DNA from: a virus
Taxonomy: Duplodnaviria; Caudoviricetes
DNA: 60,090 nucleotides
Virus record (IMG/VR): IMGVR_UViG_3300042486_000250
Span: 1 to 60,090 of that record
Strand: one strand, 5' to 3'
A model generated the notes under the pieces. The model did no database searches. It was given only the letters and a program-made list of their open reading frames with translations, and was not told the DNA's origin. Below are positions 1 through 60,090 of this stretch, one piece after another. The position numbers and the translations under genes are program-made. Within the stretch, counting starts at the first letter, position 1; each line of letters opens with the position of its first letter.

Positions 1-1
1 C

Positions 2-259
2 GAAGATGAGATTGAACAATCTATTGCTGTACTCCGTGAGCGTTCATCTGCTATTATTGAATCAATCCAACAAGCAACTCAGCAATCGCAGGGTCGCTTG
101 CGGGGGGCGCCAGTAACGGCTCCTCCTGTTGGGCCAATGGAAACTCAGACGGAATACCAACAGTTAAGTGCGGATGATATCCGCAACATGTCAATGGATC
201 AGTATGCAAAGATGCGGGACAGGCTCCTAAATGCACGGTCTCCACGAGGCCGTTTCTAA
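2..259 (+). CDS. capsid scaffolding protein, C-terminal part (5' truncated by window)
   Basis: Open frame from nt 2 to TAA 257-259 ending ...DIRNMSMDQYAKMRDRLL..., immediately upstream of the capsid gene. Confidence 0.65.
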   Translation, partial: EDEIEQSIAVLRERSSAIIESIQQATQQSQGRLRGAPVTAPPVGPMETQTEYQQLSADDIRNMSMDQYAKMRDRLLNARSPRGRF

Positions 260-296
260 CAACCCCAACAATTAATTACCCAAAGGAATAAGCCCA

Positions 297-1379
297 ATGG
301 CATACCCATCCCCAGCAGGCGGTGCAATTACCACCGCAGGCGCAACATCAGCCGCAGGTTATACTGACGGCGGTGCTGCACTCAGTCCAGCAATCCAGAC
401 AATTTGGTCCAAGGAAATCTTGTTCCAAGCAATGCCTGTCCTCCGCTTTGAGCAGTTCGCTGTAAAGAAGACGGAACTCGGCGTTATGCCTGGTTTGACC
501 ATCAACTTCATGCGCTACAACAACCTCGCAATCAACGAAAGCACTGGTGCAGAGTTGACCGAAGGTGTCCGCATGGACCCAGTTGCCCTCTCGGCAAGCC
601 AGATCCAGATCACCGTTAAGGAACAGGGTCAGGCAGTTTCGGTTACCGAACTCCTGCTCAACGCTTCGTTTGACGATGTTATGGCATCGGCTTCTCGCCT
701 CCTCGGTCGCCACATGGCACAGTCCATGGATATCCAGGCACGCAACACCCTCTACAAGCCAGGCGTCCCATTCGGTGGCGGTGCGGCTGTGGCTCCAAAC
801 CTCGTGTTTGGTCGCACTGCAACGGCAACCCGTGGCTCACTTGCTCCATACGAGTACAAGGCCGCTGGTAACTCAGGTGCTCCTGGCTACCTCTCACCTG
901 CAACCATCAAGGACGCAGTTGAGATCTTGGCTGGACAGAACATTCCTCGCCTTGGCGACACCTATGTCTGTTTCGTAAACCCTGCACAGGCTCGCTCATT
1001 GCGTGACTGGCCTGAGTTCATTGAAGTAACGAAGTACGCCGCTCCTGGCAACTTCATGCTCGGTGAAATCGGACGCATCTACGATGTGGTCTTTATTGAA
1101 ACCACACAGGTCAAGTCAGGTCTTGGTCGTGTTGACTCCAACCCAGCAACGAGCACGGTGGATGCAGTTCTTGCGAACTCGTACACAGGCATCATGATTG
1201 GTGACAACGCATTCGGTCAGGCAATTGCCCTCCCAGTGGAACTCCGTGACGGCGGTGTGATTGACTTCGGTCGTGAGCACGGCTTGTCCTGGTACGCAAT
1301 CTGGGGCTTCGGTGTCATCACACACGAATCTCGTGTCTTGATCAACACCCTTGGTGGCTCAGTTCCTGCTGGAGCCTAA
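297..1379 (+). CDS. major capsid protein (N4-gp56-like, HK97 fold)
   Basis: 360 aa; ELTEG..., GEIGRIYDVVFIET, DFGREHGLSWY motifs; AAGGA RBS; strongly biased codons. Confidence 0.9.
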   Translation: MAYPSPAGGAITTAGATSAAGYTDGGAALSPAIQTIWSKEILFQAMPVLRFEQFAVKKTELGVMPGLTINFMRYNNLAINESTGAELTEGVRMDPVALSASQIQITVKEQGQAVSVTELLLNASFDDVMASASRLLGRHMAQSMDIQARNTLYKPGVPFGGGAAVAPNLVFGRTATATRGSLAPYEYKAAGNSGAPGYLSPATIKDAVEILAGQNIPRLGDTYVCFVNPAQARSLRDWPEFIEVTKYAAPGNFMLGEIGRIYDVVFIETTQVKSGLGRVDSNPATSTVDAVLANSYTGIMIGDNAFGQAIALPVELRDGGVIDFGREHGLSWYAIWGFGVITHESRVLINTLGGSVPAGA

Positions 1380-1392
1380 TCCACAAATTTGA

Positions 1393-1436
1393 TGTAAGGT
1401 GGGGGAACGGCGAAAGCCTAGTACCCCACCTTTACA
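1393..1436 (+). terminator. stem-loop after capsid gene (probable intrinsic terminator or stabiliser)
   Basis: tgtaaggtgggg...ggcGAAAgcc...ccccacctttaca inverted repeat with GNRA-capped inner hairpin. Confidence 0.6.
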
Positions 1437-1469
1437 CTTAATTACCCACTTTTACAAAAAGGAGTAGCC

Positions 1470-1727
1470 ATGGCTGCTAAAAAAACCACCAATCCAGAGT
1501 TTGTTGAGGCCCCTGAGGCAGTTGAGGAAGTTGTTGTTGAAGCAACTCCTGAAAAGGAAGTAGTCGCACCTGGCGCACCCGCCACAAAGAAGGGTCGTGT
1601 TAAGGGCACATGGACAATGTATTGGGGTACCCAGTCTTTCAGTTTTGAAGATGGCACCACATACACACTTCCTACTGACCTCTACAACCACCTCGCTAAC
1701 CACGGAAACATCTACGACACCCTCTAA
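1470..1727 (+). CDS. hypothetical head-associated protein
   Basis: 85 aa, AAGGAG RBS, follows capsid gene. Confidence 0.6.
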   Translation: MAAKKTTNPEFVEAPEAVEEVVVEATPEKEVVAPGAPATKKGRVKGTWTMYWGTQSFSFEDGTTYTLPTDLYNHLANHGNIYDTL

Positions 1728-1734
1728 GGAATAA

Positions 1735-3078
1735 ATGTCTGGCTTTACAATTCCAAATACTCCTGATGCTTTTAATCAGAATCAGGCAGAGCCAGACTCC
1801 CTTGACTTCCAAATTCTTGGAAGTGCTGACACTGGCGTTGTCAGTGGCATGGATGTCATCCCTGGCTCATCAGTTACCGTAGATGTTCTAGCAGGAGAAG
1901 TTTTAATTAAAGGCGTCTACTACAGACTTGCCAGTAACAAACTTAGTCTTGCTCTAACATCTGCTGGAACCGATGGGTTCTTTGACATTGTGTATGCTCG
2001 TATTAACGGGGCTAACACGGTTGATGTCTATGTCACTGGTACCGCTACAGGTCCAAACCCCCGATTTCCTGCTACAGGAAATGGTGTAGGTCAAATCAAT
2101 ACCGACACAGATGTTGTACTAGCCTCTGTTTGGCGTACAGCAAACATTGCCCCCACCTCTCAACACATTACTGATAAGAGGATTTTTGTCCGTTCTAACG
2201 GAAACAGGGTAGCGAACACCGCACCTACCAACGGCACAGCCATTGGTTCTGGGTCTTCTGGTGACACCTATGTTAATACCGCTTGGGTAACTAACGCTAC
2301 TAACCTTTCTTCCCCACTGTCAGTTAAGGTTGGTAACACCTGGTACAACCTTGCTAAGTACAGCGAAAACTTTACCGCAGGAACCATTACTGCCACCCTT
2401 GTAGGCAATGTCAGCGGAAACGCAACAACAGCCACAACCGCCAGTGCAGTTCCATGGAGTGGTATTACAGGTATCCCATCATTGGTCTATAACAACGGTG
2501 GAACTTACAGCATAAATGTTACAGGTAGCGCAGGAAGTGCTGGGTCTGCTGGCAGTGCTACAACTGCTGGTTATCTCTCTGTATTTGTCAATGTTGACCC
2601 ACTTGGCGGTAATTATATTGGTTGGAGTAGTTCGGGCGGTACTTGGACTGTTGAAGGCGGTTTCCGAGTAACTAATACCAACTTCTACCTAACTGGTATT
2701 GGTACCACAACATCATCAGCAAACATGCGTGTCCTTGCTGATGGTCGTGTTGCTTATAACACATCCTTGCGTAAGTACAAAGAACAAATTAACTCAGTTG
2801 AAAACGCACTAGAAATCATTCAGTCACTGACACCCCGAACCTTTAAAGCAATCCCTCAAGAAACTGATGGTGTAATTGAGGAATATGAATACAACAACAG
2901 TATTCATCATGGCTTTATTGTTGATGAAATTATAGAAGTACAACCAAATCTTATTGAATTTGGTATTGAAGATGGCGAAATTGTTCCACAGATGTGGAAA
3001 ACAAACGATGTCATTTCTATCCTTGTTAAAGCAGTACAGGAACTTTCCACCAAAGTTGAAGCCTTAGAGGCACAATGA
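1735..3078 (+). CDS. virion fibre protein with C-terminal intramolecular chaperone (peptidase S74-like)
   Basis: G/T/N/S-rich shaft (GNATTATTA, GSAGSAGSA); C-terminal SLRKYKEQI...HGFIVDEI...LVKAVQELSTKVEALE chaperone signature. Confidence 0.75.
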   Translation: MSGFTIPNTPDAFNQNQAEPDSLDFQILGSADTGVVSGMDVIPGSSVTVDVLAGEVLIKGVYYRLASNKLSLALTSAGTDGFFDIVYARINGANTVDVYVTGTATGPNPRFPATGNGVGQINTDTDVVLASVWRTANIAPTSQHITDKRIFVRSNGNRVANTAPTNGTAIGSGSSGDTYVNTAWVTNATNLSSPLSVKVGNTWYNLAKYSENFTAGTITATLVGNVSGNATTATTASAVPWSGITGIPSLVYNNGGTYSINVTGSAGSAGSAGSATTAGYLSVFVNVDPLGGNYIGWSSSGGTWTVEGGFRVTNTNFYLTGIGTTTSSANMRVLADGRVAYNTSLRKYKEQINSVENALEIIQSLTPRTFKAIPQETDGVIEEYEYNNSIHHGFIVDEIIEVQPNLIEFGIEDGEIVPQMWKTNDVISILVKAVQELSTKVEALEAQ

Positions 3079-3230
3079 CAGACGAGCGCCCAATCCCAGT
3101 GCCCACTGGTACGGTCGCTGACATTAAAAAAGTCCGCACCATCATGACCAGGCGTCACCGTGAGTCACAACCACAAGTTAATCAACCGTTGCAAGACACC
3201 CTCCCAGGAACTGGTTCAGGAGATCAATAA
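3075..3230 (+). CDS. small hypothetical protein (51 aa, not in ORF track)
   Basis: ATGA/TAATG coupling to both neighbours; MTDERPIPVP... Confidence 0.5.
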   Translation: MTDERPIPVPTGTVADIKKVRTIMTRRHRESQPQVNQPLQDTLPGTGSGDQ

Positions 3231-4033
3231 TGGCAAATTTAACCCCACTTCAATATATTGTGGAAGTAGCACGAAATTACTTGCGTGATTTCCCTAAGTT
3301 CTTTCAGGTGTCTTTTGACGCAATTGGTCGCACATATGAACTAGGTCAACTTAACATTGACCCCACTACCATCTGGGTGGCTACCGTTACTGGTGGAACA
3401 GTCACTGAACTAACATCTAGCCAGTACACCCTTGACAACCGTAATGGTATTTTGCGCCTTTCTGCTACCCCTGCTGCTAACACAACCATCATGGTTGAGG
3501 GCTACTACTACGAGTGGTTACTTCCTGCTGACCTTGAGTTTTACTCAAAGAAATCAATTAATTACCATATCCCCACAATTGATGTTCCTTTGGAACAGGC
3601 TAATCTTGCAGTATTGGATGTAGTGGGCCTGGGAGCCCTTGTAGAGTCCCTACAGGCTCTTATGACAGAGTTTGCCCGTGACATTGATGTCATGACCTCT
3701 GAGTCCATCCACATCCCTGGATCACAGCGTTTTCGCATGCTTCAAAGCCTTATTCAGCAATGGGAAGTTGAGTACCGTAAGCACGCCAACAACCTCAACA
3801 TTGGTCCTGAAAAAATATCTCAATTCAGTCTACGCCGTGTGTCCCGCACAACCAATCGTTATGTACCTCTGTACAAGGCTAAGGAACTTGGTGACTACGG
3901 TCCAATGGAGCGTATCTGGGCGGAAGACAGTGAAGGAAAAATCCTTATTGCAGAAGAAAATGAGCCGTTGCGTGAGGATGTCTATATTGATGGTCCCCCA
4001 CCAAGGGGCTACACGAGTAATGCGTTTTACTAA
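3230..4033 (+). CDS. head-tail adaptor/neck protein
   Basis: 267 aa; position; YTLDNRNGILRL motif seen in neck proteins. Confidence 0.55.
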   Translation: MANLTPLQYIVEVARNYLRDFPKFFQVSFDAIGRTYELGQLNIDPTTIWVATVTGGTVTELTSSQYTLDNRNGILRLSATPAANTTIMVEGYYYEWLLPADLEFYSKKSINYHIPTIDVPLEQANLAVLDVVGLGALVESLQALMTEFARDIDVMTSESIHIPGSQRFRMLQSLIQQWEVEYRKHANNLNIGPEKISQFSLRRVSRTTNRYVPLYKAKELGDYGPMERIWAEDSEGKILIAEENEPLREDVYIDGPPPRGYTSNAFY

Positions 4034-4581
4034 TGGACCTAAGGCGTGAACTAGCCCATATTAGAAAGAACTACCGCAGTTACCACCGTAACAACGGTGA
4101 GTCAATCGTATGGTTTGAATTTACTCCTTTGGGAACCAACACATCCACACAGTCTGTGTATGACGATGTTTACGATGAAGGTGTGCCAGGCGCTGGTGGT
4201 AAAAGGTACAAAAACGGTGTAATCATCCCTGTACTAATGATTACAGAGGCTGAAGACCAGAAGCGTGCTATCCCTGAAGGTCGCCAGCCAGTACAGTTGA
4301 CTAACTTTGTGGCATCAGTTGAGGATTTTCGTGATGCTGGGGTGGTCAACCCTTTTGAATACCGTGGTCACCTTAATGACATGTTCCTCTATGACGGTCG
4401 CTATTTTTCTGTAGTTTCCTACCGTGTCCGTGGTCGTGCCTCAGATGATGTATTGATTGTGGTTGAAGGTATTGAAGTCTTCATCAGCCAAGAAATGCCT
4501 TTTGATCCAGGTCCACAATCTTATGGTGTGCAGAATTTGCCATGGCCTGCCACCCTTCCCCCCTCCTCCACGATTCCCTAA
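4033..4581 (+). CDS. head closure/neck protein
   Basis: 182 aa; position; YDDVYDE and D-x-FLYDGRYF motifs. Confidence 0.5.
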   Translation: MDLRRELAHIRKNYRSYHRNNGESIVWFEFTPLGTNTSTQSVYDDVYDEGVPGAGGKRYKNGVIIPVLMITEAEDQKRAIPEGRQPVQLTNFVASVEDFRDAGVVNPFEYRGHLNDMFLYDGRYFSVVSYRVRGRASDDVLIVVEGIEVFISQEMPFDPGPQSYGVQNLPWPATLPPSSTIP

Positions 4582-4651
4582 CTCTGATAAACTGTATATA
4601 ACCTTGGTGAGCGCCAAGGGGTATAACGCCTAGAGTTCCGTGGGAGAAGTA

Positions 4652-5050
4652 ATGACTTCTGCACAATCGCATACACGCACGAACTCTAATTCTGTTATCA
4701 CTGGGGAATTCCCATTTGTTTCTTTCTTTTCAGAATACCTTGTGAATTTTCCATCAGCCTATAAAGGCGCCCTTGAAGACACTATTGCGGCTGAACACTC
4801 ACACCTTTCTGAAAGAATGTCATCCCACCCCGATTGGGTGGAACATGCTCCCCATGCAGATGTTTCCGTAGTAGGTAATCATCTTGAGTATGGTGTAAGT
4901 GCTAATAAAGATAAAGCCAAATTGGTTGAATATGGTGACCCCTCTAAGAAGGTTGTTCCCACAGGGCTACTACGATCTACTGCTTTACATCGTTCATATA
5001 ATCTAAAGTCTGAATTTTCCGACCGTATTTCAAATCGGATGATTAACTAA
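4652..5050 (+). CDS. putative neck/tail completion protein
   Basis: GGAG RBS before ATG 4652; VEYG...VPTGLLR motif of tail-completion proteins. Confidence 0.45.
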   Translation: MTSAQSHTRTNSNSVITGEFPFVSFFSEYLVNFPSAYKGALEDTIAAEHSHLSERMSSHPDWVEHAPHADVSVVGNHLEYGVSANKDKAKLVEYGDPSKKVVPTGLLRSTALHRSYNLKSEFSDRISNRMIN

Positions 5051-5709
5051 TGCCGAATCCAGGATTTCTTCTTGCCGAAGACGCTGCCCTTAAAGCACGG
5101 TTTGCTACCTTGACTGTTAGTGATGACCGCAACGGTTCACGACCTGTACAGGTATTCTTCCGTTACCCAGAGGCAGAAACTGAGCGCAATTATCCTTTTC
5201 TTACTATTGAAATGATTGACATTGTGCATGCACGAAACCGTCAGCATTCAGAAACACAAGTAGTTTACCCTAAAGTGGGTATTCCAAACCGCTCTAAGTT
5301 TGATACTTCACCAGACCGTTTAAACTATTGGCCTAGCCGTATCTCTAATTTACAAACGGTACCTTCCACAGGTAAAGAGTTTATTGTCAGCAACGAGTTT
5401 GTTCCTGTAGATCTTTTGTATCAAGTTTCTACATTTACTCGTAGTGCACTACACGATCGCCAACTTAGCAGTCAAATGTTGAGTACAATTGTTCCATTCC
5501 GACAGGGCTTTATCACAGTCCCAGAGGATGACACAATTCGGCGTTTAGATCTTTTGGATTGGACAACTGCGGACCTCCTTGACTCAGAGGCAGGATACCG
5601 TAAGCGTATTTTCCGAAAGATTTACACACTTCAAATGTCTGCTGAGATCCCCTCACAAGACATGTATGGTCTCCATCAAATCACATCTACTGTCCCAACA
5701 ATTGTCTAA
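5050..5709 (+). CDS. tail terminator/sheath stabiliser
   Basis: 219 aa directly before sheath; YPFLTIE and PVDLLYQV motifs. Confidence 0.55.
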   Translation: MPNPGFLLAEDAALKARFATLTVSDDRNGSRPVQVFFRYPEAETERNYPFLTIEMIDIVHARNRQHSETQVVYPKVGIPNRSKFDTSPDRLNYWPSRISNLQTVPSTGKEFIVSNEFVPVDLLYQVSTFTRSALHDRQLSSQMLSTIVPFRQGFITVPEDDTIRRLDLLDWTTADLLDSEAGYRKRIFRKIYTLQMSAEIPSQDMYGLHQITSTVPTIV

Positions 5710-5752
5710 ATATAAGTACCCCGTAAACCCCGTCTATTGCTAAGGAGCAAAA

Positions 5753-7405
5753 ATGGCATTCTCCCGCCCTGGTGTCTACATTACAGAAGGCCCATTCACT
5801 ACAAACGCATCAATAGGACCACAGGTTACTCCTGCGGCGTTCTTTGGAACAGTCGCTCGTGGACCTATTGGACCTACACGCATTGATTCGTGGAATCAGT
5901 ACAAGGCACTTTATGGTGACCTGACTAACACTTCTGATCTCGGTTACTCCGTCTACCAATTTTTTGCAAACGGTGGTCGTTCCGCATACATCAACCGCAT
6001 TGCCCATACCACGACTGCCCAGAACAACGCCGCCGCTGTGACCGCTAAGTCTGGTTCTATTACTGGAACAATTGGCGCTTCCTCTTCAGTAGTGACTTTG
6101 TTTAAGGTTCAAGCAAAGAGCCCAGGAACTTGGGCTAACTGGGTTGCATCAAGCACCACAACGACAGAACTTGGTTTGAAGGTTGTCCTTACACCAGGAC
6201 AGCGTGATGGTATTCCCGAAACAGTTAATGTTGGTGGTGGTGTTTTTGGTAAAGGCGCTCCACGAACATTCAACCTTTTTGTATACTTCAACGGAGTTGA
6301 GGTAGAGCGTTGGACTGAGGTTTCTCTTGATCCTGACTCAGCACAATACATCCTTAACATTGTTAACACATACTCTATTTACGCCGATGTCGTTGAGGTT
6401 GATGCTGGTTTAACCGCAGGTGTTGATTACACACTGACAGGTCTTACCTACGGAAACCCATCCTCAGGATCGGCTACCTACAAGATTGGTGACGCCACTG
6501 CTTCTGGAGATGTTGAAGGAACCAATGGTACTGTTGTTGACGCAGACTGGACAACCGCTGTTGACGCACTGGACACAGTTCCTGGTGCACTACTGATTAA
6601 CTTGGTTGGTCAAACATCTAAGAGTCTTGTAGATAAGGCGACAACATATGCCGAAACTCGTGGTAATGCTTTTGTCATTATTGACCCAAGCAAGACCCTA
6701 CTTACCAGTGCCGCAATCACAGGATTGACTGATACATACAACAAGTCTTCCTATGGCGCTGTGTATTACCCAGTCCTAAAGATGCCAGATCCTGCTCGTT
6801 CAGGTTCTGCTACTCTTCGTGATACTTTCCCAGGTGGAGCGATTGCTGGATTGTTCTCTCGTGTTGAGCAAGAGCGTACCGTGGCTAAAGCACCTGCTGG
6901 TTATGCTTACGACATCCGTAACGCATACGCTTTGACTACAAACTTCACGGAAGCAAGCATTGGTCTCCTTTATGATTCCAATGTCAACACCATGAAGAAC
7001 ATCCCTGGTGGTGGAATCATTATTAATGGTGCCCGAACCCTTAAGCGCACCGACATCACAAAGTATGTTCCAGTACGCCGTTCCCTTAACTACATCAAGC
7101 ACAATGTTGAAACAATTGCTAACTATGCATTGTTTGAGCCAAACGGTGAGCGTGTCTGGACAGACATCAATAACCGTGTCTGGAAGTTCCTGGCGGACTT
7201 TTGGGGTGCTGGTGGACTTAAGGGACGAAATGTAACAGAAGCGTTCTATATCATTTGTGATTCAACCAACAACACAACTTATACAATTGAAAACGGCGAA
7301 CTTCATGTTGAAGTTGGTGTGGCATTACAGTCACCTGCCGAATTCATTGTTATTAATGTAAGCCAGTTTGCTGGTTCTTCAAACACGACCGCAGAAACTA
7401 TCTAA
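5753..7405 (+). CDS. contractile tail sheath protein
   Basis: RPGVYITE N-terminus, FFANGG, GARTL, VPVRR, LFEPN, PAEFIVI. Confidence 0.95.
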   Translation: MAFSRPGVYITEGPFTTNASIGPQVTPAAFFGTVARGPIGPTRIDSWNQYKALYGDLTNTSDLGYSVYQFFANGGRSAYINRIAHTTTAQNNAAAVTAKSGSITGTIGASSSVVTLFKVQAKSPGTWANWVASSTTTTELGLKVVLTPGQRDGIPETVNVGGGVFGKGAPRTFNLFVYFNGVEVERWTEVSLDPDSAQYILNIVNTYSIYADVVEVDAGLTAGVDYTLTGLTYGNPSSGSATYKIGDATASGDVEGTNGTVVDADWTTAVDALDTVPGALLINLVGQTSKSLVDKATTYAETRGNAFVIIDPSKTLLTSAAITGLTDTYNKSSYGAVYYPVLKMPDPARSGSATLRDTFPGGAIAGLFSRVEQERTVAKAPAGYAYDIRNAYALTTNFTEASIGLLYDSNVNTMKNIPGGGIIINGARTLKRTDITKYVPVRRSLNYIKHNVETIANYALFEPNGERVWTDINNRVWKFLADFWGAGGLKGRNVTEAFYIICDSTNNTTYTIENGELHVEVGVALQSPAEFIVINVSQFAGSSNTTAETI

Positions 7406-7416
7406 GGAGATAAATA

Positions 7417-8034
7417 ATGGCTAATGTACAACGCACTGATCCACTTCGTAACTTTAAGTTTCAAGTTCAGATCACCCCATCTGGAGCACTTGCTAACTTT
7501 AGTAAGGACTTAGGAAAAATTGGATTCACCAACATGAGTGGTCTTAGTGTTACTAATGACCTCTTGTCTTACCGTGAGGGTGGTATGAACACCCACACGC
7601 ATAAGATGGTTGGTTTGTCTGACTTTAGCGCCGTGTCATTCGTTCGTGGCGTATTTGCTGACGGAGACCAACTCTGGAAGTGGCAACAATTCATCCACTC
7701 ATGGGAGAGTGGTGTCCCTGGTGGAAGCACTGGTATTAATGAGCAGGGCGACTACCGCTGTGACATCGTGGTAAAGGTCTATGACCACCCAACCACGAGT
7801 AACACCTACACCTACTCTGGTGGAGGAAACCTCTCAACCAATGATGAAAAGCCTGGTAAGGTTAAACTTGCCATGAAGTTGTTCAACTGCTGGCCTGGAG
7901 TTTTCAGTCTTGGTGGATTGTCTGCTGGAGACAGTGGAATTATGGTTCAAGAACTTACTGTGCACCATGAAGGATTTGTTCTTGCTTGGAATGCAGCAGA
8001 TGCAGCCAAGTACAACATCCAGGGCTTTAACTGA
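7417..8034 (+). CDS. tail tube protein (T4 gp19-like)
   Basis: DPLRNFKF, YREGG, NCWP, ELTVHHEG. Confidence 0.9.
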   Translation: MANVQRTDPLRNFKFQVQITPSGALANFSKDLGKIGFTNMSGLSVTNDLLSYREGGMNTHTHKMVGLSDFSAVSFVRGVFADGDQLWKWQQFIHSWESGVPGGSTGINEQGDYRCDIVVKVYDHPTTSNTYTYSGGGNLSTNDEKPGKVKLAMKLFNCWPGVFSLGGLSAGDSGIMVQELTVHHEGFVLAWNAADAAKYNIQGFN

Positions 8035-8061
8035 TCTAACTTAACTTAAAAGGAAAACTAA

Positions 8062-8859
8062 ATGTCAGAATCATTATCCAGTCTAGCGAATGCGGCTAAT
8101 AGCGCAATCGCAGAATCAGCACCAACTATTGACAATTCTCCAGACACAACTGTAACCCTTCTTAAAGGTGTCCTTAATACGGAAACCAATGACTGGGAAA
8201 CTGTGGCACAAGTCCGTGAACTTACTGGAGAAGACGAGGAATCATTAGCGGCACTTGACGCTAAAGAAGAATTGTCATACGGAGACTATCTAAACGAATT
8301 GTTAAAAAAAGCAGTTGTAACTATTGGCTCTATGTCTATTGCTAGTAACCAGCATCTTATTGATGAATTACTTATTGGTGATCGTGACTTATTGTTTTTA
8401 GGTGTTGTTCGTGCAACTTATGGTAAGTCACGAGAAATGCAACTCAACTGCGGAACATGTGGCAAAAGCAACGATGTAACTATTGACCTAGTTGATGACT
8501 TTAAAGTTGACAAAGTAGATGTAGACCTTACAAAGCCAATTAATGTTGTTCTTAAAAATGGGGAAACTTACTCATTTAATTACCCAACATCAGGTGATAG
8601 TAGGTATGCGGCTAAAAAGGGTAAAACCGCTGCTGAACAAAATACATACATTATTGCTCGTTGTCTTATTAACACCATGGATCGTGAATCTCGTGAATCA
8701 TGGGCTAAAAAGTTAAACATTGCAGACCGTAAAAAGATCACAAAAGCAATCACCTCGGTACAACCAGGTCCTCAAATGGAGGAGGTGGAGACTCAGTGTG
8801 CCCATTGTGATACTAATTTAACAGTGGTGATAGATTGGGTCTCACTTTTATTCGGTTGA
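8062..8859 (+). CDS. tail assembly chaperone / T4 gp26-like baseplate hub assembly protein
   Basis: RELTGEDEE, GDRDLLFL, two CxxC pairs; between tube and tape measure. Confidence 0.7.
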   Translation: MSESLSSLANAANSAIAESAPTIDNSPDTTVTLLKGVLNTETNDWETVAQVRELTGEDEESLAALDAKEELSYGDYLNELLKKAVVTIGSMSIASNQHLIDELLIGDRDLLFLGVVRATYGKSREMQLNCGTCGKSNDVTIDLVDDFKVDKVDVDLTKPINVVLKNGETYSFNYPTSGDSRYAAKKGKTAAEQNTYIIARCLINTMDRESRESWAKKLNIADRKKITKAITSVQPGPQMEEVETQCAHCDTNLTVVIDWVSLLFG

Positions 8860-8992
8860 TCTGACACTTATTTATTGGGAATACGAAAGAATTGTCTCTG
8901 CGTACAGAGGCTTTGGTCTCCAAGACCTCAAAACAATGACAGTGCGCCAGCGTGCCTTTTGGTTCAGCATGGCAAAGTGGCGTAATAAATAA
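8834..8992 (+). CDS. +1-frame extension of the tail chaperone (probable frameshift product)
   Basis: Frame open 8834-8992 encoding ...DLTLIYWEYERIVSAYRGFGLQDLKTMTVRQRAFWFSMAKWRNK with no ATG/GTG/TTG at its 5' end. Confidence 0.5.
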   Translation: MGSHFYSVDLTLIYWEYERIVSAYRGFGLQDLKTMTVRQRAFWFSMAKWRNK

Positions 8993-9005
8993 TTAAGGAT
9001 TTATC

Positions 9006-11396
9006 ATGACTCCAGAAAACCAAGGTGGTGAAAGCCCAATTGACCGTGTTGCCCAGCCCTCTAGGGGTGGTAATGGTCGTGCCACACTTGGTATTGATGC
9101 TCGTCAAGAAGCCCAAGTCCTTGGTTTCATGGACAAACTTACCCGCAAGGTTGAGGTCCTTACTGACAAGGTATCCAAAGCACATACTGCTTTAGGAAAA
9201 ATTGGTAGCAACCTAAACTCCATTAACCCTTCTGGAGGACAACGCCCTGCTTCGGGTAGTGCAGGAAGTGTGTCTGCTTCCATGGCATCTTCTAGAGGGT
9301 CTATTTCTGCTCCATCTGCCACAGCGGGTACCGCAGGTGCGGGAACAGGTACATCAGGTACCTTTGCTGCTGCTATGCCTTCAATGGCTCAAATGGCTCA
9401 ACTGCTTAAAAAGATCCCAATGCCTAGTGGAGGCGGAGGCGGAGGCGGAGGCGGAGGCGGAGGCGGAGGCGGAGGCGGAGGCGGAGTCCCATTCTTGTCA
9501 GATGCTGGGCGAATGCCAGGAATCACCTCCGATGCACGAATAGGTGTTGGTGCAGAATACTCTCTCCAAGCGGACAGAATGACTGCACTATATCAACAGA
9601 TGTATGGTGCATCTAACGCAGAAATCCGTAATGGTGTTCGTAAACCTTTAACCAGCCATTACATGCTTGGTGGCTCTGATGCCATTAATCAGATGATGAA
9701 CCTACAAGCCACCACAGGTTTGACGGCTACTAAGCAAGCATCCAGCGTAGAAGCCATGCGTGCTATTACAGGATTCTCTTTAAGCACAGAGGGTGCTACA
9801 AAGATGATTGCTGGCATGTCTTCCCCAGATGTTGCTAACCGTATGTTCATGATGGGTGGCGGTGGTATGTACGGAATTGGCGGTAAAGAAAACACCGCCA
9901 TGGGAAACATTCAAGGAATTGTTCGCCGTGCTGGATTGACTAACCCAGAGGCTCTTCGTGGAGCCCTACAACCTGGATCTAACACCCGTCAACGACTTAC
10001 GGCTATGGGTGTTCCTGAAGACATGCAAGACATGGTTATTCAGTACGCCATGGAAAACACACAGTTTCAAAAGAAAACAAATGGTAAAGAAGGGATGTAT
10101 GACCCTTCACAAGAATCTGATCGCAAAACTATGGGTATTGAAGGCAACTACATTACCCAACACGAAAAAACAACTGGTGAAAAGATCAAGCGTGAAGAAC
10201 GCTTTTATGGTCGTCAAACAGATAACTTTGCTGACTTTGAGAAAAACTTGCGTAGTGCTACCAAAATGCTTGCAATGTTTGAAGACCAACTATCAGGAAT
10301 CATTGGAGTTAAAATTAGTACCGCTGGAAACCCAGCAGTTAACTTCTTAAAAGACACTTTTGGTAATAAAACAGGTGTGGGTACTGGTTTAATTAATGCG
10401 TTTAGAAACATTTTTTCTGGTGGTGGTGACGGTAATAAACCATCTGCTGGTCCCGCAGCAAACTTTACTGCTACAAAAACAACTACATCAACTCCAAGAG
10501 ACTCGTTGCCAGCGACTGACGAAAGAAAACTATCTTCACTTAAACCACAGTTAGCAGAACCATTACGCAACATGTTGTTGGCAAACAACAAATTGTACAT
10601 TGGACAAGGATTTAGAAGTTTACAAGAACAGGAATCTGAGTTCCGCCGCCGTTATGAAGAACGCCCAGATCTAACTGAAAAAACTAGTTCGTCAGACAGA
10701 ATTTGGAATGACACCGTTTGGGTCAAGAAAAAAGGTTCTGGTTATGACTTGGCTGCTCCAGGAGAGTCATACCACGCTGAATACCTTGCAGCAGATGTTA
10801 TGGGAGACAACGAGTGGATTAGGGCAAACGCCGCAGCATATGGACTAGATCATGGTGGTACAAAAGGTGGGGGAACAGGAGACGAACCATTCCATGTTCA
10901 GCCCGCAGGAAGTATGCGTACTCCTTTAGATAAATACTTAAAATCAATTGGTGCAACACGAGTCAACCCCTATAAATCAGTTAAAGGATCTGGTAAAGGC
11001 TCTGTTAGGTCGTCTTCTGCAAAAGGAAAAAACTATGTTGTTGCAAAAGGTCCAAACAAAAAGGGTGGTTCTTTAGGAGGTGTTGCTGCTGGTCGGGCAT
11101 CAGCGGCTACAGCCCCAGAAGTTACTTCTGCATTCAGCAGAATTGAGGGTATTGACAAACCAGTGTCTCCAACTGCGCTTAGTAGAAACTTTGGTGATGG
11201 TAATACCTACTCCCAAGACACGAGCGTTAGTGGAGGCGTAGGTGGTGGTTCCTACGGTAGTGGATCAATTGTTATTTCACCTAACATCTACCTACAAGGT
11301 GGGCAAGACACCAATGGCGACATCCGCCGTATTGCTAAGGAAGTCGGAAGGCTTCTTGAAAGTGAAGTTAAACTAGTAATGATGAGGCAAACATGA
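9006..11396 (+). CDS. tape measure protein with C-terminal M15-type (VanY-like) peptidase domain
   Basis: 796 aa, G/A/M-rich helical region; GFRS..EQ, AAPGESYH, AAD and EPFHVQ M15 motifs at ~10540-10900. Confidence 0.75.
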   Translation: MTPENQGGESPIDRVAQPSRGGNGRATLGIDARQEAQVLGFMDKLTRKVEVLTDKVSKAHTALGKIGSNLNSINPSGGQRPASGSAGSVSASMASSRGSISAPSATAGTAGAGTGTSGTFAAAMPSMAQMAQLLKKIPMPSGGGGGGGGGGGGGGGGGGGVPFLSDAGRMPGITSDARIGVGAEYSLQADRMTALYQQMYGASNAEIRNGVRKPLTSHYMLGGSDAINQMMNLQATTGLTATKQASSVEAMRAITGFSLSTEGATKMIAGMSSPDVANRMFMMGGGGMYGIGGKENTAMGNIQGIVRRAGLTNPEALRGALQPGSNTRQRLTAMGVPEDMQDMVIQYAMENTQFQKKTNGKEGMYDPSQESDRKTMGIEGNYITQHEKTTGEKIKREERFYGRQTDNFADFEKNLRSATKMLAMFEDQLSGIIGVKISTAGNPAVNFLKDTFGNKTGVGTGLINAFRNIFSGGGDGNKPSAGPAANFTATKTTTSTPRDSLPATDERKLSSLKPQLAEPLRNMLLANNKLYIGQGFRSLQEQESEFRRRYEERPDLTEKTSSSDRIWNDTVWVKKKGSGYDLAAPGESYHAEYLAADVMGDNEWIRANAAAYGLDHGGTKGGGTGDEPFHVQPAGSMRTPLDKYLKSIGATRVNPYKSVKGSGKGSVRSSSAKGKNYVVAKGPNKKGGSLGGVAAGRASAATAPEVTSAFSRIEGIDKPVSPTALSRNFGDGNTYSQDTSVSGGVGGGSYGSGSIVISPNIYLQGGQDTNGDIRRIAKEVGRLLESEVKLVMMRQT
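9429..9485 (+). repeat. perfect (GGAGGC)9-GGA microsatellite encoding Gly19
   Basis: Read directly from the sequence. Confidence 0.95.
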
Positions 11397-13063
11397 GTCT
11401 TGATAATGTGCGATTTAGTCCAGAGGCACTTGCTGCATATAAAGAGGCATACCCTGAGTATGGTATTGGAAAGATGGCAGGTGTAGGCAACACTTACTCT
11501 ACAAACCAATTTTATGGAATTGCTGGTATGCCAGGTTCTCCAGAACCTATGGGTATCGCTCGCACCAATATTGATAACCCTCCATTTTTGTATCCTAAAA
11601 AGCAATACATGGACTCTGCTGGCAGAACACATGCTGTACAGCGTGGTTATATGCGTAGCCTTCTTACTGATCCTGCTGTTGACTTATCAGGTAATGCAAA
11701 ACCACGAAGAGTATTCTTTCAATTTAATCCTGTAGCACTTCAGCGTTCTGTGCAACAGAACATTGGTGCAATGAACCCATTGCTTCAAGACCCCGTACAG
11801 TTAACACAGCCTGTTCCTGGTACGGCTACTTTTGCATTTGAGTTGTTCTTTAACCGTGAACACGAAGTAAATGCTCACTACAACTATTCAGATACCGATT
11901 GGTTGATGTTACCTAATGGTCAACAGGCGCTTGTATCAGAGATTGGTGTTTTAGCAGACCTCATGCTCCTTGACTCTATTACGGGTCAAGGTTTATCTCA
12001 AGATCTTATTCAAACCCTAACCTCATATTCTCAGGCTCAATACAACGCACAAAACAAAGACATTAATGATGCTAAACAAGAGGCAATTGACCGTGGAGAC
12101 AAAGAGGCTGCAAAAACATACGAACCATATGAAGTTCCTGATCAAGCAGATATTGACAAAATCTTTAAAAATAACTTAGGAAACACAGCATTCCTTAACC
12201 CACTTCCATTCCGTGTGATGTTCTCATCATTGTTTATGGTTGAAGGTGTTGCTACCAGCGTTGATGTTATTTTCCAAAAGTTCAGTAGGACGATGGTACC
12301 TACACAATGTAAAGTAACTATTCAAATGTATGCGCTATACCTTGGCTTTGCTAAGAAGAATACATTTATCTATGACAACTTGATTCAAAGTGCACAACTT
12401 GTAGAGGAACAACAAGTTAATGACCCTGTTACTCAACAAGCACTTGATATTGGTCTTAACTATTGTGAAGCACGGTTAATAACTAAGGGTGAAAAGATAG
12501 ATAAAAACAATCCCTTTATACAAATTAGAAAATTAACAATAAATCCTTTATTGCTTGATCTTGAAAAAAAGCGTACATTAGGAAACATTACTTATCAATT
12601 TTTTATTGAGTATAAAATTACAGAAACTGTATCAACAACAATTACTGATGAAAATCTAAAGGCTTCTCGTAAAATTCTTACAGAAGAAGATGGTAAAGAT
12701 ACCTTTGAACAAGGTACTCAAGAAATTGATATTATGCTTGTTGGAGAAGACTTTGTAGACTCTATGTATTCTGGAGTTGGTGGCGAGGGTGGTGGTGGAA
12801 CCTACCAAAACACCCCATATGAGCCCTATGTTACATGGCGTGTTGGTATGACCATTAGCGCAGAATCATCAGGTGGTAGTGCGCTTACTTCTAAAGATTT
12901 TATATTTACTCAATTTAATAATGACCAATGGTTTGAGCCACAAAGTGCAAGCCCAACATCAAAAGTGCTGGGTCCTTCTACCTACTCTCGTAAAATAACT
13001 GGTCGTAATGGACAACCTACTGGAACAACGGGACCAACACCTACACCAAGGATTGTCCCATGA
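11393..13063 (+). CDS. baseplate tube-initiator-like protein with AT-rich C-terminal extension
   Basis: FQFNP motif, FELFFNR; follows tape measure. Confidence 0.5.
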   Translation: MSLDNVRFSPEALAAYKEAYPEYGIGKMAGVGNTYSTNQFYGIAGMPGSPEPMGIARTNIDNPPFLYPKKQYMDSAGRTHAVQRGYMRSLLTDPAVDLSGNAKPRRVFFQFNPVALQRSVQQNIGAMNPLLQDPVQLTQPVPGTATFAFELFFNREHEVNAHYNYSDTDWLMLPNGQQALVSEIGVLADLMLLDSITGQGLSQDLIQTLTSYSQAQYNAQNKDINDAKQEAIDRGDKEAAKTYEPYEVPDQADIDKIFKNNLGNTAFLNPLPFRVMFSSLFMVEGVATSVDVIFQKFSRTMVPTQCKVTIQMYALYLGFAKKNTFIYDNLIQSAQLVEEQQVNDPVTQQALDIGLNYCEARLITKGEKIDKNNPFIQIRKLTINPLLLDLEKKRTLGNITYQFFIEYKITETVSTTITDENLKASRKILTEEDGKDTFEQGTQEIDIMLVGEDFVDSMYSGVGGEGGGGTYQNTPYEPYVTWRVGMTISAESSGGSALTSKDFIFTQFNNDQWFEPQSASPTSKVLGPSTYSRKITGRNGQPTGTTGPTPTPRIVP

Positions 13064-13314
13064 TCCAAACTATTTCTCGCTATAAAGTATTTACTGAAGT
13101 CCGTAATGACGAATTAGCCGTTATATCACTACCAATGCCTGTAACTAATGGTGGATACCTTACACATATCACTAGAGAAAATGAATCATTTGACTTGTTG
13201 GCTACTAAATACCTTGGCGCCCCAATTTTTTATTGGATGATTGCAAAAATAAATCCACAAGTACAGTTTCCTGACAGAATTCCACCAGGAACGGCTATCC
13301 GTATTCCACGATGA
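13060..13314 (+). CDS. LysM-like / P2 gpX-like baseplate protein
   Basis: ESFDLLATKYLG...WMIAKINP...IPPGTAIRIP. Confidence 0.8.
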   Translation: MIQTISRYKVFTEVRNDELAVISLPMPVTNGGYLTHITRENESFDLLATKYLGAPIFYWMIAKINPQVQFPDRIPPGTAIRIPR

Positions 13315-14474
13315 TTACCACAGGCTCGTCTTCACTTGAACTTAAATTTGAAGTTGCTATTAACGGAGTACCTTTTGATATTACGGCAATACAACGAGTA
13401 AGTATTGAGTTGCAAGAAAATATGCATAATATTGCAATTTTAGATATTGCTGGTCTTCCTACAAAGTTTTTAGGTGCTTATGTGGATGCCCCTATTGCTA
13501 TCCATATCACGGTAGCCAAAACACGGTCACAGTTTTTTATGGGCTATGTAGCCTATTTAGAGCCTGAATCAAAAAACATTGATGGACTAGTAAACAAAAG
13601 CCCATTCCAAACAACACGCATTTATTGTTTTGGATCGTCATATGTTATGCGTAGCCGTAAAACCCGTGCGTGGAATCAAAAGACACTGCCACAAATTGCC
13701 ACTGAACTTGCAGACAATTACAATTTCACGGTTGCTGTACCTAATGATCGTTATGTATTTCCACGATTAGTGCAATCAGGTAAATCAGATTGGGAATTTT
13801 TAGTAGACGCTGCAAACTACCTTGGGTACCATGTGGTTATGCGTGGAACCCACATTGATATCTGGGATCCCTATACCTCCCTTAGTCGCTATGTGTCTAC
13901 TCCTCTCTACGCTATGACTGGTAATAAGGGAAATATTCAAGCACAGCCAGGACAGGTAATTAAGTTTTCTGCCACAGTTGGAGCAGTAAACCCTATTTCT
14001 GCCAAAGTTCCCGACACCATCTACGCACTGACCAGTACAAATAATATTTCTTCTTTAACCCAGAACACTTACACAGGTTATGGAGAGGAAGTTACATCCA
14101 TATTTTCTGATGAAATAGCACACAATGCTGATTCCATTGATATGGCAAAAGCAATCATTAAAGGAAGAACTCGCCAAAAGTTCCCGTATACCGCAGAGGT
14201 AGAGGTAGTTGGAGATCCCACTTTAGAGCCAGGCATGGCTATTGATCTAGATAAATATGACTCAATTGTGGATGGTATCTGGATTGTAAAATCCGCTCGG
14301 CATGATATGTTTCGTGGGTCTGCTATGAGTTATTTAACACTTGTAAAAGATTCCAACTATAATGGTGTAGTAAATCCCACAGAAAAAACAAGTCCCGCAC
14401 CCGTTCTTCCAGAGCCAATTCTTAAAAATGGTAAATGGTCCACAACAAAAACTTTATCGTATGTCTACTCTTAG
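13311..14474 (+). CDS. baseplate hub protein (gpD/gp27-like)
   Basis: QSGKSDWEFL, GDPTLEPG, GIWIVKSARH. Confidence 0.75.
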   Translation: MITTGSSSLELKFEVAINGVPFDITAIQRVSIELQENMHNIAILDIAGLPTKFLGAYVDAPIAIHITVAKTRSQFFMGYVAYLEPESKNIDGLVNKSPFQTTRIYCFGSSYVMRSRKTRAWNQKTLPQIATELADNYNFTVAVPNDRYVFPRLVQSGKSDWEFLVDAANYLGYHVVMRGTHIDIWDPYTSLSRYVSTPLYAMTGNKGNIQAQPGQVIKFSATVGAVNPISAKVPDTIYALTSTNNISSLTQNTYTGYGEEVTSIFSDEIAHNADSIDMAKAIIKGRTRQKFPYTAEVEVVGDPTLEPGMAIDLDKYDSIVDGIWIVKSARHDMFRGSAMSYLTLVKDSNYNGVVNPTEKTSPAPVLPEPILKNGKWSTTKTLSYVYS

Positions 14475-14483
14475 GGGATATTT

Positions 14484-14927
14484 ATGAAATCAATTTCAAT
14501 ACCTTTTAGATTTGAGTCTAGTTCTGGTCAAGTGGCAACAGCAAAGACCAAAGGAAAAGTTGTTACGACTACTAACAACAATACTATTGCTCGTCAAAGA
14601 ATTGCAGATGTGTTGGCTACTCGCCGTTTTGAAAGAGTAAATAGACCAGAGTATGGTGCAGGTATTAGTGATCTTTTGTTTGAACCACTTGACGAACTGA
14701 TTTTTGCTGACTTCCGTCTTGACGCAATTAATACTCTTAATGACTATGTATCAAACGCAGATATTAGAGACTTACAAATTAGGACAGGAAACCCTATACA
14801 ATACTCTGGAGACGGAGATTCTACACTTGTTGTTCGTGTTATCTACCATACAGCAGACACGGGTACATCTACATTTACTGCCAGTATTGGACAAAACACT
14901 ATTTTAACTGAGGAAAGTAAAATTTAA
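14484..14927 (+). CDS. baseplate wedge protein (gp25/gpW-like)
   Basis: LATRRFERVNRPEYGAGISDLLFEP. Confidence 0.85.
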   Translation: MKSISIPFRFESSSGQVATAKTKGKVVTTTNNNTIARQRIADVLATRRFERVNRPEYGAGISDLLFEPLDELIFADFRLDAINTLNDYVSNADIRDLQIRTGNPIQYSGDGDSTLVVRVIYHTADTGTSTFTASIGQNTILTEESKI

Positions 14928-14929
14928 TT

Positions 14930-16738
14930 ATGGCTACTTTTGATTACACAAGCAGGGATTACCTGTCTATTCGTCAAGATTTAATTAACCGTGCGGCAAC
15001 TACTGTCCCTGAGTGGAACTCTATTGACTCTTCAGATTTTGCCAATGTGTTTGTTGATCTTTGGGCGTACATGGGAGACATCCTCCATTTCTATGTAGAC
15101 CGTGCTGCTTCAGAAACATTTTTAGCAACAGCCACACAGCGTGAATCAGTGATAGCAATTGCTAATTTAATGGATTACATCCCTTCGTCTGTTCGTGCTG
15201 CCCGTGGGTCAATCAACATCACCTTAAATGTGTTGCCTACAGGCGCAACAACCTATGTTCTTCCTGCATACACCGTGCTAACTGGTTACGATGACAACAA
15301 TAATATGTATAGTTTCTATACATCTGCTGATTCAGGATCGTTGAGTTCTGGGACACCCACTGCTAGTGCTATCCCCATTGTGCAAGGAACCATTATCTTT
15401 AATGAAGAAACTTCTAGTAGAAGTTCTGGAAACCCTGCTCAAAAATACACACTGCTAAAAAAGAATGTTGACTCAAATAGCATTACCGTACAAGTACTGG
15501 AAGGTCCACTATCTGGTGGTATTCCTACACTAGTTGAATACCAGTATGTTACGCAATTGTCGGACGCTAACTATCTAGACAAAGTTTTTACAGCACGGAT
15601 TACTTCCGATGGATTTACTGAAATCTTGTTTGGTAATGGGTTTAATGGATTTATTCCAACAACAAATGCTCAAATTTTTGTATCGTACAGAACAGCAGAT
15701 GGTTCGGCTGGAAATATCCCAGCAAACAAAATTACCGAGATATCTGGAGTTCCTTCAAACTATGTGAGCATCTCTTCATCAACCGCTACTAGTGGTGGTG
15801 CAGATATGGAAACAATTAATTCCATTAAAAACAATGTTACTAGGTTGTACAGAACAAATGATCGTGCTGTGTCTTTACAAGACTATAAAGACTTGTCTTT
15901 ACAAATTCCTGGAGTAAGTAAGGTTACTGCTGAGTTTGGTCCAAGTTCTGCTAAAACAATTAGCACATCTACAGTTAACACCACTCACCTAACAGTTAAC
16001 ACTTCTGTAGCACATAAGTTTATTGCTGGACAAACGGTTACCCTTTCTGGAATTAGTCAAAGTTCTCACAACATTGCAAGCATTGTTATTGACGCAGTAC
16101 CTACTGCAACATCATTCACTGTTTTAAAGAGTGGGTATTCATCAGCACCTACAGGAAGTGGTACTGGAGGAACTGCAACCACCGTTGACTCAACGGTAGT
16201 TATCTACCCAGTACCCCACCAAAGTTCCTACCCACCAGCACCTGTTCTTGATGGTGGGATACCTAAAGTTTTAATGGATATCCCAAATTCTATGTCGGAA
16301 CTTATTGAAAGTTACTTTGCAACACGGTCTATGTTGGGAGTAACAACTAAAGTTACTAATCCTGTAAACATTGCATCCTTAGATAAATACATCCAAATTA
16401 TTCCTGTATACCTAAACCTTACAATTAATGTAAGAGAGAATTATGTACAGAGTTTGGTAAGGGCTCAAGTAGACAATGCAGTAAGAAAACTTCTTTCTTT
16501 TGACAATGTTTATTTTAATCAGTTACTGACAATTGGTGAGGTTTACCGTGCGGCGCTTTCAGTTGTTGGCGTGGATTATGTTTCAATCGTAAATATGAGT
16601 ACAACATATGCCCCTAGTGGTGGCACAGTTGCAAATATCCAGGCTGATACAACAAAACTACTATGTTTCACTGACCTGATATCAAGCAACCCTGCAATCA
16701 TCTACACAATGGTTGGTGGATTGACTGGAAGTAATTAA
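14930..16738 (+). CDS. baseplate wedge protein (baseplate J/gp6-like)
   Basis: DYTSRDY, ETFLATA, FGNG, GGADMET, RAVSLQDY. Confidence 0.85.
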   Translation: MATFDYTSRDYLSIRQDLINRAATTVPEWNSIDSSDFANVFVDLWAYMGDILHFYVDRAASETFLATATQRESVIAIANLMDYIPSSVRAARGSINITLNVLPTGATTYVLPAYTVLTGYDDNNNMYSFYTSADSGSLSSGTPTASAIPIVQGTIIFNEETSSRSSGNPAQKYTLLKKNVDSNSITVQVLEGPLSGGIPTLVEYQYVTQLSDANYLDKVFTARITSDGFTEILFGNGFNGFIPTTNAQIFVSYRTADGSAGNIPANKITEISGVPSNYVSISSSTATSGGADMETINSIKNNVTRLYRTNDRAVSLQDYKDLSLQIPGVSKVTAEFGPSSAKTISTSTVNTTHLTVNTSVAHKFIAGQTVTLSGISQSSHNIASIVIDAVPTATSFTVLKSGYSSAPTGSGTGGTATTVDSTVVIYPVPHQSSYPPAPVLDGGIPKVLMDIPNSMSELIESYFATRSMLGVTTKVTNPVNIASLDKYIQIIPVYLNLTINVRENYVQSLVRAQVDNAVRKLLSFDNVYFNQLLTIGEVYRAALSVVGVDYVSIVNMSTTYAPSGGTVANIQADTTKLLCFTDLISSNPAIIYTMVGGLTGSN

Positions 16739-18519
16739 TGCCAATTTCATCATTCATCCTTCGTAAGACACTTACAGAAAATGGATCAGCACTACGCAGA
16801 ACAAAAGTTATCCAAGATATCTCAAACCCTGGTAGTGGTGACACAGTCTATGACAGCGGTTTGCGTGCTGATGGGTTCTTTCCCCCTACCCCTGTTTCCT
16901 ACAGTGAATCTACTTTAGAAGCCGCTGTTTATTATCGCAATAAAGTAACACTCAAGTGGCGTTTATCAGAAGTGTTAATAAGTGCCCCTGAAACTTTGGA
17001 TTTTGATCCTGTGGAGTTACTCATCCGTGGATCTGGTTCTGGAGAACCTATTACTCCAGAAGATGGTTTTTTTGTGATATCTGTTAATTCAGAAAACTAT
17101 GTTGAGACTATTGAGGATATTTCTAGTCAAGCAAACCCTTATATCGTTGAAGGTAATTGGTGTTACTACTCTTTATTTATTAAGTACGCCAATGAAGCAG
17201 GTGATTCGTATTACGAAAAAGCAACTGATTTGTCTGTACAAATTCCATACAATTTTGATTCTACAGAAAACTTATGGAGAAGAATACCAGTCTATTACCG
17301 AGAGTTAGATCAGCAGTACGCATTAAACACGCCTGATTATGCTGAGGCTGATGGTCCCTTGTACCGATATGTTGAATTATTTGGCTGGGAACTTGACAAA
17401 ATTCGCACAACAATCTATGACACGATGCGGGTAAATGACCCAGATGTTGTACATAGTTCTGCTATTGACGCATTAGCATCTCAAGTAGGTCTTCCCATAT
17501 CTAAAGATTTTTTAGGAACATCTAAACTTAGGACATTACTAAATAACGCAGGGTACCTACAGAGGAATAAAGGAACGCAGAACAGTGTAGAAGCATACAT
17601 TACTGCCCTTACTGGATGCGGTGTAACCACTAACTACTCAAGTGGACTCACAACTTTTAGCGTACACCCAATGAGGGTAAATCTTTTTACTGACCCATTC
17701 TTTAACCAAGGTGTTACCAACCCAACTGTTGCCGATACGGGTGCCATTCAAAGGAAATGGACACAACTGGACGAAGGTGGAAGATCATATGGTTGGGGTG
17801 TGTATACCCAATTTAGTTCTGCACCATCAAGTACACTAAGTGTTTCAACTGCAAATGATATATTAACAATCACTCTCCCACCTTTGTCTGGAACGGTCAC
17901 TCTTTTGGTCTATTCCCGTGGTGAATTTGTATACAACAATAATTTAACTTATTATTACTCGGCAAAAAGTTCCCATAACTTTAGTCCAAGGTTTTTATAC
18001 GCTCACGACATGATGAATTTGGAAACAACTCCACCAACAAGTATTCCGTATTTTGATTCATGGAACAATGCAGTGACCAATTTTCCAGAGTTTAATGATT
18101 CTTTGACTAATGGTTTACGAGATATTAAAGCAACTATCCCAAGTACTTCCACAGTTACTTCTGACTATGTAATTCCAGTTTATAAATTTGACATTACATT
18201 GTCAGCAACTACGCCAACTGTTGTAACTCTTCAAAACCCATTAGTTGAATACCGAAATACAAGTGGGGCGTTCTTTACAGGAAGCAACACAAACGGCGGG
18301 TTTGTACCCACAGCAGGTGGTGCACCAAACGCAGGTAGATATGACTACCATTGGGGCACTTACACAGAGGGAAGCAGCCCTAACACAAACTTTTCGTATT
18401 ACACCCTTGATGGTTACCGATCCCAAAAAGTAACCGAGAATATCATTGAAAATAATGTTATGCCAGTTAACATGGTTAATGGTATTGATTACGACATTAT
18501 TTGGGATGTACTTGAGTGA
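16738..18519 (+). CDS. baseplate/tail protein with P2 gpI-like domain
   Basis: LWRRIPVYY, KGT..SVEAYITALTG motif; S/T-rich C-terminus. Confidence 0.55.
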   Translation: MPISSFILRKTLTENGSALRRTKVIQDISNPGSGDTVYDSGLRADGFFPPTPVSYSESTLEAAVYYRNKVTLKWRLSEVLISAPETLDFDPVELLIRGSGSGEPITPEDGFFVISVNSENYVETIEDISSQANPYIVEGNWCYYSLFIKYANEAGDSYYEKATDLSVQIPYNFDSTENLWRRIPVYYRELDQQYALNTPDYAEADGPLYRYVELFGWELDKIRTTIYDTMRVNDPDVVHSSAIDALASQVGLPISKDFLGTSKLRTLLNNAGYLQRNKGTQNSVEAYITALTGCGVTTNYSSGLTTFSVHPMRVNLFTDPFFNQGVTNPTVADTGAIQRKWTQLDEGGRSYGWGVYTQFSSAPSSTLSVSTANDILTITLPPLSGTVTLLVYSRGEFVYNNNLTYYYSAKSSHNFSPRFLYAHDMMNLETTPPTSIPYFDSWNNAVTNFPEFNDSLTNGLRDIKATIPSTSTVTSDYVIPVYKFDITLSATTPTVVTLQNPLVEYRNTSGAFFTGSNTNGGFVPTAGGAPNAGRYDYHWGTYTEGSSPNTNFSYYTLDGYRSQKVTENIIENNVMPVNMVNGIDYDIIWDVLE

Positions 18520-18770
18520 ATTATCTATTAGCAGGTCTTGCTGTTTACAAGTTGATGCAGTTTCTTAATACGCTGACACCTAAAGAGGCGATGCCTTGGG
18601 TGAAAGTACTAGTTGGGATTGCTCTTGGCTATGGTGTGGCGTTTGTCACAAATCTTCCAGATGCGTGGACAAGTGGGTTGGTAGTCGCTACAATCGCTTC
18701 TGCCTGCCACGGTCTCTTGCGTCTACTGACACTTCATGGGGACTTGGCGGCTCGTAAAACTTACAAGTAG
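18516..18770 (+). CDS. putative holin
   Basis: 84 aa, 2-3 hydrophobic helices, basic C-terminus, end of the tail module. Confidence 0.5.
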   Translation: MNYLLAGLAVYKLMQFLNTLTPKEAMPWVKVLVGIALGYGVAFVTNLPDAWTSGLVVATIASACHGLLRLLTLHGDLAARKTYK

Positions 18771-18779
18771 GAGCAACAC

Positions 18780-19586
18780 ATGAAGTATGGAATTATCGGT
18801 AGCGGGTCTGCCAATACCAAAGTTGTACAAGAAGGTCTCATTGACATCTTGAAGAGTGACGAAGACGCAATCTTTGTCATCCACGCACGCCGTGCACCGC
18901 AGGGAGCAGTCAGTGATGTCTATGACTTCCTGGTGGACCACAAGGTTCCTTTTAGCGCAGTAACACGCATTGATGACAAAGCCCCACAAGGTCTACTTAA
19001 CTTTGCCCTTGAGGTAGTTACAAACGATGATCCAACAAAGACCATCATTAATGTTTGTGATGAGGTTCTTTTGCTTTGGGATGAGTCCAGCGAAGAAGCA
19101 TCAGAGAAGTTGGCAATCATGAGCGCAGATGCTGGTAAACCTATTAAGGACTTGACCATGGCATTGACACCAATTGTTATTGAGGGTTCTCCAGAACCAG
19201 TGAACATGGATGTCATTGAACCAGAGATTGTCTATGAAAAGCCCGTTGCACATGATCCTGATGAGACCACTGAGGGAACACCATTTACTCGTGATGAGTT
19301 GATGAACATGAACATTGGTGTTCTTCGCCGTCAGGCTAAAGCACTAGGTGTTGAAAACATTGGTAAGACCAAGCAGGAAATTGTTGATGCGATCTTCTAC
19401 CACGAACCAGTAGATGGTGATGCGTCAATCATCTCAGCGGATGTTGTGGCAACAGAAATTGTTGAACCACTCAATGTCACTCAAGGACAACTCACTTGGA
19501 TTGAAGATGGTGTATTGCAGTCTGTGATGCTTGGAGAAAACTTCACCAAGCGGTTCCTTGCAGACTTGCGTTACAAACCTATTTAG
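18780..19586 (+). CDS. hypothetical protein: Rossmann/SLOG-like N-terminus plus Rho-N-like helical domain
   Basis: YGIIGSG start; FTRDELMNMNIGVLRRQAKALGV...KQEIVDAI. Confidence 0.45.
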   Translation: MKYGIIGSGSANTKVVQEGLIDILKSDEDAIFVIHARRAPQGAVSDVYDFLVDHKVPFSAVTRIDDKAPQGLLNFALEVVTNDDPTKTIINVCDEVLLLWDESSEEASEKLAIMSADAGKPIKDLTMALTPIVIEGSPEPVNMDVIEPEIVYEKPVAHDPDETTEGTPFTRDELMNMNIGVLRRQAKALGVENIGKTKQEIVDAIFYHEPVDGDASIISADVVATEIVEPLNVTQGQLTWIEDGVLQSVMLGENFTKRFLADLRYKPI

Positions 19587-20013
19587 TAGAAGCGGTAAGT
19601 TGCCAGCGCCACTTCTTATGCATGTCATCACGACTTGCCAGGAAGTCCATAATGCCTTGCTCGCCTGCTTTTTCGGCAGACTTAAAAGCCTTGTTGATTG
19701 TTTCAATGACACCGTCATTAACTTTCAGCAAGGCTTTTGCCATTGCCTTAGGCTCAGGCTTAACCTCTACTGACTCAACGGTGCGGAGGTCAGTAAACTT
19801 GCTGAGGGTAAATGGCGCATACTCATCCAACTTGCGAAGGTTTTCCGCAATAGGGTCAATACTGCTATAGACATCTTCGTAGATATCCGCAAAAAGGTCA
19901 TGGTACTGAGAGAAGTCTTGTCCTTCAACATTCCAGTGATAACCGTGTGCCACGAAGTACATCGTGACAGCGTCAGCCATCAGTGTCTTAAGGTCATTAG
20001 TTAATGCGCTCAC
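19579..20013 (-). CDS. dps: Dps / ferritin-like DNA-protection protein
   Basis: HGYHWNVEG..F..YHDLF..IYE...D.IAE motif; KWRWQL end; GTG start overlapping the upstream TGA with GGAG RBS. Confidence 0.92.
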   Translation of the reverse strand: MSALTNDLKTLMADAVTMYFVAHGYHWNVEGQDFSQYHDLFADIYEDVYSSIDPIAENLRKLDEYAPFTLSKFTDLRTVESVEVKPEPKAMAKALLKVNDGVIETINKAFKSAEKAGEQGIMDFLASRDDMHKKWRWQLTASTK

Positions 20014-20276
20014 CACTTCTCCTTGTTTGCCCAATAGGCAGCACTCATCTTGCCCTTAGCAATATTCTTTGCATGACGAGCCTTGAAAGATTCATTGCGT
20101 GCAGAACCATCGGGCGAACCAGACACACCTTGTTGACCAAAACGAATGGTCTTAATCTGGTCGCCTTCTTTGGCAACAACAATATGAGACTTAGTTGGGT
20201 GGTCTGGTGTTGCCTTTGGCTTATTGAAACCAGAGACGCCAGCACGCTCTAAACGGGGGTCTTTCTTACTAGCCAT
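20010..20276 (-). CDS. small basic phage protein
   Basis: KSHIVVAK..KTIRFGQQG..SFKARH..SAAYWA, a motif familiar from aquatic phages; function unknown. Confidence 0.7.
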   Translation of the reverse strand: MASKKDPRLERAGVSGFNKPKATPDHPTKSHIVVAKEGDQIKTIRFGQQGVSGSPDGSARNESFKARHAKNIAKGKMSAAYWANKEKW

Positions 20277-20539
20277 TATTTCTTTCCTCGGTTACGACCA
20301 CGGTTAGTGGATGGGGATTCAGCAACAATTTTACCGTCTTTGGTGTGGGACATATCTTTGCCACCCTTGCCATAGACACCACGGTCTCTGCGTTCTTGGA
20401 CAAGTTCAGCACGCTTTTCTTTCTGCTCTGGCTTCTTGTTGAACTCTTTATCGTAAGCGCCCTTCTTAGCCTTTGCTTCAGGATTATCGTTGTAATACTG
20501 AGCAGACTTTTTAGGTGCACTTGACTTGGACGGAGCCAT
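20276..20539 (-). CDS. small basic protein, degenerate HNH-like
   Basis: KDMSHTKDG...STNRGRN. Confidence 0.5.
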   Translation of the reverse strand: MAPSKSSAPKKSAQYYNDNPEAKAKKGAYDKEFNKKPEQKEKRAELVQERRDRGVYGKGGKDMSHTKDGKIVAESPSTNRGRNRGKK

Positions 20540-20706
20540 TACTTCTTACCCTTTTTGGACACAGCCATGTTGTCCACAAGATTTGGATAAGGGCGACCTG
20601 CTTTTTTAGCACGAGCCTTTGCATCTGACTTCTGTTCAGGAGTCAACTTCTTGTCTTTTTTGGAAGGGTCTGGTGTATCCCAAACTTCTTTTTTCTTTGT
20701 AGCCAT
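20539..20706 (-). CDS. small basic protein (55 aa, not in ORF track)
   Basis: MATKKKEVWDTPDP...AKKAGRPYPNLVDNM; TAATG coupling; TAAAAT 6 nt upstream. Confidence 0.65.
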   Translation of the reverse strand: MATKKKEVWDTPDPSKKDKKLTPEQKSDAKARAKKAGRPYPNLVDNMAVSKKGKK

Positions 20707-20853
20707 AGCACCATTTTACCCTATAAACGACTAAGGACTGGGACACAGTTAAGCGCCCCAGCCCTTCGTCTGAGCAACCAACACAGGGTATGTCCAAGTG
20801 TTGGAAAAAGAGTGTATCATCACTACCCCGTAGCAACCAACAAGGAGTACGAG

Positions 20854-21336
20854 ATGAGTACAAAATTTGGAGGACCCTTCTTAGCCTTTCCACGCTGGGT
20901 TTTGCCGTATCTCAATGGGGACTCTGTAGCCAAGTCAGTCCTACTGGAATTGCTGGTTTACATGAAGCCAGATACCCAGACCACTACGACTTCCTACAAG
21001 TACATCGCAGAGCAGGTGGGTGTTGACCGCCGAACGGTTATCCGTGCCGTTAAGCGACTTGAGTCTGCTGGAGTATTGATCCGCCAGCATCGTGGAACCA
21101 AGGGACACAACCTGTCCAACGCATTTATCATCAACTTTAATAACCCAGAGGTAGTGTCAGCCGTGACACTAGGTAGTGACACCAGTGACACCACTAGTGG
21201 TGACTCCCGTGACACTACCCCTAGTGTCACCAGTGACACCCAAATAAGAACTAATAACAAGAGTAAAAATAAGAGTACCCATAACAAGAGACCAAAATCG
21301 GACTATGACGATCTGGAGGCAAGCCATGTCGGATGA
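20854..21336 (+). CDS. winged-HTH replication initiator (lambda O-like organisation)
   Basis: SYKYIAEQVGVDRRTVIRAVKRLESAG HTH; internal iterons; AAGGAG RBS; upstream of DnaC-like gene. Confidence 0.75.
   Translation: MSTKFGGPFLAFPRWVLPYLNGDSVAKSVLLELLVYMKPDTQTTTTSYKYIAEQVGVDRRTVIRAVKRLESAGVLIRQHRGTKGHNLSNAFIINFNNPEVVSAVTLGSDTSDTTSGDSRDTTPSVTSDTQIRTNNKSKNKSTHNKRPKSDYDDLEASHVG
21151..21300. repeat. probable replication origin: GTGACAC iterons followed by an A-rich tract
   Basis: About 8 direct and inverted (GT)GACAC units in 21151-21240, then A-rich AATAA(C)AAGAG repeats. Confidence 0.7.
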
Positions 21337-21733
21337 TTGGGGCAAGTCCTGGGGAGAAGACCCAGACGACAAGAAGGCACCAGCCAAGAAGAAGTCCGCT
21401 CGGAAAGACACTCTCATGGGATTGGTCATTCACTTCTCGGAATTACTTCCAAAAGACGCTTGGGGTAAACTTAATTCACCAGTGAATGCCAAAGCCATGA
21501 TTGTCGGTTTGAAGAAACTCCAAGGTGCTGGGTTTACCCCAGATCAAATCCGTGGGATGATGACAACTTTTGTTTTAGAAATGCAACGCAAACCACTTGC
21601 CGTAGGTATTGCTCCATGGCGTGCCTTCTTGGCTAACCTTGACTCCCTCGCCTCACAGGCAACAGCAACCAGCAATCAGGAGCCCGATAGTTATGATGAC
21701 CTTCAGACTGACAACCGACTTGGAGGCAACTAG
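21326..21733 (+). CDS. hypothetical replication-module protein
   Basis: 135 aa, GGAGG RBS, between initiator and loader. Confidence 0.6.
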   Translation: MSDDWGKSWGEDPDDKKAPAKKKSARKDTLMGLVIHFSELLPKDAWGKLNSPVNAKAMIVGLKKLQGAGFTPDQIRGMMTTFVLEMQRKPLAVGIAPWRAFLANLDSLASQATATSNQEPDSYDDLQTDNRLGGN

Positions 21734-22386
21734 TGCGTGAACTTCGTAGCCAGAAATACTGGCGTAACCGTCCAGAAGACGAGCGTCTTCGCAACACCCT
21801 GATTCCAAAGCGTTACCGCATGGACACACTTGACACATTCAAGATTTCAGAGAAGGACAGACCTACATGGGATCTCATCTCTAACTGGGTTGAGACGGCT
21901 CCTGAGCAGGTTGAAAAGGGACAAGGGCTCTACATATGCGGAACCACTGGTTCAGGAAAGACACACCTCGCTCAAGCAATCCTGAAGCGTGTGGTTCACA
22001 ACAACAAACTTTGCGGAATGTTCATCACCGCTGACAAGTACATCCAAATGGCTTACAACGAAATCAAGTTTGGCGATGATCTTCCAGAAGGTTATGAAGA
22101 TCCAAACACCATGAAGTATTTGCAAGATGTTCTTGACATCGTGGTCATTGACTCTCTTGGTTCTGAACGACCAACAGATTTTACTAAGCGCACAATCATT
22201 TCTCTTTTAGAAACTCGTTATCACGAAAAGTTAACGACAATTGTTACGAGCACATTGAAGCCACAGATGCTTGAGTCCATGTACAGCGCAAGCGTTGCAT
22301 CAATCGTTACCTCGTCTTGTTACATTGCTCCAATCAAGAGCGGTGACAATCGCATTGGGCAATGGATTGAACACAATGCAGGGTAA
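21733..22386 (+). CDS. DnaC/IstB-like helicase loader ATPase
   Basis: GTTGSGKTHLA Walker A; VVIDSLGSE; TIVTS. Confidence 0.85.
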   Translation: MRELRSQKYWRNRPEDERLRNTLIPKRYRMDTLDTFKISEKDRPTWDLISNWVETAPEQVEKGQGLYICGTTGSGKTHLAQAILKRVVHNNKLCGMFITADKYIQMAYNEIKFGDDLPEGYEDPNTMKYLQDVLDIVVIDSLGSERPTDFTKRTIISLLETRYHEKLTTIVTSTLKPQMLESMYSASVASIVTSSCYIAPIKSGDNRIGQWIEHNAG

Positions 22387-22816
22387 TGACATCACCAGTT
22401 ATGCACCCACAGGTCAAGGCGTAATCTTTGATGGGTTTTTAGCATCACCACCAGAAGGTGCTAAAGCAATGCTGGAAACAATTCAAAGACGCCGTAATAA
22501 TTGGGATGCAGTATTGCGTATGTGGGAGCCACACACTCTTCCACTTAAAGCATTATCCGACAGTGTAAATCGTTTAGGTATCGGAACAGATATTTACACA
22601 TTCATCCATCCCGATGCGGTTGATGCTATTGATAGTTGGTTAGTACGCAAAGGAATTAATTGCCCTGTGTATTACTACGAATCTCCAGAATTGTTGGAAT
22701 ACGACTTGCGATTCAGTCGTGCTGTCCGTATCATCTACACCTCCAACGAACATGTTGCTCAAGTACTAGGTCCACGGGCTACGGTAGTGAGCACGGAAAA
22801 GGCATGGGCCCCGTAA
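22376..22816 (+). CDS. hypothetical protein, possibly degenerate HAD fold
   Basis: VIFDGFLA near N-terminus. Confidence 0.4.
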   Translation: MQGNDITSYAPTGQGVIFDGFLASPPEGAKAMLETIQRRRNNWDAVLRMWEPHTLPLKALSDSVNRLGIGTDIYTFIHPDAVDAIDSWLVRKGINCPVYYYESPELLEYDLRFSRAVRIIYTSNEHVAQVLGPRATVVSTEKAWAP

Positions 22817-24078
22817 TGGCTAGTAGCGAACATCTGCTCATTAGCAAAATCATTCAGACAGGCAGTGTTGCAGAATCAATTGATGCTGGCATTCGTCCAG
22901 ATCACTTTAATTCCGAACTCTCTACTGTGTACATGTGGCTTCTCGGCTACTGGCGTGAGTACAGTGTTGTACCAACACCACGAGTAGTCAAGCAACAGTT
23001 TGCTGATTTGCAATTACTCAACGCAGAAGCAGAACCATTTGCTCGCTTAGTTGATGAACTGTTCTTGGCGTACAAGCACAAGCATTTGGTACTTGCAGTC
23101 ACTGCGGCTACACCATCTCTCAATGAGCACGACACAGACGAAGCGGCAAAGATTCTTTCAGAGGGATTGCAAAAAGCGTCTCTTGAAGTTGCACACCTTC
23201 GTGATGTTGACATTATTCAAAACTGGGAGCAACGCATTGATCGCTACAAAGAGATGCGTGAAACGCCTAACTCTCTGCGTGGTATTCCAACAGGTTTTGC
23301 AGGTCTTGACAGAATCACCGCAGGGTTCCGACCCCAACAGTTGATTACCTTTGTAGGTGAGGCAAAGAAAGGTAAGTCCTTGATGACACTCATCATGGCT
23401 AACACTGCTCACCAGCATGGAATCACTCCACTGTTTGTTTCGTTTGAAATGAGTATTGAAGAACAAGAAGCACGCTATGACGCCATCGTCTCTGGTGTAT
23501 CTCACACACGCATCATGCGTGGAGATTTAAGCATGGGTGAACTTGAAAAGATTGAAAAGACCATCAAGGTTCGTAAGAACATGCACCCATTCATCTTCAC
23601 AGAGGACACCGCATCATTGACAACCATTAGCGCACTTGCTGGAAAGATTCAGCAGTACCGACCTGGTCTTGTTGTCGTTGACGGTGTATACATGATGGAT
23701 GATGAGAATGGTGAGCCAAAGAACAGCCCACAAGCGTTGACGAATATCACCAGAGGTCTTAAGCGTCTTGCACAGAGGTTTGATGTCCCCATTCTTGGAA
23801 CTACACAGGTGCTGTCTTCTAAGTTGAACAACAAGAAGTCACGACAGATTTCAGCAGACTCCATTGGTTACTCATCATCTTTTGCACAAGACTCTGACCT
23901 AGTGCTTGGTGTTGAATCAGACCCAGACATTGACAACCAGTCAATCATCCGAGTGGTGATTGCACGAGCCGCACCTAAGGGTGAAGTGCGAATCAAGTGG
24001 GACTGGGAAAACATGGACTTCACTGAAGTGGGAGAAGACGGAGAGGAGACAAGCGATAATGATGGCTGGTACTACTGA
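22816..24078 (+). CDS. dnaB: replicative DNA helicase
   Basis: GIPTGF..LD, GEAKKGKS, SFEMS, VVVDGVY, FAQDSD. Confidence 0.92.
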   Translation: MASSEHLLISKIIQTGSVAESIDAGIRPDHFNSELSTVYMWLLGYWREYSVVPTPRVVKQQFADLQLLNAEAEPFARLVDELFLAYKHKHLVLAVTAATPSLNEHDTDEAAKILSEGLQKASLEVAHLRDVDIIQNWEQRIDRYKEMRETPNSLRGIPTGFAGLDRITAGFRPQQLITFVGEAKKGKSLMTLIMANTAHQHGITPLFVSFEMSIEEQEARYDAIVSGVSHTRIMRGDLSMGELEKIEKTIKVRKNMHPFIFTEDTASLTTISALAGKIQQYRPGLVVVDGVYMMDDENGEPKNSPQALTNITRGLKRLAQRFDVPILGTTQVLSSKLNNKKSRQISADSIGYSSSFAQDSDLVLGVESDPDIDNQSIIRVVIARAAPKGEVRIKWDWENMDFTEVGEDGEETSDNDGWYY

Positions 24079-24952
24079 CCTCGGAGATTTCCTGTTGTCC
24101 ATCGGAGTAGATGTACGCAGGTCTGGGCAAGAAATTTCTGCACGATGCCCAGTGCACTTGTCACGCACAGGCAAAGAGGACAACTCTCCCTCGTGGTCTA
24201 TGAACTCAGAGACAGGTCTATGGATCTGTTACTCATGTGGTGCTCGTGGAACACTTCAAGGACTTGTTATGGAACTAACTGGTAAGGAAGACCTTGCCGT
24301 TACTGAAATGATTATGAACAACAATGTTGAGCGCCTTCAGATGCCTGAGTGGGAACGGCGCCCAGAGGTTGATCATCAGATGTACTTGCACTATGAGGAG
24401 GTTCCACAAAAGCGTCTTGCTAGTCGTGGCATTACTTCAGAAGCGGCTCGTGCTTACGGAATCCGTTGGAATGCAGACAAGCGTTCCTGGATTATCCCTA
24501 TCGTCTCTTCGGAAGGAGAACTTCTTGGCTGGCAAGAAAAAGGAACCGACTATGTGTACAACCACCCCACTGGGGTTAAGAAAGGTGACACCTTGTTCGG
24601 TATTGAACGATTCAAGTCACAGACAGCCATACTCGTGGAGTCACCTCTTGATGTTGTGCGGTTTGCATCCTCGTTTGACGGAATGCAGTGTCTTGGAACC
24701 TTTGGAGCCCAAATAACTAAGAAGCAATTACAACTTGTGTATAGCGTGGCTGACAAAGTCATCGTGGCTATGGACAACGATGAAGCAGGTATTGCTAGTG
24801 CAAAAAAGATATTCAAAGACATGCCACTCCTAAAGGGTGGCGTATACTGGCTCAAGTATTCACACACAGGTGCAAAGGACATTGGAGAAATGTCTGACAC
24901 AGAAATTGAAAAAGCAATTACTGGTGCATCAGTTATTCCTTGGTGGCTTTAA
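24062..24952 (+). CDS. DNA primase (zinc finger plus TOPRIM)
   Basis: CPVH...CYSC zinc finger; LVESPLD; MDNDEAG; KDIGE. Confidence 0.9.
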   Translation: MAGTTDLGDFLLSIGVDVRRSGQEISARCPVHLSRTGKEDNSPSWSMNSETGLWICYSCGARGTLQGLVMELTGKEDLAVTEMIMNNNVERLQMPEWERRPEVDHQMYLHYEEVPQKRLASRGITSEAARAYGIRWNADKRSWIIPIVSSEGELLGWQEKGTDYVYNHPTGVKKGDTLFGIERFKSQTAILVESPLDVVRFASSFDGMQCLGTFGAQITKKQLQLVYSVADKVIVAMDNDEAGIASAKKIFKDMPLLKGGVYWLKYSHTGAKDIGEMSDTEIEKAITGASVIPWWL

Positions 24953-26496
24953 TGTTTAAAGGAACTCTTTACCCCTTCCAAGAAGAAGCAAGTCACAAGA
25001 TGTCCGACAAGGGTCAGATGCTCCTTGCCATGGTCATGGGCGCTGGTAAGACAGTGACGACCCTATCTGCTACAGAAGAACTGTTTGATACTAATGAAGT
25101 AGACCGTTGCCTTGTTGTTGTGCCCAGCAGTTTGAAGTACCAGTGGCTTTCTGAGATTAAGAAGTTCACTGACTCCACAGCAATCGTCATTGATGGTTCA
25201 CCAAAGCAGCGTGAAGTTCTTTGGCGCACAGCGTTGCGTTGTAAGTATGTCATCGTTAACCCAGAGACTCTTTTGAACGATCAAAACTATTTAACACATC
25301 TAGGTGCTAATGCCATCGTCATTGATGAGGCAACTATCATTAAGTCACCTCGTGCAAAGCGTTCCAAGATGTTAAAGAAGTTGGGCAAGAAGTTCCAGTA
25401 CCGTTTTGCGTTGACTGGTCAACCTATTGAGAACAGACCAGAAGAATTATTCTCTATTATGGAGTTTGTTGATCCATCAGTACTCGGTCGCTTTGATGTA
25501 TTTGACCGCACCTTCATCGTGCGTAACCACTTCGGTGCACCTGTTCGTTATCGTAATCTTAGTTCTCTTAATGAGTCCCTTGCTGAATCAATGATTCGTA
25601 AGACTCGTGAAGACATCCAAGACCAATTGCCAAAGGTCATCAACCAAGTTGTGCCAGTTCCTTTTGATAGGGCAGGTGCGTCAGCATATGAGAAGATCAG
25701 TAAAGACCTTCAAAACGAAATCAGTAAAGCAATCACCACAAACGGTCGTGGATTTGACCTGTGGTCTCACTATAACGGAGGTGGCGGAAGTGACGCCCAA
25801 GGTCAAATTATGTCTAGGCTTACTGTTCTCCGCATGCTCTGCGATAACCCTTCACTGGTGGTGGAGTCAGCAAAAGCGTATGAAGACCCATCGCAAAATA
25901 GTTCAGGCAGTCAATATGCTTCAACTGTCATCAAAGCAGGATGGCTTCCCACGACCACTAAGACACCCAAACTAGACGCAGTTATTACCTACATTGAGGA
26001 TGTATTAAATGAAGACCCAAATAACAAAGTGGTTCTATTCTCGTTCTTTAAGAAGAACCTACGGCTTATCCAGGAAGCAACTAAAGGACTTACGGACAGC
26101 GTACTCTTCATGGGTGGTATGGATGCGAGCGATAGAGACCGTTCCAAGCAACGGTTCCAGACCGATCCTAATGTTCGGCTCTTTCTATCATCTGATGCGG
26201 GAGGTTATGGCGTGGACTTACCACAAGCCAATTACCTCATCTCTTATGATCTCCCTTGGTCGGCTGGAAAACTGGACCAAAGAGACGCCCGTATTATCCG
26301 ATTATCTTCAACACACCCCCATGTCACAATTACATCGTTCGTAATGAAGGGCTCCATTGAGGAAAGGCAGTATGAAATGCTTCAGCAAAAGCGTGGCATT
26401 AACTCAGCCTTCCTTGACAAGGGGTATGACCAACAGGGTAAGTTTGAATTATCACTTGGAACATTGTCCGATTTTTTAAAGAACACAGAGGTTTAA
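24952..26496 (+). CDS. SNF2-family helicase
   Basis: MGAGKT, IDEA, LTGQPIEN, GGYGVDL, QRDARI. Confidence 0.88.
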   Translation: MFKGTLYPFQEEASHKMSDKGQMLLAMVMGAGKTVTTLSATEELFDTNEVDRCLVVVPSSLKYQWLSEIKKFTDSTAIVIDGSPKQREVLWRTALRCKYVIVNPETLLNDQNYLTHLGANAIVIDEATIIKSPRAKRSKMLKKLGKKFQYRFALTGQPIENRPEELFSIMEFVDPSVLGRFDVFDRTFIVRNHFGAPVRYRNLSSLNESLAESMIRKTREDIQDQLPKVINQVVPVPFDRAGASAYEKISKDLQNEISKAITTNGRGFDLWSHYNGGGGSDAQGQIMSRLTVLRMLCDNPSLVVESAKAYEDPSQNSSGSQYASTVIKAGWLPTTTKTPKLDAVITYIEDVLNEDPNNKVVLFSFFKKNLRLIQEATKGLTDSVLFMGGMDASDRDRSKQRFQTDPNVRLFLSSDAGGYGVDLPQANYLISYDLPWSAGKLDQRDARIIRLSSTHPHVTITSFVMKGSIEERQYEMLQQKRGINSAFLDKGYDQQGKFELSLGTLSDFLKNTEV

Positions 26497-26497
26497 T

Positions 26498-26917
26498 ATG
26501 AGGGTTGTAAAACGGGAACAAGAGCAAGCACAGCCAGATACCGCCTATCTTGAACGGTTGGCTGAAGAGTACAAGCGTTCTAAGGAGACACTTGCTGTCA
26601 TTGAAAAGCGCACTAATGACATGAAGAAAGAACTGTCAGTTGCTGTTGAATCTTTCGGTGATCCAGATGATAAAGGACATCTTTGGTTGACAGTAGGTGA
26701 TTTGGTCCTTAAGCGTGAGAAGCGTGTGTCTCGTTCATTTGATACACAGTCAGCAGAAGTGTGGGCTCGTGAGACGGGTCGCTGGGATGATGTGAAGATG
26801 GTGCTTGAAGTTCTTGATGAAGACAAGATCCTTGGTCTGGCATGGAATGACAAAGAACTTGAAGAGACCATCATGTCTTTTTACATTGAGAAAGAATCTT
26901 GGGCTTTTAAAGCATGA
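26498..26917 (+). CDS. hypothetical protein (Gam/Gp157-like coiled coil)
   Basis: N-terminal coiled coil followed by beta segment; architecture resembles 43961-44329. Confidence 0.4.
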   Translation: MRVVKREQEQAQPDTAYLERLAEEYKRSKETLAVIEKRTNDMKKELSVAVESFGDPDDKGHLWLTVGDLVLKREKRVSRSFDTQSAEVWARETGRWDDVKMVLEVLDEDKILGLAWNDKELEETIMSFYIEKESWAFKA

Positions 26918-27366
26918 GAGATGTTCTTGATTTGTTTGGAGAACTTCCTGATTACCCAGGTAAGACCAAGCCAAAAAACCGTACCGATAGTGGTAATAAA
27001 CAAAAAGACTTTGATGACCCTTTTAAAGGTGTCTCAAAGCGTATTGCCACCATCGGGGGAACACCTCGTGAGTTGTATACCATAGGTTCAGTTGCCAAGA
27101 TACTTGGTCGCTCTGCGGTTACACTTCGTAAATGGGAGAGTAAAGGGTGGATTCCTGCTCCCACATACCGAACCTCAAAAGCAAGTGGTGCGGAGTTGTT
27201 AAACACCGACCGTAAGGGGTATCGTCTCTACTCCCGTGAGCAGGTGGAAGTGTTGTTAGAAGCACTGACACTAAGTAATCTCATGGGGGAGAGAAACCCT
27301 AGTTGGCAAGACGCCAACAATTGGGTATCTTTCATTAATCACACAAAAGCCAATTGGCCCAAGTAA
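26914..27366 (+). CDS. MerR-like HTH DNA-binding protein
   Basis: YTIGSVAKILGRSAVTLRKWESKGWIP...RLYSREQV. Confidence 0.8.
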   Translation: MRDVLDLFGELPDYPGKTKPKNRTDSGNKQKDFDDPFKGVSKRIATIGGTPRELYTIGSVAKILGRSAVTLRKWESKGWIPAPTYRTSKASGAELLNTDRKGYRLYSREQVEVLLEALTLSNLMGERNPSWQDANNWVSFINHTKANWPK

Positions 27367-27378
27367 GGAGCAAACAAC

Positions 27379-28095
27379 ATGGGAAGATGGGATAACGAGT
27401 TTGAGGATGACGAGACAGAGTTCTCTGAACCTTCTAAGTCAACCGCACCAACAGGTCTTACACGCAAGGCACCAAGCCTTGTAGAAGATGACGCACCTGC
27501 ACGCAAAGTCGTTCGTAGTGGTTGGGGAAGCACCGACCGTTCAACACCAACGAGTAGCGATGATTTTGCAAAGCGTCTTAAGGTAACAGAGGACATTCAG
27601 ATCATCAAGTTCATTGAGGACGCACCATACGCTCGCTACCGCCAGCACTGGGTAGAGCGCAAGGGTCAAATGTCTTTTACTTGTATTGCTGACATGGAGT
27701 CTGGCACTTCTTGCCCACTTTGTGAAGCAGGTAATCGTCCGTCATGGCGCTTTAACTTCAATGTCATTCTCTTGACAGCAGGGGAAGAGCCAGTGCTTCG
27801 TTCATACGAAGTTGGTGCACGAGTCATTGACCAGTTGAAAAACTTCAACGACCACCCAGCAATGGGACCTCTTCCTAAGCACTACTGGACAGTATCTCGT
27901 TCAGGTAAGGGAGCAACCACTGCTACCAACCATCAGATGGTTCGTGAGGGCGACCTTGATGAATGGGGTATTGAGGCATTGACTAGTGAAGCACTCAAGC
28001 ATTTCAGTGGCACTGCGTATACCGATGAGATCATCCGTACACCATCTCGTAAGACACTCGCTGAAGTTGCACTTGAGATTCAGACAGACGACTGA
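27379..28095 (+). CDS. single-stranded DNA-binding protein (gp32-like)
   Basis: YRQHW, C..CPLC zinc site, VSRSGKG; acidic termini; adjacent to polymerase. Confidence 0.65.
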   Translation: MGRWDNEFEDDETEFSEPSKSTAPTGLTRKAPSLVEDDAPARKVVRSGWGSTDRSTPTSSDDFAKRLKVTEDIQIIKFIEDAPYARYRQHWVERKGQMSFTCIADMESGTSCPLCEAGNRPSWRFNFNVILLTAGEEPVLRSYEVGARVIDQLKNFNDHPAMGPLPKHYWTVSRSGKGATTATNHQMVREGDLDEWGIEALTSEALKHFSGTAYTDEIIRTPSRKTLAEVALEIQTDD

Positions 28096-30143
28096 TGTCT
28101 TACGGCGTTGTAACAACGCTTGATGAAGTTAGGGAAGCCGTAGCCGTTATCCAAGCCCACGGAGCCTTTGCATTTGATGTGGAGACCCGTGGGAACTTGG
28201 AACGGCATCCCGACCTCTTAGAGTTTGTTGAATCAGATTGGAAGACACATCTTTCCAAGTTGAAGAGTCCTAGCCCAGAGATTGCTCGTAAGGCTAAGGA
28301 AAACATTGAGGCTAAATACCGCAGTGAACTTGCTCTTGACCCACTTCGTAATGAAGTGTTCTGGATCTCTCTTGCTACCTACGGTCATTCTTGGGCTATC
28401 CCAATGGGTCACCGTGTTGGTATCACTTTGGTACCAGAAGAAGTAGGTGATGGTTCTACAACACCTCCTGAGGGTTACCGAAAGAAGTTAAAGAACGGTG
28501 AGGAATCCATGGCTAAAGCCAAGTATGTGATTCCTGCTGTGATGTCTGAACCACCAGAGCAGTTAGATCGTTCTGAGGTGCTTGAGGTATTGCGACCATT
28601 GTTCTTTAGTGACGCTGTCAAGATTGGACACAATGTCAAGTTTGATGCTCGCTCTATTGGTAAGTACTACGGAGAGATTCCAGCGGGACCTTTCTTTGAC
28701 ACCATCTTAATGCAACACATCCTTGATGAGAACCTCATGAGTTACTCCATGGAGCAGGTAGTGCTCAACAACTTCCGTACACATTCGCATGGTCGTGAAG
28801 GGAAGTTGGGCGCAATCATTGAGCGTGTTCCATTTGATAAAGCGGCACGCTATGTACACCTTGACGCTCGTTGGACATGGTCTCTTTACACACGCATGTG
28901 GAGACTCATTAGTGCTAATGAGGAGTTGGAGAAGGCATTCAAACTGGATGTTGAAGTTGTCCGTGTTCTGATGGAAATGGAAGACAACGGAATCCTGGTG
29001 GATAGTCGTGCACTCAAGCGTTTAGGTAAAGAGTTAGATACCAAGTTGCGTGATGTAATTCTTGCTATCAGTGAGCATTCTTTTGTTGGGTTCAATCCTG
29101 ACTCTAATCCACACAAGCAGGCTCTCTTATTCAACAAGAAGCGTGAAGGTGGTCTGGCGTTAAAGCCTGTGAAGAAGACAGCCAAGGGTGCTCCGTCTGT
29201 TGATGAAGAGTCACTCCAGAAGTTGAAGCATGAACATCCAGTGATCCCACTTCTCTTGGAATACTCTGAAACACAGAAACTTAAATCAACATATGTTGAT
29301 GGTCTTATCCCTAAGTTAAACAACAGTAAGTTGCACCCATCATTTCACCTGCACCGAACAGCAACGGGTCGTCTGTCCTCTAGTAACCCAAACCTTCAAA
29401 ACATTCCACGCTCATCCAGCATCCGCAGTTTGTTCGTTGCACCTGAGGGTCATCAGTTGCTTGTGGCTGACTACGACCAAATTGAATTGCGTGTTATGGC
29501 GATGTTCTCTCAAGATAAGCAGTTGCTACGAATCTTTAGAAACAACGAGGACATTCACGCAGGAGCAGCCGCATTGTTGTTTAAGAAGCCACTTGAAGAA
29601 GTGACTAATGAAGAACGACAGATTGGTAAGGGAGTTAACTTCCTCACTGCATACGGTGGTGGACCACATAAGTTGGCAAACACCACAGGCATCTCTGTAG
29701 ATGATGCTCGTGAAATGATTGACCAGTACTACAAGCAGTTCGCAGGTCTTACCGAATGGAAACACCGTGTGATTGAAACAGGAAGAAGGAAAGGTTTTGT
29801 TTCCACCATTGCTGGTCGCCGTAGGCGATTGCCTGATCTTAATGACAACAATGACTACACAAGGTCACGGGCTGAGAGACAGGCTGTCAATGCTGTTGTC
29901 CAGGGTTCTGCGGCTGATATCTGTAAAGAAGCCATGGTAGACATCGCAAAGGTGTTGAGGAACACTGGAGCAAATTTACTTGTACAAGTTCATGACGAAC
30001 TTGTGGTCTCTGTACCAGACGACATCATTGAAGAATTAACCCCCAAGTTCATGGAAGCCATGGGTCATGGTCGTATCGTTAGTGGTGTACCACTCGTTGT
30101 ATCAGCAGATACGGCGTATAGTTGGGCGGAGGCTAAAGGATGA
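28095..30143 (+). CDS. polA: family A DNA polymerase (3'-5' exonuclease plus polymerase)
   Basis: FDVET, GHNVKFD, TGRLSSSNPNLQNIP, ADYDQIELR, KGVNF..AYG, QVHDEL. Confidence 0.95.
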   Translation: MSYGVVTTLDEVREAVAVIQAHGAFAFDVETRGNLERHPDLLEFVESDWKTHLSKLKSPSPEIARKAKENIEAKYRSELALDPLRNEVFWISLATYGHSWAIPMGHRVGITLVPEEVGDGSTTPPEGYRKKLKNGEESMAKAKYVIPAVMSEPPEQLDRSEVLEVLRPLFFSDAVKIGHNVKFDARSIGKYYGEIPAGPFFDTILMQHILDENLMSYSMEQVVLNNFRTHSHGREGKLGAIIERVPFDKAARYVHLDARWTWSLYTRMWRLISANEELEKAFKLDVEVVRVLMEMEDNGILVDSRALKRLGKELDTKLRDVILAISEHSFVGFNPDSNPHKQALLFNKKREGGLALKPVKKTAKGAPSVDEESLQKLKHEHPVIPLLLEYSETQKLKSTYVDGLIPKLNNSKLHPSFHLHRTATGRLSSSNPNLQNIPRSSSIRSLFVAPEGHQLLVADYDQIELRVMAMFSQDKQLLRIFRNNEDIHAGAAALLFKKPLEEVTNEERQIGKGVNFLTAYGGGPHKLANTTGISVDDAREMIDQYYKQFAGLTEWKHRVIETGRRKGFVSTIAGRRRRLPDLNDNNDYTRSRAERQAVNAVVQGSAADICKEAMVDIAKVLRNTGANLLVQVHDELVVSVPDDIIEELTPKFMEAMGHGRIVSGVPLVVSADTAYSWAEAKG

Positions 30144-30508
30144 GTGCAATTGACAGGAGAATGTATTATCTGATGCTTTCCCCTTCTATGGGTCAAGGTT
30201 TTGCAGAAGATGTTGGTTTCTCCACACCTTCAGAAGAAGTACAAGAAGCGGAGACATACGAGGTAATTTCTCGCTGGGCTTTACTTACTTCTATGGGGTT
30301 GCTTGAAGAAATAATTCAATGTTCTGATTGGTTCTGTGAACTAAAGGACATCCATGAATTGTCTGAAGAAACTAAAGATGAGTTTCATAGAACACTTGTT
30401 TCACACGGCGTTGCTCTTGTGAATAAACTGTTGGACTCAGAAAAAGTTATTTTAATGCTGGAAGACACAGACCTACTTGATCTTGAAGGAGATGATTACG
30501 ATGACTGA
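30140..30508 (+). CDS. hypothetical acidic protein
   Basis: 122 aa, translationally coupled. Confidence 0.55.
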   Translation: MSAIDRRMYYLMLSPSMGQGFAEDVGFSTPSEEVQEAETYEVISRWALLTSMGLLEEIIQCSDWFCELKDIHELSEETKDEFHRTLVSHGVALVNKLLDSEKVILMLEDTDLLDLEGDDYDD

Positions 30509-30905
30509 TTGGTGGTCAAAGAAACTTGCTGGAGAGAACCCAACTCCACAGCGTTCACTTACAACTCCCCCCACTTCTCCTCCTTTGCGTATTCCTACAT
30601 CTACTCCGATGCAGTCTCCACAACAGCAACAACAGAATGTTGTGCAACAAGGTGGTCGTCAAGAGTTACTTGACCCAAGCCGTGGAGCCAATGAGCAGAT
30701 TGATATGAGCACTGCAATTCGTATGTGGCAAGGTGGGGAAGCCACACGAAAAGAAGGTAACATGACCTGCCCAGATTGCGGAAGCATTTATGTTTTCAGC
30801 AGAACGGGGCGTGGTCATAACACCATGATTAACGGTGCAAGCCCAGCACCACGCTGTTACGAGTGTGGTTGGAACGGCATGTACGATCAAGCACTACCGA
30901 GGTAA
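30501..30905 (+). CDS. zinc-ribbon protein
   Basis: CPDCGS...CYECG; GGAG RBS. Confidence 0.6.
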   Translation: MTDWWSKKLAGENPTPQRSLTTPPTSPPLRIPTSTPMQSPQQQQQNVVQQGGRQELLDPSRGANEQIDMSTAIRMWQGGEATRKEGNMTCPDCGSIYVFSRTGRGHNTMINGASPAPRCYECGWNGMYDQALPR

Positions 30906-30909
30906 CAAA

Positions 30910-31929
30910 ATGTCAGAATACGAATCACTTCAATCCATCATCGCATCAGTTAAGAAGAAGTACGGTGATGGAAGTATCGTCCGAGGTTCTGATGTTCGTG
31001 AGATGATCCCACGCATCACCACTGGTGTCTTGTCCTACGACTTAATGCTTGGCGGAGGTTGGCCTGTTAACCAGTGGAGTGAAATCATCGGTGAAGAGTC
31101 ATCAGGTAAGACCGCTATGGCATTCAAGACCATTGCGGCTAACCAAGCACTTGACCCAGAGTTTTGCGCCATGTGGATTGCGGCTGAGGACTTTGTTCCT
31201 GAGTATGCAAAGGCAATTGGCGTAGACCTTGATCGCCTCTGGATTGTAGAGAACAACATCATGGAGCAGGTGTATGACCTTGCTATCCGTGCGCTGGACA
31301 ACCGTGCAGTTGACATGATTGTTATTGACTCTTTGCCTGCGCTTGTTCCAGACGCAGAAGCAGAGAAGATGATGGAAGAGTTCACCGTTGGTCTTGGTGC
31401 TCGCCTTACTGGCAAATTCTTCCGCAAGTCTTCTAAGTCACAGAAGCGTTCATTGATTGAAGACGACCGTGGTTGCACTGGTCTCATTATTAACCAGTGG
31501 CGTGAGAAGATCGGCGTTATGTGGGGAGACAACCGCACCACACCAGGTGGTAAAGCAAAGAACTTTCACTACTTCTGTCGTGTTGAAGTCAAGCGTGATG
31601 AATGGCTCAAGGAGAAAGACGAAACCGTTGGTCAGTCAGTCAAGGGTCGTACCATCAAGAACAAGACACACCGCCCACAGCAGTCAGCCATTGTTGACTT
31701 CTACTTTGCAGACGCAACTAACTTTGAGTTTGGCGACTTTGATGTCATCAAGGACATGGTAAACATCGGCATTGCATCCAACATCATTGAGCGTGCAGGT
31801 GCGTTCTACTCATACGGTGGAGAGCGTTGGCAAGGTAAAGACAAGGCACTTGCTGGTGTCCGTGAAGACCTTGACATGCAAGCAAGTCTTCGCAAGGATG
31901 TCTTTGAGAAGCACGGTATTGAACTGTGA
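30910..31929 (+). CDS. recA: RecA-like recombinase
   Basis: GEESSGKT, IVIDSL, INQWREKIG, TTPGG. Confidence 0.92.
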   Translation: MSEYESLQSIIASVKKKYGDGSIVRGSDVREMIPRITTGVLSYDLMLGGGWPVNQWSEIIGEESSGKTAMAFKTIAANQALDPEFCAMWIAAEDFVPEYAKAIGVDLDRLWIVENNIMEQVYDLAIRALDNRAVDMIVIDSLPALVPDAEAEKMMEEFTVGLGARLTGKFFRKSSKSQKRSLIEDDRGCTGLIINQWREKIGVMWGDNRTTPGGKAKNFHYFCRVEVKRDEWLKEKDETVGQSVKGRTIKNKTHRPQQSAIVDFYFADATNFEFGDFDVIKDMVNIGIASNIIERAGAFYSYGGERWQGKDKALAGVREDLDMQASLRKDVFEKHGIEL

Positions 31930-32249
31930 ACCTTGAAGAGAAGCGTCAGATCATGAAGACTTCTCGTAAGCAGGAGCAGAGAACTGCTGACACTTACAAG
32001 GGAAGCCGTAATGCTGGCTCAGGTTCTTTCTGGCTACGCAAAAATGATGTGCGTTCAGCAGAGTTTTTATTTGAAAACAAGTTCACTACTAACAAGAAGT
32101 CCATCACCTTAAAAGAGGTTGACCTTCGTGAGTTGGTTGAGCGAGCGATTGTGGAAGATCGTATGCCCGTACTTCAGTTTGACCTTGCAGGTCGTAGGTA
32201 TGTGGTTCTTGCTGAAGATGACTTTATTGAAATGACAGGTGCAGAATGA
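31926..32249 (+). CDS. PD-(D/E)XK Holliday junction resolvase-like nuclease
   Basis: KQE...GSGS...KNDV...FENK. Confidence 0.7.
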   Translation: MNLEEKRQIMKTSRKQEQRTADTYKGSRNAGSGSFWLRKNDVRSAEFLFENKFTTNKKSITLKEVDLRELVERAIVEDRMPVLQFDLAGRRYVVLAEDDFIEMTGAE

Positions 32250-33181
32250 CACTCAAGACAGAAGACATGAAGAGGCTCTTAAACAGCCCTCACAGGCTCT
32301 TAGCGCCCGTTGAGCGGCTCTTGTTGGAGCAGAATGCCAAGAACAATGAAGAGCGTGATTCATTGCATTTACATCCCTCTGAGATTTGTAAAAAGGATTG
32401 GTGCCCACGATCCTCTTGGTACAAGATCACTGGATACCCAGGACCATCAGAGTCTTTTTCTTTACAGCGTTTAAACATTTTTGCTGAAGGTCACCTTATC
32501 CATGAGAAGTGGCAGAAGTGGTTAAAGCAGGCTGGTGTTCTGCTAGAGGCAGAGGTACCCATCAAGGATGTAGAGCACCACATCATTGGTCATGCTGATG
32601 GAATCATTAGTGATAAGCACGGGAAGGCTGTCTTAGAAATTAAGAGTCTCGGTGTTGGTACTGTGCGTATGGAAGACTACGCATTGTTTGCACCCTACGC
32701 TCGTGGAGACATAAACATTGATGCTCTTTGGGCGAGTATTAAAAAACCTTTTCCATCACATGTTCGTCAAACACAGTTGTACATGCATTGTCTTGGTATT
32801 CATGAGGCATTAATTCTTTACGAATGGAAAGCAAACCAAGATGTCAAGGAGTTTACAATTCATTATCAGCCTGATATTGTTGACTCCATCCTAGCCTCAT
32901 GCCATACCGTGGTTCGTGCGTTAGAAGATAATGAACCACCAGTACGACCATCATGGTTAGATCAAACCCATCGGGTATGCAAGAGTTGCCCATACAAAAA
33001 GCAGTGTTATAACAATGAGGACAGTAGTGACAACAGACAAAGTACGGACAGTAATCAGGGCAGGGGATGGGGACCTTCTCCCAAATCCTCTGAGCACATT
33101 TCTTCGGAAGTTTCCGCTCCCCGATCGCCCGAACGACACGATTCCGACTCTTCCAGAGAACCTAGACGAATTAACCGATAG
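32246..33181 (+). CDS. Cas4/RecB-like exonuclease
   Basis: HPSEIC..WCPR, GH.IH, GHADG, LEIKS, Q..LY, C-terminal CKSCPY...C. Confidence 0.8.
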   Translation: MTLKTEDMKRLLNSPHRLLAPVERLLLEQNAKNNEERDSLHLHPSEICKKDWCPRSSWYKITGYPGPSESFSLQRLNIFAEGHLIHEKWQKWLKQAGVLLEAEVPIKDVEHHIIGHADGIISDKHGKAVLEIKSLGVGTVRMEDYALFAPYARGDINIDALWASIKKPFPSHVRQTQLYMHCLGIHEALILYEWKANQDVKEFTIHYQPDIVDSILASCHTVVRALEDNEPPVRPSWLDQTHRVCKSCPYKKQCYNNEDSSDNRQSTDSNQGRGWGPSPKSSEHISSEVSAPRSPERHDSDSSREPRRINR

Positions 33182-33548
33182 CAACCTCATGAACTTGTAC
33201 ACCGAGTTCATGGCGTGGGTGTCTTACACCAAATCAGAGTTAGTCCAGACAGAGATTGAAGAAGACCGAAAGGCTCACATCCTTAAAGTTACTGAGGCAA
33301 GAGCAATCATTGACCAGACGGTTGAGAAGGTAAAGGGTGACACTGTTACTCTTGCTAAGGCTCGCCGTGACATTGACGAGTTTGTGTTAGAAGCACAGGA
33401 CGCTTACCTGGGTGCACGAGCACTTCGTAAGTTGACAGAGGCTGTGTTTGATCGCTGTGAGCGTGGAGCACAAGTACTTAGTCGTGAACTAAGTCGCCGT
33501 ATCGGTCTAGCCCCTAAAGAATATAAACAAGCAAGGTACTCAGCATGA
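33015..33548 (+). CDS. helical hypothetical protein (possible recombination mediator)
   Basis: 177 aa coiled coil ending ELSRR; in the recA/nuclease cluster. Confidence 0.45.
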   Translation: MRTVVTTDKVRTVIRAGDGDLLPNPLSTFLRKFPLPDRPNDTIPTLPENLDELTDSNLMNLYTEFMAWVSYTKSELVQTEIEEDRKAHILKVTEARAIIDQTVEKVKGDTVTLAKARRDIDEFVLEAQDAYLGARALRKLTEAVFDRCERGAQVLSRELSRRIGLAPKEYKQARYSA

Positions 33549-33805
33549 GCAATCCAAGATTTAAATACGCAGGTGGCACACATGTTGCCCTTCGGTACAT
33601 CCAAATGAAGAGAGGAACGGTTGCTACCGTCTCTGATGTTCTAAAGATGTTTCCAAATAAGTTTGACAAGCCATCTCGTGCTAAAGAAGCATTAGAGATC
33701 TTGGCTAAGAACCGTTTGATATCTCCTAAGGATAGTGGTTGGGTCATCAATGACCGTGGTTCCGATTACCTGCGAGTCACAGCATCTGCCTACAAGGGTG
33801 GATGA
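33545..33805 (+). CDS. small winged-helix-like protein
   Basis: ALEILAKNRLI...WVINDRG wing pattern. Confidence 0.45.
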   Translation: MSNPRFKYAGGTHVALRYIQMKRGTVATVSDVLKMFPNKFDKPSRAKEALEILAKNRLISPKDSGWVINDRGSDYLRVTASAYKGG

Positions 33806-33932
33806 TGTCTGAAGAAAAGAATCTAGAGACGGCACAAGAAGTAATTAAACAACTTCATGAGATTTGTCAAAAGTTACATGAAGAGAATGAACGCTTAAAA
33901 GAAAAGATTCGTACTTTTTACGGTCATTAGTA

Positions 33933-33962
33933 GTTGCCAAAGACAGATGTTGGGGATAAGTT
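33933..33962 (+). promoter_or_regulatory. sigma70-type promoter TTGCCA-17-TAAGTT
   Basis: Intergenic; shares GTTGCCAAAG...GGATA with 47310-47340. Confidence 0.6.
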
Positions 33963-33986
33963 ATCTCTCCCAACACAAGGAGCAAT

Positions 33987-34187
33987 ATGTCCACATTTTT
34001 ATTCTTAATTGCCATTGGTTGTAGTTACTACATGGGGTACCTTAAGAATCGTGGTGAATACCGAGAACTTCGTAATGATTTTCGTACTTTGGTGTATGAG
34101 GACGAACAAGTTATTTCTGATTACCGCAAACATATTCGTCACCTTGAATCAGAGATAGCACGATTGGAGCGTTTGGCTAATGGGTGA
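33987..34187 (+). CDS. small membrane-anchored coiled-coil protein
   Basis: AAGGAG RBS; N-terminal TM segment. Confidence 0.55.
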   Translation: MSTFLFLIAIGCSYYMGYLKNRGEYRELRNDFRTLVYEDEQVISDYRKHIRHLESEIARLERLANG

Positions 34188-34409
34188 TTTCCTTATTCAG
34201 ATCATAATGTTGAGTGCCGTATTTTCATGCGGACTTTTAATGGGACAGAAAGTTAAATAAATGAGCAACGAACCAAAAAACACAGAAGAACCAGAAACTA
34301 CTTTTGCAGAACAAGTAAGAGAGTCCGTAGATTTCATCGTTGATATGATGAACTCAGGTAGACCAAATCCTAAAGATGTTTATCCTCCAGGTAGATACCA
34401 AGGGGATTA

Positions 34410-34598
34410 ATGGCAATCGGAAGTGAAGCCGAGATTGGCGCAGTCTTTGCCGTTTGGAAAGACATGTCAGACAGTGACCGACAAGCCTGGTGGCAGTACA
34501 TGTATGACAACTGGAACCCACTTATGAAGGGGTACGCCACGCTGGTGCATCACAAGGACAACAAGTTTTACAAGGGAGAAAGAGCAACCAATGTTTAA
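34410..34598 (+). CDS. hypothetical protein
   Basis: 62 aa, coupled to neighbours. Confidence 0.5.
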   Translation: MAIGSEAEIGAVFAVWKDMSDSDRQAWWQYMYDNWNPLMKGYATLVHHKDNKFYKGERATNV

Positions 34599-34806
34599 AG
34601 CAAAGAAATACTGGAAGAAAAAGTACGAGCAAAGTTTTGATCGTGAGTTCAATGCATTGCTTGAGCGAGAGTTGGCGATGACCCTCCTTCGCAGGCTGAT
34701 TCAGGCTCTAGAGATTGACGGCTTTGGGCATGTCAAGGACATCCACGCTGGTGATGCCACACAGATCTATCATGAGTATCTAGACGGCTTCATTACAAAG
34801 AACTAA
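34591..34806 (+). CDS. hypothetical protein
   Basis: 71 aa, coupled. Confidence 0.5.
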   Translation: MFKAKKYWKKKYEQSFDREFNALLERELAMTLLRRLIQALEIDGFGHVKDIHAGDATQIYHEYLDGFITKN

Positions 34807-35171
34807 TGAGTAATAAAGCCAAAGCCAAAGGAACCTCATACGAGACACTTATTAAAAACTATTTAATAAGTAAGGGATTCACAAAAGCACGCCGAGCCGC
34901 CTTAGAGGGTGGTCAGGACAAGGGTGACATCCACGGGATTGAGCACCAGTCCACAGGTCGTCAAGTAGCGATCCAGTGTAAGAATCAGAAAGCCTTCCAA
35001 CTCAGCCAGTGGTTGAACGACACAGTGGAGCAAGCAGAGCGTCTAGATAATGCAGTCCCTGCTTTAGTAGTCAAGCGCCCAGGAAAAGGCGAGAAGGCTG
35101 TTGGAGAGTCATATGTGGTGATGAGGTTAGATGACTTCGTTGACCTACTAGGTACCGCTAACTTCCAGTAA
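34806..35171 (+). CDS. Hjc-like Holliday junction resolvase
   Basis: KAKGTSYE, DKGDI, IQCKN, YVVMRLDDF. Confidence 0.8.
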   Translation: MSNKAKAKGTSYETLIKNYLISKGFTKARRAALEGGQDKGDIHGIEHQSTGRQVAIQCKNQKAFQLSQWLNDTVEQAERLDNAVPALVVKRPGKGEKAVGESYVVMRLDDFVDLLGTANFQ

Positions 35172-35206
35172 AATAAGGGAACAAACTTTACACTAGGAGT
35201 TCCCAT

Positions 35207-35497
35207 ATGTCACAAGAATTGACTACCTCTATTGATGATGTCCTTAAGGTCTCAGGTTCAAGCAACCCGCAGTCCGTAGGATCAATTATGGCTCGTGCCA
35301 TTAACGCAGGGCAGTTGCCTAAGATGCGTGCCATTGGTGCGTCTGCCGTTAATCAGGCTGTAAAAGCCGCCGCTATTGCCCGTGGGTTTGTCGCACCCCG
35401 TGGTATTGACCTTTCTTTTGTTATCGGGTTTGATGACATTGTGGGTGAAAACGGCGAAACCATTTCTGCGATATCATTAAAACCACAGATTAAGTAA
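35207..35497 (+). CDS. spoVS: SpoVS-family (Alba-like) protein
   Basis: VLKVS..SNP.SV...AIGASAVNQAVKA.AIARGFVAP.GIDL...F is the SpoVS signature. Confidence 0.88.
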   Translation: MSQELTTSIDDVLKVSGSSNPQSVGSIMARAINAGQLPKMRAIGASAVNQAVKAAAIARGFVAPRGIDLSFVIGFDDIVGENGETISAISLKPQIK

Positions 35498-35506
35498 AGG
35501 ATCGTT

Positions 35507-35821
35507 ATGCCTGCATTTTTAGCCGCATTGGGAGGAAGTGCCGCTGCTGCTGGCGGAGGAGCCGCCGCCGCAGGTGGTGCTACAGCCGCTGGCGGAGCCG
35601 CCGCCGCTGGAGGAAGTGCCGCCGCTGGCGGAGGAGCCGCCGCCGCTGGTGGTAGAGCAGCCCTTGGCAATTCACTTAAATCTGCTGGAAAACAGTACGC
35701 TATCAATAAAATTACAACCCGCTCTGCCGATAGTAATGGTCACAGCCTTAGTAGTGGTCAATTTCCTCCTCCTGCCCCAGATCCAATTTCTGGCATCAAT
35801 ACTGAAGGGTCACGCTGGTAA
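35507..35821 (+). CDS. Ala/Gly-repeat protein
   Basis: Six to seven imperfect AAA(A)GG units (nt 35531-35653). Confidence 0.55.
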   Translation: MPAFLAALGGSAAAAGGGAAAAGGATAAGGAAAAGGSAAAGGGAAAAGGRAALGNSLKSAGKQYAINKITTRSADSNGHSLSSGQFPPPAPDPISGINTEGSRW

Positions 35822-35823
35822 CG

Positions 35824-36186
35824 ATGTCTACTGATCCATACGAAGAGCGTGATGGACGCCGAGTAATTAATCTTTCTAGTTCTGCTCCTGCATCCCCAGA
35901 ATTAACCAAGCGCCAAGCCAAGCGCCAAGAGCGTGCATGGGGAAACCTTCGTAGCCCAGGTACAGCCATCCGTGGTCGTATGGCAGGCGCTGACTACTCC
36001 ACCGCCAAGCATGCTGAACAGATCATGTCAGGTGCCTTTGGGAAGCGTGGTAGGAAGTTTGAAACCGCAATGGGTGGTTTCATCCAACAACACGGTATGC
36101 ACCCCTCTACGGCTGTCTCACGCTTTATGCAATACGGTCATCTGGGGACACAGTCAGACCTTGAACTCCGAGGAGGAGAAGAATAA
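35824..36186 (+). CDS. small hypothetical protein
   Basis: 120 aa, coupled. Confidence 0.55.
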   Translation: MSTDPYEERDGRRVINLSSSAPASPELTKRQAKRQERAWGNLRSPGTAIRGRMAGADYSTAKHAEQIMSGAFGKRGRKFETAMGGFIQQHGMHPSTAVSRFMQYGHLGTQSDLELRGGEE

Positions 36187-36557
36187 TGCCAATTTTTAGA
36201 GGAATGCGCCAAAACCGTAGTAACACTTCAAGTAATACTCCCAGAGCACCTCACCCATTTGATGCCTACGCATCTAAGGGTACTCTTCAGCCACCACGAC
36301 CAAACCCAGCCGCTAAGTTTGCTCCAAAGCCAAACAACCCACAAACAGTGAAGCGTGGTAATGAATTGGGTCAGGGTTACGAATCGGCTAAAGCAACACA
36401 TGACACTTACATGGAGCGTGCAAACAATGCTCAAAACCCACAGGACCGTGCCCGTCATCTAAAGCAAGCAGATGAAATGAAGCGTGTCATGGGTGGTATT
36501 GACTCAGACATCAAAGCAAATGCTCCAAAGGGCGATATCTGGAGACAGCAGTACTAA
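36186..36557 (+). CDS. small Pro-rich basic protein
   Basis: 123 aa, GGAGGAG RBS. Confidence 0.55.
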   Translation: MPIFRGMRQNRSNTSSNTPRAPHPFDAYASKGTLQPPRPNPAAKFAPKPNNPQTVKRGNELGQGYESAKATHDTYMERANNAQNPQDRARHLKQADEMKRVMGGIDSDIKANAPKGDIWRQQY

Positions 36558-36559
36558 CC

Positions 36560-36838
36560 ATGCCAAGGTTTCAAGGTCAGCCTGTATTCCGTAACCAAGG
36601 ATCACCTAAAAATGCTCCTTTGTCAGAGTGGGAAAAAACTGCACAGCGTGGTATTTCCCAGGGTGGTCGCCTTTATAAAAACAAATCTACTGGTGACATG
36701 CACCTTGTAAGCCCATCGGGTTCACACTGGGGATCTTTTACAGCCAACCCAGAGTCGTACAAAGGCGGAAACCTCAGTAAGTATGAGCCTGAGGAAAATA
36801 CAGAAGATATCACAGGCAATTATAAGAATGGCTACTAA
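36560..36838 (+). CDS. small hypothetical protein
   Basis: 92 aa; YKGGNLSK motif. Confidence 0.55.
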   Translation: MPRFQGQPVFRNQGSPKNAPLSEWEKTAQRGISQGGRLYKNKSTGDMHLVSPSGSHWGSFTANPESYKGGNLSKYEPEENTEDITGNYKNGY

Positions 36839-36977
36839 GAACCCTCGGTCTCGGTCTCGTACACAGCAACGCTATGCACGAAAGAAAGCCGTTGCTCAAG
36901 CCGCTCGCCCTGTCCAGCCAACAGGTAATGGTCAGGGTGGATTCTTAGGTGGTTTTAGTGCTGGAGGTATAATGTGA
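36828..36977 (+). CDS. small Arg-rich protein
   Basis: MATKNPRSRSR...; coupled to next gene. Confidence 0.45.
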   Translation: MATKNPRSRSRTQQRYARKKAVAQAARPVQPTGNGQGGFLGGFSAGGIM

Positions 36978-37471
36978 GCCAGCAAACACCTTCATTTAAT
37001 AACTGGGGTAACGCAGACGCCACATACGGCAACGCATCACAGCCCACAGTTGGTCCATCACCTATCTTTCGTTCTGCTAAAGATGCACTATTGTCGGGAT
37101 ACCGCACAGCAGTAGATACCCAGTACCCAGATGGTTACTTGGGAACCATGGACGCCAACAGGCGTCAAGACAAGGTTCTTGGCACTCTGAGCCGTATGAA
37201 CGCACGACAGTACAGTCGTGGCGTTCACAAGGGTGAGAGAATCAATACAGGCGATTACTTTTGGCCTGAAGAGTTTGGTAAGTACACCGCCATTGAAATG
37301 CAGGCAAAAGGATTAAAGTTTGCGCCAGTAGGTGCAGAGCCTGTACGCCTCACCAATGACGGCAAGGTAGGTCCTCGTGGCATCCCAAGCATGCAAGGTA
37401 AAGACCAGCCAGCACAAATGAGCCCACAACAACTAAGTCGCTTAAGGGAACTGGCTCCACGCTGGCGCTAA
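36974..37471 (+). CDS. hypothetical protein
   Basis: 165 aa; YPDGYLGT, RGVHKGERI motifs; GGAGG RBS. Confidence 0.6.
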   Translation: MSQQTPSFNNWGNADATYGNASQPTVGPSPIFRSAKDALLSGYRTAVDTQYPDGYLGTMDANRRQDKVLGTLSRMNARQYSRGVHKGERINTGDYFWPEEFGKYTAIEMQAKGLKFAPVGAEPVRLTNDGKVGPRGIPSMQGKDQPAQMSPQQLSRLRELAPRWR

Positions 37472-37489
37472 ATAAAGTAAAATATTTGT

Positions 37490-37774
37490 ATGGCAAACCG
37501 TTTTAACGATCAATACAGACCACCACATAGCGGTCAAGATGTTTTTGGGCAGAGACCACCTTCAGGTTATACCCCACCAGGCTCTCGTAGTTGGGGAGGC
37601 AGTGATCCATTCCCTGGTTCATACCCTCGTCCTTATAAGGGTGGAAACATCAGTAAGTCTACTGAGAACCCTTATAAGGACGAGGGTGGTTCATCTGTAT
37701 CTCGTAAGCCAAAAACACCTTCCAAGTCACCTTCTGGTGGCGTAGCACTCCCAATCCCTCAGAAAGTAAAGTGA
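37490..37774 (+). CDS. small Pro/Gly/Ser-rich protein, probably leaderless
   Basis: TAAAAT 6 nt before ATG; YKGGNISK motif. Confidence 0.55.
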   Translation: MANRFNDQYRPPHSGQDVFGQRPPSGYTPPGSRSWGGSDPFPGSYPRPYKGGNISKSTENPYKDEGGSSVSRKPKTPSKSPSGGVALPIPQKVK

Positions 37775-37781
37775 GTTTCTA

Positions 37782-38084
37782 ATGGCACATAATCACCGCA
37801 TGCAGGGGATCGCAGATCCTTACATCAACCAGCGCAATGAGATGCTTGCTCGTGAGCAGGAAACACGCTCCCGTATGCAGATGCCTCATGCAAGCGAGGG
37901 ATACGCAAGTCTTGAAGGTCGCAGTCAAATGCAAGACCCTTATGATGACGAGAACGAAGGCTACAACACAACTGACGAAGACCTCATGCCAGGTTCTGGT
38001 GCACCCATTAACCCAGCAGTCCGTGCTTACCAAGAATCAGGTCATGGCGTCCAAGTGATCAACCCAATGGATGATAAGTACTAA
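37782..38084 (+). CDS. hypothetical protein, paralogous N-terminus with next gene
   Basis: MAHNHRMQGIADPYINQRNE. Confidence 0.6.
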   Translation: MAHNHRMQGIADPYINQRNEMLAREQETRSRMQMPHASEGYASLEGRSQMQDPYDDENEGYNTTDEDLMPGSGAPINPAVRAYQESGHGVQVINPMDDKY

Positions 38085-38347
38085 TGGCACACAATCACCG
38101 TATGCAAGAAATTGCAGAACCTTGGATTAATCGCCGTAACGAGTACATCGCACAGCAAGAAATGCTTGCACAGCGCAGTGCTGGTCTTATGGGCGTTAAC
38201 TATGACCCAGAAGAAGCAGGGTATGACGAGGCATACGGTCCACAGGATCGTACCCGCAAGGCTCTTGACACACGCTTGGACAAGCCGTCAGAATATGGTA
38301 TCGCAGAAGAGCGCATGCAAGACCGCAAAGGTCAAGGAGAAAACTAA
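38084..38347 (+). CDS. hypothetical protein, paralogous N-terminus with previous gene
   Basis: MAHNHRMQEIAEPWINRRNE. Confidence 0.6.
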   Translation: MAHNHRMQEIAEPWINRRNEYIAQQEMLAQRSAGLMGVNYDPEEAGYDEAYGPQDRTRKALDTRLDKPSEYGIAEERMQDRKGQGEN

Positions 38348-38348
38348 G

Positions 38349-38654
38349 ATGGCTCGTGGAGAAAATACCGCAAATCACCCCAACCGTATGGTTAGTCTAG
38401 AAAACTTTGCACAAGTTGCACGCCTTGGTCGTGAATTGTCCAAAGGGTTTCCACAAATGAGTGATGATGCCCCTGCTGGTGGTATCCCTCGTCCAAAGAT
38501 GCATGGTTGCTTGGACTGTGGCACACCAACACCTTCGGATAACGGAGATACCTGCGTGGATTGCACCAATGACCGTGACGAAGCCAGTGCAGAGTCATGG
38601 GCACGTAATCAACGAGCCGATGCCGTTAAGGGCATGTTTGGATACCCTCGGTAA
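38349..38654 (+). CDS. small zinc-finger-like protein
   Basis: AAGGAG RBS; CLDC...CVDC. Confidence 0.55.
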   Translation: MARGENTANHPNRMVSLENFAQVARLGRELSKGFPQMSDDAPAGGIPRPKMHGCLDCGTPTPSDNGDTCVDCTNDRDEASAESWARNQRADAVKGMFGYPR

Positions 38655-38657
38655 TTA

Positions 38658-38966
38658 ATGCCTCAGTATCCCTCTAAGCCATGGCAGTCACGACAAGAGA
38701 TGCTCGTAGACATGGCTCTACAGAGTGCGATCTCTACACCCGAACAGATTCGGGCGATTCGTCCTGTGGTGCCACAACAATTGTTTCCAGAGTCTAGAGG
38801 AATGCTTAAGCAAGAGATGGGCGTAGCAGATGCACTTACTATTGATCGCAATTTTCCGACATATCGTTCGTGGGTTTCGGGAGCCCCTGTGATGTTCCGT
38901 AATGGTTTCATCGCAGATGAGTTCTCTGGGTCTTCACGCTACTCAATGCAAAGTTTGTCAATCTAA
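38658..38966 (+). CDS. hypothetical protein
   Basis: 102 aa, coupled. Confidence 0.55.
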   Translation: MPQYPSKPWQSRQEMLVDMALQSAISTPEQIRAIRPVVPQQLFPESRGMLKQEMGVADALTIDRNFPTYRSWVSGAPVMFRNGFIADEFSGSSRYSMQSLSI

Positions 38967-39292
38967 TGCCTAGTTATCAACAAGGAATACAACCACCTAC
39001 CAGTCTAGGGTTTCAACCAAAAAAGTGGAAAGAACCCGAAACCCCTGCCATCAAGAGCGTGGTATGGAAATCACCAAGTGTTGGAGCCACCCGTGACTAC
39101 GGCAGTACACCTAGCGAAGTGGCTACCATGCCACATCGTTGGGTATACCCTGAAAAACAATTGTCAAAGAGAAAAAAAGAAGACGAAGAGGAAGGTCCAG
39201 CGACTGGTTCTTCGGGTAGCCGAACAATGCAGCGTGGTAGAGCAATCTACGATGCCTACAGAACCTACAGAGGATCTAGAACAACTCCCTAG
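38966..39292 (+). CDS. hypothetical protein
   Basis: 108 aa, coupled. Confidence 0.5.
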   Translation: MPSYQQGIQPPTSLGFQPKKWKEPETPAIKSVVWKSPSVGATRDYGSTPSEVATMPHRWVYPEKQLSKRKKEDEEEGPATGSSGSRTMQRGRAIYDAYRTYRGSRTTP

Positions 39293-39351
39293 ATTCTGTC
39301 CCTTGATAACTGGTAAAATAGTAAGCACAACGATTTAACCTAAGGAACACT

Positions 39352-39558
39352 ATGGCAGTTAATGACTCTAGATCAATGAACCGTGACCTGCGTCTTGGCG
39401 CTACTGACGGTAAGTTCAAGTCCCTCACACCAGACCGTGGTGGTGAGGTTGACCCCACCCATGCAACAAAGCGCATGCACGAAGTATCGGCTACCTACCC
39501 AACAGGTGAGCAGTACAGCATCATTGATCGTCACCCACTGGCTGATTCGGGTATCTAA
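39352..39558 (+). CDS. hypothetical protein
   Basis: 68 aa, AAGGA RBS. Confidence 0.55.
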   Translation: MAVNDSRSMNRDLRLGATDGKFKSLTPDRGGEVDPTHATKRMHEVSATYPTGEQYSIIDRHPLADSGI

Positions 39559-39773
39559 TGGCGAACATGTACCCTTGGCTTGAGTCCTATGGTCACCCAA
39601 GTAAAGACATCAAGATTGACCACCATGTAAGCGGTCAGAAGTCTTCTGTTTACAAGCGCAACCTTCACTACGGTACATTCCACGGACCAGATGCTCCTGT
39701 CAATGCACGAAACATGGCACACATCATCCACAATGATGAGTCTGTTCGTGCAGACAATTCACCTATCGTCTAA
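39558..39773 (+). CDS. hypothetical protein
   Basis: 71 aa, TAATG coupling. Confidence 0.5.
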   Translation: MANMYPWLESYGHPSKDIKIDHHVSGQKSSVYKRNLHYGTFHGPDAPVNARNMAHIIHNDESVRADNSPIV

Positions 39774-39823
39774 CCTACATAAACATGTGCTAGGCTTCTT
39801 AGAAACTATCTAAGGAGTACCAA

Positions 39824-40291
39824 ATGGCAGAGACAGGTTTTGACCGTATTCTTATTTGTAAGACACACGGCGTTATGTACAAGATGCGTCCCTATGACGG
39901 ACCTGCTGAGTACGACCAAGAACTAATTGAACTTTGTAATAGGCACAATGGTCAGGTACAAGATCCTGACAACTGCCGTGCACTTATCTACCGTGTTGAC
40001 CCAGATACAGCCAGCAAACTGGATGTTGAAACGGCGCTCAAAGGTGAATTAGCAGAACAAGATGTCTACATCCGTGAGACACGAGACGACCTAAAGGTTC
40101 AGGCTCTCAAGTGCTTTAACCAGCACAATCGTCCAGAAGGTGGTTGCCCTGACTGGTGTGATGAATCCAAGACCATCGGACGCAAGACTGGTGTACCGCC
40201 AGAACATCGTCAGTACATCTGTATGTATTGCCCAGTAGGTGCATGGGTTGCTCACCAAGAGCGCAAAGAGATGGGTCTTTACGGCAAGTGA
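39824..40291 (+). CDS. Cys-rich hypothetical protein
   Basis: 155 aa, AAGGAG RBS; CPDWC, CMYCP. Confidence 0.6.
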   Translation: MAETGFDRILICKTHGVMYKMRPYDGPAEYDQELIELCNRHNGQVQDPDNCRALIYRVDPDTASKLDVETALKGELAEQDVYIRETRDDLKVQALKCFNQHNRPEGGCPDWCDESKTIGRKTGVPPEHRQYICMYCPVGAWVAHQERKEMGLYGK

Positions 40292-40764
40292 TTGTCTTTG
40301 GCTTTGATGTTCTTGCACACCCAGGTGATGAACTAGGAGCAAGACAGCCCACCCGTGAGGGACGACAACTTTGGAACATGATGTTCTCAAAGTACGAAGG
40401 ACGCATCTGTGTGCTTGCACACGGAATTGAAGACAATAAAACACCTATACTAATGGAATGGCTCAAAAAAGAGGGCTACAAGGCAGGAGCGATTGACCTA
40501 ACTTATGAAATATCTCCCGATGCCAAACTGGAGCGTGTTCGTGGTATCCAAGCAGGATACGGAAGAATTGACTGGTTCGTTGACAGCGATCCAGCCACCG
40601 TTACTAGAGTCATTCACGAAGGAATTGCATCCCTCCTCGTCACAATTCCAAGTATCCCTAGACCTGAATGGGTTGAAGGACGAACCATCAGAGGATGGGA
40701 CGAACTCTCTCAAGAACTTGACGCCCAAGCACTTGCCAAAGCAGAACGATCATGGAAGGATTGA
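40288..40764 (+). CDS. HAD-like protein
   Basis: IVFGFDVLA N-terminus, EWLKKEG, WFVDSDP. Confidence 0.5.
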   Translation: MIVFGFDVLAHPGDELGARQPTREGRQLWNMMFSKYEGRICVLAHGIEDNKTPILMEWLKKEGYKAGAIDLTYEISPDAKLERVRGIQAGYGRIDWFVDSDPATVTRVIHEGIASLLVTIPSIPRPEWVEGRTIRGWDELSQELDAQALAKAERSWKD

Positions 40765-40768
40765 TGAC

Positions 40769-41023
40769 ATGACAGACATGAACAACCTTGACATTGATTT
40801 TGATGAGTGGATGGAGTACGGCATTAAAAAGGGCTTCTGTGGTCCAGCCGTGTGCTACACCCATGATGGACTCCCTATGTCCGATGAAGAGTGGATGGAA
40901 GAAGAAGCCAGTGGTGAGCCTCCCTGCATGCATATCATCCGCCTTTACGAGGACGATGTGCAGAAAAAGCAAATTGAAGACATGCACGCACCATCCGTGT
41001 GGCGAAACCATTATCGGGACTGA
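40769..41023 (+). CDS. small acidic protein
   Basis: FDEWMEYG..GFCGPAVCYTHDG...PCMH. Confidence 0.6.
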   Translation: MTDMNNLDIDFDEWMEYGIKKGFCGPAVCYTHDGLPMSDEEWMEEEASGEPPCMHIIRLYEDDVQKKQIEDMHAPSVWRNHYRD

Positions 41024-41029
41024 GGTGCC

Positions 41030-41209
41030 GTGGCTGTTAAAAACTCTTTTGCTAATCAGGTTCGTATTGCCTTAATCGTTGCTAAGTCATTGCTTAAAAA
41101 AGCAACAGAGACTAATGAGATTTCACGAGAACAAAGTGAACTTGTGCAAGAGCATCTCAACTCTGCGTACACAATAATTAAACAAGTGTTGAGCAAGGAA
41201 ACCGATTGA
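41030..41209 (+). CDS. small hypothetical protein (59 aa, not in ORF track)
   Basis: GAGG then GTG; fills the gap and couples to next gene. Confidence 0.4.
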   Translation: MAVKNSFANQVRIALIVAKSLLKKATETNEISREQSELVQEHLNSAYTIIKQVLSKETD

Positions 41210-42642
41210 AAGTCTTTTTTGGTGGAGCCGAGAAGGGCTCTTACCGCTCCATCCTCTTAAGCGCAGGTGTTACCAGATTTGGTATCAACTTAACCCACTA
41301 CGCTGTTCCTAAGAAGAAACTGCTTGATCTTGCAACGGTGTATCAGGGGAACGACATCATCCTGTATGTCTCAGAGAATGATGAAGACTTGGCTCGCTAT
41401 GATTCATTTGTGCGTGAGCACATTGATAGTTTGACCTATGTGATTGGACGACCCGATTACGATGGCGCATGGATGGGTGAAAAATATGTACCTATCTGGA
41501 ATGACCCTGATGACTTAGAGCGTCTCCAATGGCTGTGTCAGAAGTATGGTCGTGTGGCTGTCAGTGATCGTGCCATCACAGGCAAAACCATCAACCGAAT
41601 TGGTCAGATCGCCACACGATGGTCAACCCAATTAATTGGTCTTACCTCTAAACCAGATGTCATTGAGAAGATCAACTGGGAGTCCGTTGTAGTCGTCTCA
41701 TGGTCTAGCGCACTGCGCTACGGAGAGACTCAGGTGTGGGATGGGCACGCACTGCACCGCTACCCCGCACAACAAAAAGAGAGCGCACGCAAGAGACACC
41801 GCAACGACATCCAGCGTCTTGGTGTGGACTACAACGCCGTCCTTGAAGATGAAGTAAACGCTGTGGCACACCTTGCTATCCAATCGTGGAGAGCATGGGA
41901 AACTAAAAACTTTGGGGGCTATGACCTTATGAATGTTGATGACGAAGAAGAGTTCACACTCACTGATGACAATCAAATCATAATGATTTCAGGGGATACC
42001 CCAAACCCCCAAAGTGTGGCACCGAGGGGTACAAACATTGTTCCACAGGTACCTAATAAGCGGCACGAAGGCAAAAGAACATTGCTCCCTGTTATGGGCA
42101 TTGACACCATCACATCAATGGGCTCACAAACCCTTGATAATGAAGGGGAATCTATTGAAGTAGACCCTGAACAAGTGTCTATTTTGAAGTACAACGCAGA
42201 CCCTTTGAGGCAGTGCAATCATTGTTACTTGGCAAGTCGTTGTCCACAATTTGAGGAAAATAGTGAGTGTGCGTTTTCTTTGCCCATTGAGATCCGCACA
42301 AAGGATCAGTTGAACTCTGCAATGCGTGCTTTGGTAGAGATGCAAGTGGGTCGTGTGATGTTCGCAAGGTTCGCTGAAGAACTAGAAGGTCAAGGTATTG
42401 ACACCACACTCTCCGTTGAGATGGATCGTGTCTTCACCATGATTGAGAAGTTAAAGAGCATCTCCGATACACGAGACACAGTGAGTTTTACGATGGAAGC
42501 AAAGGGCACCAGCGGTGTTCTTTCCCGTCTGTTCGGTGCCAAGGCAGGGGAGCAGGCACGCCAGTTGCCTAATGGTGGCTATGACGAGATTGCTACCAAC
42601 AACATGTACGCAGACATCATTGACATGTCTGAAGAAGGTTGA
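41206..42642 (+). CDS. large hypothetical protein with alpha/beta N-domain and Cys-cluster C-domain
   Basis: 478 aa; C-x2-C-x5-C-x8-C (CNHCYLASRCPQFEENSEC). Confidence 0.6.
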   Translation: MKVFFGGAEKGSYRSILLSAGVTRFGINLTHYAVPKKKLLDLATVYQGNDIILYVSENDEDLARYDSFVREHIDSLTYVIGRPDYDGAWMGEKYVPIWNDPDDLERLQWLCQKYGRVAVSDRAITGKTINRIGQIATRWSTQLIGLTSKPDVIEKINWESVVVVSWSSALRYGETQVWDGHALHRYPAQQKESARKRHRNDIQRLGVDYNAVLEDEVNAVAHLAIQSWRAWETKNFGGYDLMNVDDEEEFTLTDDNQIIMISGDTPNPQSVAPRGTNIVPQVPNKRHEGKRTLLPVMGIDTITSMGSQTLDNEGESIEVDPEQVSILKYNADPLRQCNHCYLASRCPQFEENSECAFSLPIEIRTKDQLNSAMRALVEMQVGRVMFARFAEELEGQGIDTTLSVEMDRVFTMIEKLKSISDTRDTVSFTMEAKGTSGVLSRLFGAKAGEQARQLPNGGYDEIATNNMYADIIDMSEEG

Positions 42643-42668
42643 CAAGGCTAATAGCACACCTGTACACT
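42639..42668 (+). promoter_or_regulatory. sigma70-type promoter TTGACA-18-TACACT
   Basis: Near-consensus hexamers upstream of 42695. Confidence 0.7.
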
Positions 42669-42694
42669 TCCACGCAAATCGGAAGGACACCATC

Positions 42695-42982
42695 ATGGAT
42701 TATGAAAAATTGTCAAAAGGCTATTACGAACAGCGTCAGAAGAACAGCCTAGAAGAACACTTGAAGTACCAGAAGTCTCTTGAGAAGTTCCCCAATGGCT
42801 ACGAGAACAAGAGAGAAGAATCCCCAGCGCCTGTAGAGGTTGACTACAGCATTGTCAGGATGCCTGATGGTGGGTATGTAGTTGCTCGTTCACGAAATCT
42901 CGGTTCTTTGGATTATGACTTTATATGTTCATGCTCCAGTCGTCATGAGGCTCATGAAATCGTAAAGGCTCTCAGCAAGTGA
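42695..42982 (+). CDS. hypothetical protein
   Basis: AAGGA RBS; 95 aa. Confidence 0.55.
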   Translation: MDYEKLSKGYYEQRQKNSLEEHLKYQKSLEKFPNGYENKREESPAPVEVDYSIVRMPDGGYVVARSRNLGSLDYDFICSCSSRHEAHEIVKALSK

Positions 42983-43581
42983 TTACAGATGTTGCTATTG
43001 ATGTAGACGGGGTGTTGTTTGACTTTGCTGGTGTTGTCACCAAGCATTTTTCTGATTACTTCGGAACAGAACTTCCAGCGCCAAAGAACTGGGAGTTCTT
43101 TGAAGAGTGGGGTCTTTCAGCAGAAGCCTTCTACACACTTCTTGACCATCTCACCGTTGAAAGAGAGATTTTTAATGAAGGCTCACCAATACCTAAAACC
43201 ATGGTTGGATGGCAAGCAATGCGGGAACAAGGACTGCGGTTGCATGTCATCACCCACAGATCATGGTCAGCCCATGCCCAAACCATCCAGTGGCTTGAGC
43301 GATACCGACTCATCCCAGACAGTCTCCACTTCACAGGAGACAAAGCCCCAGTCTTAGCGTCTATCGCAAGCGATGAGTTTGCAGCCATTGATGACCACTA
43401 CGACCAGTATGCCCACTACAAGGCATACGACACCAAGGCTTTCTTATTCACACAGCCATGGAATGCTGGACACCCAGGTCGCCGTGTTTCTAATCTCGTA
43501 GAGTTTGCCGATGCAATCAAGTTGTACAACCAATACTGGTCAGCGGAGAACGCTTACACATTGATGGATCAGGTGTTCTGA
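42979..43581 (+). CDS. 5'(3')-deoxyribonucleotidase (HAD, NT5C-like)
   Basis: IDVDGVLFDF, VITHR, IDD, QPWN. Confidence 0.85.
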   Translation: MITDVAIDVDGVLFDFAGVVTKHFSDYFGTELPAPKNWEFFEEWGLSAEAFYTLLDHLTVEREIFNEGSPIPKTMVGWQAMREQGLRLHVITHRSWSAHAQTIQWLERYRLIPDSLHFTGDKAPVLASIASDEFAAIDDHYDQYAHYKAYDTKAFLFTQPWNAGHPGRRVSNLVEFADAIKLYNQYWSAENAYTLMDQVF

Positions 43582-43958
43582 TGTCTGAGAATTATCGTTC
43601 AAAGATTCTGATGGATGCTGTTGAAATTATTAACGGCGCTCGCAACAACGACTACGGAGATCCAGTAGACGACTTCAGCACCACAGCGGAGTTTTGGCAG
43701 ACATACCTTGACCGAACCATGAAGGCTCGCAAGGGTCTTGATCTTCGTGCACACGATGTTGCTGTCATGATGATGCTTTTGAAGATCGCTCGCATCTCAT
43801 GGACTCCTGAGAAGGAAGACCATTGGATGGACATTGCTGGCTATGACGGTTGTGGATGGGACTGTGTAGTCCGTCAGGATGACCTGACCGAGCCACAATG
43901 CGAGTACTGCCTCAACGGCTGGGCATGTGACTGCGGTCAGGCTAACCCCGACTTCTGA
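43581..43958 (+). CDS. DUF6378-like protein (dNTP pyrophosphohydrolase-related)
   Basis: INGARNNDYGDP...DVAVMMMLLKIAR...DIAGY. Confidence 0.7.
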   Translation: MSENYRSKILMDAVEIINGARNNDYGDPVDDFSTTAEFWQTYLDRTMKARKGLDLRAHDVAVMMMLLKIARISWTPEKEDHWMDIAGYDGCGWDCVVRQDDLTEPQCEYCLNGWACDCGQANPDF

Positions 43959-43960
43959 TG

Positions 43961-44329
43961 TCAGCGCAAGAAGGGCTTAGATTGTTTGACCGACCGAGCG
44001 ACTTCTACAAGGCTCTCATCAATACGACCGACCATGAGTTCGGCGTCCAAACGAGACTTGTCAATCTTCTCAACGATGATTCGCTTCCACTGAGCAGGCT
44101 TGAGAAGTTCCTTCAAGACATCCTCGTTCCAAACAACTGTGTTGCTCTGGATGAGGTTGACCTTGCCGAGTTCTGTCTCAGCCTTAGTGAGACCTGCTTG
44201 GTTGAGTTCGCTAATGACCACTGCATCAAGATCCTTGAGGCGCTCTGTGAGCGTGTCAAGTTCAGCCTTGAGACGAATGCGTTCGTTAACGAGGGTGGAT
44301 AGGGACTGGGTATTTGTGTTGGTTGTCAT
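43961..44329 (-). CDS. Gam/Gp157-like coiled-coil protein, lone reverse-strand gene
   Basis: 122 aa; coiled coil then ETELGKVNL, KIDKSRL; TAAGGT 7 nt before ATG. Confidence 0.55.
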   Translation of the reverse strand: MTTNTNTQSLSTLVNERIRLKAELDTLTERLKDLDAVVISELNQAGLTKAETELGKVNLIQSNTVVWNEDVLKELLKPAQWKRIIVEKIDKSRLDAELMVGRIDESLVEVARSVKQSKPFLR

Positions 44330-44389
44330 GGTTTGCACCTTATCTGCTAGGTGTGTCAAAGACACACTGATTTATTAATTGGAGACTGT

Positions 44390-44794
44390 ATGGAAGAAGA
44401 ATGGCGCCTAAAGGCTCTATGCCACAAGAGGAACAACGAGTTTTGGTTCCCACCCATGGAGGCGGATGCACCAGAGCAGTACTACTCCATAGCGAGGGAG
44501 ATATGTCGTTGCTGTCCCTTGTGGGAGAAGTGCCTAAAAGACGGTTTAAACGAGAAATGGGGCATGTGGGGAGGACTCACACCCAAAGACCGCCAGCCCA
44601 TTAAGGACGGCAAGCAGTCCCTTCTGAAGGCTCATGGCTCATGGGTTAGGTACCGACAGGGTTGTCGGTGTGATCTGTGTACAGAGGCTCACATTGAAAG
44701 TTTGAAGAATGTGAAGTTGAATATGAATGTTATTCCGTACATGAATGAGCCCGTAGGAGATTTGTCATCAGTTAGGTATGACATGATGGGATAA
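44390..44794 (+). CDS. whiB: WhiB-family transcription factor with C-terminal HG..Y..GCRC..C module
   Basis: WRLKALC...FWFP...ICRCCPLWEKCL...GMWGGLT..DR; GGAG RBS. Confidence 0.85.
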   Translation: MEEEWRLKALCHKRNNEFWFPPMEADAPEQYYSIAREICRCCPLWEKCLKDGLNEKWGMWGGLTPKDRQPIKDGKQSLLKAHGSWVRYRQGCRCDLCTEAHIESLKNVKLNMNVIPYMNEPVGDLSSVRYDMMG

Positions 44795-44815
44795 CCACCC
44801 TGTAAACTGGATACA

Positions 44816-44874
44816 GAAGCCCATACCAAGGATTTACCCCCTGAGACACCCGTGTCTCTCTTGGTGTGGGCTTC
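44816..44874 (+). promoter_or_regulatory. structured 5' leader of the Rpf-like gene
   Basis: gaagcccataccaag / cttggtgtgggcttc stem enclosing a gagacac/gtgtctc hairpin, just after TAAACT. Confidence 0.5.
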
Positions 44875-44904
44875 GTGCTTTATCCGCCTACAGAGGAGTA
44901 CACC

Positions 44905-45468
44905 TTGCTGTTAGCACGCATTGGCTTAGTCGCCACACTTTCATTTCCATTAGGGATGCATGGAGCATCGGCACAAGGAGTGGAGGTGACGACTACAACC
45001 ACTGTGGCTACGCCTGTGCACAGCACAAGCATCAACACGATGCATCCTGAACTACGGGCGCAACTAAAGACACGCAAAGCAGGATCAGTTCGTTTCTGGG
45101 AAGCAGTCTCGTGGTGTGAGACCAACCACAAGTGGAATGACGGTGGCTACTACGCAGGCGGTCTCGGCATCGCTCAGAGTGCGTGGCAAGGCTTTGGTGG
45201 TAGGCAGTTCTCAAAGAGTCCTAAAGATGCCACCAAAGAAGAGCAAATCATCGTTGCCAACAGGATCTCATTCTTCGGATTCCAGACCAAGAATGTGTTC
45301 AGAACACTTGATGACAAGTTGAACAACAAGCCTTTCTTCCGACCAGCAATCGGATGGCGTAGTTCAAAGAACTGGGGCAGAGGTTGCATCAACTGGGAGA
45401 CACGCAAACCACTCCGTGACCGCTACACAGAATCAGGTATGGCGGAGTGGAAGAAGACTCGCCCCTAG
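44905..45468 (+). CDS. rpf: secreted Rpf-type lytic transglycosylase
   Basis: Signal peptide (…ASA), Thr linker, WEAVSWCET...YAGGLGI...W..FGG...ATKEEQI.VA; GAGGAG RBS then TTG. Confidence 0.8.
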   Translation: MLLARIGLVATLSFPLGMHGASAQGVEVTTTTTVATPVHSTSINTMHPELRAQLKTRKAGSVRFWEAVSWCETNHKWNDGGYYAGGLGIAQSAWQGFGGRQFSKSPKDATKEEQIIVANRISFFGFQTKNVFRTLDDKLNNKPFFRPAIGWRSSKNWGRGCINWETRKPLRDRYTESGMAEWKKTRP

Positions 45469-45470
45469 CC

Positions 45471-45692
45471 ATGGGTAGGTGCATACCCGTTGAAGACATC
45501 TTAGGAACCTCAGAGGTTGCTGAGGTGCTCGGTGTCAGCAAGCAACGCATTCACTCACTGCGTCAGATGAAGGAGTTCCCAGAGCCTGTGGTGCAGTTAG
45601 CATCCACTCCTTTGTGGGATCGTAAAGATGTTGTATCATTTTTGGCAATATGGAAACCATGGAAGGTAATCAATAATGAGTTACAGATATGA
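45471..45692 (+). CDS. AlpA/excisionase-like HTH protein
   Basis: LGTSEVAEVLGVSKQRI...FPEP...PLWDRKDV. Confidence 0.75.
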   Translation: MGRCIPVEDILGTSEVAEVLGVSKQRIHSLRQMKEFPEPVVQLASTPLWDRKDVVSFLAIWKPWKVINNELQI

Positions 45693-45831
45693 ATGTCCAT
45701 CGTGCAAGGTTGCCATGAGTACGAATCTCTCACTATCAACTCCGCCAGTGCACAAGTGCCAGAAGAAAGCCAACAGGGTGATCCCGTTGGAACTGGTAGA
45801 GAAGACAAAAGAAGAGCCCCCCACCGAATAG
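45676..45831 (+). CDS. small zinc-ribbon protein (51 aa, not in ORF track)
   Basis: MSYRYECPSC...HKC. Confidence 0.4.
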   Translation: MSYRYECPSCKVAMSTNLSLSTPPVHKCQKKANRVIPLELVEKTKEEPPTE

Positions 45832-45846
45832 GCAGGGGGCTTCTTC
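45807..45846. terminator. probable bidirectional terminator at the convergence point
   Basis: aaaagaagagccccc...gggggcttcttc between converging operons. Confidence 0.65.
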
Positions 45847-45857
45847 ATTGTTGGTTG

Positions 45858-46235
45858 CTACTCCACGCTGTCGGGGAATGGAAACTTGCGAGGACTGTTC
45901 GTAGAGACGAAGAAGTCAACACCACCCCACACACCGTTACGCATGTCGTTCTGCTTTGCAAAGTTAAAACACTCTTTACGAACGGTGCATTGAGAGCAGA
46001 GAGCCTGAGCCTGAGCCACCATCATCGCACGAGTGTTGTTGCGCTGTGCATTCTCGGTGAAGAAGATGGGAGTCATCTCAGACTGTCCCTTGCACTTGGC
46101 ATGATCCCTCCATCGTCCATCATCCTCAAACTTGAGGCTAGGAAGTTCAATGAAGTTGGTTGTGTCGTAATCCGTCAGGCGTACACGGCGGACGACAGGG
46201 GGCTTGACGCCCCCTGCCTCTGTAACCGCATCCAT
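45858..46235 (-). CDS. whiB: WhiB-family transcription factor
   Basis: WRDHAKC...IFF...AQALCSQCTVRKEC...GVWGG. Confidence 0.88.
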   Translation of the reverse strand: MDAVTEAGGVKPPVVRRVRLTDYDTTNFIELPSLKFEDDGRWRDHAKCKGQSEMTPIFFTENAQRNNTRAMMVAQAQALCSQCTVRKECFNFAKQNDMRNGVWGGVDFFVSTNSPRKFPFPDSVE

Positions 46236-47257
46236 CAGGCGAACACCAACTGCTTGATGGCGTCCAAGACCACACGGTCTTGCTCACCAGTCTTGCCAGT
46301 GATGCCGTTGAGCATGTTGCGCTCAACACGGGAGTTGTCAGCGCCTGCGTAGTGATGCTGGTAGGTGTTCCAGCACTGGAGGACTCCAAGCGCAGTGCCT
46401 CGCCAAGGAGAGACCATTGGGTCACTCTTGTAGAGTTGGTGCAGGAGTTCCTGCTTGTTCTCAGCACGAGCCTTGACCTGAGGACGGATGTCCAAGTCAG
46501 TTGACAGTGGCACGAGGCGCTCCACGATGGCTTTGAACTCGTTCTCGGTCACCTGCTGTGTGGAGAGGCGCTCAAGTTCAAGCATGATGTCGTCTGTGTA
46601 CTCATGGATGAGACCGAGAGCGTCACGGACTGTCTGCAACTTGCCGATGGAGTGCTTGCTGTGGCGCACCTTGTGCTTGGCTGTCTTCTCACCGAGGGCA
46701 CCAGCGAGCGTGTTGTCACACACGACCACAGTGGACACCAACTGGAAGGTTGATGACAGGGTGCCGTCATGGCTGGTGCAGGCAAGGAGGTGAGGACGGA
46801 TGTCAAAGCCTGATGGCGTCTTGATCGTCTCAGGCAATTCCACCTGAACATACGCCTTGCCACCTTGGCGAAGGAGACCAGCACCGCCGATGGCGAGGTC
46901 GTTGTCGTCAACGAGGTTTGCAACGGTGTCAAGGAGCCACTTCTTGTACTGGTGAACTTGGTAGGAGGACTTGAAGATGTTGAACACCGTGTTGTCATCC
47001 GAGCGGACGATTGCCTTGCGAGCCTTGTCTTCTTTGTAGTGGATGCCACCACCTGCTGGCATGCCTACGAACACTGGAGCCTCAATGGCTGTCCAGTTGA
47101 AGAGACGGCGGAGGACATCATCCACAGGAATCGCTCCCGTGTAGTGGTTGGGCTCGGCACCTTGTGACGATTCCTTGTAATGCCACGCATTACCTCGCTG
47201 TTCGCTGAATCCAACAAGGATGTTGGTGTTGAGCCATTCGGTAGTTTCTCTTGACAT
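46235..47257 (-). CDS. DUF932-family phage/plasmid protein
   Basis: AWH, LFNW, SHDGT, VVCDNT, RHS, GTA.G. Confidence 0.85.
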   Translation of the reverse strand: MSRETTEWLNTNILVGFSEQRGNAWHYKESSQGAEPNHYTGAIPVDDVLRRLFNWTAIEAPVFVGMPAGGGIHYKEDKARKAIVRSDDNTVFNIFKSSYQVHQYKKWLLDTVANLVDDNDLAIGGAGLLRQGGKAYVQVELPETIKTPSGFDIRPHLLACTSHDGTLSSTFQLVSTVVVCDNTLAGALGEKTAKHKVRHSKHSIGKLQTVRDALGLIHEYTDDIMLELERLSTQQVTENEFKAIVERLVPLSTDLDIRPQVKARAENKQELLHQLYKSDPMVSPWRGTALGVLQCWNTYQHHYAGADNSRVERNMLNGITGKTGEQDRVVLDAIKQLVFA

Positions 47258-47309
47258 GGTTGGTTACTTTCTGTGTTTTGTTGTTGTGGTTGTTAGTACC
47301 ACACGAATG

Positions 47310-47340
47310 AATCTATCCGTGTGGTTGTTGCTTTGGCAAC
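47310..47340 (-). promoter_or_regulatory. sigma70-type promoter TTGCCA-18-TAGATT
   Basis: Upstream of the DUF932 gene; resembles 33933-33962. Confidence 0.6.
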
Positions 47341-47543
47341 TAGGGTTGTTTCTTTTTTGTGGGCTCGTAGGTGGCGATAGCGACACCAGAGATCGCAAGG
47401 GCTCCTGAGACAATCAGGGTGATGGGCTGTCCATACAGGAAGATGTTCATGAACAACCCTATATAGATTCCCAGTGCGTACAGAGGGAAAGACAGGGGAA
47501 CCTGCACTCTCCTCTTGAACTTCTGTGGGTCAGTTACCCGCAT
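47340..47543 (-). CDS. small membrane protein
   Basis: Two hydrophobic segments; GGAGG RBS. Confidence 0.55.
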   Translation of the reverse strand: MRVTDPQKFKRRVQVPLSFPLYALGIYIGLFMNIFLYGQPITLIVSGALAISGVAIATYEPTKKKQP

Positions 47544-47830
47544 GTGTCCTCCATGTCATTGTCATTGATCCAGTCCACGAATGCGAACAGGTGCAAGGCG
47601 TCCACCACATTGATGGCACGAACTGATGTTTCATTGCGGAAAGTCACACCATTTGGTAGTTCAAGCATTGCGGAGGATTCGTTAGCAACGACCTTCTCAA
47701 TGGCTTCCACTGCCACGGGCACCATGTACTGAGGCACAGGTGGAAAGCAGTTGCTGGTCAAGTGCATGCTTACGGCGGTCTTCAAGTCCTTTGTGAACTC
47801 GTATGTGTCGTATGCGGTTAGGTATCCCAT
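47534..47830 (-). CDS. early-region hypothetical protein
   Basis: GGAGG RBS; HL..NCFPPVP motif. Confidence 0.65.
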   Translation of the reverse strand: MGYLTAYDTYEFTKDLKTAVSMHLTSNCFPPVPQYMVPVAVEAIEKVVANESSAMLELPNGVTFRNETSVRAINVVDALHLFAFVDWINDNDMEDTCG

Positions 47831-47840
47831 GTTGTCCTCC

Positions 47841-48074
47841 TTAAAGAACTGTCGTCTCTGGCGAGATGAGTTGTTGGTTGATTAATTGTTTGACGAGTGC
47901 CTCAACATTTGCTTGAGCATCAAGCACTGAGTAGGCGACCACTGGAATGGTCACTGTGATCAGGTGTTGGTCAAGGACATTTTGGGTGCCACACTTCTCG
48001 CAGACACCAAGCACATCAAAGTGGTTGTAGTCGGCTTCGCATGAACGGCACCAGAACGGTAGTTGGTTAATCAT
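47841..48074 (-). CDS. zinc-ribbon early protein
   Basis: CRSC...CEKCG; AAGGAG RBS. Confidence 0.6.
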   Translation of the reverse strand: MINQLPFWCRSCEADYNHFDVLGVCEKCGTQNVLDQHLITVTIPVVAYSVLDAQANVEALVKQLINQQLISPETTVL

Positions 48075-48084
48075 TTGTTTCTCC

Positions 48085-48327
48085 TTAGAGGTATTCGGCT
48101 TCATCAAGGCTGATGAATGTGATGTCTTTTTCTTCGGGGTCTTCATCAAAAAGTCCCCATGATGCAGTGTCCTCATCGGGCACTAGTTCAACGGTGACGC
48201 TTCCCTTGTGCTTACGAAAGGTCTCTTCAACCTTTGCGTATGCCATGTCCCACGCCTCGTCTTCGTCTATTGCATCGTCAATTTCAATGTCTGCATCCCA
48301 TGCAATTCTGAACTTGTAAATGGTCAT
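48085..48327 (-). CDS. small acidic early protein
   Basis: AAGGAG RBS. Confidence 0.6.
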   Translation of the reverse strand: MTIYKFRIAWDADIEIDDAIDEDEAWDMAYAKVEETFRKHKGSVTVELVPDEDTASWGLFDEDPEEKDITFISLDEAEYL

Positions 48328-48336
48328 TGTGTCTCC

Positions 48337-48888
48337 TTACGCCAATGAATCTTCTAGGTCATTGAGGGTATGTCCCTCTTCTGCTAACCACAACTTAAAT
48401 ACTTCTTCTGAGCCTTCGGGAACGAGGACGCTCACAGTCGTTGAGAAGAGGTTGGATGTTGGGTCAAGAACCAGCACCACGGTGCATGGTGGGATCAGGT
48501 CTTCGTTGACCAGTTGCGTTGACAGGTCATTGAATAACTGCTTACGGTCAGCGGTGGGGTCTCCCCATGCACCAGTCGTCCAGCCACTGAGGACATCGGT
48601 GTACCCGTCAATGGTGGTCTCGTAGTGCCCACGCCATGCATCACTGCTGATGTATTCACGCTTGATGTTGTCGTTGTGGTACTCGTCTCCGTACTGGTCA
48701 GTGCGGAAGGCATCTCCGATGAAGACCTGTTCTACACCAGAAGATGATACGAAGATGACCTTTGACGATCCGTCAATGTCTTCCCCGTAGCACTGGTAGC
48801 AGAAGTTGGCATCAACGATGTTGGAGAAGACACTGCCATCGTCAGTGTCAAACTCACCCTCGCATGCTTTGCAATTAAATGTTGTCAT
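48337..48888 (-). CDS. early protein with N-terminal CxxC pairs
   Basis: CKAC...CYQC; SDAWRGHY; AAGGAG RBS. Confidence 0.65.
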   Translation of the reverse strand: MTTFNCKACEGEFDTDDGSVFSNIVDANFCYQCYGEDIDGSSKVIFVSSSGVEQVFIGDAFRTDQYGDEYHNDNIKREYISSDAWRGHYETTIDGYTDVLSGWTTGAWGDPTADRKQLFNDLSTQLVNEDLIPPCTVVLVLDPTSNLFSTTVSVLVPEGSEEVFKLWLAEEGHTLNDLEDSLA

Positions 48889-49157
48889 TGTGTCTCCTTT
48901 ATTGGCTCAATCTCTTGAGTGTTGTTGATGTAGTAACCAAGGATGTTGGTTCCGTGTTTGATGTCCCACCATTGCTTGTGTGTTACCTCAAGCACGAGGA
49001 TGTCTTGAATGTCCTCGGTGTCACCAAGGCGCTCGTAGATGATTCGGTCGTGGTCATCAATCTCTTGTGGTGTGTCACCGATGATGAACATGACCACATC
49101 TTCACCACCACTTTCACTAGTCCATGTAACTGGGGCGAATGCTCCGATAGTTGTCAT
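48885..49157 (-). CDS. small acidic early protein
   Basis: GGAGG RBS, ATGA coupling. Confidence 0.6.
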   Translation of the reverse strand: MTTIGAFAPVTWTSESGGEDVVMFIIGDTPQEIDDHDRIIYERLGDTEDIQDILVLEVTHKQWWDIKHGTNILGYYINNTQEIEPIKETQ

Positions 49158-49546
49158 TGTATGACCTCCTCAATGTCTGTTGTGTTCCATGTTTCTTGTG
49201 TGTCTACACACACTGATTGATTGCTTTCAAATAAACGCTCTGCTTCTTCTAAAGACCCAGCGGTTACTTCGTGCAGGTGGTGAAACACTTGCTCGTAGGT
49301 GATCGTGTACTTCTTAGGTGCTGATGTTGTACGGAGGACAGCGTCCTCAAATGGTCGCACCCAGTCAAGGTCAATGGACTGGATGGTTACGATCCTCTCA
49401 TCGGTCAGTCGGAATGTCTCGGCGCCAGTGTCATCGTCACTGTCCAAGAACACTCCACCGTCCAGTTCCTCGTAGGTGTACTGGTCGTTGGTGTTGGCAT
49501 CGGAGATGAGTTGACCATCTTCGTAGTTGCGGATAATTGTTGTCAT
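49154..49546 (-). CDS. acidic early protein
   Basis: GGAG RBS. Confidence 0.6.
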   Translation of the reverse strand: MTTIIRNYEDGQLISDANTNDQYTYEELDGGVFLDSDDDTGAETFRLTDERIVTIQSIDLDWVRPFEDAVLRTTSAPKKYTITYEQVFHHLHEVTAGSLEEAERLFESNQSVCVDTQETWNTTDIEEVIQ

Positions 49547-49770
49547 TAGTTGTTCTCCTGTATGGCGGTGTGGTTGATAATGATGTCATCCACAATGGTG
49601 CTGTTACTTACTGCACCTTGTGGAAGGGTCTCTGGTAGGACATGTGCACTGATATCAGTGGTGGTGTCCTTGATGCTCTCCAAAATCTGCTGGAGTGTCC
49701 AGTCGCTAGGAAAGGACATGTCAAAGGTGACCGAGATGGACACACTCTGAACGAACTTGATGTTTTTCAT
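49546..49770 (-). CDS. early hypothetical protein
   Basis: TAATG coupling on both sides. Confidence 0.55.
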   Translation of the reverse strand: MKNIKFVQSVSISVTFDMSFPSDWTLQQILESIKDTTTDISAHVLPETLPQGAVSNSTIVDDIIINHTAIQENN

Positions 49771-50087
49771 TAGTTGTTCTCTTCTTCTTCTTCTTCTGTG
49801 TAGGTCTCTACTTGTACTTGAATGGGTCGTGCCCATGGGTACTCGGTCACGAAGTAACCAATGCGGTTGACAAGGTGGTAACCACTGACGATGGCTGTGC
49901 CCTCATCAGTGTCTACCCATGTCCATACGAGGTTCTCAGGCTGTGAGAGGACGAACGCAATGTCGTCTCCGTATGTCTCAAACAGGGTGCCGTTCCAGCC
50001 TTGGTCACCACTGATGTGGTTCTCAAGGGGCATGTACAGGCTCTCCCAAATGTCTACTTCTACTTCATGGATTGATGTGTTGCTCAT
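49770..50087 (-). CDS. early hypothetical protein
   Basis: FETYG, VWT.VD, G.HLVNRIGYFVT; AAGGAG RBS. Confidence 0.65.
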   Translation of the reverse strand: MSNTSIHEVEVDIWESLYMPLENHISGDQGWNGTLFETYGDDIAFVLSQPENLVWTWVDTDEGTAIVSGYHLVNRIGYFVTEYPWARPIQVQVETYTEEEEEENN

Positions 50088-50120
50088 AATGAACTCCTTG
50101 GTTGTGGTGGTGGTTGCTAT

Positions 50121-50208
50121 GGGCTGTGCCCTCAGAGTGCATGGAGAAACAAAGGAGATAAGAACTCCATGCACCCTGAGCGCACCAGCGGTGTATTGTC
50201 ACCGCTGA
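50121..50208 (-). promoter_or_regulatory. three-helix intergenic RNA element, copy 6
   Basis: H1 tcagcggtg/caccgctgg; H2 gtgcgctcagggtgcatggag/ctccatgcactctgagggcac; H3 gggc-aca-gccc. Confidence 0.75.
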
Positions 50209-50221
50209 AGCGCCCTCTGTC

Positions 50222-50422
50222 TTACTTATAGGCGTTTGAGTAAGACGAGATCTCTTGTTCACGCTCATGCCGTTTGGCAATCGCTACTGCTATGTCAAGA
50301 CGAGTGCTGTCAGAGGCATCGTTGATGTCTCTCCAGTCTTCGTCAGTCCAGTTCTCGGTGTTGACCACGAGGATGTCTGTTGCATCCCCGTAGTCACCGT
50401 CCACACTAAAGAAATGTTCCAT
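50222..50422 (-). CDS. small acidic early protein
   Basis: GAGGAG RBS. Confidence 0.6.
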   Translation of the reverse strand: MEHFFSVDGDYGDATDILVVNTENWTDEDWRDINDASDSTRLDIAVAIAKRHEREQEISSYSNAYK

Positions 50423-50874
50423 CAGAATGGCTCCTCATCTGCGTTGATGACAGGCACACCAATGACCTCGTTCACTGCGTTGCCGACTGCCATCCAGTCC
50501 ACATCGTTGCAGTCACTCAGTGATTGCCAGTCCGCTGTGCGGTACACAGCGTCCCATTCTTCATCAGTGAGACGGCGGTTGGCATCACGCTCGGCATCCT
50601 CACGACACCATGTGACACCAGTGAACTTGAAGTGGTCACGGATGGAGGAGATAAGCGCACGACCGATTTCCTGACCCTCTTCAGTGTTGGGGTCAATGCC
50701 TGTGAAGATCTTGTTGACCTCGTCCAGTCCGTGGTAGGTGATGCTCCAGTCATCAGCGACAGCCTCGTTGATGTCCAAGATGAATGGTCGTAAGACCTCC
50801 TCAAGGATGGGTGTAGGTGATTGGTCTGTTGGGTGCTCAATGTTGATAATGAGCGTTGCGTTTGATGTTTCCAT
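50422..50874 (-). CDS. acidic early protein
   Basis: 150 aa, AAGGA RBS. Confidence 0.6.
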   Translation of the reverse strand: METSNATLIINIEHPTDQSPTPILEEVLRPFILDINEAVADDWSITYHGLDEVNKIFTGIDPNTEEGQEIGRALISSIRDHFKFTGVTWCREDAERDANRRLTDEEWDAVYRTADWQSLSDCNDVDWMAVGNAVNEVIGVPVINADEEPF

Positions 50875-50886
50875 GATGGTTGTTCC

Positions 50887-51168
50887 TTAAATGAAGAGAT
50901 ATTCAAAATCACTGTCAATGATTATTTCAATTTCGCCGTCAACAGAAAAGCCTTCAAAGCCCTTGTTGACTGCATCGTGTAGTTGGTCGGTTTCTACCTT
51001 GTTGAGGTAGTAGAAGACATTGGTGTCAAGGTCATACCAAGGGTTGTTGGTGTCATCAGTGATGACTGGGTCATCACCGAATGCAATGATGACTGCCATC
51101 TCTTGACCACCGAAGGTGATATTGCACTGGCAACCGATGGGTTGTTCGGGTTGTTCGTATGGGTTCAT
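50887..51168 (-). CDS. acidic early protein
   Basis: AAGGA RBS; starts MNPYEQPEQP. Confidence 0.6.
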   Translation of the reverse strand: MNPYEQPEQPIGCQCNITFGGQEMAVIIAFGDDPVITDDTNNPWYDLDTNVFYYLNKVETDQLHDAVNKGFEGFSVDGEIEIIIDSDFEYLFI

Positions 51169-51178
51169 GATGTGTCCT

Positions 51179-51376
51179 TTACTTGTTGTAATTAGTTGTT
51201 GTGCTCTCAATGAGCGTTGCCTTGTCCACGCAGTAGCGGTCACCTGAGAAGTCCTGCACTACGACTGCATCACACTTTGCGTGGTAGTCCACGGTGTTTG
51301 CCACAAGCACTCCCCCAAGGGCGAGAGCGACTCCTATTAGCAGGTAGATGATGTTGATTAATGTTTCTTGTTTCAT
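51179..51376 (-). CDS. small membrane-anchored early protein
   Basis: N-terminal TM helix; AAGGAG RBS. Confidence 0.6.
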   Translation of the reverse strand: MKQETLINIIYLLIGVALALGGVLVANTVDYHAKCDAVVVQDFSGDRYCVDKATLIESTTTNYNK

Positions 51377-51699
51377 TGGTTGGCTCCTTCAGTTATGCGC
51401 TTCCACCCTATGTGGTTGCAGTAGTACGACCTGCCGTTGATAGTGACCTCGTCACCCACCGACATTGCCGTGTGTGTTCTGTTCTCAGGGAGTACTGGCT
51501 CCAGCACTCTCCAGAATGAACCTTTGTAGAGGTTGGTGTCCCGCCACACTTTGTCCAGCAAGTCAGTGTCATTGAGGATGTTGCCCTCGCTGTGGACATT
51601 CGCAAAGTCGTAAGAGACGGTCACCGATGTGATCTTCTTCCCGAACCCAAGCGCATCCTTGAATGCTTTCCATGTGACTGTGACTTCGTATGTGCTCAT
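51373..51699 (-). CDS. early protein, YodL-like C-terminus
   Basis: HTAMSVGDEV....YYC...GW. Confidence 0.55.
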   Translation of the reverse strand: MSTYEVTVTWKAFKDALGFGKKITSVTVSYDFANVHSEGNILNDTDLLDKVWRDTNLYKGSFWRVLEPVLPENRTHTAMSVGDEVTINGRSYYCNHIGWKRITEGANQ

Positions 51700-51899
51700 T
51701 GATTGTTCTCCTTTTGTTCTAGTTCTGCGAGTGCTCGCTCTGCGTTGTTTGCGTTGATGATGTGTCGTGCCGATGCTTCGTAATCGTTCTGAGTGACAGC
51801 CACCTTTGAGAATCCCTCGTTCCACTTCATGTAGAGAATCAAGGACTCAATGATGGTGTCCATTGCTTGTTTGCTGAGTTGTTCTACACGGTCAGTCAT
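51696..51899 (-). CDS. small helical early protein
   Basis: 67 aa, coupled. Confidence 0.55.
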   Translation of the reverse strand: MTDRVEQLSKQAMDTIIESLILYMKWNEGFSKVAVTQNDYEASARHIINANNAERALAELEQKENNQ

Positions 51900-52312
51900 T
51901 ACTTGCCTTCCTTTTCGTATCCGTCAAACCAGTCGTCACTGTGTGTGTCATCACGCTTGCAGTGCTCCTTTGCGTCCTGCAAGGTAAGTCCAGTCAGGAT
52001 GACCTTGTTGGCACGGCTGATGTCCTTGTAGAACCGCACAACCTTGTAGGTATCGGTGTCCACTGGGATGGCTACTTCGTAGTCATAGGAGGGGTCACCG
52101 TTGACCACTGGGTATGCAAAGCACCTCCACTTGTTGTTGTCTTCATCTCGGATGAAGTTGAGGTCAACACGGTCTCCGTATGAGTGGAAGACATCATCGT
52201 CTTCAAAGTAGTTCTCATTGAGGAACTGCTGAGCAAACTCAGCGATGGCATCAATGTTCTGTTGGATGTATGCGAGCGTGACTTGGAAGTCACTGACGGT
52301 TGGTGTGTTCAT
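51899..52312 (-). CDS. early hypothetical protein
   Basis: AAGGAG RBS; YKVVRFY...GLTL..A..HC...WFDGY module. Confidence 0.6.
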   Translation of the reverse strand: MNTPTVSDFQVTLAYIQQNIDAIAEFAQQFLNENYFEDDDVFHSYGDRVDLNFIRDEDNNKWRCFAYPVVNGDPSYDYEVAIPVDTDTYKVVRFYKDISRANKVILTGLTLQDAKEHCKRDDTHSDDWFDGYEKEGK

Positions 52313-52338
52313 TATTTGTTCTCCTTGTTGGTTGCTTT

Positions 52339-52417
52339 GGACTGCGTCCCATGAGCACTGCGAGGTGTCCCGACCCCACAGTGCTCGTGGCACGCCACGG
52401 GGTTGCCCCCGTGACGC
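52339..52417 (-). promoter_or_regulatory. three-helix intergenic RNA element, copy 5
   Basis: H1 gcgtcacgggg/ccccgtggcgt; H2 gcgtgccacgagcactgtg/cgcagtgctcatgggacgc; H3 ggac-gca-gtcc. Confidence 0.75.
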
Positions 52418-52442
52418 CCTACCTGAGCACCACCCCAGTTTG

Positions 52443-53981
52443 TTAGCCGACCCAGTCAGCGAGCAATGAGGCGACTAGCGAACCAGCCTCCACATTGAGG
52501 TCTTCAGCGTTGCCATCAAGCACCGCCGAGAGAACCTCCTGCTTCGCATTGAGCAGGTTGAAAAGTCGGTCGTCAATGGTCAACTCACCATCGGTACGAG
52601 CACCAGTGAGGTGCCAGCAAGTGACAGATTCTGTCTGTCCAAAACGATGGCATCGGTCAGTGGCTTGCTGTAATTCAGCAGGTGTCCACGGTAACTCCAC
52701 GCTCACCCACTGGTTGGCACGAGTGAGCGTGAGACCGACACCAGCGGAGGTGTAGTTGCCCACGAACACGCTCGCACGACCCGACTGGAAGTCGTCCACT
52801 GCTTGTTGCTTGTCAGCATCACTCATGCCACCGAGGACACTCACGACATTCCATCGTGGGTCTTCAACAGCACGGCGCTCGCACTCTTCAATGAGAGCGG
52901 TGAGCACTGCACGGTGGTGACCGAAGACGACCACTGGCTGGTCACCCTCAATGATGGACTCAAGATGCTCAATGGCGTGCTTGACCTTGACCTTTGCAAT
53001 CTCCTGTCGCAGGGCTGACAACTGTGTGATGGTCTCAGCACGAGACACACGAAGCACAGCCTCACGACCACCCTTGCCGTACACCCAAGCGAGGAAGTCT
53101 TCCTCAATGCGGAGGTAGTCACGCAACTCAGTCTTGCTGAGAGCGATAGCAACCTGAGCACTGCGCTTGGCTGGCAACTCGGTGAGCACATCAGCCTTCT
53201 TACGGCGGATGTAGCAGGTGCCACGCAACTTCTCATGCAACTCTGCGCTGTTGGTTGAACCATTGAATGTCCAGCCGAACGCATTCTTGATGGGGTCGCA
53301 GTAGCGCCACTTGAATGAACCAGCAGAGCCGAACACAGGGTTCAACTGACCGATCGTGTCAAGCAGTGGCACCAACTCCACAGGACGGTTGACCGCTGGC
53401 GTGCCTGAGGCGAGCACCACATACCCTTCGGCAGGGATGCCACGAGCGATGCCCTGCAATGCGATGGTGCGCTTTGCCTTACCGTTCTTGAAGCGGTGTG
53501 CCTCGTCTACCAGCAGGGCACCGAAGCCCTCCTTGTTGAGAGCCTGAGCCCAGCCAGCGATGGATGCGTCACCGATGATGGTGACCTGAGCGCCGTTGCA
53601 CTGGGTAGCACGGGTGCCCTCAAGAATCTCAACGGTCAGTGCATTGTTGGTGAACTTGTCAATCTCACGCTTCCACTGGAGGCGCAGTGACGGTGGCACG
53701 CTGATGAGGACACGGAGACCCTGCTCAACAGCCTTGAGAGCCACGGCAATGAGTTGTGGTGTCTTGCCCAAGCCCATCTCGTCACCGAGGATGACACGGC
53801 GTTGCTTGAGGGCATACGCCACGCCAGCACGCTGGTACGGGAGCAGTGGAAGGGCAAGGTCAAAGTCAAGGTCAAAGTCATGCGCTCCTGAAAGCGCAGA
53901 CAACTCAGGGCACACATCAATGGGTGATGCAGTGCGGACAGCGGACGCCAGTAAGGCGTCCAATTCGGAACGGTGGGACAT
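52443..53981 (-). CDS. SNF2/HARP-like helicase (second copy, early region)
   Basis: LGDEMGLGKT, VDEAH, SGTPAVNRP, AGVGLTLT, QATDRCHRFGQ. Confidence 0.9.
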   Translation of the reverse strand: MSHRSELDALLASAVRTASPIDVCPELSALSGAHDFDLDFDLALPLLPYQRAGVAYALKQRRVILGDEMGLGKTPQLIAVALKAVEQGLRVLISVPPSLRLQWKREIDKFTNNALTVEILEGTRATQCNGAQVTIIGDASIAGWAQALNKEGFGALLVDEAHRFKNGKAKRTIALQGIARGIPAEGYVVLASGTPAVNRPVELVPLLDTIGQLNPVFGSAGSFKWRYCDPIKNAFGWTFNGSTNSAELHEKLRGTCYIRRKKADVLTELPAKRSAQVAIALSKTELRDYLRIEEDFLAWVYGKGGREAVLRVSRAETITQLSALRQEIAKVKVKHAIEHLESIIEGDQPVVVFGHHRAVLTALIEECERRAVEDPRWNVVSVLGGMSDADKQQAVDDFQSGRASVFVGNYTSAGVGLTLTRANQWVSVELPWTPAELQQATDRCHRFGQTESVTCWHLTGARTDGELTIDDRLFNLLNAKQEVLSAVLDGNAEDLNVEAGSLVASLLADWVG

Positions 53982-54012
53982 GGATTACTCCTTGGTTATG
54001 TTGGTGCTCGGT

Positions 54013-54090
54013 GAGCGATGCTATCGCTCTCACTACCTATTCACACTTTATGAATAGGCACTGAGAGCGCCACCGCCGAAGCGGTGACAC
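54013..54090 (-). promoter_or_regulatory. three-helix intergenic RNA element, copy 4
   Basis: H1 gtgtcaccgc-TTCG-gcggtggcgc; H2 cgctctcagtgcctattca/tgaataggtagtgagagcg; H3 gagcgat-agc-atcgctc. Confidence 0.78.
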
Positions 54091-54107
54091 CCCACTGTGT
54101 TCATTTG

Positions 54108-54776
54108 TTACTTCTTGGCGCACTCAGAGCCGAGACCACGGGCACGAGATGCTTCATCGGTGAGGTGACGACCACACTTACCGCACACACCAAGTTCACG
54201 CCCGTAGCGAGCCTGCGCCTCGGTCAGTTCGTCAGTTGATAGTGAGACCAGCGCCTCAACAATCCGCTTGGTCTCGGCATCACTCACACGGAATGGTGCC
54301 TGTCCACCGAGGACTCGTAGCACCTCCTTCTTGCCGTTCTTGAGGTGAACGAAGAAGAAGTCAAGGTCGTTGTTACCAGTGAGCGATGGGATGGCGTAGT
54401 AGCCACGGTCAACCGTCTCAAGAGCATCAGCCTCGTAGAGGCAGTCACCCTTGGCGTGGTATGTGCGCCAGCCGTAATTCGCCTGCACAGCGAAGCCAGC
54501 ACCAGTGTCAACCTCACGGTTGCACAAGGCGCACTCCTTGGCGAACTTGTTGACGATGACACGACCCTCAGGCAAGTGAGCATGCTCAGGGTTACGGGGC
54601 GCAGGGATGGACTTCAACTTGTCAATGATTTCGCTCGCAGACTTTGCGGTCAACTTGTTGATGCCCTTCTCTTCTATGTACTTGTCAATGTCGTCAATGC
54701 CGAGCACCGAGAGGCGCTCCTGCAATAACGAACGGACGAATGACTGTTGCTTGGGGGTGATGGTGGTGGCTGACAT
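54108..54776 (-). CDS. DUF6011-like zinc-binding protein
   Basis: ITPKQ N-terminus; CGKCGRHLTDEASRARGLGSEC. Confidence 0.7.
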   Translation of the reverse strand: MSATTITPKQQSFVRSLLQERLSVLGIDDIDKYIEEKGINKLTAKSASEIIDKLKSIPAPRNPEHAHLPEGRVIVNKFAKECALCNREVDTGAGFAVQANYGWRTYHAKGDCLYEADALETVDRGYYAIPSLTGNNDLDFFFVHLKNGKKEVLRVLGGQAPFRVSDAETKRIVEALVSLSTDELTEAQARYGRELGVCGKCGRHLTDEASRARGLGSECAKK

Positions 54777-54800
54777 TTTGTTCTCCTTTACTAGAACGGG

Positions 54801-55103
54801 TTATTGGTTGAGGTATTGGTAGGCGTACTCGTCAGGGTCGTTCTCACGCAGGTACTCCTCGTACCTTTGCTCGTCCTCCATTAACTGGCGCTCGGTTGCT
54901 AGTTCGTCACGGTAGACACAGCCAGCGCATGTGGCACGCTCGCAGTCCTCGTCAAACACCCAAAAGGGTACGAAGGGTGACTGCTTATTTCCGATCAATT
55001 CTGAGCACTGTGAGCAGGTGCTGGGGAACTCAATGTCTGAGTTCTCCAACACATCGGACTCACTCACGAGCCATGGCTGGATGGGCTGTTCGTATGGGTT
55101 CAC
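54801..55103 (-). CDS. zinc-finger-like acidic early protein
   Basis: GGAGG then GTG; CSQC...CAGC; starts MNPYEQPIQP. Confidence 0.55.
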   Translation of the reverse strand: MNPYEQPIQPWLVSESDVLENSDIEFPSTCSQCSELIGNKQSPFVPFWVFDEDCERATCAGCVYRDELATERQLMEDEQRYEEYLRENDPDEYAYQYLNQ

Positions 55104-55327
55104 TTGACCTCCTCGGTTGTCGTGCTGGGGCGCCACACATCCTTGTCCGTGTCGTCACCGACATAGAGGGCACTCCATGCACCCTCACGGGACTGGAGGT
55201 TGTAATACTCCTCCACATAGAGGGCATTGTGAAGTAGTGATTCGGCAACAATGCTCTCTGCTTCTTGCTGTGTCTCGGCTTCAACGATGGCACGCACGGT
55301 GACATCAATGCTGTATTTCTTGCTCAT
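55100..55327 (-). CDS. small early protein (VEAET.EEA-type)
   Basis: AGGAG RBS. Confidence 0.6.
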   Translation of the reverse strand: MSKKYSIDVTVRAIVEAETQQEAESIVAESLLHNALYVEEYYNLQSREGAWSALYVGDDTDKDVWRPSTTTEEVK

Positions 55328-55357
55328 TGGGTTCTCCTGTTGTTGTTGTTGGTTGTC

Positions 55358-55690
55358 TCAGCCGTACACGAGTTCGTTGAAGAATGCGTACTGCCAAATT
55401 GCATCGTGGTCAGTGTGGTCGGTACCGCACTCCTTGAGGTCGTCCCAGTCACCACCGTTTTGAATCCACAGTGCGATGCCCCTGAGGCAGGACTCCGTGT
55501 CAAAGTTGTAGCGGTAACCGTTGTTGATGAGGTATGTCTCACCCTCAATGTCGGTGTGCACTTCGTACTCGTCATCAGCCACCCAGTAGCGACAGCCGTC
55601 AGAGGACTTGATGTAGTCAATGACCTCATCGCTCACCATGAGGGTGTACGAGATGGTCAGTGGGTGGCGTGTGTTGGTTGCTGTGCTCAT
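55358..55690 (-). CDS. acidic early protein
   Basis: YW...D...Q...F.EL.YG; AAGGAG RBS. Confidence 0.65.
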   Translation of the reverse strand: MSTATNTRHPLTISYTLMVSDEVIDYIKSSDGCRYWVADDEYEVHTDIEGETYLINNGYRYNFDTESCLRGIALWIQNGGDWDDLKECGTDHTDHDAIWQYAFFNELVYG

Positions 55691-55974
55691 TTGTTGTTCT
55701 CCTTGTTGATGGTTTCAATTTGTTTGATGGTGAGTTGGTTGTCCATGTCAATGATGGAGTAACGAATCTTCCATCCTTGCTTCTCAATGTGACGCATGCG
55801 CTTGTCCATGGCGTCAACGCTCACGGAGTTACCGAAGCGTTTCCATGGCTCACTCGCATCCTTGCGCCAGTACGAGACGACACGCTTCGCATGGCGCCCC
55901 GTGGTCACACCCTTGAACGGCTGTAGGACGCCGTCAGGGTCAGTGAAGGTCGGGTATGTCTCAAGTGTTGTCAT
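55687..55974 (-). CDS. early hypothetical protein
   Basis: AAGGAGG RBS. Confidence 0.6.
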   Translation of the reverse strand: MTTLETYPTFTDPDGVLQPFKGVTTGRHAKRVVSYWRKDASEPWKRFGNSVSVDAMDKRMRHIEKQGWKIRYSIIDMDNQLTIKQIETINKENNK

Positions 55975-55984
55975 TGGCGCCTCC

Positions 55985-56530
55985 TTAAGCGTTGACTTCT
56001 GATGGTTGCAATTTGTTGATGACCGCCTCAAGCAGGAGGTTCATCCAGTACTTGTCACTGAAGTGATGTGGCTTGACCTCAAAGGACTCACCAAGGAATG
56101 CGCTGAGGGTTGACACCTTGCGCTCCAGTTCGTTGTGCTCTGCCAACTGGCGCTGAATGAGGCGCTCAGTCTTCAGCAACTCGTACTGGAGGAAGTTGTC
56201 CATGGTCAGCGGTACAGCCTTGCCCAACTCATCGTCATAGCGATGCACAGGGTTCGCAATCTGACTGGGCAAGAACGACTCGGTGTAGGTGCTATCCACG
56301 ATGCGGTCAGGCTGTGCTGGGATCAATTCGCCTTCATAACCAGTGCGCTCGTCCTGAGCCTTCTTGAAGAAGACACGGACAACGGTCACCGTCTTCAGGG
56401 TCTTGCGCTGTGAGCCGTAGGTACGGCGCTCACCGAATCCAGTGATGCGGTAGTAACCGTTGTGGTTGTTGACCTCAAACAGCGTGTTCGGGTCATTCGC
56501 TACAGCGAGGGTGATGTCTAGAAGTTTCAT
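55985..56530 (-). CDS. early hypothetical protein
   Basis: 181 aa, AAGGAG RBS. Confidence 0.6.
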   Translation of the reverse strand: MKLLDITLAVANDPNTLFEVNNHNGYYRITGFGERRTYGSQRKTLKTVTVVRVFFKKAQDERTGYEGELIPAQPDRIVDSTYTESFLPSQIANPVHRYDDELGKAVPLTMDNFLQYELLKTERLIQRQLAEHNELERKVSTLSAFLGESFEVKPHHFSDKYWMNLLLEAVINKLQPSEVNA

Positions 56531-56550
56531 TGGTGCTCCTTGTTGATAGT

Positions 56551-56628
56551 GGGCGATTGCCCTCAGAAGACACCGACCGAAGCCAGTGTCCTCTGAGGAC
56601 ACCACAGGCTGGGGGAGCCTGTGATGCC
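56551..56628 (-). promoter_or_regulatory. three-helix intergenic RNA element, copy 3
   Basis: H1 ggcatcacaggct/agcctgtggtgtc; H2 tgtcctcagaggacactggc-TTCG-gtcggtgtcttctgagggca; H3 gggc-aatc-gccc. Confidence 0.8.
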
Positions 56629-56639
56629 TTGGGGGTCAG

Positions 56640-56810
56640 TTACAGATGCACAGTGATGGCTCGGTCAACCTCCCCGATTTCCCAGTGGTGGTTGTTCGTC
56701 TCTTCAGGGTCAAAGTCACCAGCGATGGCGATTGCCTCCTCCTGTGACTCAGCCTCCACCACTGCGGTGTATGTCTGCCCGATGATTACTTGAACTTCGT
56801 ATTTTGCCAT
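56640..56810 (-). CDS. small early protein (VEAES.EEA-type)
   Basis: MAKYEVQV...VVEAESQEEAIAIA; AAGGAGG RBS. Confidence 0.6.
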   Translation of the reverse strand: MAKYEVQVIIGQTYTAVVEAESQEEAIAIAGDFDPEETNNHHWEIGEVDRAITVHL

Positions 56811-56823
56811 TGTGTGTGCCTCC

Positions 56824-57177
56824 TTAGGCGTTGGTTGATTTTGGTGAGCAGGAACCGTCAGCGCATGAGTCGCAGACCACAGCGTGGTCGTACACCTCAA
56901 AGTATTTGTCGCTCTCGTAGATGTCGTAACCCTTCTGACGAAGTCGGTGTGCGACCTCGGTGTAGTCGGGGTCACCCTCGTCCTCGTCAACGAGCAAGTC
57001 CAGCAGGTGGACGCCCGTCTCCTGACCGAAGTAGATGAGGACTCGGTTGTGCCACTTGTAGCGAGCAGGTTGCTCGTGAGGCATCTCGTCCTCAAAGTCA
57101 GCGCAGAGAATCCAGTCGGACACTTCAGGCTGAACCTCGTGGTAGTTGCCATTTCGGTAGATGCGCTCAATGCTCAT
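56824..57177 (-). CDS. acidic early protein
   Basis: ATGA coupling; 117 aa. Confidence 0.6.
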   Translation of the reverse strand: MSIERIYRNGNYHEVQPEVSDWILCADFEDEMPHEQPARYKWHNRVLIYFGQETGVHLLDLLVDEDEGDPDYTEVAHRLRQKGYDIYESDKYFEVYDHAVVCDSCADGSCSPKSTNA

Positions 57178-57443
57178 TGGGTTACTTCTTTCTTGTTGTT
57201 GATTGCTGTGAGCCACTCGGTCTCGGTCACTGTCTGACCGTTCACGATGTAAAAGGCGTTGGTGACTTGACCGTCAATGACAGGCGCCAGTTGGTAGACA
57301 TGGGCGTTGTTCTCTTCCTCCATGTGCTGGGCAATCCATTGCTCGGCAAGGAATGCGTTGTCATGGTAGGTAGTGACTTGTGCTGTGCAGTCACCCTTGC
57401 GGATGCCAGCCACTCTGACTCGTGTTTCTGTTGGTGTTTCCAT
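57174..57443 (-). CDS. early hypothetical protein
   Basis: AAGGAG RBS; 89 aa. Confidence 0.6.
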   Translation of the reverse strand: METPTETRVRVAGIRKGDCTAQVTTYHDNAFLAEQWIAQHMEEENNAHVYQLAPVIDGQVTNAFYIVNGQTVTETEWLTAINNKKEVTQ

Positions 57444-57462
57444 TGTTGTTCTCCTTGGTTGT

Positions 57463-58005
57463 TCAGAATGGGTAGAGGTCATCGTTGACCCAGTAGCGGT
57501 TGTTCGGAATCTGTGGCTGAGCGTTGCTGTCGCCACGCTGACGCAGTCGCATCGTGACGCAGGCGTCCACCAGTTCTCGGTATGCCTGCTCAGTGGTCGG
57601 TACGAATGGAATCTCTTGGCGATACTCAAGGTCTCCAGCATTCAGCAACCACAGTGGCAACTCCAAACGACCATTGTGTTCTGCCCAGTGCCACAAGGCA
57701 TCCCAGCCCTGCGATGAGCCGATTGGCATCTCGCCACCCTTGTTGTCACCGTCACACCAGTTCGCACTGTCACCGACCCACACTGACAAGCCCCTGCCCT
57801 TCTTGTCGGTCACAAGAATCGGCAACGCAGTGCCTGCCCACTTGCGGTCAATGTTGGCGTCAAGGCGAGCGCAGTACTTCTCAAACTTCTCGCTCGGTGA
57901 CCATGAGTACTTGTATCGGAACTCAACGACACCGATGTCACCGAAGACATCGGACAGTCCCTTGATTCTCTTGGTCTTCGTAATTGCGTATTGGTAAACG
58001 CCCAT
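57463..58005 (-). CDS. early hypothetical protein
   Basis: 180 aa; AAGGAG RBS. Confidence 0.6.
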   Translation of the reverse strand: MGVYQYAITKTKRIKGLSDVFGDIGVVEFRYKYSWSPSEKFEKYCARLDANIDRKWAGTALPILVTDKKGRGLSVWVGDSANWCDGDNKGGEMPIGSSQGWDALWHWAEHNGRLELPLWLLNAGDLEYRQEIPFVPTTEQAYRELVDACVTMRLRQRGDSNAQPQIPNNRYWVNDDLYPF

Positions 58006-58024
58006 TGTGATTCTCCTTTGTTGT

Positions 58025-58098
58025 GGACAATGTCCTCACCATGCACCGACCGAAGCCGATGCACAGTGAGGACACCAGCGCCGTGAGGCGCTGATGCC
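58025..58098 (-). promoter_or_regulatory. three-helix intergenic RNA element, copy 2
   Basis: H1 ggcatcagcgcc/ggcgctggtgtc; H2 tgtcctcactgtgcatcggc-TTCG-gtcggtgcatggtgaggaca; H3 ggac-att-gtcc. Confidence 0.8.
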
Positions 58099-58121
58099 GT
58101 TTTGATCAATTTGTGTGTGTG

Positions 58122-58583
58122 TTACGAAGCGAGGTAGTCAACCTCGTACTTCGCAAGGTGGCGCTTGATGGTTGCCGTTGACCATTCGGTCATACCAGCA
58201 ACAGGCTCAGCATTCTCACGCTTTACAAGACGCAAGAAGTACTGCACCCAACTGGTATCGGACTCATCGGACACATTGACTCGCAAGCCCATCGCACTCT
58301 TGATGTGCTCAGGGCTGAGTCGTTCTTCAATGACCTTTTCGCCATCCCACACTCGTGAGAATGAACCGCCGACCATCGCTTCAAGGTAAAGCGACAGGCG
58401 AGCGAACACCTTGTGGGCGTTCTTCTCAGAGATGCGACCCTGCTGGACAATCATCATGCTGAACATGAGGTCACCAATAGGGAAGCGTGGGTAGCCGTTG
58501 GAGTCAGTGAAGTCGCCATCAGGTGTGGTGGCGAGGAACTCTTTATAAACGGGGGTGTTTCCCCAGTCAACATTAAGTGCCAT
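58122..58583 (-). CDS. first protein-coding gene of the early operon (hypothetical)
   Basis: AAAGGAG RBS before ATG 58583; 153 aa. Confidence 0.65.
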   Translation of the reverse strand: MALNVDWGNTPVYKEFLATTPDGDFTDSNGYPRFPIGDLMFSMMIVQQGRISEKNAHKVFARLSLYLEAMVGGSFSRVWDGEKVIEERLSPEHIKSAMGLRVNVSDESDTSWVQYFLRLVKRENAEPVAGMTEWSTATIKRHLAKYEVDYLAS

Positions 58584-58605
58584 TGTGTGGTGCTCCTTTG
58601 GTAGA

Positions 58606-58778
58606 GGGAACGGATTGTCCGTCCCCAGCACCCATCAAACGAGTTGTTGCCAGACTCTGGCGTTCAATTACTTGCCTCCCAAGTGATGCGCCAGTTACTG
58701 GCAACAACTCTCATGGGGGAGGCTTCCATGCTGATGAATGCTGGGCACGGAGCCGAGGGGCTTATGCCCCCCGACACC
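58606..58778 (-). promoter_or_regulatory. three-helix intergenic RNA element, copy 1 (expanded H2 with branched apex)
   Basis: H1 ggtgtcggggggc/gcccctcggctcc; H2 tccgtgcccagcattcatcag/ttgatgggtgctggggacgga enclosing a 13-bp gagttgttgccag helix; H3 gggacgga-caa-tccgttcc. Confidence 0.7.
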
Positions 58779-58779
58779 G

Positions 58780-59642
58780 TTGCATGACCTGACCGCATCA
58801 CCATGTGGGGGCTTTCCAATGACTTAGAGCCACAGCCAGCGCAAGCACTGACTGTTTTATCCCGATGATGCGGTATGCGAATCGTTTCCCCGTCATGGGT
58901 GAAGTTTGGCGCCAAACACTTTCGGTGTTTCAGTAACGCCAATTCATCTGTGTAGGTCACAGTGTTGCCACTGTCCGTTGGTAGTTAGTCCATAAAGCGA
59001 CAATGTGTCGCACCGCTGAAGCCATCGCACCCTCGCACTCGTAACTGATTCGCCTACACCATTGCCTGTCCTGCAAAGGCTCCTTGGAGCAAGTGACCCA
59101 CTAAGGGGTCAACGACCCACTATGGGGTCAACACAATGCAGTGTCAGCGTTGGACTGGGCGTCAGTGGGTCATCTCGCAGTATCCGCACCATGTCGCCCG
59201 TAATCTCCGCACCGTGAGGTGAGAAGAATGCGAGCGCCAAATAGGTATGTGAGGACTTACGAGAGCCGAACGAATGCCAAATGAATCTTCTGATTCGCAT
59301 ATCTCTTGTAGATAGTTCGCCCAACTTCTTACTAACTCATGTCCAGCAGGAAAGGCTTCGCAGGCTTGCGCCTCCACCATTCCTGCCTGTGCGCTTGGCG
59401 CATCTGAGTGTCTCCCAGCGAATGCGAGCCATGGGCTCTGCTGAGGAAGAACATCTTCGGAACTATCTGAAATTGTCAAGGGACGAACTGGATTCCATGA
59501 ACCGTGGAGGCAACTGAATCTGAACTGCAATGCCCAAGGACTTAGGGCAGGACAGGAACAGGGCGCTATGGGAGTGGGCAAAGCCCAGCCATCAAGAACA
59601 CGGCGGAATCTTCAGTTGGAAAAGAGCGCCCCGAAGGGCACA
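58780..59642 (-). ncRNA. candidate large structured non-coding RNA / giant 5' leader
   Basis: No ORF with this operon's RBS signature; many hairpins; long-range helices 59065-59074/59547-59556, 59310-59318/59460-59468, 58792-58800/58866-58874. Confidence 0.65.
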
Positions 59643-59647
59643 GCAAA

Positions 59648-59703
59648 AGTCTCCCACAAGGGGGGGGTGGTGTGTCAATAGTTTTCAAACAATTTTTCTG
59701 ATT
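59648..59703 (-). promoter_or_regulatory. probable early promoter: AT-rich UP element, TTGACA, weak extended -10 (TGgGAGACT)
   Basis: TTGACA at 59678-59673 after AAAAATTGTTTGAAAACTA; the -10 is non-consensus with a 19-nt spacer. Confidence 0.45.
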
Positions 59704-60090
59704 TCTTTTGAGCCATATGTGGCAAGGGTCTGAGGGACAGAGGGCGCTGGAAAGGGCGCCCAAACCGTTCCTACGGGCTCTGAATGCCATGGAGGGAGAC
59801 AGGGAAGGGAGGGGGGGGGAGAGGGGCTGAGAGGGGCTCTGAGGTGGCAATGGGGGGAGTGTGGGTGATGTGGCTGGAATAGGTCAATTTTGATCAATTG
59901 TTGAGTGATTGCTGGGGAAATGGGAAACATTGGTCAGTGGGGTGGGGTGGGGTCATGTGAAGTTGCCCCCCTCGCCCTCTCGTGTGTGCCCCCGATTCCA
60001 TAGCCCCAGCCGTAGTGCATGACCATGCAGTCATTTATGCATAAAAAGTGATCAATTTTGGTGATTTCCCTTACGCCACAAGGGTTTCCG

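What the first reader, a model, noticed from the sequence alone, without database searches (positions are those of the whole stretch)
50121..58778. Six copies of a three-helix RNA switch punctuating the early operon
Seen: the large intergenic gaps at 50121, 52339, 54013, 56551, 58025 and 58606 each hold, on the minus strand, hairpin H1, a long (about 18-22 bp) hairpin H2, a mini-hairpin H3, an A/C-rich spacer and then AAGGAG. Sequences differ but pairing is kept. H2 opens with CUCA/UGAG in four copies and UUCG loops recur. The base of H2 is shared: its 5' arm can extend H1 and its 3' arm forms H3, so H2 excludes full H1 plus H3. There are no U-tracts. Established: T7 and SPO1/SP82 early mRNAs are cut at RNase III hairpins. 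Inference: cleavage of H2 snaps a protective 3' hairpin onto the upstream cistrons and a 5' hairpin onto the downstream ones, a self-capping processing cassette. Antitermination or protein-binding roles are alternatives.
Basis: partly seen in the sequence, partly recalled or inferred. Interest (0 to 1): 0.85.

Follow-up and report, generated by a model that had tools for sequence, protein, structure and literature searches.

The report
Repeated three-hairpin RNA between phage genes
A family of uncultured lake-water phages places the same folded, three-hairpin RNA element between gene blocks of one long operon, most likely as cut-and-protect signals for the messenger RNA, and this RNA family has not been catalogued.

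Summary
All six gaps carry, on the minus (sense) strand, H1 (8-15 bp), a long H2 and a short H3, then an A/C-rich spacer and a Shine-Dalgarno site. Five copies (A-E) match one covariance model at E <= 1.3e-11. The sixth (F) has the same plan with a 91-nt branched insert in the H2 tip.

The family is real and larger than reported. There are 117 sense-strand matches in 22 of 22 related contigs, and none in 56 more distant ones. In four complete 94-97 kb genomes every copy lies in one 6-8 kb stretch.

Covariation is strong: H2 is 98% paired and 31 of 32 pairs show double changes. G.U pairs place the structure on the RNA sense strand. Rfam gives no match.

The shared H2 base is also kept: the same four bases can pair with H1 or with the start of H3. 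The two folds are close in energy in most copies, but few independent changes support this.

Extended H2 is 19-23 bp, two helical turns, which fits a host RNase III target. Cleavage is untested, because no RNA data were found. The elements sit at the edges of shuffled gene cassettes. Verdict: a new structured-RNA family, probably an mRNA processing and stability punctuation signal.

The parts
58606..58779 (-). Element F, first in the operon and an expanded member
   Evidence: H1 is 58775-58752, with outer pairs to 58779/58748. The H2 base is 58744-58626 and holds a 91-nt branched insert at 58730-58640. H3 is 58626-58606. The fold has z = -7.8. The R2 score is only 13.5 bits, E 0.32. Its positional counterpart in G001 (42342-42417) is a normal member, E 8.5e-7.
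58025..58098 (-). Element E
   Evidence: R2 E 4.3e-14. H1 is 58098-58071, H2 core 58070-58035, extended H2 58074-58031 and H3 58035-58025. The fold has z = -6.7.
56551..56628 (-). Element D
   Evidence: R2 E 3.8e-15. H1 is 56628-56598, H2 core 56597-56562, extended H2 56601-56558 and H3 56562-56551. The fold has z = -5.7.
54013..54091 (-). Element C, upstream of the helicase gene
   Evidence: R2 E 1.3e-11. H1 is 54091-54066, H2 core 54065-54029, extended H2 54069-54025 and H3 54029-54013, 7 bp. Orthologues in L005 and L009 keep all three helices through compensatory changes.
52339..52418 (-). Element B, downstream of the helicase gene
   Evidence: R2 E 1.9e-12. H1 is 52418-52391, H2 core 52390-52349, extended H2 52394-52345 and H3 52349-52339. 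Four orthologues have very different H2 sequences but the same pairing.
50121..50212 (-). Element A, last copy; it and the two genes before it are absent from G001
   Evidence: R2 E 6.4e-12. H1 is 50212-50181, H2 core 50180-50131 with an 18-nt loop, extended H2 50184-50127 and H3 50131-50121. The blastn blocks against G001 skip 50863-50087.

Best explanation
These are cis-acting elements of the operon's polycistronic messenger RNA that punctuate it into gene blocks. Each has three adjacent hairpins.

The central helix, when its base is fully paired, is a 19-23 bp duplex. I take it to be a target of the host's double-strand-specific RNase III.

A cut near its middle would leave about 9-10 bp of lower stem. 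The four bases on each side of that stem can instead fold back, one set completing H1 and the other forming H3. The two halves would then separate, the upstream RNA would end in a stable 3' hairpin, and the downstream RNA would begin with a small 5' hairpin ahead of an unstructured A/C-rich leader and a strong ribosome binding site.

Shown here: the family, its strand, its three helices, the conserved helix length, the dual complementarity and its placement. Inferred: the enzyme, the cut and the effect on stability.
For: 1. RNA level and sense strand. There are 121 G.U against 15 A.C cells in the modelled pairs. The sense fold is more stable than the antisense fold in 24 of 24 copies, mean -53.5 against -37.7 kcal/mol. 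All 117 matches at E <= 1e-3 lie on the helicase-sense strand.

2. Selection acts on structure, not sequence. In 87 distinct copies H2 is 98.1% paired and H1 88.5%. 31 of 32 pairs show changes on both sides, against 31-46% pairing when partners are slid.

3. Length. Extended H2 is 19-23 bp in 23 of 24 copies, median 20, while its loop varies from 3 to 18 nt. E. coli RNase III substrates typically have two helical turns and need at least 11 bp between the cut and the tetraloop; coaxially stacked helices also serve (PMC1540722).

4. Irregularities sit mid-helix. Base pair 11 of extended H2 is G.U in 53 of 87 copies, and base pair 9 is unpaired in 10 of 87.

5. The alternative pairing is kept. 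Extension pairs are paired in 87/87, 87/87, 82/87 and 64/87 copies. The same 5' bases pair into H1 in 85/87, 87/87, 74/87 and 37/87. H3 of at least 4 bp starts at the H2 end in 86 of 87 copies, against 17.6% of shuffled tails. The two folds differ by 1.5 kcal/mol or less in 16 of 24 copies.

6. Placement. The copies lie only between gene blocks of one operon, 4-8 per genome. All lie in one 6-8 kb stretch of four 94-97 kb genomes rated at least 99% complete.

7. There is no T-run after any hairpin and no promoter-like site in the gaps.
Against: No transcript end, cleavage or half-life datum exists for this phage.

The host, and therefore its RNase III, is unknown. No RNase III domain is encoded in the three phage records searched, so a host enzyme must be assumed.

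The length rule comes from the E. coli enzyme.

A central cut would leave about 5 unpaired bases before H3, so the 5' 'cap' would not be flush.

The outer part of H1 has a strongly conserved sequence, including a U.G pair kept in 79 of 87 copies. RNase III alone does not explain this, and it could mark a protein site.

The three-way covariation rests on about 5 changes on a weakly supported tree, and only 1 independent pair on supported branches. No significance can be claimed.
Confidence: 0.45

Rival explanations
1. The elements are uncleaved structural insulators. The hairpin stack blocks exonucleases from either side and keeps the untranslated gap folded, so each gene block decays and is translated independently, much as repeated extragenic palindromes do in bacterial operons. 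No endonuclease would be involved.
For: The structure, strand and placement evidence is the same as above. Stabilities are high: H1 is -12.5 to -24.3 and extended H2 -26.9 to -44.8 kcal/mol. The leader after H3 is G-poor and unstructured.
Against: This does not explain why H2 length is held at 19-23 bp while its loops vary. It also does not explain why the H2 base is kept complementary to two partners. A single stable hairpin would do the job.
Confidence: 0.2
2. The element is a translation-coupled switch. Seg1 to seg4 are four short stretches: the 5' start of H1, the four bases before the H2 core, the four bases after it (also the 5' arm of H3), and the 3' arm of H3. A ribosome terminating on the upstream gene covers seg1. 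That would push the element from the three-hairpin fold into the extended-H2 fold, linking what happens to the downstream block to translation of the upstream one. The logic resembles a classical four-segment attenuator.
For: The gap between the upstream stop codon and the first paired base is 9 nt or less in 43 of the 68 copies where a stop could be assigned, with a mode of 5-6 nt. The 1:2/3:4 against 2:3 arrangement is conserved. The two folds are close in energy.
Against: The output is unclear. H3 is not followed by a T-run, and the ribosome site lies a median of 16 nt beyond H3 in open sequence, so neither termination nor site masking is evident. In 25 of 68 copies the gap is 11-78 nt. No stop could be assigned for 19 of 87 copies. 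A short gap may only reflect compact packing.
Confidence: 0.12
3. The element is the binding site of a phage or host protein, such as an antiterminator, a translational regulator or a packaging or defence-related factor. The protein would read the conserved outer part of H1.
For: Primary sequence is most conserved in H1: C-G in 86/87, A-U in 84/87 and a U.G wobble in 79/87 copies. Most operon proteins have no known family, with 7 of 10 giving no Pfam match, so an unknown RNA-binding protein cannot be excluded.
Against: Known antitermination RNAs act once per promoter, not 4-8 times per operon (recalled, not tested). No RNA-binding domain was seen among the 10 proteins scanned. Rfam has no match even at E <= 1.
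Confidence: 0.1
4. The elements act as U-less hairpin-cluster terminators or attenuators that step down transcription along the operon. Alternatively they act mainly at the DNA level, as homology patches for cassette exchange.
For: Clusters of hairpins have been proposed as terminators (PMC8355165, abstract in the listing). Cassette gains, losses and swaps end at the elements, as at the promoter-stem-loop cassettes of T4-type phages (PMC2839356, abstract).
Against: There is no T-run. Purified mycobacterial RNA polymerase needs a U-tract (PMC3993855, passages). Six partial stops in series would starve the distal genes.

A purely DNA-level role does not explain the 121 G.U pairs, the 16 kcal/mol strand asymmetry or the compensatory changes. 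Exchange at the elements can be a by-product of their repetition.
Confidence: 0.1

Closest known systems
RNase III processing signals between the early genes of coliphage T7, and those reported in Bacillus phages SP82/SPO1
   Same: Both are hairpins of about two helical turns placed between cistrons of a long phage operon, several per operon, with no terminator tail. Cutting is said to leave a protective 3' hairpin on the upstream message. The T7 and SP82 facts are recalled. The substrate rules come from PMC1540722, read.
   Different: There is no sequence or Rfam relation. Here the long helix is mostly fully paired rather than carrying the internal loop of T7 R1.1-type sites. It is flanked without spacer by two further hairpins that compete for its base. 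Cleavage is unproven.
PeSL cassettes (promoter-early stem-loop) of T4-type phages
   Same: Both are repeated short regulatory motifs at the borders of small, mostly unknown genes in a variable genome region. Gene gain, loss and swapping end at the motifs (PMC2839356 abstract; here).
   Different: PeSLs are a sigma-70-like promoter plus a terminator stem-loop. Here no promoter-like site or T-run is found in the gaps, and the conserved feature is an RNA fold with compensatory changes.
Repetitive extragenic palindromes (REP/BIME) within bacterial operons
   Same: Both are repeated intergenic hairpins inside transcription units that can stabilise upstream mRNA (recalled).
   Different: REPs are host-chromosomal, shorter, and occur in both orientations. 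These elements are phage-borne, always in the sense orientation (117 of 117), and have three helices of fixed plan.
Four-segment transcription attenuators (trp-type leaders)
   Same: Four segments can pair 1:2 and 3:4, or 2:3, and the element sits just after a translated frame. The attenuator logic is recalled.
   Different: There is no terminator tail after 3:4 and no regulatory codons. The elements are repeated between genes rather than placed once in a leader.

Membership tests
Any described RNA family (Rfam 15) | Match to a curated covariance model | tested here: not met
   There were 0 matches at gathering scores over the whole window and 0 at E <= 1 over 50000-58900.
Bacterial RNase III processing site | Double helix of about two turns, or stacked helices of that length | tested here: met
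   Predicted extended H2 is 19-23 bp in 23 of 24 copies, median 20. The rule comes from PMC1540722. This is a prediction, not structure probing.
Bacterial RNase III processing site | Site-specific cleavage by RNase III in vitro or in vivo | not testable with these tools
   No RNA run holding the phage was listed, and the host is unknown.
T7 R1.1-type single-cut site | Internal loop that limits cutting to one strand | tested here: not met
   In 11 of 24 copies the extended H2 has no unpaired base in the stem. The other 13 have 2-4 unpaired bases.
PeSL cassette | Strong sigma-70-like early promoter next to the stem-loop | tested here: not met
   None of the 5 promoter-like sites found in 46000-60090 lies in a gap. 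The scan covers sigma-70-type promoters only.
PeSL cassette | Lies at borders of inserted, deleted or swapped small genes | tested here: met
   blastn blocks against G001 break at the spacer after E and D, and around A. Contig joints fall at 52316, 56536 and 58606. Gene-order maps agree.
Intrinsic (Rho-independent) terminator | G+C-rich hairpin followed at once by a U-tract | tested here: not met
   No minus-strand terminator-like site falls in any of the six gaps. The sequence after H3 is 40% A and 29% C.
Self-cleaving ribozyme or tRNA-like punctuation | Conserved unpaired catalytic core, or a cloverleaf | tested here: not met
   Rfam gave no hit and ARAGORN found 0 genes. The helices abut with 0-3 unpaired bases.

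The most novel reading that the evidence does not exclude
The element is a conserved bistable RNA module. Its four short segments can pair as three hairpins in a row, or as a closed three-way junction with a full two-turn central helix. It is placed 5-9 nt after stop codons.

Terminating ribosomes, and then a double-strand cut, would flip it. Processing of each gene block would thereby be coupled to translation of the block before it, and each product would be left with its own end hairpin.

The same module would be the portable border that lets these phages swap gene cassettes without losing expression signals.
Probability: 0.18. Interest if true: 0.8.

Novelty: new variant of a known kind. 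Interest (0 to 1): 0.6.

Why it matters
The find adds a well-supported structured-RNA family that is not in Rfam. It has 87 distinct copies and near-complete compensatory pairing, and it comes from abundant but uncultured lake phages.

It also suggests how a phage can run a long operon of interchangeable small genes. Each block is bracketed by a self-contained RNA signal that probably sets its message ends and stability.

If the alternative pairing works as proposed, it would be a compact natural design for insulating cistrons, of the kind synthetic biologists build from RNase III or Csy4 sites. It would also be a testable case of RNA refolding that drives product release after a cut.

Tried and rejected
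RNA evidence. The look-up of sequencing runs listed 24 DNA runs and no RNA holder, so expression and transcript ends could not be examined. Read laying used DNA contigs only.

Host. The capsid protein is 60% identical to Streptomyces phages of the BRock type. The helicase has no relative above 36% in cultured phages or above 38% in bacterial genomes. The host therefore stays unknown, and 'actinobacterial' is only a lead.

BRock and GiJojo gave no match to the model, with 0 first-look candidates. The tool notes that an empty answer proves little.

The exact-pattern scan of viral contigs gave 61 loci, about what chance predicts. Of the 59 searched, only one (L144) held real copies; the other two were contigs already in hand.

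A tree-aware test of the three-way covariation could not reach significance.

Rejected readings:
- Promoter cassettes and terminators.
- Ribozyme or tRNA-like punctuation.
- A phage-encoded RNase III (0 of 3 records, control positive in 8 of 14 genomes).
- Coding sequence. The 98-codon frame 58664-58960 overlaps F and is not conserved in G001.

Literature searches listed no description of this motif. They cover open-access texts only. Supplements were not consulted.


Full report
**Setting.** The window is an IMG/VR virus contig of 60,090 bases, rated 64% complete. It encodes a tail sheath, baseplate, major head protein and DNA polymerase on the + strand. Positions 60,000 to about 46,200 hold a minus-strand operon of small genes plus a 512-aa SNF2-type helicase.

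Of ten operon proteins scanned against Pfam, seven had no match. The other three matched DUF6011, DUF932 and one family below its cut-off.

The head protein is 60% identical to Streptomyces phages of the BRock type. The helicase has no relative above 36% among cultured phages or above 38% in bacterial genomes. The host is therefore unknown, and 'early' is an assumption. Contigs of four runs labelled lake water, freshwater or metagenome cover the region.

**Observation.** Read on the minus strand, each of the six gaps shows a hairpin H1, a long hairpin H2 directly abutting it, and a short hairpin H3 directly abutting H2. An A/C-rich stretch, AAGGAG and the start codon follow.

Each gap folds 5.4-6.7 standard deviations better than dinucleotide shuffles. 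The full F element is at -7.8.

To test relatedness without circularity I built a covariance model from site B and its three orthologues only. I searched the whole window on both strands with filters off. The next four minus-strand hits were exactly D, A, E and C.

A second model from 16 copies scores A-E at E 3.8e-15 to 1.3e-11. F scores 13.5 bits, E 0.32.

F is nevertheless built the same way, with H1, a 14-bp H2 base, a 91-nt branched insert in the H2 tip, and H3. The element at the same place in the related record G001 is a plain member. Rfam has no match at gathering scores or at E <= 1.

**Spread.** Helicase-anchored searches found relatives in IMG/VR and in metagenomes.

With the second model, 117 matches at E <= 1e-3 fell in all 22 loci whose helicase is 48-79% identical to the window's. 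None fell in the 56 loci at 44% or less. All 117 lie on the helicase-sense strand.

In four genomes rated at least 99% complete (94-97 kb), the 4-8 copies all lie in one 6-8 kb stretch on one strand. BRock and GiJojo gave nothing.

**Structure.** On 104 matches (87 distinct), H2 is paired in 98.1% of cells and H1 in 88.5%. 31 of 32 pairs show changes on both sides. Pairing falls to 31-46% when partners are slid by 1-3 columns, and 0 of 500 shuffles reach the observed values. That alignment is fitted to the model, which favours it.

An independent MAFFT alignment of 16 copies already gave 91% pairing and 26 of 32 pairs with double changes. Eight copies from G004 that were not used to build the model fit equally well.

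Orthologues of site B in four phages have nearly unrelated H2 sequences that keep the helix.

G.U pairs outnumber A.C by 121 to 15. The sense strand folds on average 16 kcal/mol better than the antisense strand, in 24 of 24 copies. The structure therefore belongs to the transcript.

A hairpin H3 of at least 4 bp starts at the last base of H2 in 86 of 87 copies, against 17.6% of shuffled tails. Five different 5'-arm sequences occur, each matched by its own 3' arm.

**The shared base.** In this section seg1 is the 5' start of H1, seg2 the four bases before the H2 core, seg3 the four bases after the core (which are also the 5' arm of H3), and seg4 the 3' arm of H3.

Seg2 pairs with seg3 in 87/87, 87/87, 82/87 and 64/87 copies. 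Seg2 also pairs with seg1 in 85/87, 87/87, 74/87 and 37/87 copies.

At the first of these positions the three bases are A-U-A in 49 copies, G-C-G in 34, and discordant in 4.

Forcing either alternative gives nearly the same energy. The difference is 1.5 kcal/mol or less in 16 of 24 copies, and each fold is favoured in 12. One fold is three hairpins in a row. The other is a three-way junction closed by seg1 with seg4.

The caveat is that, on a tree of the elements, the key column changes state only about five times. Only one independent contrast lies on supported branches, so this is consistent conservation rather than statistical proof.

**Size and placement.** Extended H2 measures 19-23 bp in 23 of 24 copies, with loops from 3 to 18 nt. 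Mid-helix, base pair 11 is G.U in 53 of 87 copies and base pair 9 is unpaired in 10.

The spacer from H3 to the ribosome site has a median of 16 nt, at 40% A, 29% C and 10% G.

An upstream stop codon could be assigned for 68 of 87 copies. In those, it lies a median of 7 nt before the first paired base, and 9 nt or less in 43.

No gap holds a T-run terminator or a sigma-70-like promoter. No RNase III domain is encoded in the three records searched.

**Cassette borders.** Against G001, blocks of homology break in the spacer after E and D. Site A and the two genes before it are missing as a unit.

Contigs from other runs replace or delete genes with joints at 52316, 56536 and 58606, all in the spacer just after an element. 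Further joints lie at 54091/54106, 58118/58125 and 58744, next to or inside elements. Other joints (50879-51174, 55313-55324, 55956-57174) lie at plain gene borders.

Gene-order maps of five phages keep only the core 'gene, element, helicase, element' and shuffle the rest. This resembles the promoter-stem-loop cassettes of T4-type phages (PMC2839356, abstract), but the defining promoter and terminator are absent.

**Mechanism.** The facts fit a processing and stability signal. They are: a sense-strand RNA, a central helix held at two turns, irregularities at its middle, flanking hairpins that can take over its base, no terminator tail, and an open ribosome site downstream.

E. coli RNase III substrates typically have two helical turns, need 11 bp between cut and tetraloop, and may be built from stacked helices (PMC1540722). 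A central cut would leave a 9-10 bp lower stem. Refolding of its outer four pairs into H1 and H3 would leave about five pairs, which would fall apart.

I put 0.45 on cutting by RNase III, and roughly 0.65 on the wider class 'mRNA processing/stability punctuation'. Rivals are uncleaved insulators, a translation-coupled switch, a protein site on the conserved H1 base, and U-less termination or purely DNA-level exchange patches.

Purified mycobacterial polymerase needs a U-tract (PMC3993855, passages), which weighs against termination.

**Novelty.** The kind, hairpin punctuation of phage operons, is known from T7 (recalled). This family, its three-helix plan, its conserved dual pairing and its link to cassette borders are not in Rfam. 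Nor do they appear in the listings of six literature searches.

Noticed in passing
window 59095-59129 (minus strand): There are two tandem 16-bp palindromes, 3 bases apart, with 0 of 100 shuffles giving two matches. They overlap a promoter-like site at 59147-59119, and the stretch is 80% conserved in G001. This looks like an operator-promoter pair for the operon, about 320 nt upstream of element F.
   Followed up: partly
window 58103-58111, 59891-59899, 60049-60057 (minus strand): A 9-base motif containing a GATC palindrome occurs three times, all on the minus strand at the head of the operon. One copy lies just before element E. Chance expectation is 0.85, and 4 of 100 shuffles reach three. 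The meaning is unknown.
   Followed up: partly
window 59790-59850 (minus strand): There is a long C/T-rich low-complexity run upstream of the operon.
   Followed up: no
window 41206-42642 (+): A 478-aa protein matches the phage family annotated as queuine tRNA-ribosyltransferase, E 7.9e-36. It may point to 7-deazaguanine modification of the phage DNA.
   Followed up: no
L165 (G004) elements, e.g. 2128-2206, 4165-4247, 5884-5969: In the G004-type phages many copies have an extra hairpin just upstream of H1 that overlaps the end of the preceding gene. Their ribosome site also sits in a small conserved hairpin.
   Followed up: no
window 58640-58730 (minus strand): The 91-nt insert in the tip of F's H2 is itself a long, nearly perfect hairpin with a side branch. 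It is absent from the counterpart in G001. Its origin is unknown.
   Followed up: partly
window 46235-47257 (minus strand): The last large gene of the operon is a DUF932 protein, E 1.1e-36.
   Followed up: no
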